A stretch of 64,000 nt of DNA from contig JAUFOQ010000003.1 of assembly GCA_040285855.1 (NCBI GenBank), positions 2,356,001 through 2,420,000 of the forward strand. The letters run 5' to 3'. The notes under the pieces are model-generated. The model saw only the letters and a list, made by a program, of their open reading frames with translations. It was not told where the DNA came from and did not search any database. Source of the stretch: Eukaryota sp. GEM-RC1 (Eukaryota). Of the stretch, positions 1 through 64,000 are shown one piece after another; within the stretch, counting starts at the first letter, position 1; the number at the start of each line of letters is the position of its first letter. Position numbers and translations under genes: made by a program.

Positions 1-329
1 CAGAAACAGTGCCAGATATTTGTGGGTGCTCAGCATTTCAATAAAATCCGATGATTATGGTAAAGGTCAACAGCTATATACTACAAATATTGGTCTGCTG
101 TGCTTCTGAGACCGTCATTGTAGAATAACAGTTTCGGAACTCAACCAAATTGTTCTTCAAGTGTTACTACCAACTACTAGTATGCATTCCAGTCTTAAAA
201 TCTACGAAAAGAGTACATTGATGATATAAGCTACAAATCATAAAATTTAGTTCGTTTTATAATTTTTTTAGTGAATTTTTGTTTTATTGACAACATCACT
301 ACAGTGTACATACTAGTACCTCTAATAAT

Positions 330-1500
330 CAATATCCTCAAAGTCCAGATTGCCTATTTGGAAATTCTCAACTACCTTATCCTCATAATGTCTGCCAAGA
401 GATAACAAAGCGCTAGATACGGAAGTCACCATACCTTTACAGATATCAAACACGATTCGATTTTTCCTAAATCTAAGGTCAAAAATCCTAAATGATTTTT
501 TCTTTTACAATCTTCACAAAGATTTCAAGTAATGATGTTGCAGATTCACCTAAAGAACCGTACAGTGAAAATACAAAAGGGTACAACAAGTAATTCGAGT
601 ATGAAACGGAATTCGAAAAGCCAATGTGGGCAATCTGTAACACCTACACATTTATTGAATTGTAACCGTTTTATTTCTTTTTAGAAGTAAGGTTCATGAT
701 TCAGTAAGGGATCAATTATACTGTATGTGTAAATCTTATGGAATAGTTTCCTTTTTAGAACCAGTTCTGGCTGGTTTGTTTGATGATACAGATGTTGACA
801 AATCGTTTGGAAATAGCCGTGGTGATGTCATATTTCCTGGTCTTGATGGATCTTCATTATTGCTGATGTTATGTCTATCGAAGTTTGTAATGATTCCAAC
901 GAGAAACTTGCTAAATCTAATGCTAAAAACTCTTTGTTGATTGGTAAAAAATTCAAAATGCATTAATATTGTGCTAAATTGAAATTATTGAATTATGTGG
1001 AAGGTTATCAGGCCAAATATATGACCGTAAACGCATGTTTAATGACCAAGAGTTATTATCAAGAAGAAGACCGTAAACTTGAGGGATTTGAGTAATCAGA
1101 CAAGAAGCAGAGCTATTAGAAACATCCATTAAGAAATTTGCAAAAGCGGGATTTTTTTCCTTGACCATGCCAAGTCGAACATTATAATCCAAGCTTTCAA
1201 AAATATTTGTGAGTTTCTGTTGTAATTTTTGCAGACAGAACTGAAGTTTAGTCAAAGATCTTTCAGGTATTTCAGACACAGATTCTGGGAAACACTGAGA
1301 CCAAACGTCAAATGGTAATTTGATCAACGATTCGTTTAAGTCAAATAAATGTTTACATGAAATGGGGTTAATATGGGAAATAGAATTAGGAAATCGATTA
1401 ACAAATTCAAAAATGAAATTTGATCCCGCCCTAAAAAAGCAGATTTGCAAAGAATTGACGATTTGGTAAAACTAATGCCACCAATATGAGTAGAAGTAAA
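330..1500 (-). mobile_element. Degenerate CRE/SLACS-like non-LTR retrotransposon 3' part (zinc knuckle + restriction-like endonuclease), internally inverted at ~610-994
   Basis: Minus 974-1450 gives WSLNMRLR..WPDNLPHN. Plus 620-970 gives QCGQ..HLLNC..HDSVRDQL..RGD (Zn knuckle/REL). Minus 330-610 gives YPFVFSLYGSLG..NRIVF. Homologous to 48700-49920. Confidence 0.65.
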
Positions 1501-2249
1501 CTATAAAATTGTATTAATAGTTTTTATTAATTTGTTGTCTTCTTTTTGAGTGTTTTTCTCCGCACATAAATCTGCATTTTTAATCAGAATATAATGTACC
1601 CAACATTGAATACTAATGTGTAATACAGGTGTAAGAACTTTGTGGTGCGGTATGAGTATGCACAATCAGTCCACTCTTTGACGGAGCGAAATTCAGTTGC
1701 TTTTGACTATTGCAACAACACAAGAATTTACATCTTCCCGTGTTGTTTGTCTTCAAAAACGTACAACACCATCAGTAATATATTTATCTATTAATGTATT
1801 AAAGATTTGTGCTCTTGTGTCATCGCTATGTTATTTTACATTTCTTTGTACAATACATTTAGAACACTTGCCATCTGATTATGTCTATTTTAACATTTCA
1901 TTGTTCTCGACAGGTAACACAATACATGTTAAATAATTGTGGAATTTTGGTTGATCCGTTACACGCAAAAATCCGTTACCAATTTCAGTCTGAATGATGT
2001 GAAAGTGTCTTTGTTGGTTAAAGAATGAACGATAGCGTTTTAAAAGTCCCCCGCGATGTACAGTATCAGAAGGATGAATGTGTAAAAGAAATGAGCTGTT
2101 TATTGTTGAACTTGAGAATATTGGAACGTAAACACGTAATACGCCCTAACACGTGTTGACACATCTGAGGGTTGCTTTTGTAACGTGTTAGCTGTTAGCG
2201 TTCACTTTTATGATTCGAGACAAATAGATGTAAATAAAAACATCTTTTG

Positions 2250-2860
2250 CAACTTTTAGACATGTAATTAATTGCCCCAATTTTATTCAATTTCGCTCAG
2301 TTCTTCATAATGCTTTCAGAGATGTTACATTTGAAATGTTTAAGGCTCATGGATTTCATGCCAAAGTTGAACCTTATTTAGTAAGTTGGGTCTTGATTTA
2401 ATTAATAATTCTCGTCGAGGTGACTTACATGGTCCTTTTGTTGATTCTAGTCAAATTATCCTTGATGTTCAACAGTCGATCCATGTGCTCAAATTTATGT
2501 TAATGGCTTAAATTCAAAAGGTTTCGATCACCTAGAAACAGCTGAAAAACGTAAAATTGATTTGTATTCCAAAGATGTTGCTAAACGCAATCAAAATTTA
2601 TATTCAAAATTTGTATTTGTTCCATTTGCTATTTCTATTTTTGGTAGTATTGGTGAAATGGCTTCTAAGTTTTTAACTGATTTTGGATCTATGTGTAAGT
2701 CTGAGAATAAGAGATTTAACTTATCATTTTGGCAAAACCGTTTGGCTTTCTCTTTTTTAGCGTTCGGTGCGTAAGTTTTTGAAATCAATTTTCACAAAGT
2801 TGTATAAAAACTGTGGTACTGTTGACCAGGAATTTTCGATGTCTAGTGTTTCATAGCTTT
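2250..2860 (+). mobile_element. CRE-like non-LTR retrotransposon REL-domain remnant
   Basis: HVINC..H, RRGDL, AEKRK..FVPFAISIFG..FWQNRL motifs; near-identical copy at ~47650-47915. Confidence 0.6.
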
Positions 2861-5082
2861 AATTATAATATGTATTTTTGTACCGTCCATCAATAAACTG
2901 TCTTTTATCTCTTACAGATAGACAAAATCTAAAGACGTAAACAAAATTAACAACACTCTTCCATGATACGTTCTTGAACCGTCTGTTTATTGTATTCGAT
3001 TCCCATTTCCTGCAATAAATACTGCAACATTTAAACAAAAAAAGAATCTTAGATGATGCCGTTTTTGGTGATAATAAAATAATTGAAACACACTAACTGT
3101 TCATCACTGATGTCTACGACTTCATCATCATTAGTCTTCGCGCCCTATTCTTAATTTTTTCCATTTCACCGAAATTTTTTTCTGTTTCCGTTTCTTTTTT
3201 GTTTGTTTTTATTCTGATCAGCAGTATTAACTTCTTCTACGAATGACTTCATTATTAACTTTCATTACCACCAAAGTTATATGTTTTCTTGATTCCACTT
3301 TGGTACAAAGCACACAACTTTTCCTTCAGGTTTTGTGATCTTATGGTATTGCTTTTTCACAGAAGCTTTAGGCAATCTCCATAGCCGGCATTTTGAGAAG
3401 AAACAAATGATTCAATGTGTTAATTCCACATCTTTTAGACAATCAACAACTGCTTTTGACACCACTGTATTCTCTTATATCCATGTGTTTGACTGCTATC
3501 ACACTTATCATATTTGTTCAAATATTACAAGATCATGTAATACAGATTGCACTACTGAAATAGTCCAAAAGATATATTTTTCAGATATTTACTGGATTAT
3601 TAGAACGATCAATAGCTATTAGCTTACCTGGCTGTTGAGCCCAAATCATCAGTGAGATCACACATTTTGTACAAAAAGTGATGTAAACTGTGATGTGGTT
3701 CAAGAAAGGGTGTAGCCCATTTAATGCCCTTTTAGAAATTACTTCGTTACTGTACTTTTGAAAAGTTCCTTTTCTGCAATGCAGCAATCTTGAAATAAAT
3801 TTCGACTCCATTTGAGTATTTTCATTTTCCGAGCATGTGCTGTAATGAAGTGAGTTAATGCCGTTTCACTCTAAATCTCGTTTCATTTTTCACGATGAAA
3901 TTCGCTTGGTGGTTCATAATCTTATGAACTTGCGAACCTTACGATGTATATGAAAAACAACGATTAATTATCATACAATTTTCTAAGTGGAACCGTGTTG
4001 TCTTTGATTACATGCCATTGATTTCAGTTTCCAGAGCTTCTATTTTGATAAGAAAGGCGAATGAAATTAAGGTGGCACACAGATTTCAGATTGGAAATTT
4101 GGACCTTGATGATGTCGAGTGATAATCAAATATTAAGATTGAAAATAAACATTCCCAGGAGAAGACAGACGATTGAAACAAATTATAGACAATGGGTTCA
4201 CTTTACGGAAACCCAATTATATTAAATAATATCTGGTAGCCTACAGATTTTCACAGTTACCATCGTCTTAAATTCTACCGTTAAACATCGCTCAGGATAT
4301 CAAAATCGTGATTGTCACACTTATTCACATTTAGGGTAGGTCATTTGCTGACCACAACTTCCCAAACATGACATTATTACGTAAGAAGCTCAGCAATCGC
4401 TAGAAATCACCAATAGTTGAAACGTCTTCGAATCACAATGCGTTTAACGAGTGACTATGACGTAATATAACAATGACAAAGCGTCCAAAAACCCACAGAT
4501 TGGATTTCTAAACGATCAGATGATGCAGTAGCAATTTGAACTAGTGCTGTGTTTGACTAGTGAATGAACACTCAAAAAATAGTATTTGTAAATCCATTGA
4601 GAAGATTCATAAATAGGCTTTTTGTAAAATCGAATGCCATCGGTACGGATACAATAAATCGGTACGGTAAGTATGGTACGTACTAGAGATTTGCGCACAT
4701 TGCAACAGACTAACGTACTGTCGGTTTCCGATTTACAACCGATTGTTTTTGTTTCGGAAGGGTTAAACAAACGGGCAAACTGCTTTCACATAAGTCGGCT
4801 TGAAGAAGACTGTTAATATATTTTGTGTTGATAACGTGTTGGTTTGATTTGTTGTTAAGATATAAAAATGTACTTACACGATTTGACTATCCCTAGGACG
4901 AAAAAGAATTGGTAAGTACAGTACAAGTATTACTTTCCAAAGACCATGAAAAGTACAGCACACACAGTATATATATTTAGACATGATTGTAGACTTTCGA
5001 GAAAAAACTCGGTTCGCGAAAAGCAAGAACACAATTCCAGAAATGACTACCGTGTTTCTGAATAATGCGTAAGCGACAAACA

Positions 5083-6264
5083 TCACATCCTCTGCCCATT
5101 ACAGTAAAAATAGGCAGCGGCACCAGCGGCTACGGATTGATCAGGGTTTAGAGTTTTTCTTACTTTACCAGGAAACTTAAGTTCAAGCATTTCTTGAACC
5201 TTTCTTATACGAGAAGATCCTCCCACGAGTTGGACATAGTCAATAGTAGAAGATTGAAGACGGAGGTACTGAAGAAGTCTTTCGACTATAGACAAGCATT
5301 TGGCAACAAAAGGAGCACAAAGAGCATCAAATCGTTGTTTTGTCAACACGAATTCGAGATCCTCTCCAGAAGCAAAATTGTCAACATCGATATCAGCCGT
5401 TTCACAAGTTGCCATTAATTTCTTTGCCTCTTCAACTGCAAAACGCAGTGCTACTTTCTTCTTTGTGTTTGGCATGGAGTTGTTTTTAGCAGCCCAATAA
5501 TTCATAACATCTTCTACTATTGCTAGATTAATATTTGCCCCACCCAAGTTGGTAGAGCCATCAGTCCCTATTACGGTAACATCATCACTGTTAATATCTA
5601 CAATAGATACATCAAAAGTACCACCACCGAAATCAAACACGAGAACTCGCTTGCCCAGTGTTGAAGAATCTTCGTGTTTTAGAGATAGAGCAGCAGCAAT
5701 TGGTTCGCTGATAAGTCTGATTTCCTCAAAACCTGCTAGTTCAGCAGCACTCTTCGTTGCTTGACGCTGATGGTCATTGAAATAAGCAGGTACAGTGATG
5801 ACAGCCTTGGTGATGTTTTCCACCCCCAGTACTTTTTGGGCATTGTCTTTTATATAAGACAAGACTTTGGCACTGATTTCTTCGGGTCTGTATGTTTGGT
5901 CATTCACTTTAATTCCAGTGCATCCTGCAGGATATATCAGTTCTACGATATTGAAAGGGTATGTTTTCTTCATTTGTTGAACATCTTCATCATTAAAGCG
6001 ACTTCCAATGAAACGTTTGACTTCAAAGACAGTGTTTTCTGGATATTTTTTCATCGAAGCCAGAGCAGGGCTACCAACTACACATTTTGTTGGAGACCTG
6101 AAGGAAACGACCGATGGAACTAACAAGTTGTTTGATAAACAGTCGGGTAGAACTTCAGGGTTGTGCCATCCAAGACTGCCATCCGGGTTCCGTTTTTGGC
6201 GATAAACAGCAGCACAAGAGTTTGTTGTTCCAAGATCGATCCCAAGGACAATGGATGAAGACAT
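5083..6264 (-). CDS. Hsp70-family protein, nucleotide-binding domain only (393 aa)
   Basis: GIDLGTTNS, VITVPAYFND, DFGGGTFDVS, LVGGSSRI and NPDQSVAAGAA motifs; stop follows with no substrate-binding domain. Confidence 0.9.
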   Translation of the reverse strand: MSSSIVLGIDLGTTNSCAAVYRQKRNPDGSLGWHNPEVLPDCLSNNLLVPSVVSFRSPTKCVVGSPALASMKKYPENTVFEVKRFIGSRFNDEDVQQMKKTYPFNIVELIYPAGCTGIKVNDQTYRPEEISAKVLSYIKDNAQKVLGVENITKAVITVPAYFNDHQRQATKSAAELAGFEEIRLISEPIAAALSLKHEDSSTLGKRVLVFDFGGGTFDVSIVDINSDDVTVIGTDGSTNLGGANINLAIVEDVMNYWAAKNNSMPNTKKKVALRFAVEEAKKLMATCETADIDVDNFASGEDLEFVLTKQRFDALCAPFVAKCLSIVERLLQYLRLQSSTIDYVQLVGGSSRIRKVQEMLELKFPGKVRKTLNPDQSVAAGAAAYFYCNGQRM

Positions 6265-6411
6265 TTGAATTCCAATTTGACATGTTCAGTACAGTATTAT
6301 TGAAAGATGCAACATTATGTATACTAATATATTGCTACTACATGATGGAAACTGATAAAACAATGATAATGATGAAAACTATATCAGGCCCTCTCATAAG
6401 ATAATTTAAAA

Positions 6412-7432
6412 CAGGGATGCCGAAAAATATATTGTACAGTAGTGCAATACATTGTATATTGCAATACATATCGTAGGTGTCCCAATACAAGCAAGGTTCC
6501 AATACAATCAAGGCCCCAATACAAGCAAGTAAAAGTGTTTGCTTGTATTCTTCTCATACATTCATTCTGGCTGTCCAGCGAGTTGTACTTCTATACAAAG
6601 TTTATTAAGATGTATTACTCGATGGAGTTATTGTATTGTTTGACTTGTATAAATTCAGAAGGACAAAAGGGCGTATCAAAATCCAATTGGAAACAACAGG
6701 CAATAGCATCCCTGTCAATAGAACTTTGCTCATATACAGACAAATACATGTATTGTGTATTTGTAGAACAAATTCATATACTGTTATTAAAGCATGTGGA
6801 ATATTAATGTATTGTTTTATATTTTTGCTGCATTTATAATACAGTGTACAAGTAGCATTACGAAATAGGGCATGTGGTCCTGTAATATATTGAAAACAAA
6901 GATGTCGTCACTGCACCGTATGACTAGGTCCTCGAGAAAGGAGAAGAAGTAATGTTAGTGTAATGACTCATCAGGACTCAATTGTATAATAAATTCACTT
7001 TACTCTCTAACATGGTACCTAAGACCAACAGAATTGTTTCACAAATGAATAATGATTTGGAGTTTAAACAGATGCTCTGTTTTTGTATTGTAGTCTTTGT
7101 TTGTAGATTAAGCTCTCTTCATAAAAGGATTGACTTTGCTCTAAAATCTGTTTCATACAACAATAACTCTTTCTGCTTAACATATAATCAATAATCACAC
7201 TCAATTCACTTATTGGAACAAACAATGCTATCTGCCGCACGTCAATTTATTGACTCTGTAGAGTGTTGCAAATATTGCAATATATTGCAATATTTTTATT
7301 GCGACAATTGAAATTGGTGACAATATCAATATACTGTACTTGTAGTTATTGAAATATTCGCAAACCACAAAATATGTATTGTAATATTTAAAACGTACAA
7401 TATATATTGCAATATATTTTTCGGCATCCCTG
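6412..7432. mobile_element. hAT-type non-autonomous element (MITE)
   Basis: TIR CAGGGATGCCGAAAAATATATTG at both ends; perfect 8-bp TSD ATTTAAAA (6404-6411 / 7433-7440). Confidence 0.9.
6953..7030 (+). mobile_element. 78-bp LTR (3' LTR remnant with PPT) nested in the hAT MITE
   Basis: TGTTAGTG...CAACA, identical to 61357-61435 except one T; preceded by polypurine tract GAGAAAGGAGAAGAAG. Confidence 0.8.
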
Positions 7433-8067
7433 ATTTAAAATAATGTGAACATCCAAACGTGTCAAAAGAAAATGTGAAATAAATATAATTAAAACAAAAT
7501 AAAACCTAAATGAAAACAACATATTTTATTAGTACATGTACATCTACTAAAGAGGAGCCCTGAACTAAATATCTTTATGACTGTTATTAATGATGAAAAA
7601 TACAAATTTCCCTAGTAAATATTCATATTCACATTCATAAGCACCTACGGATGCTTCATCACACCAGCTTCCTCTTATAGGAACCAAAATAGTCTGTTGT
7701 TTGATCTACCTCGTATCACGTGCCCTTATAATTGGTACAGTATCACACCACTAAACGTGATGAATATAAGTTGACCATTGATCTTCAAGAAATCGTGAAG
7801 AAACACAGATGTATCAAGTGCAGAGTTTATTCGTAAAAGAGATTTGCAACTTGAATTAGGGGAAGTGTTTGAGAGAAAAATGATGTCATGTTCATAAATA
7901 TTTAATGAGACTAATACAAGTGCGAAATAATTAGTCTCAGTGAGACAATTTGCAATTACTCTCACTAAAAATTAGTCTCACTATGTGACCAGTGAAAATG
8001 ACGTACGGTATTAGTCTCAGTGAGACTAATTGCAATAATCGGTGTACTTTAATTTGATAGAATTGAA

Positions 8068-8909
8068 GAGTGTTACGAGAAACGTTTCTACGTTTCAGCG
8101 TTTCCACGTTTCCGAAACGTTTTCAATAAACATATCAGTATGGAAACGGCTTGGAAACGTAGAATACGTTTCGGAAACGTAAATTTTGGGTCTGGATTTA
8201 ACTTGTTTTTGTACCAAAGAAACTCATCAACTACTACAGATTGTGATACTGTGTGAGTGAGCACTGACGATAATACCCTTAAACTCAATTTCAAGCCACC
8301 AAGAAGGATATTGCCAATTTCGTCCTGTCGTTGAACTAAATCATCCGATACTTCTTCGTCTTCTTCAACTTCTATGACTAATGATAAATCCTAGAATTTT
8401 CTTTTCATTCGTCTACCGACTTTGACCATCTTTTTTAACGTGGTGTGAGCTGGATTGATTTATTCAATAACATTATTAATTTCTATAAAAATAACATGAC
8501 CACAATGTATCTTTAAAATTTGCAAAGTTGTAATACAACCGTATAACCTTGCACCATCAGGTGTAACAATGTTAAAGATCATTACATCCATCTAATACAA
8601 GGAAACATCCAGTTTGAAGAGGCCGTGCTCACAAGGTAATCAGTGGAGTCTTTTCGTCGGCCACTGGGAGAGAAAAGTGACGAATAGTCGTCGCTGTGTG
8701 CAATCTGAACGATTTCACCTTCATCAATGTCGTTGAGACATACTGCAAAACAGTGAGAGTGTTGATATTTTAGAAATTTTGGAAGAGAGAAATTGGATTT
8801 GGAAGAAATGAGAATTGTTCATATAAAAATGACGTTTTGGAAACGTGGAAACGTGGAAACGTTTCCGAAACGTTTCTAGACAAGTTTTGGTACGTTTCTC
8901 ATAACACTA
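8068..8909. mobile_element. hAT-type MITE
   Basis: TIR (T/G)AGTGTTAYGAGAAACG; 8-bp TSD GAATTGAA (8060-8067 / 8910-8917); subterminal GAAACG repeats. Confidence 0.85.
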
Positions 8910-8933
8910 GAATTGAAGAACTGTGCTTCTGCA

Positions 8934-11900
8934 ATGTCTGAATGTCAAAGTCCTAAAGATACACTCAGCGCCCTCATCCCTGCTTGCTCTCCTTACACAA
9001 AAGCCCCTCCCAGACCACGAATCACTGATAGGTCACCTTGTTTTTCCCCTACAAGACAATCCTCATCTCGCATATCTTCTTCTGTCACTGCTAAAGCACT
9101 CTTTGCGTCTCCTGAGGCTAAGAAAGTGTGCAAAAGACCTGATCCTGGCCCTCTCTCTCCTCAACGTCGGTTCTTCGACTCTATTTCTTTGCCTTCAATA
9201 CCACGACCAGAAACACCTGTCTCATCATCATCACAAGATTCAAAATCTGATGCCACATCACCAAGTGACACTGTCAAACTTGGTAAAAAACGTCGTTTGT
9301 TACTTTCTTGTCCTTCCTTTTCTTCCTTTGACACGTCGTCAACTTCCATTAGTAATGATCTATTACAGTTCACTACTGTTGAGTCTCTAGATTTTCATTG
9401 TATATTTCATGATAATTCTCTGTTTCAAATTCGTGAACTTGAAGGTACTGTCACCATCCAAGCTACTTCCTTCGAATCAGTCCTTCAAAGTGTTTGGAAC
9501 CATGACAGCTTTAAACCAGAACAAAAGGAAACTTTAGAAAGGATTCTCAATAGACAATCTTCAATGTTGTTTCTTCCAACTGGTCATGGTAAAACTCTTC
9601 CCTTACAATTCTTTGCTCTTTGTTCCAGACTTACAGGTCCTGTCATTGTAGTCTCACCATTACTAGCTCTCATCAATGACCAAGTAAAATCCCTTCCAAG
9701 TTGTCTCTTAGGATTAGGTGCTCATAATTACAAAGGAGTATCAGGAAGTGAGGCTTTTGTTAAGAGATTGGCTTTGTCTGATGTTATTTGGATATCACCT
9801 GAAAAGGCTGTTCTACCGTCTTTTAGGGAGGCTTTAATTAAAGCAACGGCATTGCGAAGATTACTTATTAAAGAATTGTGGAGTAATTTGTCAAAGTTTA
9901 TCGAGCAGAATTACCCACAAGAATTCCATCGTTTTTCTTCTTTTCCTGATGTTTCTACTTTGTCTCAACCTGCGTCTTTGTTAGTTATTGACGAAGTTCA
10001 TTGTTTTGGAACCTGGGGTAATAACTTTCGAAGTGATTTTTTAAAAATACCTGATTTTTGGAATTTTCTTGGGAATCCCACAGTCCTTGCACTTTCAGCT
10101 ACTTGTTCCTTTCAAACCAGATCAATTCTACAGTCAAAGTTCTCCATATCGTCCGATGCCATCTCCATGGCTGATAGAAAATCAAACCAAATTCTTTCAG
10201 TTTCTTGTGATAATCAGCAAGAATCAGCACTTCTTCGTCTCTTGACTTCCAAAAGACTTCAAGGGGAAAGTGATTGTCTTTGTGCCACGTCATGAGTTGG
10301 CTCTTGCCTTAAAGGAATCCATTTCTGGAAGTACTTCTCTCAGAGTTAAAGCATATCATTCTGGATTTAGTGGTACTGATAAAATTGCAGCTGAGAACAA
10401 GTTTAGAAATGGGCTTTTGGATGTGTTGGTGGCAACTTCTGCTTTTGGTATGGGTGTTGATATCCAGAATGTTGATCATGTTATACAATATTCAATTCCA
10501 AAATCAGTAGAAGATTTGTTACAGCAAATTGGTAGAGCTGGTCGTGGTGAAGGTCGAATCACATCACGTGCACACGTGTTTTTGAACCCAGATGACGTTA
10601 CCAGATCAGTTTCTTTGCTGTTTGATGATACATACTGTGAGGAGCAAATATTTGACCTCATCACGTGTTTGATTGAGGGAAATGAGAAATTTGATTGTAA
10701 ATGCATTTCTGATGTAGACTCTTTAAGTCTTTGTTCTGATTTGTCAATGGATGCCACCAATTCTGTTTTAACTTTAATGGAAAATTTAAATTTTCTTGAA
10801 TTTTTGGGTTTGGTCTGTGGTAAAATCAAGTTTCAGTTTAAAGATAATTATTACTCAGATTTGACTGAAATCGAGGCCAGTGTTGAAGATCCTTGGGGAC
10901 GTGCTTTAGTCAAACTACTGGACTCAAAAAAACGAAAGTCTCATAATAATTCCGATTTTTATTGTGATTTGAAGGACTTATACTTATCACTTAAGATTCC
11001 AATAGAATCTAAGAATGACGAAACAGAACCTAAGAATCCTGCTAAAAAGCACGAAAAAGCAGCTGAATTTGAGCCTTTCAAGGGATCTTTGGAAGATTTT
11101 CTTGAATTGATTGGGTATTTGGAGGAACGTAAAGTGATTTCAATCCATTCGAGGCCCAATTCTAAACTGTTTCGAGTAAATATGCCTACATTTGACGATT
11201 TGTCTGATGAACATAGCTTTAATGTTGAAGCTGAGAAAAGAAGATGGTCGAAAGCTATTGCATCGGAACTTCGAAGTTCCCGAGATTTGGACATTAAACG
11301 TTTTTGTCTACTTTATGAATATTTAAATTCCTTCAAATATCCTTCAATTGACCAGTTTGATGATTCTCTGTCCCGCAATTCCAATGAGCTACAATCTCTT
11401 TTTAATCGGTATTTTTCGTTGGAAGAACTACCAACATTAGACCAATGCCTATCAAAAATTGATTGCTTCTCCACTAGTGCAACTGAATTGACTCATCCAA
11501 TCAAAAACTTAATCAACTCCCATAAGAGTGATCTCAATATATCTGATTCAATCAATGCGACTGCTTCCCATTTACTTCCACCTGCCAAAGGAGCGATCTC
11601 TTTTGCAAAGATTCTACATGGTCGTCAAACTAGGCTGATTAATCCCCACTATTACAAGAACAACAGTTGCTCTCCTTGGGGAAAGTACTTTAGATACCGT
11701 TTCGATCAGATTGAAGCAACAGCTTTTAATCTTTTGACGGAGTTCGTCACATTGTCTGAACAAAAGAAACAAGAAGCTGCTAGACAAGTTAGAATTACAA
11801 GAAGTAAACATAATGAGAAAATTCAGAAGGAGAGCCAGAAACAATGTGGGAGATTTTCAAAAAGTAAAAGTAAAGAAAAATCAAAGATTCCTCAAGCAAA

Positions 11901-12021
11901 GGCCTTAAGTCAAGGTCAAAAGTCACGTGGTAAGAAGAATAACGAGGAACTAGATCCGAATGACCCTTTGCATTCCCCAGTTAACAATTTTTTTAAAAAA
12001 AGGAGATTATTGATTATTTAA
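8934..12021 (+). CDS. RECQL4: RecQ-family helicase, RECQL4-like (two ORFs joined by a frameshift near 10265)
   Basis: LPTGHGKT, SPLLALINDQ, DEVH, LSAT, ATSAFGMGVD and QQIGRAGR motifs; frameshift near GGGGAAA at ~10263. RecQ4 subfamily call is inferred. Confidence 0.85.
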
Positions 12022-12774
12022 ACTTTGAGCTATTTTTTTGAATCAACTTGTCCTAATGGAATCGTTATTTTCTACTTGATTACTGAGCTGATGACGTGTA
12101 GATGATTGAAGTCTATTGTTTGATGAAGAATGAACGAAACTTGCTATCATTTATGTTACTCAGATATGTACTTATCTTCTATGTGAAATTTAATTCAATT
12201 TAATATCACGTATTAGTATGTCTACTCCACAAATTACTGAATCGTTTTTAATACAACATGCTGCTTAGTTTTTTTCAAATTTTTCGAAGATGGTTTCAGA
12301 AATGATTGCCTGCTACAGTCAGTCTTTCACCATGTAATGTACCACTGATATAATTGCTTTTGCAAAAATTAATAACTAACAGACACTAACTACCAGTACA
12401 GTATCTAACTATGATCCTATATTTTTCCTTTTTCAGCCACTTCAATATCATTATTGATATGTGCTGAGTGATCGGGTGAGAAATCAGTTCCGCACTCGTG
12501 ACAGCCATCAAAAACATTTTTTATTATTCACATAGTATATTTCGAATAAAAGAGCCTTTTTATGCCCTATTTTTAGCTCATACAGTGTATGTATCAATTA
12601 GTCCAATTATTGGTCAAGTTAGTATAAAATACGAATGCAAACAAGAACTCAATATCAGTAACACAACATTGATTACCACTAACTTCCCCAAATTCACGTT
12701 TCTCACTGAAGTATTAAAAGTTAAAGGAGACTCTGAAAAATACCACTACATTGTACTAGTAGGATCTGCAAAAG

Positions 12775-13036
12775 TATAATGTGGCTGTGCATTTTTTCTT
12801 GTATTTTGCTATTTGCTCGATCTAATTCGTCTTGTGCGCATCAGTCACTATAAACAGCTGCAATGCAAAGAGTGGAAATTAATTTTGGAATAACATCTAG
12901 ATTGATCACCAATTGAAAAAACACAACAACTCTCATCACATCCAAACTAATTGCGGAAATAACACATTGAAATTGACCCCAGTATCACAACAGCAACACC
13001 ATTGGTTTTATTTTTCAAATCATATTATTTTAAATC
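12775..13036 (+). repeat. ~260-bp dispersed repeat, inverted copy at 18921-19176
   Basis: Long shared blocks such as CTCGATCTAATTCGTCTTGTGCGCATCAGT and CTATAAACAGCTGCAATGCAAAGAGTGGAAATTAATTTTGGAATAACAT. Confidence 0.9.
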
Positions 13037-13222
13037 TTACTCATGATTTTGAACCCCACAATTTGAGCAGCATTTATACTGTTATTCAGAGGATAGTTAA
13101 GTCAATACAGTACGGTTTACGTGTTGTACGGGATCCTCATTGCCTCAATTGATTCTTATGACAGTTGACAAATCGCCTTCACATTGTTGATTGATTTTTT
13201 TGAACACTTGAATAACAGTGCG

Positions 13223-14758
13223 ATGATACTCTGTCCAGTTTGTCATCGCCAGTTCAATTGCTCCAACAGACTACCTTTTTCTTGTTTGTAGCAAAGAACA
13301 CACCCTTTGTCAACCTTGTAGTTCTTCTAGTACGTGTTGTTTAATCTGCCATGAAACATCATCCAACTCTCAGATCAATATGCAGCTACTGGTGTTCTTA
13401 CATCACCATCAGTCTCTTGATTCTATTCGTCCCTCAGAACTTCTTTTCGATTCTTCAATTCTGGATCATCAAGACTCTGACTCTACTCTCTTTGATGCAA
13501 CCTGGCTGGGAAAGGAAGTTAGTGTCAGAGTGGTCTTCTATTCTGACATCGCTTCGAAACAATCTATACTTCAACACCTCTTTTCTCTCTCTCAACTTCG
13601 ACATCACTACCTGGCAAATATGTATGGAGTTTGTGTCTTTGGTTCTGGTCATGTCCTTGTTGTAACTGAAAGAGTCAAACCTCTACTTCCTTTGCCCTCC
13701 TCTCTCTCTTTAGAATCCTTGTCTTATGCTCTGGAAATCACTGAAGCCTTGGATTACTTACATTCCCGGAGTTTTATTCATGGTGATCTTACTCCACAAT
13801 CAATATACACTGTTACCGGTACAATTAAATTGTTTGGATATGGATTTCAACCAAAAATTACACAATTTAATTTTTCAAATTTTAGTGCACCTGAGGTCTT
13901 TCTAGATCGAGTTTTACTTTTCGAGTCTGATATCTTTAGTTTAGGTTTGGTATTTTTCGAGTTATTCTTTGGTCAATTATCGTCGTTCCATTTAAATAGT
14001 CGAGATTCCTATGAACAGCGGCTTACCAATACCTTTCTGCAGTTTCCACCAACAGTGCCAAAAAGTCTGAAAAATTTAATAGTTTCATGTTGTAATATCA
14101 GTCCGAGTAAACGACCAAGTTTAAAACATGTAAAATCAGTTTTGAATCAATTGTCTGCTGATTTTGTTCTTAATTCAACTGCTGATAGTATTGTTTTCGC
14201 TCAGTCGGTGTCTACTTCAAAGAGAATTCGTATATTAGAAAAGGCCGTTCAACAACAAGTAGATCGAAGAAATGAACTTGTTTATAAAAATGGAATGATG
14301 TCTAAGGAAGTTGACCAATGTCAAGAGAAAATTAGCCACTTGTTGGAGGAAAATCAAAAATTAAAATCTGATTTGGAACATTTTAATATGTCTTTTTCTG
14401 AGATTCAAGTGTTGAATTCTCAACTTTCTTTGCACAAACAAGCGTTCAAAAACAGTTTGACAAATTAAAAAAACATTTTGTAATTGAATTCTCCAATTTT
14501 CAACAATTAATTAGAGGCCAATGTCAATTAATTGAAACTGATGTCAATGAATTACTAGTTTGTGACTCACACATTTTCCATCAAATTTTAAAAAGTCTCT
14601 TACTTCATTTAGAAGAGCTCAAGTTTCGATCTGAAGAAAGACCAATCATTCCAGTTAATCCACCGGAAACTCCGAGACCAATCATTTCTACTACTGAATC
14701 TGGCGAAGATCGACGTAAGCGATTAAAACAATTTATTGATACGCTTGAAAACAAATAA
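13223..14758 (+). CDS. RING finger + pseudokinase + coiled-coil protein (frameshifts at ~13277 and ~14450)
   Basis: N-terminal CPVC..C..H.LC..C..C..C. Kinase fold has HGDL, APE and SDIFSLG, but LFG replaces DFG and no VAIK lysine is evident. Frames rejoin across T5 and A5 runs. Confidence 0.7.
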
Positions 14759-14852
14759 ATGTAATTTATAGTACAAAAGGAAAATTAAAATATTGGAGAA
14801 TAATAACAAAATTTACATAACATACATAAAGATAATGACTCTAAACTGACAA

Positions 14853-17800
14853 CTATCCCATAGAGAAATAGTTTGATGATTCAGATAGAACGCTAGAGAG
14901 GGCATTCTCGTGAGGACCTGTACCAATATGCTTCAACAAAATATCATCCACGGCAGCTTTCCTGGTAATGAAAGGGAATTTAAAGCCAGTATTGCTTAAT
15001 CTAGTAACTCTATTGGCATTTAAGGCAGTTTCACGTACTAGATCAGCGGCTACATCAAAGGGAAGCACACTACCTGAATAAAGAGGACCAAAATTAGGGA
15101 CAGAGTTATCCTTGGTATGAATCAGAATCCTAACCATTTTGTTGAAAAGTGGCGTTATAATGATATGAACGAAGTTGAACTGAGAAGTTATGGTATTAGG
15201 TTGGTAATCACTGCCAGACTCATTGAAAACTATATGAACAAAATCATTTCCAATGTGCTTTTTCTTATGAATTTGTTGAGGATCTTTTGGATTGGTAGGC
15301 ATGAGAGTCTGAACGTGATAGATTACTTCATTTTGAGCGTCTGCGTAGTAAACAGCTCTTGATCCAGTAATACCATATCTATCAAGACCACCAAGGAAAC
15401 CCGTGTGGCTTGTAATGTCAATAAAACAGCCTAGACAATTCAAAAAATCATCAAATAATTGGGATCCAGCATCATTCGACAAGATTTCATTCTGGGTATT
15501 TTGACCGGGTCCAACGTAAACAACTCCTAGTTTGGAGCACTCACGATCTGGAATAGAATCTAAATGTTTTAGAGATCGAGCAAACTTCGTATCACTGTTC
15601 AAAGTGAAGAAGAATGGTTCAGCTTGAAGAAGATCCATGAGCCACAGAAATTGCCTAGAAGTTGAAATATTTGAAAAGCTCTGATCCCAAACCTTTGGAA
15701 TAGCACAAGGAGAAAACTCGTGAGATATTGGTCCTTTCTTACGTGGTAGTTTGGCCATTTTAGACAATGACGCTGCCCATAGAGAAGCAAAAGAAGTTGT
15801 CTGGGGATAAGCCTGGGCTCTGGTAAAGAGTTCGTTAACTGAAGGTAAATCGTAACCTTTAGAGTCGTTGAAATAGCAAAGAATAGTACCAGCAATCAAA
15901 TCATGAGTGGAAATATTGAGTGTTGATTCTCCCACCAGTTTAAAACTCAAAGACTTGTCAGTAACTGGTGACTCATCACAGAGAAATTTAAAAAGCCAAC
16001 AAAGTCTACTACTAAAAGATCGTAACAAAAGTAGAGCACGATTCTCAGGGAGATCCATTGAGGAAACTAACACGTCATCATTGACTAGGAAGAAACGTAA
16101 CAAACTACGCAAGTCAACCGAATTCTCCTCCTTGCCGGTTTGATTGATCTGTTCTTGCCAAATCGAGAGATAGTTGAGCAAATCGACTTCAGAAATATCA
16201 CTACTCGACGATAATCTCAAGGACAAATCCTTAAATGACTTAAGAAGTTTACCTAACGGTGGATGTCCAACAAAAGAAAAGGAAATTCTAAGAACGGTAG
16301 ACAACAACGACAATGACGTATTCCTAATCAAAGATGCATACGTGTCTCTTGATTTATCTTGCGGCAGAGGACTATCTGTTTGTCCAAATCTAAAGGACTT
16401 TGGTTTTTTAACTGGAGGTTCTTCATCTTCTACTTGAGAGTAAGAACAACAAACCTTTAATAGTAATGGGATTAAGGGCTCAGTGTGGAGGACAAAATCC
16501 ATTGTGGAGTGGAGCTCAGGCCAGGCAATCATAATGTCGACTGTTCGTAGGATATGAGCCAAAAGAGGCAGGTTGCAATTGGTTTGACCCTGAAAAGGAG
16601 GGGGTGATTGGCATAACTTGGCGAGAGAAAACAGAACAAATCCAAACACTTGTTTGGAATTCTTGGATTTCATGCAAGAAATTAGAGATGGTCGGATTCC
16701 TTGGAAAAAATCTAAAATTCCAGAGAAAACTTCGATATCCCAAGCTTCTGGACGATTATTTAATAACGAAATCAACGAACAGATGATACTTAATGAAGGT
16801 TCAACAAGTTTCTGGTGACCACACGTGACAATATGAGCTGAAACTCGTAGTATTTGAGCGAGGACTTTGATAGTACCTAAAAGAACATCAAGATTCTTTT
16901 CAACTTTCAAACAAGAAAGTAAAATTGAATTGATGGCAATCAAAGCGTCATAAAAGGTCCTAATTCCTACCAACAAGGCAGCAGCATCTGATGGAAACTG
17001 AACAAGATTCTGGATCTTTTGAACAATCTCTAAAGTGAAATCATCCGAAACTGGTTCAGGTGCTGACTCAACAACAGGCTCCTTGACTTCCTTTGACTTC
17101 CAGAGGGGATTATTTACAGTTCTCTCAGAAGCAGTCGTGGTGACAGCTGTCACTGGTGCTTTAGAAGATCCTTCATGAAGGAAAAGATCGAGAGACAGTG
17201 ATTCAAAGGGACAATTAAACTCATTGGATAGAGGTTTTACATTTACAATACCAATAATAGTTGCTAATAAAGAAATACAATGATTTCTAGTCATTAAATT
17301 AGCTGGACTTCTGGGAGTGGGAAACGACAGCCCAAGATGACGTGAACATTGGAAAACAATTAAAGGAACAATTGGAATGATGATTTTGTGTAGGTATTCA
17401 GAAGATAGCAGGGTAGGAAGGAACGAGAGAAGAGTTCTGACTGGGAGATCTTCTGTTAACGAAGAGAGAACTTGAATCAGGGTGTGAATGAATATGTGTA
17501 AGTGAGTGGTAGGAATGAGTTTAACAGAAGGAGAAATAGGAGTATAGATCAAACAAAGAGATTTGATTGCTGCAGATTTGGCAGGTTGCGACACCGTGAT
17601 TGGTGATAAGAGCAATGAAAAACACCAACTGCCAAACAACTTAATCAAAGTATTGGGAGTGTAGAACTTAGTACGTTTTGAATACAATGAATTTTTGTTA
17701 AATTCAACAAATTTGGAAACGACTCCCGAGATAGTTTCAAAAACAACTTGACTAAGTTCCGCATCTTCAATAGTGCTAAGATCTCCAATAGAATACAGCA

Positions 17801-18770
17801 CTCTAAAGAACTGATATTTGATTGTGTCAGGATCACAATCAAACTGGATTTTCTTGACCCCCAGGCCACCAATCCAATTATAGCTCAAAGTAGAAGGTTC
17901 AGAGGTTAAAAAATCAGTTAAGTTATTGATTGCAAGAGACCATACTTGACCGGCAAGTCTTCTGGCTCCCACATCTACAGGTTTCCTCCATCCAATCACT
18001 TCTGATTGTTTTTGACCTGATGACAGTCGTTTTGATACCAACTCCTTCCCTGAAGTCCCAGGAGGATGTAGTGCACCTCCAGTGAAAGCAATCATCAATC
18101 GGGAAAACGTATCCCACAGCTCATAACTTCCTTCATCAATCTTCATCATAAAGAGAACATCAAACAGTGTAGGTAGTACTAAAGGACACATGGACCCAGC
18201 GTAAGTACTGGAGTTAGTGTAGGGTAAGCGCATGGAGAGATCACTAGCGCAGAGAAGAACACGTAAGATGACGTCAGCATTTTTAGAGGAAGGGAAGTGG
18301 ACGGTCATTTCCTTGTAGAAGTAGAGGACATCAGTTATGAGAAGTTTCTGGTCGTGCAAAGAAGCTTCCGCAGGTCCTTCTCCGCCTGTCCTTGGGTGGA
18401 AAGAGAGAAGAGTGAAGAGAATGATGTTCTTAAGAGTACCATTATCCCATTTTAACAAGGAAGGAGATGATGATGTGAGAATCCAAGAACGGAAGACAGA
18501 TAGAGCATCAATGGACAGCTGACGATCACTAGAGTCTGTGAATGGCAGACAAAAAGCACTTCCGAGAACAGATATTGTCCAGTTAGTTTGAGAAAGATCT
18601 TGCAACAGAGAATTGACGTCATCTGCTTGAGAAAGACATGATAGAACAGATGCGATAATGGATCTCTTTTGTTCTAAGGGAAAGGTGCGTAGGATATCCA
18701 GTTCAGGATCGACTTTGTCTAGAGAGGTGACTCTTTCCAGCCAATGAAATGGATTAGCTCCTAAATCCAT
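14853..18770 (-). CDS. RalGAP/tuberin-like protein with C-terminal Rap-GAP domain
   Basis: ~1300 aa; KLGVVYVGPGQ..EILSN, GFLGGLD, EVIYHVQTLMP, KKKHIGNDFVHIVF. First ATG at 18770 (ORF track starts at TTG 18812). Confidence 0.85.
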   Translation of the reverse strand: MDLGANPFHWLERVTSLDKVDPELDILRTFPLEQKRSIIASVLSCLSQADDVNSLLQDLSQTNWTISVLGSAFCLPFTDSSDRQLSIDALSVFRSWILTSSSPSLLKWDNGTLKNIILFTLLSFHPRTGGEGPAEASLHDQKLLITDVLYFYKEMTVHFPSSKNADVILRVLLCASDLSMRLPYTNSSTYAGSMCPLVLPTLFDVLFMMKIDEGSYELWDTFSRLMIAFTGGALHPPGTSGKELVSKRLSSGQKQSEVIGWRKPVDVGARRLAGQVWSLAINNLTDFLTSEPSTLSYNWIGGLGVKKIQFDCDPDTIKYQFFRVLYSIGDLSTIEDAELSQVVFETISGVVSKFVEFNKNSLYSKRTKFYTPNTLIKLFGSWCFSLLLSPITVSQPAKSAAIKSLCLIYTPISPSVKLIPTTHLHIFIHTLIQVLSSLTEDLPVRTLLSFLPTLLSSEYLHKIIIPIVPLIVFQCSRHLGLSFPTPRSPANLMTRNHCISLLATIIGIVNVKPLSNEFNCPFESLSLDLFLHEGSSKAPVTAVTTTASERTVNNPLWKSKEVKEPVVESAPEPVSDDFTLEIVQKIQNLVQFPSDAAALLVGIRTFYDALIAINSILLSCLKVEKNLDVLLGTIKVLAQILRVSAHIVTCGHQKLVEPSLSIICSLISLLNNRPEAWDIEVFSGILDFFQGIRPSLISCMKSKNSKQVFGFVLFSLAKLCQSPPPFQGQTNCNLPLLAHILRTVDIMIAWPELHSTMDFVLHTEPLIPLLLKVCCSYSQVEDEEPPVKKPKSFRFGQTDSPLPQDKSRDTYASLIRNTSLSLLSTVLRISFSFVGHPPLGKLLKSFKDLSLRLSSSSDISEVDLLNYLSIWQEQINQTGKEENSVDLRSLLRFFLVNDDVLVSSMDLPENRALLLLRSFSSRLCWLFKFLCDESPVTDKSLSFKLVGESTLNISTHDLIAGTILCYFNDSKGYDLPSVNELFTRAQAYPQTTSFASLWAASLSKMAKLPRKKGPISHEFSPCAIPKVWDQSFSNISTSRQFLWLMDLLQAEPFFFTLNSDTKFARSLKHLDSIPDRECSKLGVVYVGPGQNTQNEILSNDAGSQLFDDFLNCLGCFIDITSHTGFLGGLDRYGITGSRAVYYADAQNEVIYHVQTLMPTNPKDPQQIHKKKHIGNDFVHIVFNESGSDYQPNTITSQFNFVHIIITPLFNKMVRILIHTKDNSVPNFGPLYSGSVLPFDVAADLVRETALNANRVTRLSNTGFKFPFITRKAAVDDILLKHIGTGPHENALSSVLSESSNYFSMG

Positions 18771-18920
18771 TGAGATTGAGTCAGTTGAGATGTTGAAAAG
18801 AATTTTATCCAATAGTGAAACGAGCTACAACTTTTGCAAATTCATCAAGGAACTTCAAGGCCAATTTGCCTAATCTACCATATATGGAAATCGCAAATGG
18901 GACAAGTGAATATTCAACAT

Positions 18921-19176
18921 GAATTAAAATAATATGATGTGGATAATAAAACCAATGGTGTTGCTGTTGTGATACTGGGGTCAATTTTAATGTTATTTCC
19001 GCAATTAGTATGGATGTGATGAGAGTTGTTGTGTTTTTCCAATATAGTGATCAATGTTATTCCAAAATTAATTTCCACTCTTTGCATTGCAGCTGTTTAT
19101 AGTTACTGATGCGCACAAGACGAATTAGATCGAGTACATAGCAAAAATACAAGAATATATGCAAAGCCATATTGTA
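18921..19176 (-). repeat. Second copy of the 12775-13036 repeat, abutting the candidate omegaRNA
   Basis: Reverse complement aligns to 12775-13036; similarity stops abruptly at 19176. Confidence 0.9.
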
Positions 19177-19366
19177 GAAATTTTCGGTAGTCCTCAAACT
19201 GTGAAGTTCATTCCAAATGGATAATCCTCCCAAAGTAAATCCTGCTCCCACTTTGGTCATATCCATTTAGGCATCACAGACACGCTATGCTATGAGATGA
19301 TACGGTGAGATTGAGATAGCTTCATACACATAGCGCTGCCCGACCGTTTATGGTGGACTGATTTCT
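19177..19366 (-). ncRNA. Candidate Fanzor omegaRNA scaffold
   Basis: Directly 3' of the Fanzor stop. Nested stems CGCTATG/CATAGCG, CTGTGA/TCACAG, AAATGGATA/TATCCATTT, CCAAAGT/ACTTTGG, with closing AGTCC/GGACT. G-U extensions favour the minus strand. Confidence 0.65.
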
Positions 19367-22300
19367 TCAAGGGAGATCTTCTTCTTTTGACTGCCTTCGT
19401 TGGGGTTCCTCCTTTTCTTTTCTCGATCCAGTTTTAGGTGAACCCTGGTTTGACTCATCTAGCTGTGGACATGTTCGTATGTCGTGACCTGTTTGTCCAC
19501 ATTCTCCACACTCTCTTTCTTTACGAGTCTTTTTCACTGCAGTCTTTTTTCGATCTCTCTTCAAAGTAACATTACCACTCTCGAAATCAGTTGTTAAAGT
19601 TTTTGATCTCTCGAGAATAGATGGCCTAGCTTGACCTTTGATGGCGGCTTCGATAATGGAATAGATATTGATCGAAGAGTTGAGATCTCTATTCCAATAA
19701 GTCTTGCACCTTTTGCATTTCACCAGCCCCCATGGAGCTGACTTTGCTTTTACTTCTACGGACTTCTTTATCTTCTCCCACTCGTCTTCAAAGCTTCTCT
19801 TTTCGGTGGATCCTTACGGTTGTAGACCAGTACTTTTTCCTTGAGTTTCTTCTTCTTCCGTCTTATTTGACGCAGTCCTCTTGGGCCTAAAACTTTGATA
19901 GATGGATCATTTGTACATAATCCAAATAGTCCTTGAGCAGCACACTTTGAACAGGACTTGCTGGTACGGTATTCGTCAACTAGAAATACCTTATACCCGA
20001 ATTTTCTTAAAATTCTTCGGATTTCTGCTCCTCTAATAGCTGGAGTTTTACCTTTTCTTGTGTTTCCCTTAGAGCTCCAGTCCCCGTAACCAAGGACAAG
20101 GTCTTCTGGAGATCCATAGGTTAATTTAAACCTTTCCAACATATTCTTTTCACTCTGTTGATTGTTGGAATAAATTTGAAACTTCCTTTTCGTAAACCAA
20201 TCGTCTTCATAGAAATCACTCAGGTATACACAACTCCGTTCAGCTTCTTTGATGTAAGTCTCGAACTCATCACTGAAACAGGACCTTTGTTGTCCTCTAG
20301 AGACGGCAAGAGCAAATTCGTCGAGGATTTCTTGACCAGAAACAGTTCTACCATTAGAATTTTCGACTGTATAATCTTGGAGCGATCTTTCAGTTTCTGT
20401 TTTCGTAATTTCAAAGAAGGAAGTTTTTAGTTTTCTTCTTTCAGTCAACCGATATTTCTTGCTTTTTCGGTCATAAGATCTCTCCCCAGCACTGTACCTG
20501 AAGCTGGCCAAAAAGTGGTTTGGTTTCAGCCGTACTCGTTGAGATGGGGTTTGTCTCCATTGGTTCAATTGTTTTTTTCTTTTTTTAATACCACCTTTTT
20601 GTTTCAGTCTCATTTCTGAAGGTAGCCGTTTTTTCGTGGGATTGTTGTCCGAACAAGAAAATTCTTCAAATAATATCTCTTCATTTGTTTTTGGAGATAC
20701 GCAAAACATCAAGTCATATTCATTCGGGTCAATGCCAATTATTCTCTTTTCTGTCAGGTTCATTTTTTCAATGTCTTCCGAAGTTAAAGAGTCAATATAT
20801 CTTTCCGAAGCTGTTAGTGGTTTTGCGGTAAAGTCTTCAAAGGTGTTACCGTTTTCGTCCAGTAAATCTTTTCGAATCATAACCAAGGAACAGGAAATGC
20901 CATCTGTTACAATCGAAGAATACTTCAGACCAAATGATCGTGATGATGTAATAGCAGTTTCGGTAAGTACAGAGTCAAATACTTCCTTTCGAATAGCGTT
21001 AGCGGAACCTTTCAAATTTAAAACTCTTTGGTTTATCCAATCAGTATCTAATCTAATATGCTGTGGGACCAACGTCTTGGTCATTGGGAACGGATTATTA
21101 ACCTTTAAGGGTTTTCCATCAATTGAACAAAAAGACTGAATGGTTCTGTTGATATAAACAGCATGAGAAAGAAATTTTAGTGGCTTGGCTTTCTGAGCGT
21201 AGTAAAGATTCTTGCCTTTGGCAATGGTAGGGAACAAACAGAATTTCAAATAGGCAAAAAAGATTAAAGTCAATTCTGATTGCGGGAAGGGGGAAAATGA
21301 TATGATCATCAATTGGAATGTCTTCAAAGTTTCCATTAATAATCAGTTCTCTGATGGAATTTAATTTTGATTTCAATTCCTTCTTTAAGTGTTGCTCTTT
21401 AATTTGTTTAAGACGATAGTTCTTCAACGTAACAATGTTAAAGTAGCGAAAGACATAGTTGTGGAAGTATTTCGCCAAATTGTTAGCGTAATTGGTTTCA
21501 ATTTGTTTAGCCGTATAATGATAAATGCCTGACATAAACTCCAAATTCGGAAAAGAAATGTTGTTAGTTCCAATTTCATGAGACAGAGAGTCAAGAATTG
21601 GATAAAAATTATTACAGTAGTGTAATGCGATTTTTTGTTTCAAAGAATGATCAAATTTTTCATTTTGTAAAACTGCTTCTGCTTCTTTTTTTGACATTTT
21701 CAAATCGGACATACCGCAAGCCTTTTTTTTCTCTACATACATTCGTCGGAGAACGTGCCTTATTGATCCAAGAGCCAAAAAGGACTCAAATCTGGTAAGC
21801 GAACCGAAAAGTCTTTGTAATTATAGCAGATATTCCAATTCTCAGAAGACTCAGAATCATTTCCAATCATGGACAACGAAGGGTCATCGTGCAGTAACAT
21901 CAATTCTCTTTCTTTGACTATTGATTCAGCTTCGATTCTTCCAAAATCTTCAAATTCACGTAGAAGCAAATGCTTCAAGAAGGTGGTTCCTCTCACAGTT
22001 GCTTTTTGATTTCGTTTAGAACAAATTTTAATTAATTGAATGTTTTCATAATCTCTGAAAACCTTATCCAATCCTTTTTTTACGACTTTAATCGGAGGGC
22101 GGTCTAAAACAAGCTGCATTTCTTCATCAAAAAAATAATTCTTCAATTCGGACAACATCTTAATTTTGTTCAGCAAATCTTCAACCAGAGAGTTGCGTTT
22201 TCTATCATCCATCCATAACTTGAAAGTCTTAATATTTTGAGCAAGCAAAGTAAACTCCCTCTCCCGTTCAGGGCTAACCGTTGACATGTTTAGGATTTTT

Positions 22301-23142
22301 TTGAATTGGTTGAAGTAAGTTTTGAATTCAGTTGGTGATAGAATTAAATTTGGTATTGCCTTTTGAAACAATTTGGAACAAACATTTTCTAAACCTCTAC
22401 CACCTTTGAAAACATAAGTTGACTTTACAACATTTCCCATGTCAAGGGAAATAAATGGTCCAAATTCGCTTCGCTTACACCATCTATAGAACCAGATGGG
22501 AATAAAAGGCCTGAATGGCTCATCCACATTAAATGTGGTGGAGATGTTCCAAAGTTTACATCGTGCAATTAAAAACGGGAACAATAATTTTTCAGAGTTA
22601 TAACTTATAAGCAATCTAGGCTTTTTCTCGGACAGTAAAGATATAAGACCATTAATCATGACTTCTTCTGATGGAAAAGTAATTGTTTGAACACCATCAA
22701 AATCACTTGTTTCTTTGGTACTGATGACAACAGTAGAAACGAAATTGGTGTAAATAAATGTGAGGACAATAAGAATGATTTGATCATCCTCCGCATTTGG
22801 TACCAGCTCTGGCCTGGACACTTCAATTTCTTCACTGATTGTTGGAACTTCAGCAGCCTCTTGTTCTTCAGAAACAATTTCTGTTGAAGATTCTGTAGTA
22901 GTGCATTTCGGAAGAGATTTCTTCTTAACATTGAAAAGGAGTGGTGTAAGTCGTTCACTATCGGTAATGACCGTTTTAAAATCAATAAGGCAATACAGTG
23001 GGATGTCATCTACAGAAGACAGGTGAGACTTCTTAAGAGGCGGGGGAAATATAGTGTCACTATGGTTCTGAGAGGATAAACCACAAGGATAAAGTGTATA
23101 CTCCGGGCCGTGAACTACTTCGGAAAGACTGACAGGAGGCAT
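19367..23142 (-). CDS. Fanzor1-type RuvC nuclease fused to an N-terminal PolB-like 3'-5' exonuclease domain and a C-terminal CCHC knuckle (~1260 aa, 3 frameshifts)
   Basis: TDGISCSL, IIGIDPN (RuvC-I, ~20730), GYGDWS, LVDEYRTSKSCSKC (~19970), CKRC..WNRDLNSSINI (RuvC-III, ~19690), CGECGQTGHDIRTC. ORFs 21760-23187, 21119-21778, 19768-21336 and 19367-19723 join by 1-nt shifts. Confidence 0.85.
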
Positions 23143-24063
23143 GGGAAGGAAATAACAATTGGCGACATTGTGATTCGTTCTCGTCACTTTCCTCTCGACA
23201 GGATTCAGTTTCCAACTTGATTGTTAGTTTGTCAACAGTTTACTTTCCACTTTACAACTCGGTTAATTTATGGCAAAACTTTGTCTCCTTCTCTAGATGC
23301 TGTGTACAACTATCCCACCTCCTCTCAAAAATTTTAGTCATTATACCTCACTCTCTCAGAATATCTGCATGTTAGTTTCATTCACGATTCTATCTTTTAA
23401 GATGCGCCTTTTCCGGTCTCTATTCAGGCCACAATGATCAGAAGTCTTTTGCCAGAAAGTCAAGACTCGTCTTCCTTTTAGAAACACTCAGTCCCCATCA
23501 TCAGGTCTTCCTTTGTTCCTACTTTTACTTCATTTTGACTTCTCACAAACACCTTGAAAACAAGTGTGACTACATCCAGTCCTCTCTTTAAGCATTCTAT
23601 ATGACTGATTATTGCTACTGTGCGATAGACCAATGATATACAGTCTTAAAAACCCAATGGTTATATTACTAAACAATTGGAAATTGCAGAAGCAACTGCC
23701 TTTGCGAGACAAATATATCGGTAGGTAATGATCCCTATTTGCAGCACACATTGGTTGGTTCTAATTAAGAATATACAATATTTATCTCAGATATTTAAAA
23801 TCATATATGGGAAACACAACTTCAACTTACTTTAATGGAAGAAAGAAGCTACCTCGATTGAATACGAAGGAAGTGAAGTTCTGCACTAGATTGTACTTCA
23901 GATAACCTTAGGAAGGATAATGGCATGTATAAAAAGACACAACAGACCAAAAAAAGTCGAGATGGGGGGAATTGTTGGGGTGAGGAGACAAGGAGGGAAG
24001 GGGAATTAAATTCACACAACTGAAGAGAAACCTCACAGAAGCTTTTTTCGTTTTTGTATCTAG

Positions 24064-24762
24064 ATGTCCTTATATGAACTTTCAGGCCGCTTTCAAAAAC
24101 AAGACATACCAGAAAAGGCAAAACATCAGTTTGTCATGTGGTTGACCTCAAAAATTGAAACCCTGGCCAGCTCTTCTGTTGATGTCCCAGCAACAGTGAA
24201 TCGTCTTCTTACCCTTTCCAATCCCAAACAAATAGAAAGCTTCCTTCTTTCGAGGCTCGGCCGAAGACCTGAAGTCTTTTACTTTGCCCAAGAGTTTCTC
24301 ACTCAGCAATCACAATTATACAGCTCTAAATCCTTTGTTTTTGAACCAAACGTTCAAAATCAGCGTAAACAATCAAAACAAAAGACTCACACTCTGACGA
24401 CTAGGGAAAGTTTAAAAGGGAGAGAATGTGGGTGTAATTGTACGATAGAAGACCATCTTCTTATAGGTAATTGTACCAATTGTGGCCGAATTGCTTGCTC
24501 TGCTGAGGGAAATACTTGTTTTACTTGTGGGAAGTACATTGCAGGAGATATACAAAGTTCTTTATCAACACCTGCTTCAACAAAACTAGATCTGAAAGAG
24601 ACCCAGGCAGAGATCTCTGCTCAACAATATCTGACGAAATTACTAGAGTTTCAAAAGACTTCCGAAGAAAGGACGGCTGTGATTGATGACCAAGGTGATG
24701 GTGCTGTTAGGAATCCTGAAGTTGACAAAGAAGTGTTTTTGGAATTCTCGGAATTATTTTAA
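24064..24762 (+). CDS. C2HC5 zinc-finger protein, TRIP4/ASC-1/Rqt4-like
   Basis: CGCNC..H.L..NCTNCGRIAC..EG..CFTCG followed by KLLEF..RTAVIDDQ. Confidence 0.8.
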   Translation: MSLYELSGRFQKQDIPEKAKHQFVMWLTSKIETLASSSVDVPATVNRLLTLSNPKQIESFLLSRLGRRPEVFYFAQEFLTQQSQLYSSKSFVFEPNVQNQRKQSKQKTHTLTTRESLKGRECGCNCTIEDHLLIGNCTNCGRIACSAEGNTCFTCGKYIAGDIQSSLSTPASTKLDLKETQAEISAQQYLTKLLEFQKTSEERTAVIDDQGDGAVRNPEVDKEVFLEFSELF

Positions 24763-24794
24763 ATTAATGCCAACACTCAATTTATTCAAAATAT

Positions 24795-26614
24795 TTACAC
24801 TAAATGATCAAAAAGACCCACATGTGATTTGTTCTTTGATATTCTCACCGTACCATCATCAGATCCTGTAATCAAGATCACTTCATCCTCAATCAACGCA
24901 AACTGAGCTGTATTCACAAGAGATGAGTGATTGCCTACTCGGGTCATGAGAGAAAATTTAAATTTTTGAGTAGGCAGTATTGACCAAGACCAAATTGGAA
25001 CATTGTTATCTTCACTTCCCATTGTAACTAAACCCGGTATTATAGATCCATCAATGTCAAATTTACCAGACTTATGACCTGTCAGCGAAGCAGAATCTAA
25101 AATTAGACCAGAATTTTCAATATTTGGGAGCTTTGTATTTGAATAAGTCGTAGAGTTAAAAATCTTCCTCATGGAATCAATCAGAAATAATTTACAGCTT
25201 GACCTCGTTAAATCTGGGACAGCAACAACAGTTTCATTTTCACAACAAAAATCAACAAAAGGACTCGGAGATCGAATATGAGCCAAAAATTTAAAATTTA
25301 GAACTGTCGATTGTGCAAAAGATCAGAAATAAAAATGACACAAAGTGATGATTGATTTGGCTCCACATCTACCATAGCAAAAAGACAATCATATTTGGAA
25401 TTTTCTGGATTTTTGAAATATTTCAATGCCCGCACTGATAGAAAGGGAAATGATTTAACTTGCCTAACTTCAGCACCATTAATTGAGTAAATATATACAG
25501 GTGAATTACCAAAGCTACTCAAATGAGTCACCATAAGGAAAAGTTGATCATTAAATTCAAAAAATTGAACAGAAGAAATGTCGTTTCTTACTTCTAAATG
25601 TAGATCATCAACATCAATTTTAAAAATTTCCTGAAAATTTGACAAATCAACAATGGTGAATGACTCTTCTCCAGCCAAAGCAATATAATCAAAATTCGGT
25701 GAAAAAGTGACATTATCTACATCGTCTGGTAGGTCAAAATCATGACGATTACTAAAGGTAAATCTGTCGTTAGAAACTGCAAAGTTTTGAAACAATGTAG
25801 CACCAAATCGACCTGAACAACAAAGAAAATCTCCACCAACACGAACTCTCCAAAGCTCATCTGAAAGATTGATTGACCCTATTGTTGTATCAAACTGATT
25901 ACAATCCACAACGGGCAGGTCACCAATCAACGACAAGGACGAAACATTGAGAGGTACAGATGATTGAGTAGCATCAAAGGAAAGAGCTTTGGATAATAGG
26001 GTTTCCAACTGTCGTTCGGGTAGTAGAAAATGACTGGGAATCACGTGATTCAGTTCAGAAAGACACGTGATTCGATCCCCACAGATTCCAATGTCTAAAC
26101 TTCTCTTGGGAATGTCAGACAGTTCACACATGAGCAAAGTAGAGAGCGAGTGTAGATGGTCTTTGGAGGTTATTGGAGCTAATTCAGTTCGAAGTATTGA
26201 CAGAGCAACAGAAGGTTTTTCTAAGGAAATAGCGTCTATAAGTTTACGACGAAGAAGTAGAACTTTGGCGATTTTATGTTGAATATCATTGTCAAAAGGA
26301 ATCAATGGAAGCATGTCCACTGCTTTATCCCACTTTCCATCAAGAACGTGTTGACGGAAGATAGTTGCAGAAGCGGCATGAGCCTGAATTCCAGATTCAT
26401 CAGAAAGAAGCTTAGCTGGTTCTGGAAAACCCCATGATTCTAAAGCTTGTATGACAAGACGTATCTGTTGTGTGTGCAGTTTTTGGACCCTTGTTCGACT
26501 TTGTCGCAAAGTTTTGGTATCTCCATGAAGAACTGTTTCAGAATGAGAGTTATCGTCTAGCATAAGTTTTTGTCGCTTTCCAGAGGGCAGTGAGAAGGGA
26601 GCAAGACGAAACAA
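24795..26614 (-). CDS. LisH-CTLH-WD40 protein, WDR26/GID7-like (frameshift near 25300)
   Basis: IRLVIQALESWGF (LisH), FRQHVLDGKWD (CTLH), LRTELAP, LPERQLETLL, GSED..IW, GSDDGTVRI. Start codon uncertain. Confidence 0.75.
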
Positions 26615-26868
26615 AACCAGGGAGTAGTTTTAGATGTCCTGTCAAGAATTTTTTCTGACAATTGGAGCTAACTGTTTTAAATGTCTGATTACTTGTACAA
26701 TGGACGAACAAGATCATGTTTCATTATTATGAACACTGTAACATATTTAGTTGATTCGAAGTTGAAGAAAAGATGACTACCATTAGTACTTATACAAGTT
26801 TATGTTTCCAAAAGATTTAAAGTACATCCTGGTTCGAAATTCATACTGATGCAACTATTAATAATAAA

Positions 26869-27480
26869 CTATTTTTCCACATGCACAGCAATTTCAGATT
26901 CGGGCTGACTTTCGTTCACTAAAAGATTATGCTTAATATTGACATTCGAAGTGACTTGAAATGATAACCGTTGGCGAAGATCAATGGCAGACATGATTTT
27001 GTGGAACTCCTCTTCATCAATGTCACCATTACCATCAGTATCGGCCTCTTCCATAGCTTTGGTGACCACATGATTGATATCTTTTTCTGACATGAGATCT
27101 TTGAGCATACTCGTCAGAATAATTGTAAGATCAGAGTGAGTGATGAGTTGGTCACCGTCTACGTCATAGAGTTTGAAAGCGGCTTCTAATTTCAACTTCT
27201 GTGAGCTCTTGGTAGCAAAAGGTTTGATAGTTTCAAGAAAGTCCTCAAATGTTAGCTTTTCCTTCTTGTCGGGTATAAGAGCGAAGACTCGTTCCTTAAG
27301 GGGATTATTTACAAGTTCTGGTAACAAAAGAAGTTCTTGGCGTGTGATTTGTCCATCCTTGTCTGCATCCATCTGAATGAACCGGTTATGCAGCTTTTTG
27401 ATCTCCCAAGAGTCGAACTTGTACTGAGTGGAATAGTTAAGAGCTTCTTCGTCAGAAATTTTGGATGCTGAAGAACCCAT
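26869..27480 (-). CDS. Calcineurin B-like EF-hand protein
   Basis: MGSS myristoylation-type N-terminus; EF loops DADKDGQI, DVDGDQLI, DTDGNGDI; NPL..R and KL..AFKLYD motifs. Confidence 0.85.
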   Translation of the reverse strand: MGSSASKISDEEALNYSTQYKFDSWEIKKLHNRFIQMDADKDGQITRQELLLLPELVNNPLKERVFALIPDKKEKLTFEDFLETIKPFATKSSQKLKLEAAFKLYDVDGDQLITHSDLTIILTSMLKDLMSEKDINHVVTKAMEEADTDGNGDIDEEEFHKIMSAIDLRQRLSFQVTSNVNIKHNLLVNESQPESEIAVHVEK

Positions 27481-27504
27481 TTTGAAGAGAAAATATAGAA
27501 TTTT

Positions 27505-29605
27505 GGTTTTTCCCCAAAAACCACCATAAAATTAACCAAATTTCTTTTCCACCATCACACTTTTTTTTCCACCATCATCTCTTTTACTTCAAACATCATA
27601 TCAGACACTATGCAAATCTCCGTAAGATCGTGCAAGTCCCAACATCCGGTTCGCTTCGTTGTTGGCGAGGTGTTCCCATCAAAAATTGCCTTGCAAGTAA
27701 AGATACATCAACATGCTTTACAAGAGGACAAAGAAATTAGTCTAGCCGCTAATAACAACACAAAAAAGTACACTGTAACGTGTACTGACTTCCAGTGTAG
27801 CTTTCGTCTTTATTCCTCCAGTAAAGATGGCATTAATTGGACAGTTGTCACTTATACTGCCCACAAGAAATTTTGCGCTGGTCAACCTAAAACAAGACTT
27901 CCCCCCAGCGTTATAGCTGAAATCCATACCGACGATTTTAGGAGACAAAAGATTTTGAGTCCTAGCAAGCTTGCCGAAAGCAGCTCAATGCCGTTATCTT
28001 GGAAAAAAGCAGATAGAGTGGTTAAGGCTGTACAATCGAATCTCTATGGTACTCGTGATGCGTCTTATGCAGTACTTCCCATGTATCTTGAAAATTTAAA
28101 GAAATCTATGCCAGGAAGCGTTACTGAATTGATAGCTGATAACTCCACATTTAAGATGTGTTTTGTTGCTCTTGCTGCTAGCATTGAGGGTTGGAACTTT
28201 TGTAAGAAGGTGATTTGTGTAGATGGAACATATATTCGTACACAATACCTTGGTGTTGTGTTGATTGCCACAGCATTAGATGGTAATCAACACACATTTC
28301 CGCTGGCCTATGCAGTTGTGGAAAACGAGACTATTGACTCGTGGTCTTGGTTTCTGACCCAGCTGGCATCCGTGTTACATTTAGAGGATTGTGAAGCTGT
28401 CACAATCATTTCTGATCGTCAAAAGGGGTTATTATCTGCCTTACGAAATGTGTTACCCTATTGTCATCACGCTTACTGTGTTTGGCATCTCGCCGAAAAT
28501 GCTACAGGAAAAGGATCTAAGCATGCTAAACCATTTATTTATCAACTTGCTCGGTCAACAACTATCGAAGAATACAACTGTTTATTTGAAGAACTAAATC
28601 AAGTTTCTCCATCCGCCGCTGACTACATCTCCAGAATTGAGCCGGAATTCTGGGTAGAATGCTTGTTTTCAGGTAACCGACACGGTATGATTACCTCAAA
28701 TCTAGTTGAGAGCATGAACGCGTGCATTGCTGAAGCCAGAGAGCTTCCGGTTACTCATATGTTGGAGGTTATAAGAGAAAAGATTGCAAAGTGGTTTCTC
28801 GCGAGAAGAGAAGAGGGGAAGAAAGCCGAAAATGGGGTTACTGTGGCTGTGGAAAAAAGTTGGTCTCTAGGATGAATGTTGTAATTGAAGAAGAGCTGTA
28901 TGCAACTAAGGTTGACGAAGGATTGTACGAGGTACGATACAAGGGCAAAATGATTAGAGTAAACGTAGGGGAAAGCTTTTGCGACAGCGACTGTCAATGT
29001 GGAAGATGGAAAAGGAAGGTATCCCTTGTGTCCACGCTCTTACTGTTCTTCGTAATTTCGGATCTCGGGGACAAAATTACTGTAGTCAAGAAAACTCCAC
29101 TGAAACCTTCCTGAAGGTCTACCAAGGGAAGGTATTTGGTGTAGATGATGTAAGGAAGAATCACTCTGTGAGACAGATAGAGCCTCCTGTGAACAAACCG
29201 CCTCCAGGACGTCCAGGAAAGGTAAGAGGAAGAAAAGGAGCAAAACCGACTGTTGCTTTCAAACGCTCTACTAATCAGTCAGCGAATGAAGAGTTCCGTG
29301 AAGAAAAAGAACAAAGAAGATGTAGTCTTTGTAGACAAGGTGGACACAACAAAGCAACATGTCCCCAACGTCGGCGTTAGCTCATTGACTGTAGTTGTAG
29401 TTGTAATATCGTATCATAAAGTGGTTTATTTCGTAGAAGATATAGGTAATACTAGTGAGAAGTGAACACAAGTAGGGCGAATATGGCAAGTTTCTTGATT
29501 AACGATTAGATTGAAGTCACGTCAGATGGTGGATTTGGGCGAAGAAAAAAATGATGGTGGAAAAAGAATTTATTGATTTCATATGGTGGATTAGGGCGAT
29601 GTCTC
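27505..29605 (+). mobile_element. Mutator (MULE) DNA transposon, apparently full length
   Basis: Perfect 9-bp TSD TAGAATTTT (27496-27504 / 29606-29614); degenerate TIRs rich in CCACCAT. Confidence 0.9.
27610..29380 (+). CDS. MuDR-type transposase with SWIM finger and CCHC knuckle (frameshifts near 28860 and 28990)
   Basis: VDGTY, LDGN..FPLAYAVVENE, IISDRQKGL, CVWH, TSNLVES; SWIM C.C..IPCVH; GRP; CSLCRQGGHNKATC. Confidence 0.9.
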
Positions 29606-30179
29606 TAGAATTTTGAAAAAAAAAAGCATTCACTAGTGGACACAACCGACTGTACAATCTTCTAGTTACGTTAAGTGTGCATTCTTTCACGTAAAATTGT
29701 AATCATTGCCTTTTTGCCTATGTTTGATAGTTGCAGGCAGTAATCGTCAAACCGTAAAATACAAATAGCGTGTTTACGGAATTGCCGTAAATACGGTACG
29801 GTATCAACTAGTGCTTTCCGTAAAATAGAGATTCCCATAAAATACGTGTAAAAACAAGTGTCGAAACCACAGTACATTCGGCTCTGCATAGCGCTTGTAA
29901 GGTCAAACAACACTTATAATTGAATTATTAAGGACGGTCACTCCCTATCACAAGGATACACTCAAGGTCCACGAAATGACTGTTCACAGACAGAGGTTTG
30001 TTACCTTTGTTATGAAGGGAAATTATAGCAACAAAAGCAAAAGTGTGTTGCTTTATTCCAAATATATACATTCATAAATGAACAATACTGATATCATACA
30101 AAAGCTGCAGGAAAACTAAGAAATAAACTAAATTAATTAATTTAATTAGACAACTCAACAATTTTCTTTTTGTAAGAAA

Positions 30180-31847
30180 TCACTGCCGCATTTGTAGCTT
30201 TCTTTTCAAAACCAATTGCTTCTGGTAACACTCATATGCTGTACCAAGAATAGAAGATCTGAACCAAACAAATATCAACAAAGTGGTTGGAATCCAAAAC
30301 ATTGGATGTAACAAAGGATTGAAATCCATTGGTCTTCCATCAAAAGGACCACACGTGTGTTCCATTGAAACAAAGACCAATAACAAAAGACCAACAAAAG
30401 AAAGCACCATGAGAAGAGAAAGGGAAAAGCTAAAGCGAGAGCGTTCCTTTCTATAATGATCTGTGGGTGGTCTCCAGAAGGTCTCTAGTAAGAATTTAAA
30501 TAACCTAAGAAACGCATAGACAATAAAGAAGGAAAGAATTGGATTAAATGGAGAAAAAGGAAGAGACAGAACAGTGAGAGCAAAGTAATAGATCAATCTG
30601 ACGGATAAATCATGGAAATCAAACTGTTTTCTCTTGTTGAATTTCTCCTCTTCAGACAAGTCCTTGTGTAATCCAAATAATTTAATAATTCCAGCTTTAA
30701 GAACTTCAACTCCAGTGAATATGGTACTATCTAAAACCAGTGTAATAATTAATAAATTGGTCAAATTTCTACTGGTAGCATTCAAGTTACAGTCGTCCTC
30801 ATCCTCTAAGTCGGAGGCAACATTGAAAATCAAAGGGGTCAAAAGAGAAGCTCTAAATACCAACATTAGAAGCAATCGAAGAGAATTTCTCTTATTTAAA
30901 TCAATCTCATTATACATTTTTAAAATAATCGACGCAATCATAGGAGAAAGAAGATTCAAAATGGCAACAGCAGAAGAAACAAGCAAGTTAATAGCCATTC
31001 CAAGAATAGACTCATCATCATCTGATTGATCTTCAATCAAAAATGATTGAACAGTGGCGAGACCACGAACACCAAAAGCACAAACCAAAGCAAATGAAAT
31101 GAACACAACATCAGCAGCATATCTGTATATTTTCAATTTTTTAGAAATTCCATATCGTTTTTCGTCTAATTTGACCAACCGCACACTCTCTTCTTGAATA
31201 GAAATATGGCAATTCTCCATCAATTCGATTGATTGATGAATCATTTGATCTTGTGCGTTGGCATTCCAATCAAAATCAAAAATCAACTCCATAAACTTTG
31301 GAGTAAGCACGGTATGACTATCTTCCAAAGCTTTTCTTCGATACATTAGTCTGCTAGCAAACACAGTGAAGAGACCAGCAAAGATGATAGTCATGCAGTA
31401 GCCCATGATGATGACATAAGACCAATGAGTCGCTCGTTCAGAGTAGATTGAAGAAGGTTGGAGGATGATAGGGTAGATGCCATCCATGGTTCCGAAGAGA
31501 GGGGAGTTGTCCTTGAGAAGATCTTGGATGTGGAAATAGAGGAGAAAGCCACAGTTGACACCAAGAAGGAAAATAGCACCTAGAATGGAGCGGCCAAGAC
31601 TAAAGAAGAAGCCGCAAGTACTTCCATATCGGCGTTCAATTTCTGGAATAGTTGTCTTTAGAGGAATGAAACACCAAGACAAAAAGGTTGTGAACCACTC
31701 TATCGCAGAGGTAATTGAAAGAGGTGATAAATCGGTATCATAAGAGTCTTCAATGTCCCTAGGGACAGACACGACAGATTCACTATCTGAAGGAGATTCA
31801 GACATTTTCTCAAAATAAAAGAATCCGGCTTTCAAGTCAAACTCCAT
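30180..31847 (-). CDS. Transmembrane channel-like (TMC) protein
   Basis: Many hydrophobic segments; IERRYGSTCGFFF resembles the TMC IEG.FGS.V.SYF motif; QFDF..LIY and CGPF near the C-terminus. Confidence 0.65.
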   Translation of the reverse strand: MEFDLKAGFFYFEKMSESPSDSESVVSVPRDIEDSYDTDLSPLSITSAIEWFTTFLSWCFIPLKTTIPEIERRYGSTCGFFFSLGRSILGAIFLLGVNCGFLLYFHIQDLLKDNSPLFGTMDGIYPIILQPSSIYSERATHWSYVIIMGYCMTIIFAGLFTVFASRLMYRRKALEDSHTVLTPKFMELIFDFDWNANAQDQMIHQSIELMENCHISIQEESVRLVKLDEKRYGISKKLKIYRYAADVVFISFALVCAFGVRGLATVQSFLIEDQSDDDESILGMAINLLVSSAVAILNLLSPMIASIILKMYNEIDLNKRNSLRLLLMLVFRASLLTPLIFNVASDLEDEDDCNLNATSRNLTNLLIITLVLDSTIFTGVEVLKAGIIKLFGLHKDLSEEEKFNKRKQFDFHDLSVRLIYYFALTVLSLPFSPFNPILSFFIVYAFLRLFKFLLETFWRPPTDHYRKERSRFSFSLSLLMVLSFVGLLLLVFVSMEHTCGPFDGRPMDFNPLLHPMFWIPTTLLIFVWFRSSILGTAYECYQKQLVLKRKLQMRQ

Positions 31848-31858
31848 CCATAAATACC

Positions 31859-34800
31859 ATGCTCTTTAAACTATCACCGTCACATCCCACCAAAAGTGGA
31901 GCAATCTGCAAGTGGAGATGTGACAGTAACATGCTGGCCGTTTCTCTTCCTGGTTCTGTTGCTCTTTGTGATCGTCAAGGGTCTTTTATCTCTTCTATTT
32001 CCACATCCAAGGACACGGCTTCAATTGACTGGGAATGTCATGGTGACTTTCTCTCAGTTGTTGTCCCAAATCAACCAAATGTTATCATTTATGAAACCTC
32101 AACATCTACTCACCTTACTGTACAAACAACAAGACCTATTACGTGTGCTTCTTGGTCCCCCAATTCTTCCCTACTCATCATGGGAACTGATAAGGGTACT
32201 TTTCTTCAATACAATACACAAACAAAGAGACTTAACAAGACCATTGGAACCCATCAAAAGCGCATCTCTTCTTTATCCTGGTCATCTTCCAACTTACTTC
32301 TTGCTTCGTCAGACGATAAAACTGTCTCTGTCACCAAACTTCCCTCCTTTGAGACCAACAGAGACAATGTCGTTCTTCCCTCCCCCTGTACTCAACTCTC
32401 TAGCCTCTCCTACAAGCACAAAGGCCAGATAGTACACCTTGGAGCAGCTCTGTGTAAAGGTGACGTCTATTCTCTTTGATTTGAGTTCGAGTTCTACTGT
32501 TAAAAAGTTGGTTATAGAGGATCTCAGAATTTCTACAATGTTGTTTCTACCTGATCTATTTGCTGTATTTGGAAGTAGTGATGGCCATGTTACTGTAGTT
32601 AAACTAAAACATTCAAACGAGCCTCACGATATGCAACTAGAACATGTTTTACGTCATCATTTACTTCGAACAACTCCAGTACTTTGTTTGGATTACTCCC
32701 TAACCCTCTGTAAGTTAAATGACGGTGTTTTGAGTGACCAAATGGGTCAAATAGCTATAGTTTATGAAGAGACAGTAGAGATCATGTCGACTAATGATTG
32801 GTCTGTGATGCCACCCAATCACATTCAGCTTGTTGAAAGTGAGGGTAGCTTCATAAACGCTACTTGGGCTAAGAATGGTGGAATTCTGACTGTTGCTACT
32901 GTATCAGGTTACGTTTATGGAGAAGTCACGAGAGTTCCCGCTCTAGTGTCGTCATGTGATTCTCTTGTTGCTTGTATGTCGTCACTATCAGCAGTAACTG
33001 TTCTGGATTGCCTCCTGCCACCAGACTTACCCCCAGGGTCACCCCCCGTTACCGTTCTAACTGCTTCTCTTCCTCAAGAACCCGCTCAAATTAGGATAGG
33101 TTTAGGTTCAACTTTGTGTGCTTTTATTAATTCAATGGCCTGGTTTTTAAAAGGACCGTTGATTAATGAGCTACCTGCAAATGAAACAGGAAAGATGGAG
33201 GTTGTGTATAATCGAGAGTACATGACAGTCATTAATGACGTCATGCTCACTACTGATTACGTGGCAGTTACTCTTGGAAATCGAGTTTTGTTACATTCTT
33301 TTGAAGATGATGGATTTGAACAGTGGTTTCCGGTCAATCAATCACAATCAATCACTCAAACTCGACTTTCCAGTGAGTTTTTGGTTTACTCAACTGAAAA
33401 AGGAATACATGTTTTTTCCTTGGTGTTTCGTCAAATGGTTTCAGAAGTACAGCTGCCGTCTCCAGTTATTAACTTCTTTCCTAATCCACAACACTCAAGG
33501 TTTGTCGTGATTGATGGTGACGATCAAGGCTATTTTGTCAATCCAATCACGTCATCAGTCAAGGATATTCCTGATTTTCCTTCTGGATCGACTGCTCTTT
33601 TGACATTTCCGATCCCTCTTTTTTCTCTTTAATTGATTCCTCATTTGTTGCCCACTCCTATGTTTATCTGCAATACTCAGTGGATGGTGAAAAGATTCAT
33701 AAAGTCAAAGATCATACACAGCTTTCTGCCGCCTCAATCCCGCTTACATTAATTAATGGGGAGATTTTCTCCTTTATTCCCTCTTTTGGGCTGTCTTCTC
33801 AGACTCTTTCTTCCCATTCTGCTATTGTTGCTTCTCTTGGTCGACAATCTCAGGGTTTCCTACAACTATTGGAGCTAGGTAGACTTCGAGAAGCTTGGAA
33901 TGTTGCTCTACAATTGCAGGAGCGAAAGTACTATAAGTTGTTACAGGATCGAGCTACCTATTTGCTGGACTTGTCGATTGCTGAGCTGGCATCACGTCAT
34001 CTGGGAGATGCTGCCACGTGTCTAGCTATTAGGTCAGTAGTAGGCACTGAAGATTTCAATGATTTAGCCGCTTTTTCAGCTATTCTCATGTCTGACGTGA
34101 ATAAAGCAATCAAATTGATTGAAAAGGCAAGTAATCGTGATGAACCCCTTCAATTGGCAATTGACCTTCATCAATGGGAACGAGCTCTACAGTTGGCAAG
34201 TTATTCAGATCCAAACAAGATTCCAATTATTTGTTTAAATTTTGCTGTTGAATTAGAATTACAGGAGAAATTTGAAAGAGCTATAACCTACTTTAAAAAA
34301 AGCTCTTGAAGGTTCTGAAATACTTCAAAAAAATCAGATTCAAATGTGTGAAAGTGGAATTATTAAGTGTGAATTAAGAAAAGGAAATGTTGAAGCTGCT
34401 GAAATAGCTTTGAAGTCTTCATCTAAACAATTAGCTAAGGAATGTGCGATAATTCTGAAAGAAATGAAACAATTTAATTTCGCAGCTAAATTATTTAAAA
34501 GAGCTTCTGATTTTGAAGCTGCTGTTCAGTTGTATTTGGAAGTCAATGAAATTCAAGAAGCTGCCAAATTGATTGATGCGGTACACAGTCAAAAGTTATT
34601 GATTGATTTCGGTCACAAAGCAGAGCAATTTGGATTATTTGAAAAATCTGCATCTGCATATCTGCGTGCGGAATCTACTTCTGATTATGTTAGAATTCTT
34701 TTATCTGACCTTGAAGAACCAGAAAAGGCTTTTAAAATTATTCGTAAAACTGCTGATCCTACTGCTGCTGCAATTGCCTGTGAATTCTGTCGAAAAAATG

Positions 34801-35867
34801 ACAATATTGTTACTTTAATTGAAATGTTGTTTATTTGTGGTGAAGCTGATGAAGCTTGTGAACTTGCTTTAACTCATGGTCATGGTCATTTGGCTGCTGA
34901 TTATTATAAGACTCATGGTCATTATCACCGTGCTCTCAAGCTCTATCTTCAATCAAATGCCATTGATGACGCGATCGATGTCGTGGCATCCAGTAATAAT
35001 GACCTTTTGATTAGAACCATCTTTGACTTTTTAATGGGAGACTCTGATGGAAAACCAAAGGATGTCCACCATTTGTTCACTCTTTATGTTAAACTTGGTC
35101 ACTTTAACGAAGCTGCCAAGACTGCTGTGATCATTGCTGGACAAGAAATTGAATCTGGTCATTATTTAGAGGCTAGGAACACATTATTTAAAACTTTAAG
35201 AAAAGTTAAAGGTTTATCTGCTGGCTTTAGACTACCCAACAAACTGCTGTCTATGTTAAAGGTCTTACACTCCTACATTGTTGTTAGAATGTTAGTTAAA
35301 AGAGGGTTACACGAGGAGGCTGTGATTCTACTCGTATCTGTGGTTGAAAGTGATGTGTTCATCCAACATCGTATTTCTATGTTAATTTCTTGTGTAATTG
35401 AATGTCAGAAAGCTGGTCTGAGGGAAAGTGGCTTTAATTATGCGAGTCGATTGATGCAATCAGATTATGTTGATCACGTACCCAGTCAGTATAGGTCAAA
35501 AATAGAAAAGATCATTCGAAAACGTGATAAATCCCAAAAATCGGGAATTCTAGATCGAACTTCCCCTTGTCCTTTCTGTGGTTCAGAAATATCTATTACT
35601 TCATCTTCTTGTTCAAATTGTCGATCTCTGATCCCATTTTGTATAGTTACTGGTCAGAAAGTTGTTAGAAATGATTTAACTTGCTGTCCACACTGTGAGT
35701 TTCCAGCAATTTATTCTCAGCTTGTCGAACATGTTTCTCACTTTCAGTCTTGTCCAATGTGTTTAGAAGAACTAAGTACTGAGACTTTGGAAATTATAGA
35801 TAACGCAGAGGAGTATTTAAATGATTTAACTGATTGGTTTACAGGTTCTACACAGAAGAGTTCTTGA
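31859..35867 (+). CDS. WDR19: Intraflagellar transport protein IFT144/WDR19 (four ORFs, frameshifts near 32470, 33600 and 34300)
   Basis: N-terminal WD40 repeats (GTHQKRI), TPR-like solenoid, FLMGDSDGKPKD, LHSY, IECQKAGLR and C-terminal CPFC..C..C..IPFCIVTG..CP.C.FPA..CPMC. Confidence 0.9.
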
Positions 35868-36056
35868 TGGGATGCTGATTTATAAAATTGTAACTTTATA
35901 CATGTACTTTACTTTCTAATCTGTTTTTATACAATGACGGTTGTTTTGATACGAAATGAACAGACAGATCAGCTTCAGAATGTCTTCTAATCATTCTTGA
36001 TAAGTGTTACTAGTAGATGTAGATGTCCGAAATAGTTCATCCTCTCTACAGTCTCA

Positions 36057-36762
36057 ATGGTTCCCGTCTCAAGCAAGATCCTCTTTGCTGCAATAACAGG
36101 GCTCAATGAACTGGTATTTCGACATGTCATTGTCCACATTGGTGTCCCCGTTTTCTTGTTTCTCTTGACAATCTTTTCGCTGTATTCTGACTCAATAGCG
36201 TTGAGACGTATAAATTCTTTGTGCCATGCTGTGCTACATCTCTCTGGTGCTGCTATGTACTACACCGTTCCTCATTTCTCCGTATGTCATCATTGTCATT
36301 TGATCATAGTCAAGTCATCCGGTGTGGTTAACTATTCTTTCAGGACCTGTTATTGTTGGTATTTTGTTTATCCTTGAATCCATCAGATTTTCTCCCAAAC
36401 TTTGCTATAGAGTTCATCGATCTTTAAGACGTAGAACCCTTGGTCTAGTTATTGCTTTATGGTCACTTGTCTCTTTCAGTGTTACTGGTCCTTTCCTGTC
36501 TCGATCTTTGAACAAGCTAACACCCTTTGGATGGCCATCATGTGCATCATTGTTTTCCATTGGTGTTGTTTTAACTGCTAATCATAAAGGAACAAATGGG
36601 TCTTCTATTTTGATGGTTCTGTGTGTTTTTGGCATGATCATGGGAATTTATTCAACAATGTTTTTACACCATTTTGTGGATTTTGTTTTGATTTTGGCTT
36701 CTTTGAGTGGATTAATTGTGATGTTTCATGATTCCACTTCTAGTAAGAATAAATCAGATTAG
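36057..36762 (+). CDS. Multi-pass membrane protein of unknown function, one 28-nt intron (36282-36309)
   Basis: Removing GTATGT...CATAG joins ORFs 36057 and 36322 in frame (..PHFS|SSHPVWLT..). Confidence 0.65.
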
Positions 36763-37456
36763 TTTCCAAAAATACTACTGTATTTCACTCAACGTTCTTC
36801 TTCAACGTCTCCTCTTTTGTTCAGCTTGAGGCAAAGCACATGCCAAATACAACTCATCACCCACATCATCCATGATCTGCACTCCGTCTTCTTTTACTTT
36901 TCCAAATCTTGGTCTTTACAACCACTTTTCTCACCTAAGATGGGTACTACAGAATACATGTAATGTGTGTATCTCGCATTTATATTCGTGCTTCTCTCCA
37001 CAAGAACAACTGCTGATGGACAAGTTAGCGAAGTAATAGCCTAAAAAGCTGCTGCCTGATGGTAATGCTCATCTTTTGCAACTCTTTTAAGGTTTTCAAA
37101 AGTTTTAACTACAGTGTGTATTTTCTTAGCTTTATCATTTTGGCCATAGTGTTTGGTCAAATTGCTTTCAATAAAATAATGCCATTCTCTTAATCTAATC
37201 TTTCGATTTTTATATATTTATTCACCTAGAGCAGCTAGGATCTAGATTCAAGAGCGAGAGAGAGTTGTCACACCTATCCATCTTATTGGCACCTCACCCT
37301 GTAGCGCGTTGACGTTGTTTTACGACTTTGATCTTGATTCAGTAAAGTCCTTGTACATGACTTGTTTTGAAAGATCTCTGAATGTAACGGTAGCTCCTTG
37401 TAAGACAGTCGTTGTAGGCTGGAACCTTTATGAACAAAAAGACGCCTTCTATTTAC

Positions 37457-38095
37457 TAGCACTGGGCGTTCAGATCGGATTTCATTTCAGATTCGGATCG
37501 GATTCAAATCAGATTGAGATCCAACATAGCCTTTTTGTTCGGATTCGGATCCGGTTCGGATTTGATGGTTCGGATTCAGATTGGTTTCGGATATCCGTTA
37601 TCTGAAACCAGATTTTAAGTATAGAACTATGATACGACTGTGACCATATATGCAGGATTGAATCAACAAGATCTTTAATACATATATTCATCACATCAAT
37701 TAAATTGTTCCACTCCTATTAGGACAATGAAATTTAACTGTACAAGCCAAAATTCCAGTCCACTGATGCAACTACGCTCAAACATGAGTTTTTAGAAGGC
37801 GTTAATCCGCTTCTGATCTTTTTTCCAAGATTAATATTCATAATTAAAGTACCGTAGTCATTTTCAAAAATGTTTCTGGTATATTCATTTAAGTAATAAA
37901 ATGGCTATGGTGGTGGTGCTCTCATACAGTGAAGAAGAGACTAAGAGGAATCTGCTTGTTCGGATTTCAGATCGCGTTCAGATTGTAGTAGTTCAGGTCG
38001 GGGTCGGGTTTGGATGATGGTGGTTCGGATCAGATCGGATTCAGATACGAAAAATTTGGATCGGGTCGGATCGGATATTCGAACGCCCAGTGCTA
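37457..38095. mobile_element. hAT-type MITE
   Basis: Perfect 15-bp TIR TAGCACTGGGCGTTC; perfect 8-bp TSD CTATTTAC; subterminal TCGGAT repeats. Confidence 0.9.
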
Positions 38096-38146
38096 CTATT
38101 TACAATTACATATAAAAATTGCCAAGCTTCTTCTCTAATAACTATC

Positions 38147-38899
38147 ATGGAAATTCTTTCCACACTGCTTAGACAATTTTCCGAAAGATGTGAGAAATTT
38201 TTGTCCGTTTACTTACTACTGACACATTACAACAGAAAATACCCAGAAATGGGCAAATTTATTAAACCGCAAAGCAATATTGTACATTCTCCAACTTTTG
38301 AATTGGCAGTCGTGAAGATCTTGCGAGGAGAGGAGTTTCAACTCAGCGACTTCGAACGAGTAGTAACACTTAAGCTACTCAAAAACACGGCATTAGAAGA
38401 AGTAAGTCAAGATATAGAAGCCAGTGAGTCAGTTGCTCAAGAATACAGCAGAATGAAAGAACAAAGGAAATTAGAAGCCAGTGTTTCCCATTTCAACAAC
38501 TTACAGTATATCCCACCCACTTTAAATGCAGTCGAACGACTCTTCAGTCGCGCGCGACAGCTAATGGGTTTGTTGCGGTGTGCTCTTACCAATGCAAATC
38601 TTGAAATACAGCTATTTTTAATGATTCACAAAGACCTGTGGGATCAGGAAACTGTTTCATCTATTTTGAAAGACGACAATGATGAAGAAGAGGTTATTAT
38701 AGATTAGTGGTAAGAAGTATGTTATTTAAGGTGTGATTCCTTGTTATTTTATATTGAAAATAAACTGTATTGTTGTTGTTGATATTATGGGGTCCATAAT
38801 GGCCATAAGTATGGGAAGCGTAATTGATTGTGGCCATTATGGCGGCAAATGATTTGGACACAATCCATAATTTGGCCCATGCCATATTCCAAACCCCTG
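38147..38899 (+). mobile_element. hAT transposase C-terminal remnant with probable right end
   Basis: YIPPT.N.VERLFS..LEIQLFL..W dimerisation-type motif; ends CCAAACCCCTG after CCAT/ATGG repeats. Confidence 0.6.
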
Positions 38900-39000
38900 C
38901 ATTACAATGTATTTTTACATATAATATTGTCAGCAAAATTATCAATATGATGAAGGTTTTTGTAGTGAAAGAAGAAAATAATGCCACATATGTATATGCT

Positions 39001-39434
39001 TAGGAATGGGAAAACTCCAACTCGACTCGACCGCACTCGAAAAAATATTAGGACCCAAACTGGTTACCATTTTGCGTTTTGAATAAAGTTTCAGTATTTG
39101 GTACAAACTGTCTTCAAAATTTGGTAAGAAATTCAGACAGGTCTCGCTGGACGATAGTTTTAACTTTTTCGCCATTTCCGTGAAAGCATAGATAAGTAAA
39201 TTTCATTTTGGTCAATGATAACTACAAATAGTGTAACCGCCCTTGATATAGGTGTTGTTTGTAAATTATGTACAATACTCACTAAGGAATGCTAATGAAA
39301 AGAAAGTTTCACTCCAACTCGACTTACTGGTAAAATTCTGATGGAACTCCAACTCGTAGACATTTGGAGTGAAGTGGAATGAAGTGAAGGTTGTAGTCTT
39401 GGAGTAGAACTCGATTGAAGTTTCCCCATTCCTA
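39001..39434. mobile_element. hAT-type MITE; related copy at ~59390-60445
   Basis: TIR TAGGAATGGG(A/G)AAACT; imperfect TSD TATATGCT/TCCATGCT; CTCCA/ACTC subterminal repeats. Confidence 0.65.
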
Positions 39435-39614
39435 TCCATGCTGAACCAATTAATTGCCCAGACGTTCTCAGCAATTTTGATAATTTAACCTACAAGTGTA
39501 ATTACTGGGGACTATTACAATTGCAGTTTTCGCCAAGCCAATACGATTATTAAAGTCCAGGAATGCAAGCTCCTTAGTCAAGTTTTTCAAGAAAGTATAT
39601 TTAAGCCGTAAAAC

Positions 39615-40388
39615 CAGGGGTACTCAAAATTGAATTGCCAATTCAGTTATTGCCAATCAATTAAATCAATATAAACTGGTCGATCGTTAGACCCCACCAA
39701 TTAATTGTCCAATATCCAGTTATTGGTCTAATCAGTTTATTATGAATATGGAGCAGATCATTGATTGAAATCGGAAAAGTAGCTTTACAAAAATTTGTGA
39801 ACAAAAAGTTTTTTATCGAAATATCATACAGTATGTTCTACATTAGTCGATTCATAAATGAAATCTTTTCAGATTTATGCGTTTCAATTCGATAGTGCAC
39901 CAACATAAGGAAAGTTGTTTTAGTGGTTAAAGTGTCGAACAATTGTTATGGACAGTAATGCTGTTAATGGTGATCATGGTGAGGCTGGCGGACAGCGATG
40001 GATTTCTACCAGAAGATATTCTCTTAAGGAGAATAGAAGGGGAGCACAAAGTCCATGTGTTGCAATGAGTTTGATTAGTGATTGAACGACTATTTCCATG
40101 GCTAAATTTTTGGTTGCGCAGATAGGCTTTGACTGATGGAAATCTCAATTTGGAACTGATTATGAAGCGCAGCAAACCTTTGTGGGAATGAAAAGTCTTA
40201 ACGAAGATTTGTGAAGCAAATTGGTTTGCGGAAGTTGATTGTATTTTGAATTTAGTATGATAATTTACGATTTTGTTTTCATAAAACAATAACTGATTAA
40301 TTGGTCAATCAATTGCACTAATTGCAATATTTATTGTTTACATAATTTGAGAACCAATTAATTGCCAATTCAATTTTGAGTATCCCTG
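39615..40388. mobile_element. hAT-type MITE
   Basis: TIR CAGGG(G/A)TACTCAAAATTGAATTG at both ends; TSD degenerate. Confidence 0.7.
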
Positions 40389-40800
40389 TATAAACCTAAC
40401 CTCAAACGAATGTTGATAAACCATTCATGATCTTTTAAGTTGAAACAATATCTTTGAGGATATTGGGTAATCAAAGTAGAAGCCTCATCACTGGAAATGT
40501 CTTTCAAAAAAAGCACCAAAAGCGGGACTCTCGATTTTAGCCAAGCTAATACGATTTTTAAAGTCCAAGTGATCATGATAGTTGATAAATTTCTTCTGCA
40601 ATTTACGGACACATAGTGGAAAGGAGAACAAACTTCTTTGAGGGATCTCAGTAAAAGATATGGGAAAAGAGACGCCCAAATATCAGCATCAAGGTAATTG
40701 ATACAAATACAATTGCAATTCCTAAGCGACAATATATTCAGACACAAAGACACCTTTTGAGTAAATGTATGAAATTATTGATTGATTTCATCGAATAAAA
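40389..40800 (-). mobile_element. CRE-like non-LTR fragment
   Basis: CVRKLQKKF..LDFKNRISLAK..FNLKDHEWFINIRLRLGL, homologous to 48834-49478. Confidence 0.6.
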
Positions 40801-40810
40801 TAGCCCAATG

Positions 40811-42995
40811 TGTTGCCGTAAGGTCAACGTTGATAACAAAGAAGAGTTTATTGTACAGAGAAATCCTTAAGACTAAGTGACACGTCATCAGATGTGAAGA
40901 TATCTACTAGGTATCGCTATCTTCACTAACACTACTCCTTCTCAGCCTTTTTATAGGGTTTGTATAACAGCTATTGTCAAATGTATGTGTAGGTTCATCT
41001 ACGATGATGCAGTTGATGGATTCCACTTTGGCTGTATATGAGCATTCATTGGCTTTGTGGCCAGGTCTATGGCATTTAAAGCAACTGTCGCGTTTTCTGT
41101 CATTGGAACGCTGTTGGTTGCGAGATTCCACGGCTGGAAGAGAGTCGAGCACAGAACTGTCTTTCTTTAACCGCGAGAAAACTCGTGAAAGATCAAGAAG
41201 TTCATCAGAAGCAACAGAAATAACTTCAGGGAGAGAAGTTATGAGTTCATCGTTAATACGCGAAATCAATGAACCGGACAGACCTTTGGGACGAATCCCT
41301 CTGGCAAAACGCTTGACCAGAACCTTGTCTGGTAAGCTGAGAGATTCAGCTCGATCACGAATTCTCACAAACCTGCGCAGATACTCGTTCATCTGCTCAC
41401 TAGGTTCACAAATTCGTACATCCATACGCAACCCAGAAATCGTCTGGTTGAACTCCTCGTAAGTGGAGAATTGTACCTGGCAGTGATGCGAACAAATTAA
41501 TTTAAATTAAATTATTAATTCTACAGGCCAACAATTAATTCTAATTCTAATTCTACACGCCAACAATTAATTAATTTTAATTCTTCAGACCAACAATTAA
41601 TTAATTGCAATTAATTACAATTAATTCTGTATTACCATACGACAAAAATCAACATACTATCATTCTGAATCGACATCTATAACAAGCTCGGCCGAATTTA
41701 ATCCTGTTGTCTGATGAGGGTTCTTACTCACAATTGATTTGACTAAATCCAAGTTCCAAGAATCAGTGTTGTATAAAAGAAACAATTGTTTCTCTAACGT
41801 TTTTGATTGTAAACGTCCTCTCAGCTGCCCTATAATTAGATAAGTAAGAAGAAATACCAAGAGTTAATTTTGGACGACTGAATAGTCTTTCCACCTAGTT
41901 AGAAGTTGATGGAATAAATGATAAGTCTAAGTATTCCGAAGCAGTGTTTTTGGAATAGTATCGACGTTATCAAGCTTTTCGTTGAAGCTCTTGACAAGAT
42001 GAGCATTGTTTTCATTTTCATTTTCAGTAGGTGGAATTCTTTTCAGTTTACTGACTGATGCCTTTTCTGCACCAGTGAGTTCTCTCTCATATCCTTCAAG
42101 TATCTTGATTACTCCATTTTCAAAGTCGGGGGACTCAAAGATCGGTGATGCCGGGCTATAACATGTGTAAGATCGCATAGCTGGATATTCCTCATGTAGA
42201 ACGTCAAACATTCTCTTGGCCTTGTGAAGAGGAACTTCTGAAACTTGCAACTTCTTTGTAATTGTGTTCAGCTGGTCAAATTTTGAAGTCATTTCATCAA
42301 TCATTTCTGTTTACATTCGGTCAGGCAGATGTTGTTTCACTTCAATCGGGCTGTGGTTCAACAAAGGTAAAAAAGAACAAGGCTATCTCTTTGGGAGTTG
42401 GAGAAGACGACATAAGGTGAAGAAATGGGAATTATAAAATTAATTTTACTAGTAGTAATTGCCGTTTATTAATTATAATTCTAAGGTGTAACAATTAATT
42501 AATTATAATTTTAAGCGGCTAGAATTAATTAATTATAATTTTAAGCGGCTAGAATTAATTAATTCTCAGGGAATTAATTCAATTAATTTTTTCGCATCAC
42601 TGGTACCTGCCGTTTGAGATACTCAAGGAGAGCCTCATCAGAAGCTTCAAGGTCAGGCTCGGAGAATGGAGCGACCTGAGCAAAACCGGACCCAGCATAA
42701 GCCGGAGGGTTACCTGATGCTTCTTGTCTGTAATAGACATATACACATCAACTTCCTCGAGGAAGGTTTGAATCTCGTTCCTTGTGAAGGTTGCAAGCTT
42801 TGGCGGGACAAAGAAAGCAAGATCACGGAACTTTCTGGGGTTAGTAGATGAGACAGTCATAGGCCAATAATTATTGTTGTCGTAAGGTCAACGTTGATAA
42901 GAAAGAAGAGTTTATTGTACAGAGAAATCCTTAAGACTAAGTGACACGTCATCAGATGTGAAGATATCTACTAGGTATCGCTATCTTCACTAACA
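40811..42995 (-). mobile_element. Non-autonomous gag-only LTR retroelement with 121-bp LTRs
   Basis: LTRs at 40811-40931 and 42875-42995 (TGTT..AACA, 2 mismatches seen); 4-bp TSD AATG; PPT GAGAAGGAGTAG; gag with CFKCHRPGHKANEC; no pol. Confidence 0.9.
41481..42602 (-). mobile_element. Internally deleted hAT element inserted in the gag gene
   Basis: TIR CAGTGATGCGAA; TSD GTACCTGG/GTACCTGC; transposase C-terminal remnant (IPSTSN.VERLFS, LEKQLFL); AATTAATT subterminal repeats. Confidence 0.85.
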
Positions 42996-43441
42996 AATGT
43001 TTGTTCGGACTAATGCACACTCGACTTGACCAAGCCTCTTAGTTCAGTCGCCTCCAATTTTGTAAGTCGAGTCAAGTCTAAGTGCCAGTGAACTTAGCGT
43101 GGAGCCAAGTGCGACTAGACTCGACTGAGTTCAGTCGTGTTTGTAACAGTCAAAATCAGATTTCTACGTACCAACATTGCAAAAATTCTTGCCACTAAAG
43201 AACAAGTCGAAAAGAGATTGAAGAACTGCTATCATACACACAAATTGAAGTATCAAGCTATCAACTACTGAATTACAGTAAAAACGATACGATTCAACCA
43301 TAACCAACGAATGATCAAAGAGTTTGTTCATCCTCTTTAATGATACAATAAGAAGTGAAGTTACTACTAAATACAGAATCATACATATATTATGTGAATT
43401 TCATGAAACTTTAGTGAATATACTATACGAAAAGAATTTGG

Positions 43442-46223
43442 CTACATTAGAAGTAAGTGCATTCCCATAATATCTTCAAGAGAGAGATTTCCTGGTCGAA
43501 CATCCAAACCAACAGGTTTTTCAGTTTCACCGCGAAGTCCTGTGCTGGTGTATGTAGTAACTTCCATTATTCCTTCTTCAGTTATGGAATACTGTACAGA
43601 AATTGTAATAGAACCAGCAGGTGCAGGAGACAAAGGACCAACAGTCAAATCGCAAAGTACTTCCCCCAACCCTTCAGTAAGAGCTTGTTGTTCGACTTTT
43701 GCAAAAATATCGACAGAGCTACCCCCAGCTACTGCAATGGCACTGTTCAAATTCACAGCTTGTTTGGCAAGTGCAACAGAATCAATATCATCAACTCTAT
43801 TCTGGGTTAACCAGTAGAGATAGTTCAATTGATCTTTGAGGCTGGGATTTTGATTAGAACACCACTCATAAATCGTGGCTGGTTTGTTTTGACACGTTCG
43901 ATATCGTTCATGATTATACAACAGATTAATACAACACTTGAGTGTGGCCTTTGCCCAAGTTCGAACATCTGCATTAACCAACGTTTCATCTTGATCATTG
44001 GAAGACATCAATGCTAAATTCCAGTGTTTAAAGACTTTGATTAAATCGTCCAAAGTAACTGTACCAGCAGCATCAACAATAAATTTTCGGGTGTTTTCAT
44101 CAATTGTGGTACTCCCTTTCGGATCATCGACAATGAGATAGTTCTCAGCAAACATACTGACAGAAGATCGTTGAGTATTCCAAGGAAGTAATCTAGGCTT
44201 AAGGGGGATAAACTTGTCAGGAAGAACAACTACAGTTCGAGGTGTATAAACTCTGTCGAATATGTGATCAAGCTGATTATTAATTTCACTGTCACTATGA
44301 GCTTGGAACAATGGTGGTACCAACAAAGAGCCTTCCTCACCACGAAGAGCACTGCGGAATGTGAAACACACATGTGTGGGAAAATCAGAACCAATACCGA
44401 GAGTAGTGACTTCGAACTTGGCATTGATCGTTTTGAGTTTATCGTAGACTAACTGTGTTTGTCGAGAGAATTGGTTTTTAAAATCATCATTGATCACATC
44501 CATACCATCAGAGACGAGTAATACTCGATATATAATGGTGTGATTCATACCAGAATTTGATGCATAATCATCATGAATAAAATCTGCAGTTTAGTTTAAG
44601 GCTTTAATGATATCAGCTCTGCCTGACGAAGATGAATTTCGCAGATCTGATAAGGATTTGGTTGTAGAAACTAAATGGTTGAACAGTACAGCACCAGAAA
44701 ATGTTGAATTGTCACCTAAAGAGGAAAGCTTCGAATATAATCGTTCAGTCAAAGTAGAAAAATGGCCTCTCATCGAAGAAGAACGATCAATAACTAGAAC
44801 GTAACGGTATTTTACCTTCATACACAACTGTGTAAGGGCAACATCAGAAACACGAACAATCATTTTAGGTTTTTCAGGAAGATGAGTACATTGGATTACA
44901 CTTACAACAGCATTTTGTTGTCCATCAATGGTGGTCTTAAAAGTCTTGCGGATAGAACATTCTTTTAAGGGAGTACCTTTTTCTAGGACCATTTCCAGAC
45001 CATCATGTACAGGTGTCACAATTGATGATCCAAGAACGTCATGAAGAATGATGTCTGTACCTGATTTGCTAGCCAAAATGGCTGCTCCCAAAGCAACAGC
45101 TTCATCACAGTTAGGTCTTTTTAGTAGATCAACGCCAGGGAAAACAGACGATAAGCGCTCAGCGATACCAGGTAGTAGAGTAGAGCCACCAACAAGAAGA
45201 ATGTTGTCAACGCTTTGTGGAGAGATTCTATTCAACTCAAGAAATTGATTCAAGTTTTGGAAAACCCTGTCGGAGAAAGGAGCACATATAGTTCGAAGCT
45301 CTTGTTGAGTTAAAGTAAGTTGAGAATTGAGAAACGAGAAGGAATGTTGAGGGACTTGTGATAAGTAGCATTTAGCTTCTTCCACTACTTGTCTCAGACA
45401 TTCAAGGTCGGATTTCTCCAACCCATGTCCGACACGAGTCTTGAAATAGTCAACGAGAAGTCTGTCAACAACAGAGCCACCCAATGTACGATCACCTCCT
45501 GTATGAATGACCTGAACTTCACGTGAAGTAAGATGGGCAAGGCATAAATCAAACGTCCCTCCTCCTAAGGTGAGTATTCTACAAAAACATACCTAAATCA
45601 AAAATGAGGACCCTTTTTCCTACCAATGATGGGTGATAATACAGAAACGCAACTGCTGCGGCCGTTGGTTCACACACGAGTCTTGGGTTTTCAAATCCTG
45701 CAATGATGGCCGCATCTTTGGTAGCCTTGCGTTGTCTCTCGTCAAATTCATAAGGAATGGTGATATACACAGACGGAAATGACTGTTGTCCGGTGGCTTT
45801 AGCAGCCACAGATTGGAGCTTCTGCAATATAACAGCTGATATGAATTCAGGAGTGTAGTGAGTGTTTTCGCCATCCTTGTCTATCATAATGGAAAGTCTA
45901 TTCTGAGCGTCTAAATCGATTTCATATGGAAGATCTCTTAATTCACGGGCAAGGTTGTTGTCTTCCATCAGATTCCTTCTTAGATCGGATGGGTTGGACG
46001 AGATGTCTAGATGACGGCCAATAACGCGTTTAACCTGTGTAACAACATTTTTAGGGTACTTTCTTGCATCTCTCAAAGCTGGCTTGCCACATTTGGGTTT
46101 GGAAGAGTGGAAACTTACGACAGACGGAACAACCTTATTTGACCTGTCGCAAACGATTATTAGCCCATTATCATCACAAATAGCGACCAATGAGTTGGTT
46201 GTTCCGAGATCGATTCCGATCAT
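43442..46223 (-). CDS. Hsp70-like protein with a vWA domain inserted in the SBD; 28-nt intron 45565-45592; in-frame TAA at 44591-44593 (possible pseudogene)
   Basis: GIDLGTTNS, EPTAAA, FDLG|GGTFD after splicing, LVGGST, DEAVALGAA; vWA VIDRSSSM, LVSDG, LGIG; SBD tail LSPAPAG..ISVQYSITEEGIMEV. Confidence 0.8.
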
Positions 46224-47649
46224 GAAGAGAAGATTTTTAACTTCAACAAGAGAATTTGTAAACTTGCGGCATAAACTTCTTCATCCACATACTCTTTATA
46301 TGTCAAATACACGTTACTGCGACATCAGCAACCTTCCTGATGACTTAAGAAAACCCTTTGACTCCATTCATGACGCCTTCTAAGAATGTGTATAATTTAT
46401 ACCGAACAAGGATACAGCCTCTGTAAGAGAAAAACTATTGCAGGAGGATTGTGTATCCATTGTAATCATGGGTCTCCTCGAATTGCCGATGATGGTGATG
46501 ATGAAGAAGGAACTTCATGTAATACCAGGTTTTTCCAACTCTCATGTCCTTTCCGAATATATTGTGCCTTGACATCGAGGAATATCTTAGTGATGGTACT
46601 TCCAACATTAACATCTTCTCTGCCCATAAATTCAAGTCTTTATCTTCTGAAATAAGACTTAAAGTTTACAAAACCTTTGTGGTTCGTTGTAGTGTCAGAA
46701 TTACTCGTGATATACTCTTTCAAGAAGGAATAAGGAATCTAACAGTAAATGATCTTTATAATGCAAATCGACTATTTTGATTGTGACGGATGTCATAGAA
46801 GAGTGTATGGTATACTATGTGCTCACGAGCTACAACAGGTGCGGAAATGGCTTAGTCTAAGATTTCATGTGCAGTGGTTGCTACAGAAAAGGTATGAAGA
46901 CGATTCTGAGGATGAAGAAGATCTGATCGACATTTGGTATCGTAACTGGGCGTCCTACAATGTATATATATGTGCAACAGATAGGAGCAAGAAAATATCA
47001 CTGCAAGTAATGAATGAACCTCTTCTGCCTCCATCTGATGACCATGCAAACACTGACGTGCAAGATCCCATTCAAACGAATACTACTGGGCAATCAACTC
47101 CTATTCCGAGAAAGAAAGCTGTTTGTAAGAACAGTAATGAATTAGGTCATTATTAAAAGATATGGAGGTGAAATTGGTCATAAGCGTAAAGAATGTACAG
47201 TATAAGTTGTAGTGTTGCAATAAAGATGTCTTAGAACTATACATCAGAAACAGGTGAAGAGGAAGTTTTATGCAAGGCAACAATTTTTGTGCCACAGAAA
47301 AACAGTGTCGTGCCATTGTTTGCCATACACGGATAGACTCCCATACGTCCATAAGCCCATACGCATATGGCATTTTCTGTTTTGCCATACACATTTTGAC
47401 TACATGTATCTGTATTTCAACTTCTTCGACCCAGAGACTCTATGACTTGCTTATAAATATGTAGACAAATATATGTTATTGAAAACTAAACCTCCACTTC
47501 ATCCATCTCGTTTCAAAAATATTGGCTATCAGGATACCACATCTGTTGCCATTGCTGGATGTGTTTGGTCTGAGTTCCATTGATGTGCATAGAAATAGGC
47601 GTGGGAAAACAATATTGCATTAAATATATAATGTACATATTTTAGCCAT

Positions 47650-50090
47650 ATTTTAAGGCTCATGGATTTCATGCCAAAGTTGAACCTTAATTTAGTATGT
47701 TGGGTCCTTTTTAATTAATAATTCTCGTCGAGGTGACATATATGGTCCTTTTGTTGATTCTAGGCAAATTATCCTTGATGTTACAACAGTACATCCATGT
47801 GCTCAAACTTATGTTGATGGTTTAAATTCAAAAGGTTTCATTCGTCTAGAAACAGCCAAAAACGTAAAATTGATTTGTATTCCAAAGATGTTGCTAAACT
47901 CAATCAAAATTTATAGGGATAAAATTTTTTCCCCAAAATGATCCAAAATGTTACCAGATCCCCTTCAATAATTTCAATTTATCAATTTGGAAATATTTGT
48001 GAAAATTGTGAAAGAAAAAACATCTACTGTAGGAGATTTGATCTTAGATTTTGGAAAAATCGAATTGTGTTTGCTATCGTTAAAGGTATGGTGACTTCTA
48101 TATCTAGCGCTTTATTATCTCTGGGCAGACATTATGAGGACAAGGTAGGTGAGAATTTCCAGATAAGGAATCTGGACTTTGAGGATATTGATCGGGATCG
48201 GAAAAATATATTGCAATATATTTCTAACATAAAAAATCTACAATAAATATATTGGGATACTGCTCTTTGAGGGATATCTTGTCTTCTCGGATTCTCAGGT
48301 CGTTGTTGCTCGGATAACAACTGTTTCAGTTTAGGGATCAATAAGCCCTTCTGGATGGAGGAAAGACTCTCAATGTTGTTCCAAAAAAACATCAGTTCAA
48401 AAGAGGTATCAAGAGGGGGATCTTGAGCAATTGGAGGATCTAACACAGCAATAGATGGCTCTGGGTCCAATTGCCATTGAGGATGGAAATTGTTGACAGA
48501 AAGCTGCTCATCAGCAGCGAGGAGTGATTGGATCTGTGTAGCAAGCGGAAGTCCTTTTGCAGTAGGAATCAAAACCTTAGGAATCAAAAGGAGCAAAACC
48601 TTGTTCAAAAGCCCATCGTCTGAGTGTTTGCTCTAGATCGTCTCGAGTGTCAAACTCGTAAAAAGGTGGCTTTGTAATTCGAGGATCACGTAACTTGTCA
48701 ATTTCCCTTCTCATAAATAATTTCAATTAAGCACAATTTTGTTGGTAACAAAGACTCTTCACTTCCTTCTCATTGTTTCACTTCTACTTCTTTTGGTGGT
48801 ATTGGTTTCACGAAAGCTAAGTGATGGTGCCTTTTGGGGCCTTTAAGAATTTTTTGTTATCCTGTGTTATGGAAAACGAAAGATTTTTTACTTCACTCAT
48901 CTTGTACATGGTTAATTAGTCTTCAAACTTTAATTGATAGTCTTGACTCCAATTTGTGGTTAGAGTTATTTCCTGTTGGGGTAACAGAAATTCAGCAGAG
49001 AAGCATTTTCTCTTTGCCTTTGTGTGTTCGCAAGTTACAGAAGAAGTTTGTTTTGTTTCACGAAAGCTTGGACTTTAAAAACCGTATTAGCTTGGCTAAG
49101 ACTAAGAGTCCCGCTTTTGGTGCTTTTTTGAATCATATTTCTTCAAGCGCTGCGTATTCATTTGTTTCTCGTTTGCCAAGAAAATTTTGTTTTAATCTTA
49201 AGGATCATGAATGGCTTATAAACATGAGACTTAGGTTAGGTTTATGGCCTTCAGGTCTTTTGAAGCATTCTCCATGTCTTTGTGGTCGTTCAAAGGCTTC
49301 AAATTTTCATCATTTAGTTAACTGTCATCAATTTATTATTTTAGATCAATTATTCACAACAGTATCCGTGATACATGTTTGGATATGTTTAAGGCTAATG
49401 GTTTTCATGGACAAATTGAACCTTTACTTGCTAATCTTTCTGATCAGCCAAAAGTTGATAGAAGTCGTGGTGATTTGATTGGTCCTTGGTTATCTTGTCA
49501 GGAAATTATCATGGATTTCACAACTGTTGATCCTTGTAATTCAAGATCAATTTCCAAAATTTTTGATGATGATTTTTCTGCTCTTGAAGTGGCTGAAAAA
49601 GGAAAAAATACAAAGTACTGTCACTTAACTAAGAAATTGAATGTTGACAGGTACAATTCTTTTGTGTTTCAACCTTTGCGATGTCGATATACGGTAATAT
49701 TGGACGAGCTGCACAAGGTTTTTTAACTTCCTTTGGTAAATTGTATTCTGAGTACAGTAAAGTTTTCAATGAAAATTTTTGGTTGAGCAGGTTAACGTTT
49801 GCGTTGTTTCGTTCAATGCCAGATATTTTAATTCAATTTTAGGTAAGTTGTTCGGTGATGGACAGAAGGATCATAGTTTAGATACTTTAGTTAGTGCCTG
49901 TTAGTTATTAACTTCTACAAATGCATTTGTTTCACTGACTGATCATAAACCCCGTTTTTTTATTTAGCACAATATTTTTCCATTATATATTTTTCACCCA
50001 ATCAACAGGGGGTTTTTAGCATTAGATTTAGCAAGTTTTTGTTGGAATCATTACAGACAACAATAGACATAACACAGCCTAAAGAATCGT
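47650..50090 (+). mobile_element. Mosaic of CRE-like non-LTR fragments (RT thumb, Zn knuckle, REL)
   Basis: FGGIGF, CLCG..HLVNC, RGDL..DFTTVDP..AEKGK..KY. Pieces match 330-540, 870-990 and 2340-2600 in mixed orientation. Confidence 0.65.
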
Positions 50091-53000
50091 AAACAAAACT
50101 GTTTCTTAATAAAGTCAGAATACGCTTTAGTTTTGCGGATCTCTTCAAGAGGTTCCCAGGTGGGCTCGGAAGCACCGACCCACTGGACGAGTGCCCGTTG
50201 ACGTTGGGTGTCAATCTGCTGGACCTCTTGGACGAGATGTTCGGCTCGATCTTGAGCAGCAATAGCAGAGAGATAATCAAAGTTAGTGGATTGGGGAGTG
50301 AAAGGTTTCAGGGACACTATAGAAGCGAGGGTCTCTGAACCGGTCAAAAGATTAAGGATCTTGACGTGATTCCGACTTGAATAAACCTTAGTGATAAGAT
50401 AAGGTCCTTTCCAGGGACTATGCAACTTGGCGGTTCGGTCAAAAATACGGAGAACAAAGTTGCCTTCCTTGTACTGGTGTACAGCATCTTCACTCTGTGG
50501 TAAAATCGGTGGGTTGGAGCTTATCTCTGCCTTCTCCCACTTTTCGATGAGAGAGGCGGATACACTTTCTACGGTTCTTAGCCAGGAACCTTCAGGAATT
50601 CGTGAGTTGGTAAGCTTGTCAAGGATTTTCGTGGGGGACTTCGAGGATCGATAGTTGCTTCGGTCCCGAAGATCATCTCAAATGGCGTGAAACCAGTTCG
50701 GCGGCATTTCTGACAGTTAATCAAGAGTTGTGTCATCGGCAGGTAGCCGGACCAGTTGTCGTAGTCGTTGAAGTCTGCAAGTAATTTTCGAAGGGTAAAG
50801 AGCACGTCACGATTTCTTCGTTCGGCGACTCCGTTTGATTGGTGGAAGTGAGGGATTGAAGTTGTTATGGATATGTTCAGGAAATCGCATAGTTCCTCAA
50901 AAATATGGTTTGCGTATTCCGGTCCATAAACGGAGTAGACGGCGGCAGGAACACCAAAGATGGCACAGACTTTTTCAAGCATGGCATATGCTACTTCAGT
51001 GGCGTTGAGCTTGTTCAGTGGGACTAATACAGTGAACCGAGAGAAAGAGTCGACAAAGACAACAACATATGCGTTGCCTTGTATGTCTTTTGGAAGACGG
51101 CCAATGGTGTCGACATGGAGGCTTTCAAAAGGGCGCTTGGCAATCAGGTTTCCGGTGGAAGGTATGTCGTTTCGGGACTTGGGAACAGGGGCATTCTTTT
51201 GGCAAGAGGGACAGCTGTTCAAATGTTCTATAAGGTCATCTTTGGCTTCGATCCACCAATAATCAGATGATTCGAGGGCTTTAGAGCTAAGAGAGAAATT
51301 AGGGTGTCCACAATGAGCGAGACCGTGGATGTGCAGTAGTACTTCGCTTCGTAGGTTACGAGGGACAATGATCTTACCTCGGTAGAGGTACAGATCGAGT
51401 CCTTCTTTCAATGTGACATGACCTTCTTCAGTAAGGTTGTCAATTAGCTTAACGAATTCTTCGTCTTCGTTGGATTTTTGGGCAGCTTGGATCTTGGACA
51501 TCCAATCAGCTCTTGACTCTTTGAGGGTTTTCAGAGTTTGAGGAAATAGGGATGCACTGGGGGCATAAAAGAGAGGATCAGGGGATCTTCTAAGTACGCT
51601 GGAGGCGTCGGCTCTGGTCTTACGAGGATCTAGAGTGGTCACAAAAGGGGGTGAGGCTTCTTCCTGGCACGCTGACATGGGAGTATGATAACTAAGGGGG
51701 TCAGAAAGCTCATATGCGTTCGGTAAAGTTCGCCCTCACTGGCTTCAGAGTCGGTGGAGGCGGAGAGTAGATCTTCAGTACAACTGACCACGCGGGGCTT
51801 AAAGGTTTTAACGTGATGGATTACGTCGCGTTCTTCGTCGGAAGAAATCTCGAAAGAGGAGTCATCTAAATTCAAGTCGGACTCTGGGGAGAATTTAGGA
51901 ATCTTAGATTCTGGTGAATGAATCGAGTTCACTGATTTAAGATAATACCGAGGCTGACCAGTTTCGAGGAGGTCATCACGTTTACGACGACGTTCGTCGT
52001 CGCTAGAATCAGCTTGGACAACGTGGCCTTCAATCAATTCCAAACCTTGTAGGTGCAAATGAGCTTCGGGATGAAGTTCAGTGTAGTATTCAGTGGAGGC
52101 TTAACGGATGAGAGCACGAGTGGCGGATACAGAAGTATGTTTAGCTCGTTCCAGGTGGATACAGAATTTGGTGAGAGGAGCCTTGACTAGTCAGTTGCCG
52201 CTGGGGCACTCCAGGAACATGGTCTGACAGTGAATGGGTGTCAGGTGTTCCATACGGGCAACAGTATTAGGAGGGTGAGCCAAGAAATTAGGGCACTTTG
52301 GTGCTAAGGGACCATGAAGAGTCACAGGTTCCATTTTGAACCCGAAAGTATAGATTAGGTTCTTGGTTTCGGATTCCTTCCATCTTCTATCGAGTCTTTG
52401 AGCAGGTGATTCATCATCAGTTTTCAATAATAGGGCGGCATCGTTGTAAACCATAGGGGACATACATGCGGAGAATTGCTCGCAGCATAGCAGATAGAGA
52501 TCAGAGGAGAGCCAATGGTCAATGACTACTCCACTGCAGCCTTTGATTAGACAAGGCAATAATTTATCTTCTTCGAGGATGGCTGGGGTTAACTTTGTGG
52601 TACGGACCGAGTCTTTTCACCTTCAGAATCAGCCCTAGGCTGACAAGACTTAATTACCAACTCAGCAGCGCGAAGCTTGACTCGCTTGGTAGGGGAGATC
52701 GCGAGGCAAGGAACCTTGGGCCGGCCCTAACACCAAGTCACTCATGGATCCTACCTTCGGCCATGACTGAGATGCATTTATAGCGCTCGTCGTCAGGTCA
52801 ACTTCGGGCTTCTCCTTGGGGGTTAGTCTAGACAACATATCCGCGAACAAATTAGACTCTCCGTCTACGTGAAAGACTTCGAAGTCTAGGGCACAAAGTG
52901 TGGGAAGCCAGCGCTTCACAATTCTGGACTTCTCGGGAGAGGTAAGGAGGTAGGCCAAATTCTTGTGGTCACAGTAAAGTTTTAAGCGGCGGTTGAGAAG

Positions 53001-56000
53001 GAGATAACTAAGATTGGGTTGAGTAAGTGTAGCCACAATTGCGTATAATTCTTTTGAATTATAGGCCAGTTCTTTGGCTGTCAGTGAGCGTTTTGAGTAG
53101 AAAGATACAGGGGCGAGCTTGAGATCTTGGAAGTTGGGGGCAGACTGTAAGTCAGATGGAGTGAGTTGTCTCCAGATAATTCCAGATACGGCGTATTCAC
53201 TGGCATCAGTAGAAATGATAAGAGATTCGTTGGGTTGAGGGAGGTCAAGTGAAATTGAGTTAGCTATCAGTTCTTTGATGTCTTTGAAACAGTTGGTGTG
53301 TTTCGGGGTCCAGCGTTTTCTTATCAGCGATTTCATAATTTTTGTTGGTGATTGGGATTTTGGCTTTCCCTCATCTTGCTTTAGCAATTCTGTTAGAGGT
53401 TTGAGGAGACACGAAATGTTTGTGAGCCAGTCTCTGATGTAGTTGATGGATCCTATGAAGCTTCGCAGCTCATGGATATTCTCAGGAATAGGGATTGAGA
53501 GAATGGCATCGATCCTATCTTGATCGATTCTTCTCGTTCCATTCTGGAAAATGCTTCCCAGAATTTTGATTTCGGAATCTTTGGTGAGGAACGTACATTT
53601 CTTCTTTCCTAGCTTAACTCGGCTTTGGACACAGCGGTCTAAAAATTAATGAAAGGAAATTTAGAAAGTCTTTTTCGTCTTTGGCAGCGACATCAAAATC
53701 GTCAAGGTAAATAAATACATTAGGGATATCTTTGAAGATATCGCACATCGTGTTTTGGAAGAGGGCAGGCACGTTCTTTAGGCCAAAGGCGGCGCGAGTG
53801 AAACGTACAGCGCGGCCGGGAATCTTGAGGGTTGTTTTGTCAAAATCTTCTTCACAGATTTTGAGCTGTCAAAACGCTCTTGGTAGGTCAAGGGTAGCGA
53901 TAAAGTTGCCGTTAATGAGAAATTCAATAATGTCTGAAATGCGAGGGAGATTGGCTTCGACATTGATGGTTTTAGCATCGACTCCATCAGAGCCAGAATA
54001 ATCGCCGGTCAGTCGGGGTTTGCCGTGAGGGCAATCAGCAGGGACTTCTTCAGCGAACCCAGCAGAGGTTAGTTCATCGAGGATTTCGTTAGCGATTTCA
54101 AGTCTAGCGGGATTAATCTTCCTGGGCGGCTTGTTCACGATGGAGGACTCATCGTGATATTTGAGGGACATAGGAGGAGCGTCGATTCCGTCGGGATGAG
54201 GGGGACCAAAAGCGTCTTCTTTCGATTTCAATAATTCTAAAAGTTTCTTTTCCGTTGAGGAAGGGAGTTCAATTCTACATTCATCAAAGGATGAATCAGA
54301 GGTCTTGGCGACAGCAGCTTTTGGAGGCGACTGAATTAGATGATCGAAGTCGTCTTCTGCGGTTAATAAAGTGTTCCGTTGTTCATTGATTCTAATACTT
54401 AGGCCTTCGGGAGTGAGCAGACCTAGACATCTTAAAATGTCGCAACCAATTAATGGTTGGTTCGAGCCTTCTAAGAGGGAAGCTTAACTTCGAGGTGGAT
54501 TCTTTTGGGGGATTCGTTTCCCATGAGAAGTGAAAGTTCGGTATGAAATCGTCCAAGGCTTCTAACGATTCGACCGTCGGCTACTTCGAATTCACTAACT
54601 TTGGATTTGTCAATAGTCCCGTGAGTGGGATCTACAAGATCGGAGGTGATGCAGGATTTAATGCATTCTGTGTCAATTAGGCCACGGATTTCCTCTGGCC
54701 TACTAGCACATCTAGTTCGAGGAGAGGAGACTTTTGGGAGACCTGGAAGACCTGGAAGAGGCCTTTAGCGGAGGTGCGAGAGTATTTCGGGCTGTCAGAA
54801 TCAGAGTCAGATAATAGAGAGCTAATATGAGCCTTAGGGGCGTTGATAGGTTGGGAAACCTTGGCGGTGTTTCTATTACGGAATTTATGGTTCTTTGGCA
54901 TCGTCGGATTTCTTGGGTTGTAGGGTCGTCTGGCAGGAGAGGAGCGGCATTCGTTAGCGTAATGTCCAAGCTTATTGCAGTTGAAGCAAGTGATAGAACA
55001 TTTGTCGGGAGTGCTGGGGCTAGATCGTGGAGTGGAAAACTTGGGAGTAGTTGGTGTAGAAAGGTTAGAACGATGAGTGGAAGGATAAGGAGAAGGGTTG
55101 GATCTAGGAGATCTGATTGGAGTTCAATAGAAGTTGCGGTTTCTGGAGAAGTTATTTCTTGAGGATTGGGGACGCTCTTGGCGTTGAAGATGTTCGACAG
55201 ATTTGAGTCGAGAAGAATGTTCCAAGTGAGTAGTGAGAAGAGAGTAGGACTCTTGAATGAGTTCAGAAAGAGAAGTAATCTGTTTGAAGTCTACAAATTT
55301 CTTGAGAGCAGCGGAGATAGACTCAGGCTTGAGCTTTTAAGGAATTCGAGCATAAATTGCTTTTCGGGTATGGCAAGTTTGTGTAAGCGTCTTCGGAGTT
55401 TAGTAAAGACAGCGACATAGTCAAAGAGACGAGCAAAAGGGTCACGGATTTTGTGATCCATAGCGACGGTAGAGAGTAAGCGGATAGCTTGGTCAAGTGA
55501 CTTGACTCGAGTGAGATCAAGGAAGAACTCCCACAGTTGAGGTTGAGAGTTCAAAGAAGAAGGAGAAATAAGTCGAATAGAATTCATCACGTCTCTGGAT
55601 ATGTGAAGTTGGAAGTCATTCGGAGGAGAGGGATCGTCATCTGGGTGATGAGGCGAGGTAGCGGCAGTTTCTTCCGCTACATCAGTAGCCTCAGCGGGTA
55701 CAGCAGTGAGGTCTTCATGAGCGGCTTCTAATTGTTCCCGTAGTTTAGGGGACAAATGGAGAGAGAGTAGGGCTTCGAGGGAAGATACCGGAGGTTCTTC
55801 AGCAGGACGGGGTTCTTCGGCTGGGATATCAAACAGATAAGTGTTCAATATCTCGTTGTCTAAGTCTTCCTTGGCCACGGCGTAGGCAGCAAGGTCATCA
55901 ATCCAAGAGAGGATTTTGTTCGACTCCAGGTTTCTTAGGATTGGTATCTGAGTTCGGATTCCACGCCTTCCGAGGGCGGAATCCATGATGGTTCTGCGAC

Positions 56001-56100
56001 GGTCTGAGTAGTCGTCTTCATCAAAATCTTCATCGGCGAAGAGGTCTCTGGTAGGGCGGAGAGACATGGCAGCGGCGGCATTCACTAGGCGGCGGCTGGA
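50090..56100 (-). mobile_element. Decayed Ty3/Gypsy chromovirus-like retrotransposon (gag-PR-RT-RH-IN-chromodomain); no LTRs found
   Basis: PR GLIDTE (~54670), RT LDLPRAF and YLDD (~53705), RNase H TDAS, integrase H..H..CPSC, HVD and NGVAER, chromodomain LVQWVG..TWEP; multiple stops and frameshifts. Confidence 0.9.
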
Positions 56101-56137
56101 TACGGATTGAGAGGATGGATGGCTTCCATCTTCAACA

Positions 56138-56196
56138 CATAGCGACTAAAGAGTTCGTTGTTCCAAGATCGATTCCGATCATGAAGAGAAGATTTT
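56138..56196 (-). pseudogene. 5' fragment of an Hsp70 paralogue (MIGIDLGTTNSLVA)
   Basis: Closely matches ~46181-46236, including the upstream AAAATCTTCTCTTC. Confidence 0.75.
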
Positions 56197-56223
56197 GGAA
56201 GCACAATCATGCAGTGCCATGAC

Positions 56224-57862
56224 CATAGATGGGAAATACATCTTCATGCCTCTGTATTAATACAAATACAGATACAAATACAACGAATACAAATACACTA
56301 TTTCTATCACGTGAGTGTATTTCGATTGTATTTCATGTGGAAACATATGTGTAACTTTGATAAGACCATTGAAAATAATCAAGTATACTATGAAGTGGTA
56401 GTGCGAAAAACTTTATACGTTTCATCGTTTTGACGCTGAAAGTAGTTGAACTTTGGGTTTATACTATAGAAACTCAACAAAATCAAGTCTTAAATGATAA
56501 GTCTTTGATGAGATTACAGTCGGTGCTTGTAAACAAGTGCATTTAAAGAAGCCACTAAGTGAAGTTTCTCCCCATATTTCTCAGAAAATTGACGAGAAAT
56601 AAATACCATGCCCCTTGACTCTCCATTTCAACGAGCACCTGTTCTATAGGAGGTTGTCGGAGATTAAGTTGTTGCGCTGATATCAGCGCAGTTGAGATGT
56701 AAACAACATAGTGGGAGAGGAGGCAAGTGTTCTTGAATCGGTAGAAGTCACAACAGAATCAGCAATGTAAAAAAAGTCTTATTGTTATCTTATTGTTTTT
56801 CTGACATTCAACAGTAAATGTATTGTCTGGAATGATATCTTATCTTATTTATTGGTTATCTTGGGTCAAAGCAATAAATATATCTTCAATAACGACAGTA
56901 ACAAATCACTAACAAGAATTTGGTCATATTCATCAACTTTAGCCTGATTGAGGTGTGAGGATACTTTATTAAATTTTTCCAATAGAAGGTTGATCCCACA
57001 GATCAACATTGTACAACAAGAACAGTTGCTTTCCTAACGCTTTTGAGTTCAGATTTGGTTTAGTGTTTCCTGAAGTCCTTCTTAGCTCTACTGAAAAGCA
57101 TCCCAGATGTCAAAGCTTTATTCGGTACCCAATAAGGTAACCTTCCTACAAAACTATGAGCATCCCATATTCATTTCTAGTTACAAATATACAATATAAA
57201 TCTATTATCCTATTACATTTATAATAATAAATTCATATATTTAAAAAAAATAAATCTAGATATAATAAATCTTGATTAGTTCGTTGCTGTTTACGTTTGT
57301 TCAATCTTTTATTTCAGCCACCGTGACTGCATGCTCTCTGTTACTTTGGAGTTCAAATGCTTCAACACAATTCTACTTTATTTTAAATTGGCATCAAGAT
57401 AAAATCAGGTTACAGAAAGAAAATGAATGTTCTTGAATTATCTTATCTTATTGAAATATATCGTATATTGTTGAGTTTTCTAGATAAATATATTGTGGGG
57501 AGAGAGTGTCACAATAAGATAACAATAAATATATATATTGTTATTGAACAATATATGAATTTGTTTTACATTCTTGAACATAATTGGATGAATTGGAATT
57601 TCCTGGACACACACACAACTTCATCCTATCATTGTACGTACTTTTGCAGGAGAAACATTGTATTTGGTACTCAAACAGTATTTTTATCACGTGAATCTAC
57701 ATTGAATATGCAAATAGATAGAATGAATAAGACTAAATAGTAATAACTAAATGCTGATATTAAAAATTCCAAAAAATACAAATAAGGGCTTTGTATTAAT
57801 ACAAATACAAATACAAAATACAAAATACACAGAATACATGTATTCTGTATTTCCCATCTATG
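56224..57862. mobile_element. hAT-type non-autonomous element
   Basis: 17-bp TIR CATAGATGGGAAATACA; imperfect TSD GCCATGAC/GTCATAAC; subterminal AATACA repeats. Confidence 0.75.
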
Positions 57863-57869
57863 GTCATAA

Positions 57870-58730
57870 CTGTATATTCTTTCTTTGCTCTATAATCTGT
57901 TTGTATACAATGACGGTTGTTTTGATACGAAATGAACAGACAGATCAGCTTCAGATTGTCCTCTAATCATTCTTGATAAGTGTTACTAGTAGATGTCCGA
58001 AGTAGTTCATCCCCTCTACAGTCTCAATGGTTCCCATCTCAAGCAAGATCCTCTTTGCTGCAATAACAGGGCTCAATGAACTGGTATTTCGACATGTCAT
58101 TGTCCACATTGGTGTCCCCGTTTTCTTGTTTCTCTTGACAATCTTTTCGCTGTATTCTGACTCAATAGCGTTGAGACGTATAAATTCTTTGTGCCATGCT
58201 GTGCTACATCTCTCTGGTGCTGCTATGTACTACACCGTTCCTCATTTCTCCGTATGTCATCATTGTCATTTGATCATAGTCAAGTCATCCGGTGTGGTTA
58301 ACTATTCTTTCAGGACCTGTTATTGTTGGTATTTTGTTTATTCTGGAATCCATCAGATTTTCTCCAACACTTTGCTATAGAGTTCATCGATCTTTAAGAC
58401 GTAGAACTCTTGGTCTAATTATTACTATCTGGGCACTTGTCTTCTTCAGTGTTACTGGTCCTTTCCTGTCTCGATCTTTGAACAAGCTAACACCCTTTGG
58501 ATGGCCATCATGTGCGTCATTGTTTTCCATTGGTGTTATTTTAACTGCTAATCATAAAGGAACAAATGGCTCATCTATTTTGATGGTTCTGTGTGTTTTG
58601 GCATGATCATGGGAATATATTCAACCTTGTTTTTACACCATTTTGTTGATTTTGTTTTGATTTTGGCTTCTTTGAGTGGATTTATCGTGATGTTTTATGA
58701 TTCTACTTTTAATAAGAATAAATCAGATAC
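57870..58730 (+). repeat. Duplicate of ~35895-36760 including the membrane-protein gene (ATG 58027, intron 58252-58279)
   Basis: Near-identical sequence; this copy lacks one T in a homopolymer at ~58597, causing a frameshift. Confidence 0.9.
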
Positions 58731-59389
58731 TTTTTTTTAAGTTGTCGTTCATCTTGACTGGCTGTTCTTGTGAGTCAAAAGGAGCCACGTTGCAGGAAAA
58801 TGGTTGAAACTGAGGACTGAATAATGTTTTTATTTTAGACAATCATAATCACTCTTATGGATATTTTAACTTCAATTACATATTAAGTCTGATGATATTA
58901 CTTTTTCTGTTTCCTATCTCCTAGACTTATGGTCTATTCTCTTGTCTCTTCATAGTCATTCGTTGCAGCAATTGGTTTCGTTTAAGCACACATCGCTCGA
59001 CCTCAGGATCCTGCTGTTACTACATCCGACGAAGATAATTGGAATTCTGACGGTATTTCGGACAGTAAAAACTCTGGTCAGACGTGGGCTCTCTTTGGAC
59101 TTTTGATGAATACTTAATCAAGAATCAATTGTACATTGCTTTTGAAGAATTTTTCTGGACAACACACAGAATTTTGTGGTGGGACTAAGAATCCCAATGA
59201 TCAGTAGTTATTCACAACGAATAATAATGAACAATTAGTCTCCGTGAGACGAATTAGACAAACCAGTGTAGTGGAAGGATAAATTGAATTATTTCTCTTG
59301 CACAGTCCTTCATGATTTTGTACAAAACTGTTATAGATTAGAAACATTAAAACAAGAACAAAATCTAGTACTTTACATCTGAAGTGTGT

Positions 59390-60445
59390 ATTAGGAAACT
59401 CCACTCGAGTTCTACTCCAAGACTCCAAACTCCACTTCATTTCACTCCAAATTTTTACGAGTGAGTCGAGTTGGAGTGAAACTTGCTATTTCATTAGCTT
59501 TGCTACGTAAGTATTGTACACAATTTAAACAACAAAAGAATCTACACCAATCGGTTTAATTAGTCTGGACTAGAAGTAGTCTGGTCCAGACTAATTCTAA
59601 TTTTGGAACATTTTTAGAATCTCACTTTTATAGAAATTAGTCTGCAGTTGACTGTTTTTGTCATATTTCTGTAAAAACCATCGATTTGACTTGTTTATGT
59701 GCCACTTTGTATGAAGAGATTGGTTTGAATTGAATATACAAGAAATGTTGCGTTATAGGAAAAGAACCAAAGTAATTAACAATTCGTTCCATTGAAGTCC
59801 CTTTCATCAGTTATTCTGCTTCAAGTTTCAGATTTCTTGGTTCTTTTTTGGGTAAAAGGAAGATATTGTCAAAACCTTGATGATTATTTGAATTTGATTC
59901 AACAAGAGTTGGATAAGATTAAAGTTCTTGAAATTGAAAAACATTTAAAATTCGTCATGCTCAAAATTTGTTATTCTGGTAAAATTACTCATCGGTTTTA
60001 ATGATATCAAATTTTAGTTGTTTGATCTATTACATTTATGATAAACACCATTAAAGCTTTCGCTTAAAAGGCCAAAAAGTTAAAACTATCGTCCATCAAG
60101 ACCTGTTTAGACTTCTTACCAAATTCCGGACACAGTTTTTGAAATATATTTTGAAGCTCTTCTTCAATAACCGCTGAAATTGTCCAAAATAAAAGATAAC
60201 ACCATCACGGTGGATATCAAACTAACAGTATTTGTTTTAGTGTGAATGGAAACAAATTGGAGTCATCGTTGTATATCCTGATAGAAGTGACAAAAGCGTC
60301 AAATGAGAGGAATTTAATAAAGTCAAAATTCAATAATTTTAGTGCGAAGTGAAGTCTACAAGTGACTTGAGTTGGAGTGAAGTGAAGTTGATGTGAATTT
60401 CACTTGTACAATTTATTGTTTGGAGTGAAGTAGCCCCCATCCCTA
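59390..60445. mobile_element. MITE related to 39001-39434, containing a non-LTR RT fragment (~59700-60000)
   Basis: Shares AGTCGAGTTGGAGTGAAACTT..TTCATTAGC and AAGTTAAAACTATCGTCCA with the 39-kb MITE in inverted orientation; ends CCCATCCCTA. Confidence 0.55.
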
Positions 60446-61356
60446 GTGTGTATCAATGTAAGTTTATTGTTCGATAACGCAAAATTTATTTATCGATCTC
60501 TTATCGACCCGACAACTCTGAAAGAGATATTTATCGACTGTTTCCAACAATATTGCGATATTCTTAGACTTGTCAACGGCTTGAGCCATATGGTTTGGCT
60601 TGTAAAATTCCAAACTGGCTTCGCTTTGGCTTGAGCCGTTTGAGTATGCCAATCCAAATTTGGATAAGACTTTGGTTCAAGTCGGTCGGCTTACGGCTTG
60701 AACCGAGTCGTTTGACAGCTCTAGATATTCTGCGATGTATTGCGATAAATTTTTTTAGACTAAGGGAAAATGCACCACATATTCTATTTATTTTGTAAAA
60801 TGCACAACAGTCAAAATGCTCCACATAAGTAAAACCACACCACACTTCACCAGTCAACAATAGGCACCCTGATCAACGCTAGTGTTGAACATTACACAAT
60901 TGTGGATTACTAAAGGTCCTTGGATGTCGGATGTTCTTTAAGCAAACAGAATGTATCTAACACCAAGAAGAAAAGATTATGCTTCCATCGTTCCAAAGTA
61001 TGGTTGAGCAAGTAGATGACCAAAATGACCTCATTTGTTTCCAAAGCACTCAAGGGATTTGTCACCTCTTACAAGCTGGTTAAAGATTGAGATCAACTGT
61101 ACAATAAGACATGACAATCTCTGGTAATTAACCTAGACGAAGATCACTTAAGGCAATTATGTTCTCTCCTTAGCGAGCTTTCTATTATCTGCCCCTGTTG
61201 TACGTAGACCTCGGGGAGGATCCCCTGGATTTCCCAATAAGAATCCATTTAAGTCCACTCTTAGATATCTGTCCCCTTTTGAACTACCTGTTAGACGTAA
61301 AAGAATTCAATGCAACAAGGCCAAAGATAATGTTTTGTCCTTTTGATCTATAAAAG

Positions 61357-64000
61357 TGTTAGTGTAATGACTCATCAGGACTCAATTGTATAATAAATTC
61401 ACTTTTACTCTCTAACATGGTACCTAAGACCAACAATAATTATAGTGGCCTCTGCAAAGAGTTACAATGTATGTGTACTCCGGAGAACTTCACTCCTGGA
61501 AACCAAACTAACCCAAATCCTAGTTCCGTTCTAGGTGAAGATTCCAGTTCCGCCCTGGCTTCTTCCAAGTCTTCCACCGTGAAGGAACTTGGTCCAGATG
61601 GACTCCCTGGGATGACACTGTTGACTATGACATTGTTTCGGACGAAGAACCTTCTTCTAATGGAACTTCGAATGAGAAACCATTCTCTATCGAAAACCCA
61701 AATGAGGATCCATCCCCAAATACTACTATAAACGAGGAACCATCCTCCAAGGTTGATGACAATGAGGAACCTTCCTCCAATGTTAATGAAAACGAGGAAT
61801 TATCCTCCAATGTTAATGAAGACGAGGAACCATCCTCTAACAGAACACCCGCTTCCGAGTCAAATCCATCTGTTGGATGGACTTATCGACCTTCGGTAAC
61901 CCCTCCGCCTATCCCAATAGTACAGAGAACCACACCTCCTATTAGGACACCGGAACCCTTTATTCCGGAATTACCCCCTACACCGTTAGGTTTCGTAATG
62001 CCGTCTAAAGATCCACGAGCACCTCCACCTCTACACGCTAAGAGTCCCTGGAGAGAGCTATGGAATGCCGATGTGAAGATGTTTGGTTCTATTGATAAAG
62101 ATCAATGGAGTCACTTTCAAAGACAATCAGTAAACAATGCTGAGTCTTACGGTTTTGTAGAAACAGACCAGTATCTACTTAGACCAGCCAGAACACTAAA
62201 AATGTATTGGCAACGCAAAGCTAACGGATACATCCCCCTCGACCCTGAGGTTTCGAACATCCATGACTGTAACGACAAACTGATGGGCTTTATAATGGAT
62301 AAAACCCGTCCGAACTCCCTTGTTACTGTGGAACAAGCTTACAATCTCTTACGGAATCCACTTCCTAAAGATCAAGTAGAGGCGATCGAAAAACAAGTAG
62401 ACAACCTCGAAAGATACACCACTGCGAACAGCTTCTTCCATAGAAAACACACGGTAAATACCAACTCCGCGGATACCGTTCCTCCCTTGGTAGCCAACAC
62501 TCCTTATGTGCCCGGCGGATTTGTTTTTGCAAAAAAGCCCCACGCACCGAACACCCCACGTCCCAACGAACTTCCACATGACCACATGCTGGAAGAGGAC
62601 CACACTGCTACTAGAGTTGGAGCCCTATCAGTCTCACCTGAACCGGTTACTCCAACTCAATCCAGCACCAACAGTCCCAACACTGACGTAATCACACCGT
62701 ACTCAGTACTGAAATTCGCTGAACGGTTACCCACTGACTCCTCCAGTGACTTTAACAAGTTGATGAAACCGAAATCACTTCACAGTCTGGATGACGTGGA
62801 CGTAATCATTGATTGGATTGCCGATTACATGAGCTTCTGTACCGCCCAGAAGGACTATACACTACCAGCATCTTCACCACTCGGAGATCCCAAATACTTC
62901 TTCGACATTGGAAGGATTGCTGCCAAGGAAGCCGACACCCGTTGGGTCTCTCGACTTGTTGCTTACCCGGTTCAACAACAGATGAACTACCTGGGTACAG
63001 CAACGACTTCCAGTGATGAACTCTTCCGACAGATCATCTTAAGAACCCAGTTTAAAAACATCTTGACCGCAAGAAACAAACTAAACGAAGTTCAGATGAA
63101 CTGGTCGATCCAAGATTACGAACAAAGATGGCTCGACTTCATCAAACGATTTGATAAAGTGCTTAACCGAAGTACACTGATTAAATCCTCCACGGAACCG
63201 TCCTACACGATGCTGGACGAAAGAACCATCATCAAAGCTCTTTTGACTAATATCGGTCTCGCCTCTCTCTACCTAGAACTCTGGCCCAAATGGGAAGACT
63301 CCCTCCAAGGATTTACACTCCTTCTTTTCAACAATCCTCGAACACTATTACCAATGGTGCAAGAAATGGACAAAAGGTCCCACACATGTCCAACTTGAAC
63401 AAAAGAACGTGGAAATTCTCATGCACAGAGACAAGGATTCCTGGAACGACATCCCAAAAGCAATCCAACGCTCAGTATCCAAAATTTTCGCCCCAGGAAA
63501 TTTGAAGTCTAAATCATCTTCAAAGAACCCTCACAATGCAGCCCCTCCTTTCAAAAAGAAGCATCGCTCAAACTAATCTGATAGACCTCCTAAAAATGAC
63601 AACTGCTGTAGTTTTTGCGACTCCCCGGATCACAAAATCAATCTTTGTAATCATCTTGACTGTCGTAGAAGCGAGCTCCCCGCGGATCAACGTCTTTCAC
63701 GATCTGAGGCAAAAAAACCTCCCACTCGTAGTCATAGTTCGCGTAAACAAAATAAACATAGTAAGTATTTCGTTCAATCGATAAATACTATTCACAATGA
63801 TAACACATCATCGTCGGATTCACATAATCCATACATAAACCCACTCCACAACATCAGTAATTCGAGTGGTACGAACTCACTAAGCCTGAATTCAATATTC
63901 AGCATAATCGATCACCAGGATCCACCACCATTCCTCAGCTGCAGTCTGACCATCAATGGTGTTTCGATTCAGGGTCTTTGGGACAGTGGAGCATCAATGT
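61357..64000 (+). mobile_element. LTR retrotransposon 5' part: 79-bp LTR, gag-like ORF, zinc knuckle, protease (truncated by window end)
   Basis: LTR 61357-61435 matches 6953-7030; long ORF 61998-63398, open upstream to ~61540; CSFCDSPDHKINLC at ~63605; GLWDSGAS at ~63975. Confidence 0.85.
61640..61842 (+). repeat. 30-bp coding tandem repeat (~7 degenerate units, NEEPSSNVNE)
   Basis: Recurrent GAGGAACCATCCTCCAA at 30-bp spacing, in frame with gag. Confidence 0.8.

Follow-up and report, generated by a model that had tools for sequence, protein, structure and literature searches.

The Fanzor1 gene next to the repeat is a genuine member of a multi-copy element, and it is fused to a polymerase-type exonuclease domain. 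In the 64-kb stretch of DNA analyzed here (the window), this element adjoins one of the two copies of an inverted duplication of 264 bp and would have its right end at or just before the outer edge of that copy; the second copy, at 12775, would be a duplicate of the flank. We put forward this account as a whole tentatively, giving it somewhat less than an even chance. Taken by itself, the view that the 12775 copy is a duplicate of the right flank and not an empty insertion site is likely from the sequence comparison, since right-flank DNA is all that the two places have in common.

The fusion gene occupies 19367..23142 on the minus strand and consists of four reading-frame pieces, as delineated by alignment with the sibling copy P0128, Pfam, and a fold search. 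The breaks, near 21780, 21290, and 19800, all fall at homopolymer runs and are likely sequence errors, since neighboring host genes are split in the same way. In P0128, exonuclease and Fanzor1 are seen fused in one reading frame, with the first three window pieces in a single frame at 86%–95% identity. The encoded domains are a PolB exonuclease-like domain, WED/REC, a TDG motif (20907-20899, reading VTDGIS), RuvC with the residues D (20730), E (19974), and D (19687), and a C-terminal zinc knuckle. The pieces carry GIDPN, DEYRTS..C..C, and C..C..WNRD, that is, a TnpB-type RuvC triad with a rearranged glutamate and a zinc-finger region; the Pfam match to PF07282 was weak (E 3e-4, below the cut-off). 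The TDG motif is named as a Fanzor1 feature in PMC10711439. The window Fanzor is predicted to be, and likely is, the RNA-guided DNA cutter of a mobile element. Its protein cluster has 13 members, two encoded by the window and 11 predicted on six other contigs, where the locus tags of the gene models are not adjacent, and the element copies share 93%–98% amino acid identity over 100+ residues. A scan of metagenome proteins yielded 26 loci, all 28%–37% identical, and no close relative.

The exonuclease domain was recognized by PF03104, above the curated cut-off, in the window piece (E 1.7e-9) and in 10 related element proteins, and P0161 matched yeast Pol delta (E 4e-4). Its fold rests on these profile matches, since the models were of low confidence: a model built from the sequence of the exonuclease piece alone could not be used (pLDDT 34), and in the AlphaFold2 model of P0128 (mean pLDDT 62.8) the domain was mostly below 60. 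A query of the ESM Atlas with P0161 gave no usable match. Longer homologues of the exonuclease piece were sought without result, yet such proteins exist, so this blank is uninformative. DEDDy proofreading exonucleases are characterized by the motifs D-x-E (Exo I), D (Exo II), and Y-x-x-x-D (Exo III). Compared with the PF03104 domain of polymerases, the acidic residues are mostly lost in the window subfamily (DFKT, YNSEKLLFPF, Exo III residues missing), and with its catalytic motifs decayed this subfamily was rejected as an active DEDDy proofreading exonuclease. The Exo I, II, and III acidic residues are intact in P0161 (FDVET, YNCDKFD, and YCVND), P0178, and P0180. Relatives from another skoliomonad combine intact exonuclease motifs with a 2A-like motif.

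The domain resembles the proofreading 3'-5' exonuclease of family B DNA polymerases, but it lacks the polymerase domain and is joined to Fanzor1. This fusion is the unusual feature here, and it occurs in several subfamilies and two skoliomonad assemblies. Our literature search found no report of such a fusion, nor of Fanzors in skoliomonads, and the word "exonuclease" is absent from the main text of PMC3627910.

All seven Foldseek matches of the P0128 model at E 0.001 or better were SpuFz, PpFz, or GtFz, and SpuFz1 (Spizellomyces punctatus), PpFz1 (Parasitella), and GtFz1 (Guillardia) were the only ones at E <1e-13. The skoliomonad protein shares with them the DP-type D, rearranged E, and last D of RuvC, the TDG motif, and a structured RNA-sized segment behind the stop codon. 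Unlike them, it has an N-terminal PolB exonuclease domain and a C-terminal zinc knuckle and is ~1,250–1,300 instead of 600–730 aa long; no 30-nt terminal inverted repeat (TIR) was found at the window element, and its candidate scaffold is ~190 nt, against 75–150 nt for their total RNA. The nearest non-skoliomonad relatives are Fanzor1 proteins of giant viruses (P0012 group, loci L001-L080; ~35% identity over the RuvC part), which are 656 aa long without an exonuclease domain. In all seven of their loci where both ends were found, a TIR is present with TTTA at the left end and TAAA at the right end; their RNA, of ~85 nt, matches nothing in the window at the sequence level. The elements MCi-2, MCi-5, and CRe-1/2/3, as described in PMC3627910, are likewise multi-copy, with truncated copies, no recognizable TIR, and no transposase of their own identified; they have target site duplications (TSDs) of 6–19 bp, while the window element has no convincing one.

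The repeat was recovered by blastn within the window as an inverted alignment of 264 columns between 12775-13036 (plus strand) and 19176-18921 (minus strand), with 90.2% identity (E 8e-97), 10 gap columns, and 16 substitutions among the 254 columns without gaps. The sequence-only reading had reported a ~260-bp inverted block with a second copy at 12775, ~6 kb away, four mismatches in the first 20 nt, and the minus-strand sequence after the scaffold, all of which was confirmed: the minus strand reads ..GGACTACCGAAAATTTC and then TACAATATGGCTTTGCATAT from 19176, the 12775 copy begins with TATAATGTGGCTGTGCATTT, and the mismatches are at positions 3, 7, 13, and 19. Copy 1 (12775..13036) is non-coding, copy 2 (18921..19176) lies directly behind the candidate right end of the Fanzor element, and TA forms the first bases of both. 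The outer edge is abrupt, ungapped identity in the flanks beyond it being 1/10, 2/20, and 7/40; for the inner flanks, the values are 4/10, 7/20, and 16/40. A repeat family had been assumed, but blastn found two copies only in the 64-kb window. No coding trace was detected in the block and its flanks by blastx against the related proteins assembled in the analysis, the block had no Rfam match, and an exact 27-nt pattern from it hit 0 stretches in the metagenome contigs.

Substitutions crowd both ends of the repeat, the outer 42 columns and the inner 25 containing 11 of the first 15 (permutation p 0.027), while the core has 5 differences in ~190 positions. The first 20 nt are enriched in mismatches (4/20 vs 12/234, Fisher p 0.028), for which escape from the guide had been suggested. 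Since a similar excess exists at the inner end and beyond the guide, it is no pointer to escape, and this cause was rejected.

Two host genes lie between the copies. One, at 13223..14468 on the plus strand, encodes a protein kinase (PF07714, E 1.2e-21) that is alone in its cluster and whose N-terminal Cys-rich segment we take to be RING-like; the other, at 14853..18770 on the minus strand, is RalGAP/Rap-GAP-like (PF02145, E 2.9e-51, also PF20412). With these genes inside and neither a transposase nor a TSD, the segment 12775-19176 was rejected as one TIR transposon (MULE- or Tc1-like); its outer 9-mers differ (CTGCAAAAG vs GAAATTTTC), and TA alone is present at each end. Remnants of other dispersed elements lie next to both repeat copies. 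Copy 2 adjoins, at its inner end, a decayed coding remnant at 18829..18925 (minus strand) that matches 2598-2693 (tblastx E 4e-6; blastn 69% over 91 nt, E 4e-8) and presumably derives from a non-LTR retrotransposon. Upstream of copy 1, an internally deleted remnant of an element of the same kind at 12343..12450 (minus strand) matches 49867-49937 (E 2e-10) and 49579-49607 by blastn.

The candidate omega-RNA scaffold, defined by folding, spans 19177..19366 on the minus strand. Two stems are well supported, 19339-19278 and 19272-19213, the latter with pairing probabilities of 0.83–0.99 at its base in all three fold windows, while pairing partners in the last 36 nt (19212-19177) shift with the window chosen. 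The earlier claim that similarity begins exactly where the folded region ends was not confirmed: the reliable stems stop at 19213. The z-score was −1.53 for the 194-nt segment after the stop codon and 0.00 for 19420-19150; the first bases of the repeat fold too (19180-19121, z −2.7), and beyond its first 60 nt the block folds poorly, with mostly positive z-scores. An uncertain closing helix of 6 bp, 19366-19361 with 19181-19176, ends at the junction, and of 115 trial ends only this one gave a perfect terminal helix of 6 bp; such a helix, however, arises in 15% of shuffle trials. Rfam had no match at the candidate scaffold and, over 12000-24100, gave only two weak snoRNA matches, below the gathering score and outside the region. 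Scanned over 11000-25000, a covariance model of viral right ends (29 of the 43 distinct ones; a consensus of only 7 pairs) gave E-values no lower than 0.15, and the 20 matches listed did not include the candidate RNA.

A right end at ~19175-19177 is plausible from the sequence, because the edge is sharp, it lies 190 nt behind the Fanzor stop codon, close to the 75–150 nt of known Fanzor1 RNAs (PMC11423790), the 6-bp helix ends at 19176, and in the viral relatives, 35% identical, the closing stem stops where conservation stops. The boundary 19176/19177 of the sequence-only reading thus keeps its sharp edge and plausible position but loses its independent marking by the fold, since in full folding the closing stem had a probability of at least 0.5 at 21 of 42 trial 3' ends. 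The candidate 15-nt guide, 19162..19176 (minus strand), has three mismatches to 12775-12789, two of them within its first 7 nt; native SpuFz1 guides are 14–15 nt long (PMC10432273). In studied Fanzor1 RNAs, the TSD is part of the scaffold (PMC10711439); were this true of the TA here, 19174 instead of 19176 would be the first guide position.

The left end should lie in 23143..24063 (minus strand), the interval expected to contain it with the left flank; the gene that follows at 24064 is the only member of its cluster. No inverted match of at least 9 nt was found between 19120-19420 and 23143-24100, the TIR local score of 24 was reached by 6 of 100 shuffles, and the 8-nt inverted match TACAATAT/ATATTGTA at 23781 was rejected as a TIR, being at chance level. 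No convincing TSD was found: direct matches of 8–9 nt were at chance level, with TA at the junction. Part of the interval is repeat-like, 23625-23695 matching 4465-4534 (E 2e-5).

The edge could be the repeat's own, which we consider unlikely: the end of another element, or a reshuffled intergenic patch, would have landed behind the Fanzor element or clipped it, the true right end lying upstream, e.g., at ~19211. The SpuFz1 guide begins directly after the last stem (PMC10432273), and here the last strong stem ends at 19213; GAACTTCAC occurs in direct orientation at 19209 and 23881 as a candidate 9-bp TSD, although 17% of shuffles contain such a match. Both copies start with TA, and another element's remnant adjoins copy 2. 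However, a third copy in the 64-kb window, a coding trace, and an Rfam match were all not found for the block, and only coincidence would bring a foreign end to within 40 nt of the scaffold.

If 12775 were an element-free site, as had been proposed, the DNA before it should reappear in the left flank of the element. The right part of the 12775 copy matches the element's right flank, but its left part has no match. The local score against the left flank was 24 (shuffle mean 23.3), and the best anchored matches equaled the shuffle median at all seven lengths from 10 to 40 nt. Whole-window blastn found no partner for 12451-12774, and 12022-12774 had no homology with the left-flank interval, at a power of at least 98.7% for pieces of at least 20 nt even at 17% divergence. 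No Fanzor remnant was detected before 12775 (best E 0.68). With no left-flank match, nothing links CTGCAAAAG, the sequence before 12775, to the proposed TAM; a link would require that the left flank has since disappeared or that the repeat extended less than ~15 nt further. An insertion inside a longer repeat, with 12775 as its element-free form, the TAM within ..CTGCAAAAG(TA), and the displaced outer part later deleted or shorter than ~15 nt, is improbable. It would account for the sharp edge at a plausible right end, and the diverged repeat ends would fit it by dating the duplication before the element. The repeat-like segment at 23625-23695 suggests that the left interval was reworked, and the heptamer ending in the 12775 TA (AAAAGTA) is present a single time, near 23525 (minus strand); yet a 7-mer is expected ~0.2 times there (hand estimate from base composition), and an extra event is required with only two copies in the window. 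Of the sequence-only reading, the genuine multi-copy Fanzor1 and the plausible right end stand; the empty site, TAM, and escape are not supported.

It is very doubtful that the block travels with the element (as its terminal part, by 3' transduction, or by repeated ectopic homing into same-flank copies), leaving 12775 as a solo fragment. MCi-2 (PMC3627910) is an example of a Fanzor1 element without a TIR in which a long 3' region is conserved and the 5' end is fuzzy, and the window element likewise has no TIR; but its end would sit ~450 nt behind the stop codon, folding is poor beyond the first 60 nt of the block, and the solo copy must break exactly at the scaffold edge. Very doubtful, too, is a skoliomonad TIR-less Fanzor1 lineage whose single protein joins the RNA-guided nuclease to a proofreading-type exonuclease, preceded in some subfamilies by a 2A-like motif and Ulp1 protease domains, that trims the cut and so promotes copying into guide-matching sites, with right-flank homology kept and a homology-free left junction, the 12775/19176 pair being the scar.

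A local inverted duplication at the element's end is favored because both copies have the sharp outer edge with no left-flank homology to 12022-12774, because just two inverted copies surround single-copy-looking host genes, and because core divergence (5/~190) is comparable in size to the differences between copies of the element (93%–98% identity at the amino acid level). By analogy with other Fanzor1s, the RNA from 19366 onward would fold into the scaffold, and the first ~15 nt of the repeat would serve as the guide. A local rearrangement that broke at the element's end likely produced the inverted copy of the block; it may have been an inversion of the 5.9-kb segment with the two genes, by staggered breaks or template switching, and would leave an identical outer edge and unrelated outer flanks in both copies. 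Inverted duplications of non-repetitive DNA are reported at the breakpoints of 17 of 29 Drosophila inversions (PMC1885836). The 12775 copy would be a poor target, with three mismatches in 15, two in the first 7, and no TAM seen. Against a duplication, the divergence of the repeat ends relative to the core could mean that it is older than the element, the fold fails to single out 19176, and, with dispersed-element remnants at both copies, the block itself may be a transposon piece. In addition, no TIR, TSD, or transposase was found that ties the breakpoint to the element, and no outgroup gene order backs the inversion.

The shortcut of obtaining a natural guide, target, and TAM from one window was not upheld. 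The value that remains is a natural fusion of Fanzor1 with a polymerase-type exonuclease, present in several subfamilies and two skoliomonad assemblies, with catalytic motifs intact in one. The at least 11 near-identical copies in one public assembly make the ends, guide start, and TAM directly testable. A built-in end-trimming domain would bear on the spread of transposase-less Fanzor elements and on editor design.

On the minus strand, one protein is encoded in four frame pieces between 23142 and 19367: a sibling of 1182 residues read in one frame (P0128) spans the first three with 95%, 86%, and 93% identity, and two further siblings (P0003 and P0147) bridge the last frame break. The breaks sit at homopolymer runs, host genes nearby are broken into frames in like manner, and the named assembly that encodes the siblings is, according to PMC11316075, a corrected Canu assembly of MinION reads; therefore, the breaks are probably sequence errors. 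The host genes concerned, for a RecQ-like helicase (8880-12021), a kinase (13223-14468), WDR19 (31859-35867), and Hsp70 (44591-46223), are split over adjacent frames, a pattern that hints at sequence indel errors and not at decay, although short introns could also produce it. Thirteen proteins make up the cluster: two are encoded in the window, and the remaining 11 are gene models that carry non-adjacent tags and are spread over six further contigs. Members are 93%–98% identical over 100 or more residues. A P0128 model (AlphaFold2, 50-row alignment, pLDDT 62.8) gave seven Foldseek matches at E 0.001 or better, all of them SpuFz, PpFz, or GtFz, and the RuvC triad and TDG motif are present in the window pieces. 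The window protein is Fanzor1.

In a self-blastn of the window, 12775-13036 (+) and 19176-18921 (-) form a 264-column alignment at 90.2% identity (E 8e-97); neither this search nor a laxer one found a third copy in the window. Both 20-mers quoted in the sequence-only reading were found in their places in the window sequence. Global alignment revealed 16 substitutions in 254 ungapped columns plus 10 gap columns; identity was 1/10, 2/20, and 7/40 beyond the outer edge and 4/10, 7/20, and 16/40 in the inner flanks. Both copies begin with TA. They enclose two genes, one for a protein kinase (13223-14468, +) and one that is RalGAP-like (14853-18770, -); Pfam found no transposase there. The first 20 nt carry four substitutions and the remaining 234 carry 12 (p 0.028), with further ones at 21, 40, and 42 and at 241, 243, and 246; both ends are more substituted than the core (permutation p 0.027), which has 5 substitutions in about 190 positions. 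Mismatches at the outer end had been read as possible escape from the guide or simple drift, but the excess also occurs beyond the guide and at the inner repeat end, and the pattern fits core conversion or error-prone junctions, not guide-specific escape. The core is roughly of the same age as the element copies and the ends seem older, so that the duplication may be either young or old.

Cas12-family enzymes show seed behaviour, and on this basis a site like that at 12775, which has three mismatches to the 15-nt candidate guide (19162-19176, -), two of them in the first 7, would evade cutting. Native SpuFz1 guides are 14–15 nt long, and the word mismatch is absent from the main text of the paper describing them (PMC10432273). 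An unrelated site at 38270-38284 (-) matches the candidate guide at 14/15 positions, closer than the 12775 copy, and has no homology past 16 nt. Three window matches to the guide with up to 3 mismatches were found, including the guide itself, which is at chance level (2.5 expected).

The 12775 copy had also been proposed as the element-free target, with CTGCAAAAG before it as the TAM. An empty site must join the left flank of the element to its right flank, and the left end was expected in the interval from the start codon (23142) to the neighbouring gene at 24064, the sole member of its cluster. The DNA before 12775 had no match in this interval: for 12022-12774 the alignment score was 24 (shuffle mean 23.3), and the best anchored match equalled the shuffle median at all seven lengths from 10 to 40 nt. 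A true 20-nt homologue at 17% divergence would have outscored this with a probability of 0.987, homologous pieces below about 15 nt being beyond detection. Elsewhere in the window, 12451-12774 had no blastn partner. No TIR was found for the element, and direct matches of 8–9 nt as candidate TSDs were at chance level only. CTGCAAAAG is thus not supported as a TAM. Overall, what was observed holds in part and its interpretation finds partial support: the right end is plausible, but the empty site and TAM are not supported. The direct 9-mer GAACTTCAC at 19201-19209 and 23873-23881 (-), with TTCC/GGAA just inside, is a candidate TSD for an element at 23872-19211; 17% of shuffles yield such a 9-mer.

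The folding z was -1.53 for the 194 nt behind the stop codon and 0.00 for 19420-19150. Stems 19339-19278 and 19272-19213 were seen in all three fold windows, and the pairing partners of 19212-19177 shift between them. The helix 19366-19361/19181-19176 had a probability of about 0.95 in one fold window and 0.5 in a wider one, and was impossible in the third, whose start lies behind it. None of the other ends among the 115 tried gave a perfect 6-bp terminal helix, but one near the junction also appeared in 15% of shuffles. The fold had been said to end exactly at the repeat edge. A helix does end at 19176, but when the RNA is folded in full, 21 of the 42 ends tried reach a closing probability of 0.5, and 19212-19177 changes its pairing, so the fold marks the right boundary only weakly. 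Across 80 loci of viral relatives with about 35% identity, conservation stops right at the end of a closing stem, and studied Fanzor1 RNAs have three stems with the TSD within the scaffold, as described in PMC10711439; both points favour the edge as the right end. In SpuFz1, according to PMC10432273, the guide comes directly behind the last stem, and by this likeness the right end could instead fall near 19211. A covariance model built from the viral right ends gave no match better than E 0.15 in 11000-25000. We consider it more probable than not that the right end lies at 19175-19177. The viral loci, which are giant-virus Fanzor1 elements, have a conserved terminal repeat, TTTA left and TAAA right in all seven loci with both ends, and an RNA of about 85 nt with three stems, in which the flanking TAAA is part of the closing stem. 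They are a ready set for TAM prediction.

The 12775 copy may, at slightly below an even chance, duplicate just the right flank, as the product of a local inverted rearrangement that broke at the end of the element; this origin is preferred because it needs the fewest extra events, and inverted duplications are documented at inversion breakpoints (described in PMC1885836). Remnants of another dispersed element border both copies, and the edge could be that of another element, the Fanzor end lying further upstream, which we regard as unlikely. Insertion into a longer repeat that later lost its left part is rather doubtful. That the block travels along with the Fanzor element is improbable.

Several decayed copies of the dispersed element whose remnants border both repeat copies occur at 300-1000, 2250-2700, and 47600-50080; Pfam gave no family, and we take the translation to resemble a non-LTR retrotransposon at its endonuclease end. 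The protein P0160, from another locus, ends in such sequence. A MULE transposase (27499-28875, +; PF10551, E 4e-23; cluster of 2) could possibly act in trans, its tie to the Fanzor element being conjectural. The window also contains an 869-nt direct repeat with a DUF6064 ORF (35891-36759 and 57867-58728, 94.5% identical), LTR-retrotransposon remnants encoding gag with a zinc knuckle, RNase H, and integrase (40907-41431, 50578-53387), and two MITE-like segments of about 1 kb bounded by 30–70-nt inverted repeats along with two arrays built from an AT-rich unit of 30 nt (6402-7442, 8078-8877, 41481-42602).

The first piece of the Fanzor1 gene encodes a PolB exonuclease domain above the Pfam cut-off (E 1.7e-9), and the structure model places the beginning of the Fanzor body in its last 110 residues with good confidence (pLDDT 82–93 for residues 351-400). 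The giant-virus relative P0012, unlike the window protein, has no exonuclease domain. Searched by phmmer against the full set of 1.84 billion representatives, the exonuclease piece had 14 matches, the best 10 being exonuclease pieces or fusions; the seven looked up among these all come from two skoliomonad assemblies. The others are three weak matches to ordinary PolB enzymes and an unrelated fn3 protein. Complete exonuclease-Fanzor1 proteins are represented by P0161 (1473 aa) and P0178 (1479 aa), in which the FDVET, YNCDKFD, and YC(V/L)ND motifs are intact; most of these residues are lost in the window subfamily. Solved structures matched by P0161 include SpuFz and yeast Pol delta. A D-x-E-x-NPGP motif, presumably 2A-like, occurs near the N-terminus in other subfamilies, in six of 18 proteins scanned (P0159, P0163, P0175, P0176, P0161, and P0178), and P0159 has an Ulp1 protease-like domain (PF02902, E 2e-4) N-terminal to the exonuclease. 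Upstream of the window copy (exonuclease piece 21760-23142), neither feature was found. No paper on Fanzor in Skoliomonas or metamonads was found in the literature searched; papers found on Fanzor fused to an exonuclease domain were, by their listings, only engineering ones, and titles and abstract starts among the matches listed did not pair Fanzor with Ulp1, DEDD, DnaQ, or 2A. None of the main texts of PMC3627910, PMC11423790, PMC10530073, and PMC10711439 contains the word exonuclease, but their supplements could list such proteins. The interest of the element lies nearly all in the exonuclease fusion.

Follow-up and report, generated by a model that had tools for sequence, protein, structure and literature searches.

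The closest described systems to the locus reported here are the Fanzor1 (Fz1) proteins SpuFz1, PpFz1 and GtFz1, whose omegaRNAs are encoded 3' of the Fanzor1 gene (PMC10432273; PMC11423790; PDB 8gkh, 9cer, 9cf0). These omegaRNAs have a short first hairpin followed by longer, variable stems, and the solved ones have a total length of 75 to 150 nt (PMC11423790 section 5). The reRNAs of TnpB and Fanzor2 systems such as ISDra2 and ISXfa1 are likewise encoded at the right end of their elements and carry a terminal pseudoknot (10.1101/2023.08.09.552727), whereas none is present in the omegaRNA of SpuFz1 (PMC10432273; 10.1101/2023.08.09.552727). Restorative homing was demonstrated with TnpB and has been put forward for OMEGA systems at large (PMC13565253).

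Here we analyzed a stretch of 64 kb (the window) in which a 190-nt interval at positions 19177 to 19366, read on the minus strand, follows a Fanzor gene. We consider it probable that this interval encodes the omegaRNA scaffold of the upstream Fanzor1 protein, with a three-stem fold, a guide taken from the flank and a part in homing, because the gene is a Fanzor1 gene, the interval lies 3' of it, the stems are stacked and the first hairpin resembles SL1, the initial stem-loop in known Fz1 RNAs. An earlier note on this DNA had proposed a candidate omegaRNA here; its position, three stacked stems and SL1-like first hairpin speak for that proposal, and the pseudoknot, the single fold and the fixed end that came with it are not supported. 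Taken alone, such a candidate omegaRNA is ordinary and to be expected behind a Fanzor gene, and here it would complete a system with an unusual protein. Coordinates of the features are collected in Table 1.

Table 1. Positions of the protein-coding, RNA and flanking features, numbered from the first letter of the 64-kb window
Feature	Position	Strand	Detail or basis
Family-B DNA polymerase 3'-5' exonuclease-like domain (~residues 45-340)	22123..23142	-	Pfam, Foldseek, motif alignment
Fanzor1 part (from ~residue 350)	19367..22095	-	Pieces 21760-22095, 21119-21778, 19768-21336, 19367-19783
RuvC triad codons	D 20730-20728, E 19974-19972, D 19687-19685	-	Motifs read in translation
C-terminal zinc knuckle	19510-19469	-	Motif read in translation
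Three frame breaks	21781-21777, 21293-21289, 19803-19800 (within 19800..21781)	-	Each in a homopolymer run
Candidate SL1	19338..19363	-	TCA 19361-19359, 6 pairs and one bulge, 8-nt loop ending CG; descriptor scan
Stem A	19282..19337	-	Core 19335-19329/19289-19283, pair probability 0.97; 26-nt loop
Stem B	19199..19279	-	Nested helices 19279-19274/19204-19199, 19270-19260/19223-19213, 19256-19247/19239-19230
Right-end zone	19175..19198	-	Candidate ends 19199 (last stem), 19188 (TA closing long-range helix), 19175 (TA at repeat start)
Dispersed repeat, ~260 bp	18921..19176	-	90% identical to 12775-13036 (+)

A Fanzor1 gene with an exonuclease-like N terminus

Upstream of the interval lies a Fanzor1 gene whose RuvC triad is intact. 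GtFz1, SpuFz1 and PpFz1 match its product in phmmer at E values of 4e-14 to 2e-11 and are the only solved relatives found by sequence, and a predicted model of P0034, a sister protein, finds Fz1 structures at E values of 2e-19 to 1e-16. The RuvC D-E-D motifs are present as GIDP, LVDEYRTS followed by CxxC, and WNRD; a RuvC glutamate just ahead of the zinc finger is a Fanzor1 feature (PMC13565253). The gene starts 1.4 kb farther upstream than the earlier note had it, and the added part is an exonuclease-like head. If the window frame were whole, the full-length protein would have ~1260 aa (P0034 has 1182 aa), about twice the 600 to 700 aa of most Fz1 proteins; the difference comes from the exonuclease-like domain at the N terminus and a tail with a zinc knuckle.

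The reading frame of the window copy is interrupted three times (Table 1). Sister proteins differ in these breaks, the first being closed in two of four, the second cleanly in three of six and the third in two of six. Given this variation, and since the assemblies of named relatives are R9.4 nanopore assemblies corrected with short reads (10.1101/2023.05.03.539051), the homopolymer breaks are likely long-read errors left in multi-copy DNA; the three in the window copy may also be real decay. A 32-nt intron bridging the third break would be less parsimonious: P0034, P0037 and P0007 read through colinearly. The interval had been described as lying immediately downstream of the stop codon, and a TGA is indeed found at 19369-19367, but that stop depends on a frame broken three times upstream. 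As the frames read, the first hairpin would become part of the coding frame with one more homopolymer indel near 19422-19410; among 167 candidates, no longer protein with the C-terminal tail was found.

The window protein belongs to a 90% cluster of 13 members, two of them from the window and 11 of them named proteins of Eukaryota sp. GEM-RC1, an isolate called Skoliomonas sp. GEMRC and described as a free-living metamonad (10.1101/2023.05.03.539051). Because the 11 named copies lie on contigs of six different sizes and their gene numbers are at least 58 apart, they are probably separate loci. Recent spread is implied by no fewer than 11 further named copies with 90% identity or more, and a paralog family (P0002-P0004) is 57 to 60% identical to the window family. 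The gene numbers of P0014 and P0069, proteins of two different Fanzor families, are neighbors in one named assembly, which suggests one element beside or inside another.

The N-terminal domain matches Pfam DNA_pol_B_exo1 (E 1.6e-9), and its best Foldseek matches are family-B polymerases at E values of ~1e-7, from a low-confidence model (mean pLDDT 48) of which the core alone is confident. Like the DEDDy exonuclease of family-B polymerases in both Pfam and fold matches, it differs from those enzymes in being followed by Fanzor1 rather than by a polymerase domain. In P0034 a single frame runs from the start of what appeared as a separate 'PolB-like' frame (23142) through the Fanzor part, and exonuclease and Fanzor share one frame in eight relatives (P0034, P0044, P0061, P0064, P0068, P0069, P0070 and P0072; the TNB score is below the Pfam cut-off in P0034, P0069 and P0072). 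A search with the N-terminal domain across 1.84 billion representatives returned 14 matches, of which the 10 best originate without exception from three named isolates of protists and the remaining four are three ordinary polymerases and one spurious match. The nine rows of this lineage all fall on one side of a branch with an SH-aLRT value of 98 in a quick preliminary tree of 36 rows, whose long branches carried warnings, and this lends weak support to a single origin of the exonuclease-Fanzor lineage.

Motifs ExoI, ExoII and ExoIII are intact by pattern in seven TZLM3-RCL proteins (P0044, P0061, P0063, P0064 and P0068-P0070) and by eye in P0072. The set expected of an active DEDDy enzyme (ExoI DxE, ExoII NxxxFD, ExoIII YxxxD) is degenerate in the window family, in which other residues stand in place of the glutamate of ExoI and the aspartate of ExoII, and neither motif alignment nor pattern search finds ExoIII. 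The exonuclease domain of the window family is thus likely a catalytically dead remnant. An N-terminal 2A-like motif, which we take to be a ribosome-skip motif in these related families, is found in P0042, P0046, P0059, P0044, P0061, P0064 and P0067-P0070, and a Ulp1 protease domain precedes the exonuclease in P0042 and P0059; no 2A-like motif occurs in the 64-kb window.

We could find no earlier description of an exonuclease-Fanzor fusion, which appears to be more novel than the candidate RNA. Neither a natural fusion of this kind nor any Fanzor in metamonads was found in the open-access articles and literature listings searched. Term searches found none of 'exonuclease', 'fused' and 'fusion' in PMC3627910 and PMC10432273 and no 'exonuclease' in PMC10530073, where fusion terms concern constructs only, and the DnaQ-like domains mentioned in PMC6338049 belong to LTR elements rather than to Fanzor.

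Fold of the 3' interval

Structural signal in the 190-nt interval is local, and that of the whole interval is borderline. Against shuffled sequences, the comparison by which the earlier note had wished its candidate to be judged, the minus strand of 19177-19366 does better than most but only marginally: its minimum free energy (MFE) is -52.3 kcal/mol, equaled by 11 of 200 shuffles (z -1.68) and by 33 of 500 in a second set, with z across sets between -1.6 and -1.7. The plus strand scores z -0.77 (43 of 200 shuffles equally good), and a longer segment, 19480-19188, is not unusual (z -0.65). Stem A and stem B sub-regions, which were picked only once the fold was known, stand out more clearly. 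Stem A reaches z -2.4 on the minus strand, with 10 of 500 shuffles equally good compared with 140 of 500 on the plus strand, and stem B was equaled by none of 500 shuffles on either strand (z -3.4 minus, -3.6 plus). Over the 64 kb, 3652 windows of 70 nt were scanned with 12 shuffles each on a grid that takes stem B as its anchor; the window of stem B comes 5th and that of stem A 266th. Hairpins at 59526-59630, 62081-62150 and 8811-8915 (+) have z values below that of stem B in the same scan; among them, the hairpin near 59560 is almost a perfect palindrome.

Several G-U pairs had been taken as a sign of an RNA rather than a DNA palindrome. G-U pairs make up 9 of the 54 MFE pairs. Stem A is specific to the minus strand; stem B folds on both strands and therefore cannot separate RNA from DNA, and with DNA folding parameters the two strands are alike (-22.0 versus -22.7). 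The strand neutrality of stem B and of the DNA folds is what gives some weight to the reading that the stems are a cis signal and not a guide RNA, either as a structured 3' UTR in the element's mRNA or as a subterminal hairpin in DNA that a transposase or a reverse transcriptase supplied in trans would recognize, as does the combination of an element without a transposase and a window that holds MULE, LTR and non-LTR-like remnants. We nevertheless think this unlikely: stem A is specific to the sense strand, an SL1-like motif follows the stop, a Fanzor with an intact RuvC needs a guide RNA, and the stretch 19700-19101 offers no better SL1 candidate. Signaling in cis and guiding are, moreover, compatible roles.

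All 14 motifs that the earlier note had named were found on the minus strand where it had put them; the helices that it had joined in one structure, however, belong to two mutually exclusive folds. The long-range AGTCC/GGACT helix (19359-19355/19193-19189) has a pair probability of 0.72 to 0.78 and excludes the local first hairpin (19358-19338, ~0.22). The fold with the long-range helix is the one at -52.3, and the fold with the local first hairpin, stem A and full stem B reaches -50.3, so that the SL1-like hairpin is a minor conformer (0.22) when the RNA runs to 19177. An RNA ending at 19197 would change this balance, since in 19363-19197 the MFE structure and the centroid alike consist of SL1, stem A and stem B (z -2.38, with 4 of 200 shuffles as good). 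The outer helix of stem B (19279-19274/19204-19199) is weak, at ~0.23, and competes with the base of stem A for 19279-19278. As for the proposed CGGT/ACCG pseudoknot, three of its four nucleotides are already engaged in local pairs with a probability of 0.85 to 0.94, and any 4-mer is expected ~0.7 times per 190 nt; the folding tools model no pseudoknots, and this judgment comes from local-helix competition and chance expectation. A 4-bp pseudoknot is thus unsupported here, unlike the terminal pseudoknot of TnpB and Fanzor2 reRNAs, and the protein is a Fanzor1.

An 11-nt string at 19278-19268 (-) also appears, by eye, in the omegaRNA of GtFz1 (PMC11423790 Table S3), at a similar distance from the first hairpin but with different pairing in the two RNAs; the match may be a coincidence.

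The first stem-loop in related Fanzor1 loci

Viral and metagenome scans yielded 93 related loci (80 kept of 317, plus 13), all of them distant Fanzor1 loci with no close relative of the window element among them. A C-terminus could be located in 79, of which 65 are distinct. Of the 65, 54 fit the descriptor 'TC, 6-7 bp stem, loop ending CG', and with L062 dropped as an off-position match, TCA with a 7-bp stem and a loop ending in CG is present in 53. Across 35 distinct SL1 hairpins, 98.8% of 245 cells are paired, a figure that is partly circular because pairing was the selection rule, and both sides have changed in 132. This conserved hairpin agrees with the 7-bp SL1 of the solved Fz1 RNAs (PMC11423790 sections 4, 5 and Table S3) and with the C6-G20 pair in the SpuFz1 omegaRNA (PMC10432273 section 10). 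The compact signature in L001-L083, 91 to 177 nt past the WNRD codons, comprises TCA, the 7-bp stem, a 6- to 7-nt loop ending in CG, a linker rich in A and a stem that closes the scaffold at a terminal TA.

The hairpin that lies 5 nt past the stop in the window resembles this conserved SL1, but imperfectly. By eye, the SpuFz1 and PpFz1 RNAs show the same succession of UC, 7-bp stem and loop ending in CG (PMC11423790 Table S3), and the viral and metagenome loci share TCA, stem and loop ending in CG at the scaffold 5' end; the candidate has 6 pairs and a bulge rather than 7 pairs, and no A-rich linker. It is the only descriptor site within 19700-19101; over 128 kb, the relaxed descriptor, loosened to admit the bulge and 8-nt loop after the candidate was known, finds nine sites, or ~0.04 expected per 600 nt. 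The candidate scaffold, at 165 to 189 nt, is longer than the solved Fz1 RNAs and than the related scaffolds (105 to 141 nt, n = 42), which are A+T-rich, carry the A-rich linker and place their final stem at most 2 nt from the element end, at the terminal TA, in 31 of 42. The proteins of the related loci are 24 to 39% identical to that of the window, and their measured frames do not exceed 698 aa.

The earlier note had called for covariation across genomic copies; two covariance models built from these distant loci both miss 19177-19366. Model R1 (SL1), made from the 35 hairpins, places the hairpin correctly in 8 of 19 held-out loci; with model R2 (full scaffold), 7 of 15 held-out loci are found at E values of 7e-5 or better. 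R1 gave 18 matches at E values up to 10 and R2 gave seven, none of them on the candidate. In blastn, the 3' regions of the related loci gave a single 11-mer match, at chance level, and no second copy of the candidate RNA was found within the 64-kb window.

These misses, together with the borderline z of the whole interval, are also what would be seen if the fold were mostly chance or a dispensable insertion, and the functional omegaRNA were shorter or began inside the frame. In 50 of the 53 related loci SL1 falls within the reading frame, and the distal part of stem 2 can be dispensed with in SpuFz1 (PMC10432273 section 10). Such an arrangement seems improbable to us, as no other SL1-like site exists in the 3' 600 nt, stem B stands near the top of the window scan, and the single homopolymer indel considered above would itself put the hairpin in-frame. 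An unrelated, known noncoding RNA gene abutting the Fanzor gene by chance can be dismissed almost entirely: the G+C content of the interval (0.43) slightly exceeds that of the gene body (0.37 to 0.38) but nearly equals that of the gene's last piece (0.42), nothing in Rfam reached a gathering score (the best E value, 0.47, fell outside the interval in the kilobase searched), and ARAGORN detected no tRNA or tmRNA.

Element ends, proposed mechanism and surroundings

The fixed end at 19177 given in the earlier note is unsupported; three right ends come into question (19199, 19188 or 19175). A dispersed repeat begins at 19176, so the right end should lie no farther out than ~19175; when the repeat match was carried 20 nt farther, into the candidate, 99 of 300 random controls scored no worse. 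Under the pattern in which the last stem borders the element end and guide, an end at 19199 or 19188 would fit and one at 19175 would not. Unlike the solved Fz1 elements, this one has no recognizable terminal inverted repeats: searches for these, for target site duplications and for an empty site gave nothing above chance, the left end was not located, and a 9-mer common to 23881 and 19209 is at chance level. No transposase was found inside the element. CTRR is the 3'-end motif of Helitrons, and by eye it is missing at the candidate ends; Replitron-like direct ends (PMC10288648) can be set aside as well, with no direct repeat above chance.

At the other copy of the dispersed repeat, a long hairpin (12720-12810, +) spans the point at which the Fanzor element meets the repeat (19176), which faintly suggests that the element interrupted or truncated the repeat. 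A 15-mer at 38284-38270 (-), inside an unannotated frame, has one mismatch to the sequence from 19176 and could possibly be an off-site target, if the guide starts at 19176, or chance.

The steps that we infer for the window element (transcription, RNA binding, the three-stem conformer, guide position and homing) are based on the processing of scaffold and flank guide in studied Fz1 systems (PMC10432273 section 7; 10.1101/2023.08.09.552727). The 3' segment would be transcribed and then trimmed to the scaffold plus ~15 nt of flank, the scaffold consisting of the short first hairpin and two long stems and the guide of the next ~15 nt beyond the right end of the element. Loaded on Fanzor1, the omegaRNA would direct a cut at the empty insertion site, the repair of which would likely copy the element back in, a homing that we propose by analogy with TnpB and OMEGA systems. 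Where the exonuclease motifs are intact, 3' DNA ends might be trimmed at the cut, and the break would then not simply be re-ligated. The exonuclease could instead shorten the guide at its 3' end; we favor trimming of DNA ends because family-B exonucleases act on DNA.

Taken as a whole, the picture that these steps would add up to is a speculative one that we advance with considerable doubt: a lineage-restricted class of Fanzor1 naturally joined to a proofreading exonuclease of family B, in certain families behind a 2A-like peptide and Ulp1, with the longest Fanzor1 omegaRNA so far (~180 to 200 nt with guide), spreading without a transposase of its own by cut-and-repair homing and end trimming. 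Exonuclease fusions have been built by hand by genome engineers. End trimming, whether of the break or of the guide 3' end, bears on what Fanzors do for their elements, and the intact and degenerate exonuclease versions in sister lineages are a built-in control on it.

Other mobile sequences in the window include a MULE transposase at 27610-28875 (+) and pieces of LTR retrotransposons (gag, integrase and RNase H) at 40907-41431, 50578-51678 and 52662-53387 (-), whose proteins are possible helpers in trans for the Fanzor element. Degenerate remnants at 18830-18925 (-), 2339-2720 (+) and 47652-47915 (+) have translations that resemble the C-terminal endonuclease region of non-LTR retrotransposons. 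Host genes at 8913-12021, 31859-35867 and 44591-46223 (helicase, WDR19-like and Hsp70-like) are also split into adjacent frames, by either introns or indels.

Follow-up and report, generated by a model that had tools for sequence, protein, structure and literature searches.

The closest described relatives of the gene analysed here are the Fanzor1 nucleases SpuFz1, GtFz1 and PpFz1 (PDB 8gkh, 9cer, 9cf0), which have the domain order WED/REC/RuvC/TNB, a TDG motif, a DP-containing RuvC-I motif and a glutamate six residues before the zinc finger, and for which lengths of up to about 800 aa have been reported (PMC10711439). Spu-1 elements, which carry Fanzor1, are multi-copy and are found without an adjacent transposase. 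The proofreading domains of family-B polymerases (Pol delta, Pol epsilon, archaeal B3, RB69/T4 gp43 and viral enzymes) are the nearest relatives of its N-terminal part. An RNA-guided endonuclease with a tethered 3'-5' exonuclease has been engineered in Cas9TX (that is, Cas9-TREX2) and in exonuclease fusions to Cas12a and Cas12f, and accessory DnaQ-fold 3'-5' exonucleases have been recruited by Dada transposases, by Juno/Vesta and Terminon retroelements, and by the Cas2-DEDDh trimmer-integrase; these exonucleases are either fused to a transposase or integrase or free-standing, are of the RNase D or DEDDh type, and are not known to be fused to a TnpB, Fanzor or Cas12 effector.

The window (the whole 64,000-nucleotide stretch of GEM-RC1 DNA that was analysed) contains a minus-strand gene that, by its sequence, is a Fanzor1 predicted RNA-guided nuclease with an N-terminal PolB-type exonuclease fold (Table 1). 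The gene has the Fanzor1 features listed above, is likewise multi-copy and is likewise without an adjacent transposase, but the fusion proteins are longer (about 1260-1490 aa), adding to the N-terminal exonuclease either a C-terminal CCHC knuckle, as in GEM-RC1, or, as in the second species TZLM3-RCL, a 2A motif lying upstream. Compared with family-B polymerases, the fusion shares the proofreading fold, with ExoI, ExoII and ExoIII intact in the TZLM3-RCL sister family, but has no polymerase domain, has a long insertion after ExoI, and in the window subfamily has lost three acidic residues. Whereas the engineered fusions are man-made, this one is natural, PolB-derived and predicted from sequence. 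A literature search found no published description of an exonuclease-Fanzor fusion, in keeping with the original prediction that the architecture was undescribed.

Table 1. Coordinates of the fusion gene, its domains, its reading-frame breaks and its 3' trailer in the window.
Feature	Position	Strand	Remarks
Exonuclease-Fanzor1 fusion gene	19367..23142	-	about 1258 aa if three 1-nt breaks are read through
Family-B polymerase 3'-5' exonuclease (DEDDy) domain	22102..23010	-	Pfam, structure model, fold searches, alignments
Fanzor1 body	19620..22092	-	first WED strand at 22092, REC helices; lower end approximate
Fanzor1 motifs	TDG 20907; RuvC-I D 20730; RuvC-II E 19974; CxxC 19953 and 19717; RuvC-III D 19687	-	
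CCHC zinc knuckle, C-terminal	19469..19510	-	common to other GEM-RC1 and TZLM1-RC Fanzor records; absent in the TZLM3-RCL family
Break 1	21777..21781	-	T5 run; 2/3 other covering records read through
Break 2	C5 run 21289-21293 (or adjoining T6 run 21256-21261)	-	4/5 other covering records read through
Break 3	19800..19803	-	A4 run; 2/5 other covering records read through, 3/5 share the break
3' trailer with two hairpins (19345-19270, 19275-19205)	19177..19366	-	candidate guide-RNA scaffold

The gene occupies four overlapping minus-strand frames (23223-21760, 21820-21119, 21342-19768 and 19813-19367), and comprises 1258 codons and a stop, assuming that all three breaks are single bases. The original prediction, that these frames make one protein of about 1260 aa after 1-nt corrections near 21779, 21240-21300 and 19802, agrees with the overlaps and with another GEM-RC1 protein, P0010 (KAL0248266.1, 1182 aa), which is colinear with the window over all 1182 aa (1139 matches, 39 mismatches, no codon gaps) and continuous through all three breaks; the four 1-nt differences between them are the window's three breaks and one break of P0010's own. 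Each predicted site was located at a run of identical bases, the second at the C5 run, with one copy differing at the T6 run instead. Introns were rejected as the cause in view of the gapless colinearity of P0010, five GTAAGG-donor candidates at break 3 notwithstanding, and programmed frameshifting because the sites of the breaks differ from copy to copy. The breaks are likely to be assembly errors, because P0010 reads through all three and the nearby host flagellar gene IFT144/WDR19 is broken equally often (three times in 4.1 kb); a helicase gene has one break. It is unlikely that the frameshifts are real, which would make the window copy a true pseudogene and leave the fusion protein to other copies or species: although none of 14 GEM-RC1 subfamily proteins spans the start to RuvC-III, some breaks are common to several copies (as break 3 is), and genuine slippage likewise prefers runs, the 3.8-kb gene has no stop codon due to a base change, host genes are broken as well, and 7/9 break sites lie at most 2 nt from a run of at least four, against a background of 19% (P=2e-4). 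Such decay would in any case touch the window copy alone, not the existence of the fusion.

The C-terminal part had been assigned to Fanzor1 with all three RuvC acidic residues, and structure searches and residue positions agree. The third frame (ORF3) has three PDB matches at E<=1, all of them Fanzor1 structures (E 4e-14 to 2e-11); the P0010 model has the bilobed Fz1 fold, and its Foldseek ranks 1-7, which are all of the matches at E<=0.001, are Fz1 structures (E 4e-15 to 1e-11). The RuvC D-E-D triad is intact and its glutamate lies six residues before the first CxxC, features used to recognize Fanzor1 (PMC13565253, PMC10711439). The RuvC-I signature reads DPN, as in SpuFz1 (among 103 other relatives, 49 have DPN, 53 DPG and one DVG), and the TDG motif of the WED domain is common to 100 of these 103. 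The motif D-X(125,275)-[TS][TS]-XX-C4 finger-X(5,50)-RD (PMC3627910) is present in P0010 with a D-to-finger spacing of 254; the same spacing in the TZLM3-RCL family is 281, just above the stated range. The CCHC knuckle of GEM-RC1 Fanzor proteins resembles the tail of a MULE transposase encoded in the same window. The Fanzor part is larger than the last 850 or so residues originally allotted to it, as its first WED strand lies at about residue 351, inside the first frame (ORF1), with the exonuclease attached just before it; the fusion junction is therefore independent of any frameshift correction. In the full-length P0010 model, pLDDT is below 50 over residues 276-466, and the placement of the exonuclease domain is not fixed.

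The N-terminus had been read as a PolB proofreading-type domain, and this reading held up: ORF1 matches Pfam DNA_pol_B_exo1 (PF03104; E=1.6e-9, 37.9 bits against a cut-off of 23), and the modelled domain has a DnaQ-like fold that aligns with human Pol delta over 189 residues (Z=18.0, rmsd 3.9). The likeness spans the whole domain (Z 16-18 and about 190 aligned residues against family-B proofreading domains); a low-confidence insertion of about 55 residues follows ExoI. Sequence, Atlas and fold matches of the exonuclease are all proofreading domains of DNA polymerases, which act on DNA. No match to the polymerase domain (PF00136; palm/fingers/thumb) was found in P0010, P0020, P0179 or P0184, and the Fanzor begins directly after ExoIII. 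The sole catalytic acidic residue retained in the window copy is the ExoI Asp (22983). An alternative ExoI register favoured by MAFFT (D-S-E, seven residues on) was rejected, since the structural alignments have the earlier Asp in register from their first residues. Three of the four acidic residues are gone: the ExoI Glu, the ExoII Asp (22584) and, with the Tyr, the ExoIII Asp (22167). Among GEM-RC1 proteins covering each site, ExoI reads D-F-K in 7/7, the ExoII Asp is lost in 7/7 and ExoIII in 5/5. The exonuclease of the window subfamily, judged by these residues, is catalytically dead, having the fold without being an active member; the original prediction was right about D-F-K and the loss of the ExoII Asp, but its list of losses was incomplete, as ExoIII (Y-x3-D) is gone too.

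The window subfamily numbers about a dozen copies in GEM-RC1 (92-98% identical), and the junction lies inside one unbroken ORF in four of seven N-terminal proteins, the window included. A profile of six N-terminal pieces matched one of 6177 candidates, another GEM-RC1 copy, and recovered the N-terminus of no other GEM-RC1 or TZLM1-RC Fanzor family among them; about 100 other Fanzor1 relatives have no PolB exonuclease domain. A word-based search with ORF1 against longer proteins scored 0/5126 candidates, but it was weak, because it missed even the TZLM3-RCL family. No relative turned up when viral and metagenome contigs were scanned with ORF3 and P0010. Profiles of the exonuclease picked out 16 loci in viral and 7 in archaeal sequences, with no Fanzor match at the 16 viral ones, and an Atlas search with the whole of P0184 gave no usable match.

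The original prediction had suggested seeking the same fusion in related protists, and a second species, TZLM3-RCL, has it in 10 records in two clusters, of which eight cross the junction and six are unbroken and complete from ExoI to RuvC-III; P0184 and P0186 are unbroken proteins of this family. This family is about 30% identical to the window family in both domains (about 70% amino-acid divergence), and its exonuclease has D-x-E, N-x3-F-D and Y-x3-D, with all four acidic residues, in 8/8 records covering each motif; the idea of a captured, dead fold re-used to bind nucleic acid is therefore not borne out as a story for the whole family. Among the TZLM3-RCL copies, the exonuclease varies only a little less than the rest of the protein (0.059 versus 0.065-0.085). 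In 7/8 records that reach far enough, a StopGo/2A motif, D(V/I)ExNPG-P (as defined in PMC12846837), precedes the fusion; it is absent upstream of the window ATG (three frames, 958 nt). A 100/100 branch in the Fanzor tree and a 100/99 branch in the exonuclease tree each set the two families together, apart from the other sequences; in the exonuclease tree, the branch on the dead side is the longer (1.33 versus 0.86 changes per column). Because the sister family keeps the catalytic residues and both families form one clade, the exonuclease was most likely still active when it was captured, its activity being lost afterwards in the window lineage.

The sequences establish that the two domains are fused in a family of several copies, that the RuvC triad is intact, and that the exonuclease is dead in the window subfamily and intact in its sister; from these findings we infer that the captured exonuclease probably trims 3' ends at the RNA-guided cut. 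On balance, the evidence slightly favours a family that joined Fanzor1 and a PolB exonuclease in one frame and began as an RNA-guided cut-and-trim enzyme, the catalytic residues having later been lost here. The gene would be carried by a non-autonomous DNA transposon, and the Fanzor, whose WED/REC domains clamp the TAM duplex in known structures (PMC11423790), would bind a guide RNA made at the 3' end of the element and cut empty donor sites. With the cut geometry of SpuFz1 and GtFz1 (PMC10432273), RuvC would cut the displaced strand at a distance of 14-17 bases from the TAM, so that the TAM-side piece would end in a single-stranded 3'-OH tail. Such a tail is the substrate that a PolB exonuclease would prefer, and the tethered domain could remove it. 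Tail removal would block re-ligation and clear the non-homologous tail, allowing repair from an element-bearing template, as in the restorative-homing model for OMEGA systems (PMC13565253). There is precedent in T4 DNA polymerase, whose 3'-5' exonuclease influences the efficiency of intron homing (PMC2988022), and in engineered Cas9-TREX2, which prevents perfect repair (PMC8904484). In the window subfamily, the domain may now be no more than a cap that is structural or binds single strands, and trimming would be left to host nucleases; this subfamily multiplied with a dead exonuclease, and trimming would therefore be dispensable. Other points that count against the cut-and-trim reading are the small conservation advantage of the exonuclease among the sister copies, the roughly 100 Fanzor1 relatives that do without it, its loose placement in the full-length model, and the searches that found neither a guide RNA nor element ends.

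The exonuclease might instead be a polymerase fragment captured in frame once and tolerated, of no use to the nuclease and further decayed in the window copy. The multiplication of the window subfamily despite its lost residues, the longer branch on the dead side and the many Fanzor1 proteins that manage without an exonuclease are consistent with this, but every catalytic residue is kept in the sister family at about 70% amino-acid divergence, the dead domain is still a whole DEDDy fold, and among five GEM-RC1 proteins it is less variable than the N-terminal tail (0.031 versus 0.096); such a passenger is distinctly unlikely.

A part in transposition itself, with the exonuclease processing element or donor 3' ends made by a transposase, perhaps a MULE-type one, that acts in trans, appears more doubtful still. 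Precedents are the intact DEDDy domain of Dada DNA transposases, for which 3'-end processing is proposed (PMC3706591), and the DEDDh accessory genes of P and piggyBac elements (PMC3627910), and the knuckle likeness noted above would fit. Against it, the exonuclease is fused to Fanzor and not to a transposase, and the known transposon DEDDy domains are RNase D-like (PMC5408684) and not PolB-like. Neither terminal repeats, a difference from Fanzor1 elements, nor a transposase was found between the flanking host genes; inverted and direct matches did not exceed shuffles (46 and 119 of 200 equally good), and the original prediction of no adjacent transposase stands.

The 3' trailer has no Rfam match; the Rfam search itself gave two snoRNA matches below threshold, which were taken as chance. 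Folding of the trailer is notable (z=-3.7) for one hand-picked 71-nt stretch only, the trailer not being the best of 130 sliding windows. Least probable is a role in guide-RNA maturation, in which the exonuclease would shorten the element's own guide RNA from its 3' end until about 15 nt, the working length, are left. Fanzor guide RNAs extend 14-15 nt past the element (PMC13565253), from which a need for trimming might follow, and RNA 3' ends are known substrates of several DEDDy enzymes (PMC5408684), but every match of this domain is to DNA-polymerase proofreading domains.

The cut-and-trim reading, extended to the clade, would make it a natural RNA-guided exo-endonuclease: in TZLM3-RCL, StopGo would release a single polypeptide, Fanzor1 would cut, the proofreading domain would resect the 3' end and repair would be steered to homing, the window lineage having lost trimming; this fuller version is tentative, falling a little short of an even chance. 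With one intact and one dead tethered 3'-5' exonuclease, the sister pair offers unbroken natural sequences in which a role for end-trimming can be tested directly. If the exonuclease is active, the fusion would be nature's counterpart of the Cas9-TREX2 design and possibly a new single-protein editor architecture, and the 2A motif would bring translational recoding to Fanzors.

Between a RalGAP host gene and a C2HC5-finger gene lie four overlapping frames, all on the minus strand. The first (ORF1) matches Pfam DNA_pol_B_exo1 (E=1.6e-9, over the curated cut-off), the only matches of the third (ORF3) are the three solved Fanzor1 proteins, and ORF4 contains the second CxxC and the RuvC-III RD. The original prediction that these frames make up one protein is borne out by P0010 (KAL0248266.1, 1182 aa), a GEM-RC1 copy that has the same start as the window gene, extends through RuvC-II, and is colinear with it across all three breaks; there are no codon gaps, and the 1-nt differences number four (the three breaks of the window and one in P0010). 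The Fanzor part begins, with its first WED strand and REC helix, at about residue 351. That lies within ORF1, and therefore the window itself shows the junction of both domains. The Fanzor part has all Fanzor1 sequence features, and a model of P0010, in which roughly residues 480-1075 are confidently predicted and 276-466 lack a resolved structure, ranks seven Fz1 structures first (Foldseek), in agreement with the proposed Fanzor1 identity of the C-terminal part. ORF1 and ORF3 belong to one 90% cluster of 13 proteins, the other 11 being records labelled Eukaryota sp. GEM-RC1 (exact look-up), and a profile of six N-terminal pieces added a twelfth GEM-RC1 record, its single hit among 6177 candidates. 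Because their locus tags are far apart, these records probably represent a dozen or so copies, which are 92-98% identical wherever they are in frame. The taxonomy entry of GEM-RC1 is an unclassified eukaryote; we take such labels to denote free-living anaerobic metamonads.

Other records covering the sites read through break 1 in two of three cases, break 2 in four of five, and break 3 in two of five. Seven of nine distinct break sites among the copies are at most 2 nt from a run of at least four identical bases (background 19%, P=2e-4), and five fall directly inside one (background 10.5%, P=1e-3). Host genes are an important control because real slippage would favour runs too. The host gene IFT144/WDR19 is split into four colinear ORFs, with such runs at two of the three junctions and no frame-restoring intron with a canonical donor at any of them, whereas the true 28-nt intron of a nearby HSP70-like gene does have a canonical donor; a DEAD-type helicase gene has one break. 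Since the error rate of a host gene equals that of the Fanzor gene, the breaks in the latter are probably assembly errors; against this, none of the 14 GEM-RC1 proteins of the subfamily is complete, and some breaks are shared between copies. The frameshifted IFT144/WDR19 and helicase genes call for cautious reading of split genes in the GEM-RC1 assembly.

An AlphaFold2 model of window positions 22102-23010 (24-row alignment; mean pLDDT 62, core 70-87) resembles the proofreading domains of family-B polymerases from end to end (best Foldseek E=3e-8), reaching Z=18.0 (rmsd 3.9, 189 residues) with human Pol delta, and yeast Pol delta, ASFV, Pol epsilon, HSV-1 and RB69 are within 2 Z units of that score; its BFVD matches are giant-virus and herpesvirus polymerases. 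Twelve polymerase rows in the alignment bias the model towards a PolB fold, but the Pfam match, which is independent of that alignment, agrees with the fold first proposed. According to the aligned ranges, and with residue numbers that we assumed for the ExoI Asp of reference polymerases, model residue 10 falls on the ExoI Asp of family-B enzymes provided that the first strand is ungapped, in which case the reading of ExoI as D-F-K holds. The ExoI Glu and the ExoII Asp are each replaced in 7/7 GEM-RC1 proteins covering the site, and the ExoIII Tyr/Asp in 5/5, which upholds the prediction that the domain is catalytically dead in the window copy.

An exhaustive search with ORF3 found 1223 relatives (E<=0.001). 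Among the best 150 of these, P0020 (1473 aa), a TZLM3-RCL protein with both Pfam domains, ranks third. Its two clusters comprise 10 records, 8 of which cross the domain junction and 6 of which have the complete motif series between ExoI and RuvC-III. The exonuclease motifs are each covered by eight TZLM3-RCL records and are intact in all of them. P0010 and the TZLM3-RCL protein share 30% identity across the exonuclease and 29% across the Fanzor part, and in the Atlas the TZLM3-RCL exonuclease domain falls among clusters of PF03104 (ten of ten, score 0.95). Seven of eight TZLM3-RCL records (P0020, P0168, P0179, P0183-P0186) also have D(V/I)ExNPGP, the StopGo or 2A octapeptide (PMC12846837, in excerpt), upstream of the fusion, after a short hydrophobic leader and 5' of a Ser/Pro-rich spacer; the eighth record reaching the site has a one-residue change. 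The octapeptide is absent from three frames of the 958 nt upstream of the fusion gene in the window, and no mention of a pairing of 2A with Fanzor was found in the literature searched.

In Fanzor trees (FastTree on 119 of 124 rows, after removal of five short ones; IQ-TREE on 37 of 124), the GEM-RC1 and TZLM3-RCL proteins lie together beyond a long branch with 100/100 support, where, with midpoint rooting only, the two fused families are on opposite sides of the first split. The four fused exonucleases group together as well, with 100/99 support in a tree of 17 rows that drew a long-branch warning and has no eukaryotic or giant-virus polymerases. The simplest reading would be a single capture before the split, with catalysis subsequently lost on the window's side. 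The fusion is rare: in a set of 206 stored proteins, a profile combining the fused domains with two polymerases from archaea matched no other Fanzor relative (best E 0.15), and the residues before the conserved REC Tyr number a median of 134 (maximum 232) in 102 other rows, compared with 542-811 in the eight full fused proteins. Further Fanzor1 families of GEM-RC1 (P0018, P0019, P0021, P0024, P0026, P0028, P0053, P0190) and TZLM1-RC records (P0022, P0025, P0029) are in or near the same clade, and one of these clusters has 26 members.

The window is gene-dense eukaryotic DNA with RalGAP, IFT144, HSP70, and MULE and LTR elements. As predicted, no transposase gene adjoins the fusion, the nearest being that of the MULE, past three host-type genes. 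The C-terminal CCHC knuckle of the Fanzor resembles that in the MULE tail (tblastx E=0.009), which may point to the family of the partner transposase. A search for terminal repeats around the fusion gene found none; its stop codon is followed by two hairpins, a tentative candidate for the guide-RNA scaffold, and then, from 19176, by a 256-bp dispersed repeat that abuts the 3' trailer. The two copies of this repeat in the window (90% identical, in opposite orientation) could represent a small element with no link to the Fanzor, or else a relative of the Fanzor element's end that carries no gene.

Features of the window and their coordinates
Feature	Position	Strand	Remark
HSP70-like gene, second	5083-6264		C-terminally truncated
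DEAD-type helicase	8880-12021	+	
256-bp repeat	12775-13036; 18921-19176		
RalGAP host gene	start near 18800	-	one flank of fusion gene
Short reading frame	18808-18920	-	no Pfam match; presumably like C-terminal tail of restriction-like-endonuclease non-LTR retrotransposons
Fusion gene	19367-23142	-	
CCHC knuckle	19469-19510	-	
C2HC5-finger gene	24064	+	other flank of fusion gene
MULE	27499-29380		
MULE tail	within 28958-29380	+	
IFT144/WDR19	31763-35867	+	
869-bp direct repeat	35891-36759; 57867-58728		94% identity, 22 kb apart
LTR remains	50051-56085	-	integrase, RNase H
HSP70-like gene	43442-46280	-	28-nt intron; runs into weak VWA match and 368-aa ORF without Pfam match

The exonuclease-Fanzor1 fusion is real and apparently a form of Fanzor1 without earlier description, as the original prediction supposed: no natural exonuclease-Fanzor/TnpB fusion was found in the openly available full-text literature, judged by titles and abstract starts. 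The word "exonuclease" is absent from the available main text of PMC10711439, PMC10530073, PMC10432273, PMC10691335, PMC3627910, PMC13565253 and PMC11423790; the accessible supplements of three such papers contain neither this word nor five exonuclease motifs in meaningful places, exact short motifs being a weak probe; and the available part of bioRxiv 10.64898/2026.06.03.729735 does not mention such a fusion. DEDD exonucleases are known as accessories of other elements (excerpts of PMC3627910, PMC3706591, PMC5408684, PMC6431247, PMC6338049).

Cleavage of the non-target strand falls after base 16-17 for SpuFz1 and after 14-17 for GtFz1 (PMC10432273, in excerpt). From this geometry, the TAM-side piece would end in an unpaired 3'-OH tail, its partner strand being held by the guide. 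Proofreading exonucleases remove unpaired 3' tails. Under the restorative homing model (PMC13565253, in excerpt), the tail would be the stretch that mismatches the element-bearing template at the junction, and would have to be removed before synthesis copies the element back. How efficiently the td intron homes is affected by the 3'-5' exonuclease of the T4 DNA polymerase, which belongs to family B (PMC2988022, in excerpt), and a Cas9 with TREX2 fused to it blocks both perfect repair and repeated cutting (PMC8904484, in excerpt). An exonuclease that is simply a passenger is unlikely, and one that processes transposition ends, as proposed for Dada (PMC3706591, in excerpt), is also unlikely and ranks behind it; trimming of the guide RNA is the most doubtful of these roles. 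On the strength of the cut geometry, the homing model, and the T4 and Cas9-TREX2 precedents, we lean towards the view that the ancestral intact form trimmed ends with its tethered exonuclease, with the dead domain of the window copy perhaps kept as a structural or binding cap. The most interesting member is the TZLM3-RCL sister family, which, judged by its motifs, is catalytically intact.

Follow-up and report, generated by a model that had tools for sequence, protein, structure and literature searches.

An Hsp70 gene interrupted by a vWA-containing insert lies on the minus strand at 46223-43442 of the window, by which we mean the whole 64-kb stretch of DNA analysed from Eukaryota sp. GEM-RC1. 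The host is an anaerobic protist. The available text of the genome preprint describes Skoliomonas sp. GEM-RC as a free-living metamonad from soda-lake sediment and its genome as a nanopore assembly with short-read correction (10.1101/2023.05.03.539051). The entire gene (43442..46223) comprises 917 codons and a TAG, and its encoded order is the Hsp70 ATPase domain, strands 1-4 of the substrate-binding domain (SBD), an insert of 400 aa and SBD strands 5-8, with no lid at the end. One GT-AG intron of 28 nt (45565..45592, minus strand) splits the first Gly of DLGGG, and its removal (45592-45565) restores this motif. The spliced frame of 918 codons contains stops at codon 535 (TAA, 44593-44591) and codon 918 only. 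Residues 1-534 are identical to KAL0246191.1 (P0004) of Eukaryota sp. GEM-RC1, which equals the spliced product, and the locus is regarded here as a probable pseudogene copy. Three paralogues in the same genome, namely, P0001 (908 aa), P0002 (917 aa) and P0006 (873 aa), are open through the insert, and a search for such intact relatives had been proposed in an earlier note on this DNA.

The nucleotide-binding domain occupies aa 1-376 (45068..46223, minus strand) and contains IDLGTT (aa 4), VKR, EPTAAA, DLGGGTFD, EEAK, GGST and DEAVA. Thus, the aligned motifs of the actin-like ATPase domain of the Hsp70 family (PF00012) are present, including phosphate-1, the catalytic Lys, EPTAAA and DLGGGT. 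In the window copy, P0002 and P0006, the motifs with the Lys, Glu, Thr and Asp residues (VKR, EPTAAA, GGGT.D) are all kept. The Pfam HSP70 model matches both window exons (E 4e-43 and 1e-30) and P0002 (E 1e-80); its match spans aa 1 to about 436, breaks off and resumes weakly near aa 845. The best PDB matches were Ssb1, DnaK, Hsc70 and BiP. At two positions where ordinary Hsp70s have Arg, the window copy and P0002 have Cys and Leu, and P0006 has Cys at one of them; these changes at the nucleotide site may alter ATP handling. The ATPase domains are 31-38% identical to those of ordinary Hsp70s and 31% identical between the two fusion subfamilies. They are placed on the eukaryote-type Hsp70 side of the ATPase-domain tree (100/99, long branches) and are free of DnaK-type insertions, and the monophyly of the fusion ATPase domains was neither recovered nor rejected (p-AU 0.116). 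The linkers are degenerate across the fusions (IILHD, PVLND and IELIE).

The interdomain linker (DIILHDV) and SBD-beta strands 1-4 occupy aa 377-436 (44888..45067, minus strand), with IILHDV at aa 382 and KGTPL at aa 406, as placed by alignment, a half-domain profile and a structural model. SBD-beta strands 5-8 follow the insert at aa 845-900 (43496..43663, minus strand), with EVLCDLTVGP at aa 845 and VQYSIT at aa 867, and were located by alignment, profile and four modelled strands. For the SBD profiles, 73 ordinary Hsp70/DnaK sequences from viral contigs were used, and each score was compared with 500 shuffles. For the upstream half (strands 1-4), the window copy scored 5.6 bits (reached by 4/500 shuffles), P0002 8.4 bits (0/500) and P0006 36.6 bits (0/500). 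For the downstream half (strands 5-8), the scores were 10.3, 14.8 and 32.8 bits, respectively, and none was reached by any of the 500 shuffles. The profiles, the alignment and the model thus place SBD-beta strands 1-8 in order, interrupted by 400 aa. The earlier note had read a full ATPase domain, a linker and the first SBD strands before the insert and the remaining strands after it; every motif it quoted was recovered in place, and both parts of this description stand.

In the alignment, strand 4 ends in xQG before the gap and strand 5 starts with L-G-x-F after it; the loop that contains the gap is taken to be L4,5 of the DnaK topology. According to the available text of PMC8215388, client release from DnaK is slowed by the lid, which also stabilises the inner loops L1,2 and L4,5; an insert in L4,5 would therefore compete with the lid. 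No match to the lid profile was found in the six frames of the 64-kb window or in P0001, P0002 and P0006, thereby ruling out a lid hidden downstream in another frame. The SBD-beta is followed by only a 17-residue stub and TAG (43442..43495, minus strand), which resembles the start of lid helix A. The window copy thus departs from canonical DnaK/Hsc70-type chaperones in lacking the alpha-helical lid, as the earlier reading had it. In what we take to be the DnaK numbering, the groove and docking positions F426, Q433, I438, K414 and Q442 are kept or conservatively changed (I438 is Val in the window copy), with K414 and Q442, both docking positions, retained in P0002, P0006 and the window copy. 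In the same presumed numbering, Ala or Leu replaces V436, and the lid-latch Arg467 is replaced by Ala or Val. Strand 8 was seen only in P0002 and the window copy, since the SBD register is lost beyond strand 6 in P0001 and P0006 terminates after strand 7.

The insert comprises aa 445-844 (43664..44863, minus strand) and occupies the loop that joins SBD strand 4 to strand 5; its homologue is the N-terminal ~400-aa region of a stand-alone vWA family. It consists of a vWA domain, a small beta part and a helical bundle in an AlphaFold model. A vWA fold and a helical region within ~380 aa had been reported earlier; the fold and the region hold, and the length is corrected to 400 aa. The Pfam vWA model alone matches weakly (E 0.089 for the window copy and 0.007 for P0002); the domain is identified instead by a family profile, which matched the vWA chain 5a8j in the PDB (E 6e-6), and by the structural model (VIA Z 17-19). 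The vWA domain (aa 463-650; 44246..44809, minus strand) carries VIDRSSSM at aa 468, LLVSDG at aa 559 and TLGIG at aa 598. Its MIDAS comprises DRSSS (44788-44774), the Thr position, which is Ala (44617-44615), and the later Asp (44509-44507). The DxSxS motif and the later Asp appear as DRSSS and SDGMD in the window copy and as DRSTS or DRSGS and SDGxD in the paralogues. The MIDAS Thr is Ala527 in the window copy and Thr in P0001, P0002, P0006 and 7/7 other relatives; Thr and SDGxD were present in all 10 relatives examined. Accordingly, the built-in metal-dependent adaptor proposed in the earlier note may apply to the open paralogues, in which DxSxS...T...D is kept, and not to the window copy.

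The model covers aa 360-903, read through the stop, and was computed from a 50-row alignment (12 insert-bearing rows and 38 ordinary SBDs aligned across the gap) chosen by eye among three (A5-A7), with P0010 left out; a single-sequence prediction of P0002 was uninformative (pLDDT 33). The mean pLDDT was 75 and the pTM 0.63. Confidence was mostly above 90 in the vWA domain, 61-87 in the helical bundle and 59-74 in the beta part of the insert; it was mostly below 50 in SBD strands 1-2, 61-82 in strands 3-4 and 72-84 in strands 5-8, so that the downstream segment does model as SBD strands. Many vWA chains aligned with the Rossmann-like vWA fold (VIA Z 15-19, rmsd 2.6-3.3 over 160-180 residues). 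VIA-align ranked ITIH, ArnB and 4fx5 first (Z 18.4-18.8), three of the chains aligned past the vWA domain into the helical bundle, and Foldseek agreed. No Hsp70 SBD chain was among the fold-search matches listed by VIA-align and Foldseek, and these lists were filled by vWA chains. The short beta elements and helical bundle (aa 651-844; 43664..44245, minus strand) are placed in the model as in ArnB and ITIH1. The ArnB/VIT-type alignments span model residues 84-462 (Z 18.4-18.7, rmsd 4.2-7.0), with a beta part that is short and modelled at the pLDDT of 59-74 given above.

A search of the insert among 1.84 billion representatives returned 9 matches at E up to 0.001. These were P0006, two fragments, the product of the window gene itself and five proteins 937-1143 aa long that matched through their N-terminal parts. 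P0002 aa 445 aligns to Met1 of the stand-alone protein P0007 (KAL0222356.1, Eukaryota sp. TZLM3-RCL; E 2e-36), and the alignment of P0006 reaches P0007 aa 377; the insert (window aa 445-844) is therefore identified as the 5' part of a P0007-like gene. The identity to this donor family is 29-31% over the N-terminal ~315-380 aa, and DxSxSM, T[DN]I, SDGxD and G[IV]GxxFPT are common to both. On this comparison, the vWA domain and the 'helical region' form one module taken from the stand-alone family. The members of this ~1000-aa family are P0007, P0008, P0010, P0011, P0013 and a protein of contig L001 (3-2474), the last of which has an open frame in the ciliate code alone. The insert tree, computed from 11 inserts, unites the three fusion rows with the fragment P0009 (93/93) and places P0007 as their sister (96/98). 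The AU test rejected a clade of window copy, P0002 and P0007 (p-AU 0.023) and did not reject a clade of P0006 and P0007 (0.069). A single capture from a skoliomonad donor is the simplest reading of these trees; it is favoured, not proven.

Further donor-family relatives were sought in other collections. None was confirmed in viral contigs with P0008, P0010, P0006 or alignment A3, and none was found in the phage collection. One of 239 pattern matches in metagenome contigs was a donor-family relative, and, when a word index was queried with the family alignment, P0007 and two generic vWA proteins were the only matches. In the viral fold library, the best matches were giant-virus vWA proteins of 440-1200 aa at 9-18% identity, for example Pandoravirus A0A2U7UE81 (E 5e-14, 13% identity). 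The fold look-alikes of the donor family are likewise from giant viruses and, weakly, the baculovirus 94K protein. The C-terminal part of the donor family has the conserved motifs INPW and HxALL and a C/H cluster, with weak Pfam matches only and no NCBIfam match.

In P0001, P0002 and P0006, the insert begins after xQG and ends before strand 5, and the MIDAS is complete. P0006 and P0002 share the insertion site at 29% identity. The divergence between the window copy and P0002 is uneven. Identity is 358/376 (95%) in the ATPase domain, 35/60 (58%) in the linker and strands 1-4, 88/128 (69%) in the N-terminal part of the vWA domain, 54/60 and 169/192 (88-90%) in the remaining insert and 30/55 (55%) in strands 5-8. 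None of 5000 permutations was as patchy. The divergence between paralogues is therefore concentrated in the two SBD halves and in that half of the vWA domain which carries the MIDAS. The two SBD halves are distant in sequence yet equally divergent, which fits diversifying recognition surfaces; two gene-conversion tracts could equally produce this patchiness. Uniform decay after the stop does not explain the pattern, and faster evolution of the window copy relative to P0002 was not significant (22 vs 13 derived changes in the insert, p 0.18). Judged by these sequences, the fusions form a small, fast-changing and diverging lineage-specific Hsp70-vWA multigene family.

The internal TAA (codon 535; 44591..44593, minus strand) falls within a vWA helix at a codon that is Ser in P0001 and P0002. 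The earlier note had suspected a dead copy on account of this codon, and this suspicion gained support. TAA is a terminator in this organism, where a 1323-codon ORF with 45 Gln contains 0 TAA/TAG. An alternative genetic code with TAA as sense was ruled out, since TAA, TAG and TGA all end long window ORFs and the 1323-codon ORF is free of TAA and TAG. No GT-AG pair of 18-75 nt removes the TAA in frame, which rules out such an intron, and the lone GC-AG intron that would keep the frame open (39 nt) would remove residues that align collinearly with the paralogues. A second gene model of the same genome, P0005 (534 aa), differs from the window product at 1/534 aa and ends at the same residue as the TAA-cut product. 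Stops arise from 344/8244 (4.2%) of single substitutions in the CDS. Three changes in the window copy lie at conserved sites (Thr527Ala, Gly436Cys and Gly848Cys), and the 917 codons contain no other stop or frameshift. Because of the internal TAA and the loss of the MIDAS Thr, the window copy is probably a pseudogene, and we hold with good confidence that the TAA is a real stop.

A living window copy is a doubtful alternative, in which the TAA is a systematic long-read error in two assembled copies, or is read through, or the 534-aa product is a working ATPase-only Hsp70. In conserved genes of the window, three or more homopolymer runs carry a single-base break of the frame; the assembly thus contains errors, and the TAA could be a further one. 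These breaks, typical of long-read errors, were noted in WDR19/IFT144 (31763-35864), a RecQ-like helicase (8880-12018) and a kinase (13227-14755), and one WDR19 break fits a 28-nt GT-AG intron instead. The lack of any further stop or frameshift, the 88-90% identity to P0002 over most of the insert after the stop and the existence of an ATPase-only Hsp70 ORF at 6264-5083 also favour a living copy. However, the errors observed are indels and not substitutions, two gene models stop at the identical residue, and the further changes at conserved sites include the MIDAS Thr.

Other features of the window concern additional Hsp70 pieces and mobile elements. The second divergent Hsp70 ORF (5083-6264, minus strand) encodes 393 aa, ends right after the ATPase domain (Pfam E 1e-93) and is 35-39% identical to other Hsp70s; no SBD or lid was found downstream of it. 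A sixth piece of the family is a 16-codon 5' fragment of another paralogue (56135..56196, minus strand), which shows 4 synonymous differences and 1 non-synonymous difference and breaks off at the start of a Ty3-type retroelement. This element (50051-56135, minus strand; RNase H and integrase matches) begins with TG directly after the fragment, and neither a second LTR nor the remainder of the cut Hsp70 was found within the window. Just upstream of the fragment, a 1.6-kb stretch between perfect 22-nt inverted repeats (56219-57867) is a probable DNA transposon. An 870-bp duplication (94% identity) of a piece of a membrane-protein gene occurs at 35891-36759 and 57867-58728, each some kb from an Hsp70-vWA start. 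Frame-broken ORFs at 19370-23223 (minus strand) match the exonuclease domain of family B DNA polymerases (E 2e-9), adjoin a transposase-like tail and may represent a mobile element.

The domain architecture was compared with known systems. Canonical Hsp70/DnaK proteins (PF00012; Ssb1 3gl1/9r9o, DnaK 9dvi and Hsc70 1yuw) share the ATPase motifs, the linker and all SBD-beta strands in order; the window family differs in the 400-aa insert between strands 4 and 5, the absent lid, the identity of about 31-38% and the several diverging copies. ArnB/ArnE (VWA2), the ITIH heavy chains, the Catenulispora vWA protein 4fx5 and the Sec23/24 core share a vWA domain followed by beta elements and a helical bundle. 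The VIA Z was 18.6 for ArnB (8s05_B; 238 aligned, rmsd 5.5), 18.7 for ITIH1 (6fpy_A; 294 aligned, rmsd 4.2) and 18.4 for 4fx5. ArnB combines a vWA domain with a MIDAS ion, a split beta-sandwich and a regulatory helical bundle, as described in the available text of PMC12852372. In contrast to the insert model with its short strands, the ArnB sandwich is eight-stranded; the proteins of this group are 10-14% identical to the insert and contain no Hsp70, and the shared fold shows no function. The stand-alone ~1000-aa vWA family is the donor of the insert through its N-terminal ~400 aa, whereas its C-terminal ~600 aa, with conserved Cys/His motifs among them, are missing from the fusion.

Bacterial fusions with Hsp70 and vWA in one chain form an ESM Atlas cluster (60 members, HSP70 100%, VWA 100%), and their Atlas features score of 0.88 is a lead only. 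They are at most distant relatives, because none was among the 9 matches of the insert search. A tblastn search of plasmids with P0006 gave 478 records, none covering 80%, and the 76%-cover record was an Hsp70-GrpE-kinase fusion without vWA. In the Halomicrobium plasmid NZ_CP044130.1 (L082:3959-7441), an 1160-aa protein annotated as grpE is arranged as SBD-beta, Hsp70 ATPase, SBD-beta, GrpE and protein kinase, and its gene lies upstream of a CRISPR-looking repeat array. As far as the available texts describe them, the MoxR-vWA chaperone/co-chaperone conflict systems and the HSP70/GrpE theme of GAP1-N2 systems (PMC7159879) and CoCoNuT CnuD (PMC11090510) pair an NTPase chaperone with a peptide-binding vWA in conflict settings. 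However, these are prokaryotic operons with vWA and Hsp70 on separate genes and no insertion inside the SBD. The available texts of PMC7824862 and PMC3709807 held nothing further on an Hsp70-vWA fusion, and the Hsp70 text of the genome preprint (10.1101/2023.05.03.539051), as far as available, does not mention one. A literature search conducted mostly outside subscription journals found no description of a vWA domain inside an Hsp70 SBD; the Hsp70 phylogeny of the genome preprint (Supplementary Figure 5) may list these genes. The fusion is confined so far to one protist genome and is a real, apparently undescribed variant of Hsp70.

Taking the evidence together, we favour the following reading at a probability of about 0.55: the locus is probably a dead copy of a lineage-specific, lidless Hsp70 family in whose genes the 5' portion of a stand-alone vWA gene follows SBD strand 4 and precedes strand 5, with intact members being likely target-specific, ATP-driven clamps. 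In such members, we infer that the two SBD halves would refold and close into one two-layer beta-sandwich with a usable peptide groove. The insert would fill the loop normally stabilised by the lid, making insert and lid mutually exclusive. The MIDAS would bind an acidic side chain of a folded target via Mg2+, and this docking would supply the targeting and holding power given by the lid and the J-protein in ordinary Hsp70s, while the lidless groove would grip an extended target segment. ATP binding would dock the SBD on the ATPase domain, leading to release or remodelling of the target. In the window copy, a probable TCA-to-TAA change would halve the vWA domain. The greatest differences between the paralogues lie in the recognition parts, and the family gains and loses copies; these features point to variable targets, possibly in conflict or stress, rather than housekeeping folding.

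Two rival explanations dispute the function of the intact members. An uncoupled scaffold or holdase is improbable, though less so than non-functional chimeras: nucleotide binding would be poor or non-allosteric, and the protein would act as a vWA-targeted holdase, a decoy or an exchange-factor-like partner of ordinary Hsp70s. The low identity of the ATPase domains to ordinary Hsp70s and between the fusion subfamilies agrees with such a role, as do the two changed Arg positions, the degenerate linkers and the loss of the lid; against it, VKR, EPTAAA, GGGT.D and the docking residues K414 and Q442 are all kept in the window copy, P0002 and P0006. Neutral chimeras, in which a transposon-rich genome moved a piece of a vWA gene into an Hsp70 gene and the copies decay without function, are distinctly less probable. 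The gene does sit among Ty3 and MULE-type remains, a stop is common to two gene models, another copy was cut by a retroelement, and P0001 and P0006 have short or aberrant ends. Yet the reading frames of P0002 and P0006, at their 29% identity, run uninterrupted for 870-920 codons, both proteins take up the insert at one shared site and have a complete MIDAS, and the 5' fragment of the cut copy differs by mostly synonymous changes (4 of the 5).

A wider proposal, drawn by analogy, is speculative and on balance unlikely. The Hsp70-vWA fusion would be a recurrent, undescribed machine design reached independently in more lineages than one (bacteria and this metamonad), in which the Hsp70 motor loads and releases a metal-dependent MIDAS clamp, comparable to the action of MoxR AAA+ ATPases on their vWA partners. 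Here, the capture of a module that giant-virus proteins share would have given a free-living protist a diversifying, immune-like recognition family.

The favoured reading of ATP-driven clamps has implications for Hsp70 biology, and its value rests with the open paralogues (KAL0246814.1 and KAL0248816.1) and not with the window copy. The family also provides a handle on the ~1000-aa vWA family of the skoliomonad, the ciliate-code contig and further assemblies, with its fold look-alikes in giant viruses. The Hsp70 SBD sandwich is normally continuous and capped by a lid, whereas this natural family tolerates a 400-residue module in an inner loop without a lid. A built-in docking domain in place of the lid and J-protein would be another way to aim the Hsp70 motor, and whether Hsp70 allostery can drive a MIDAS site could be tested directly with this family.
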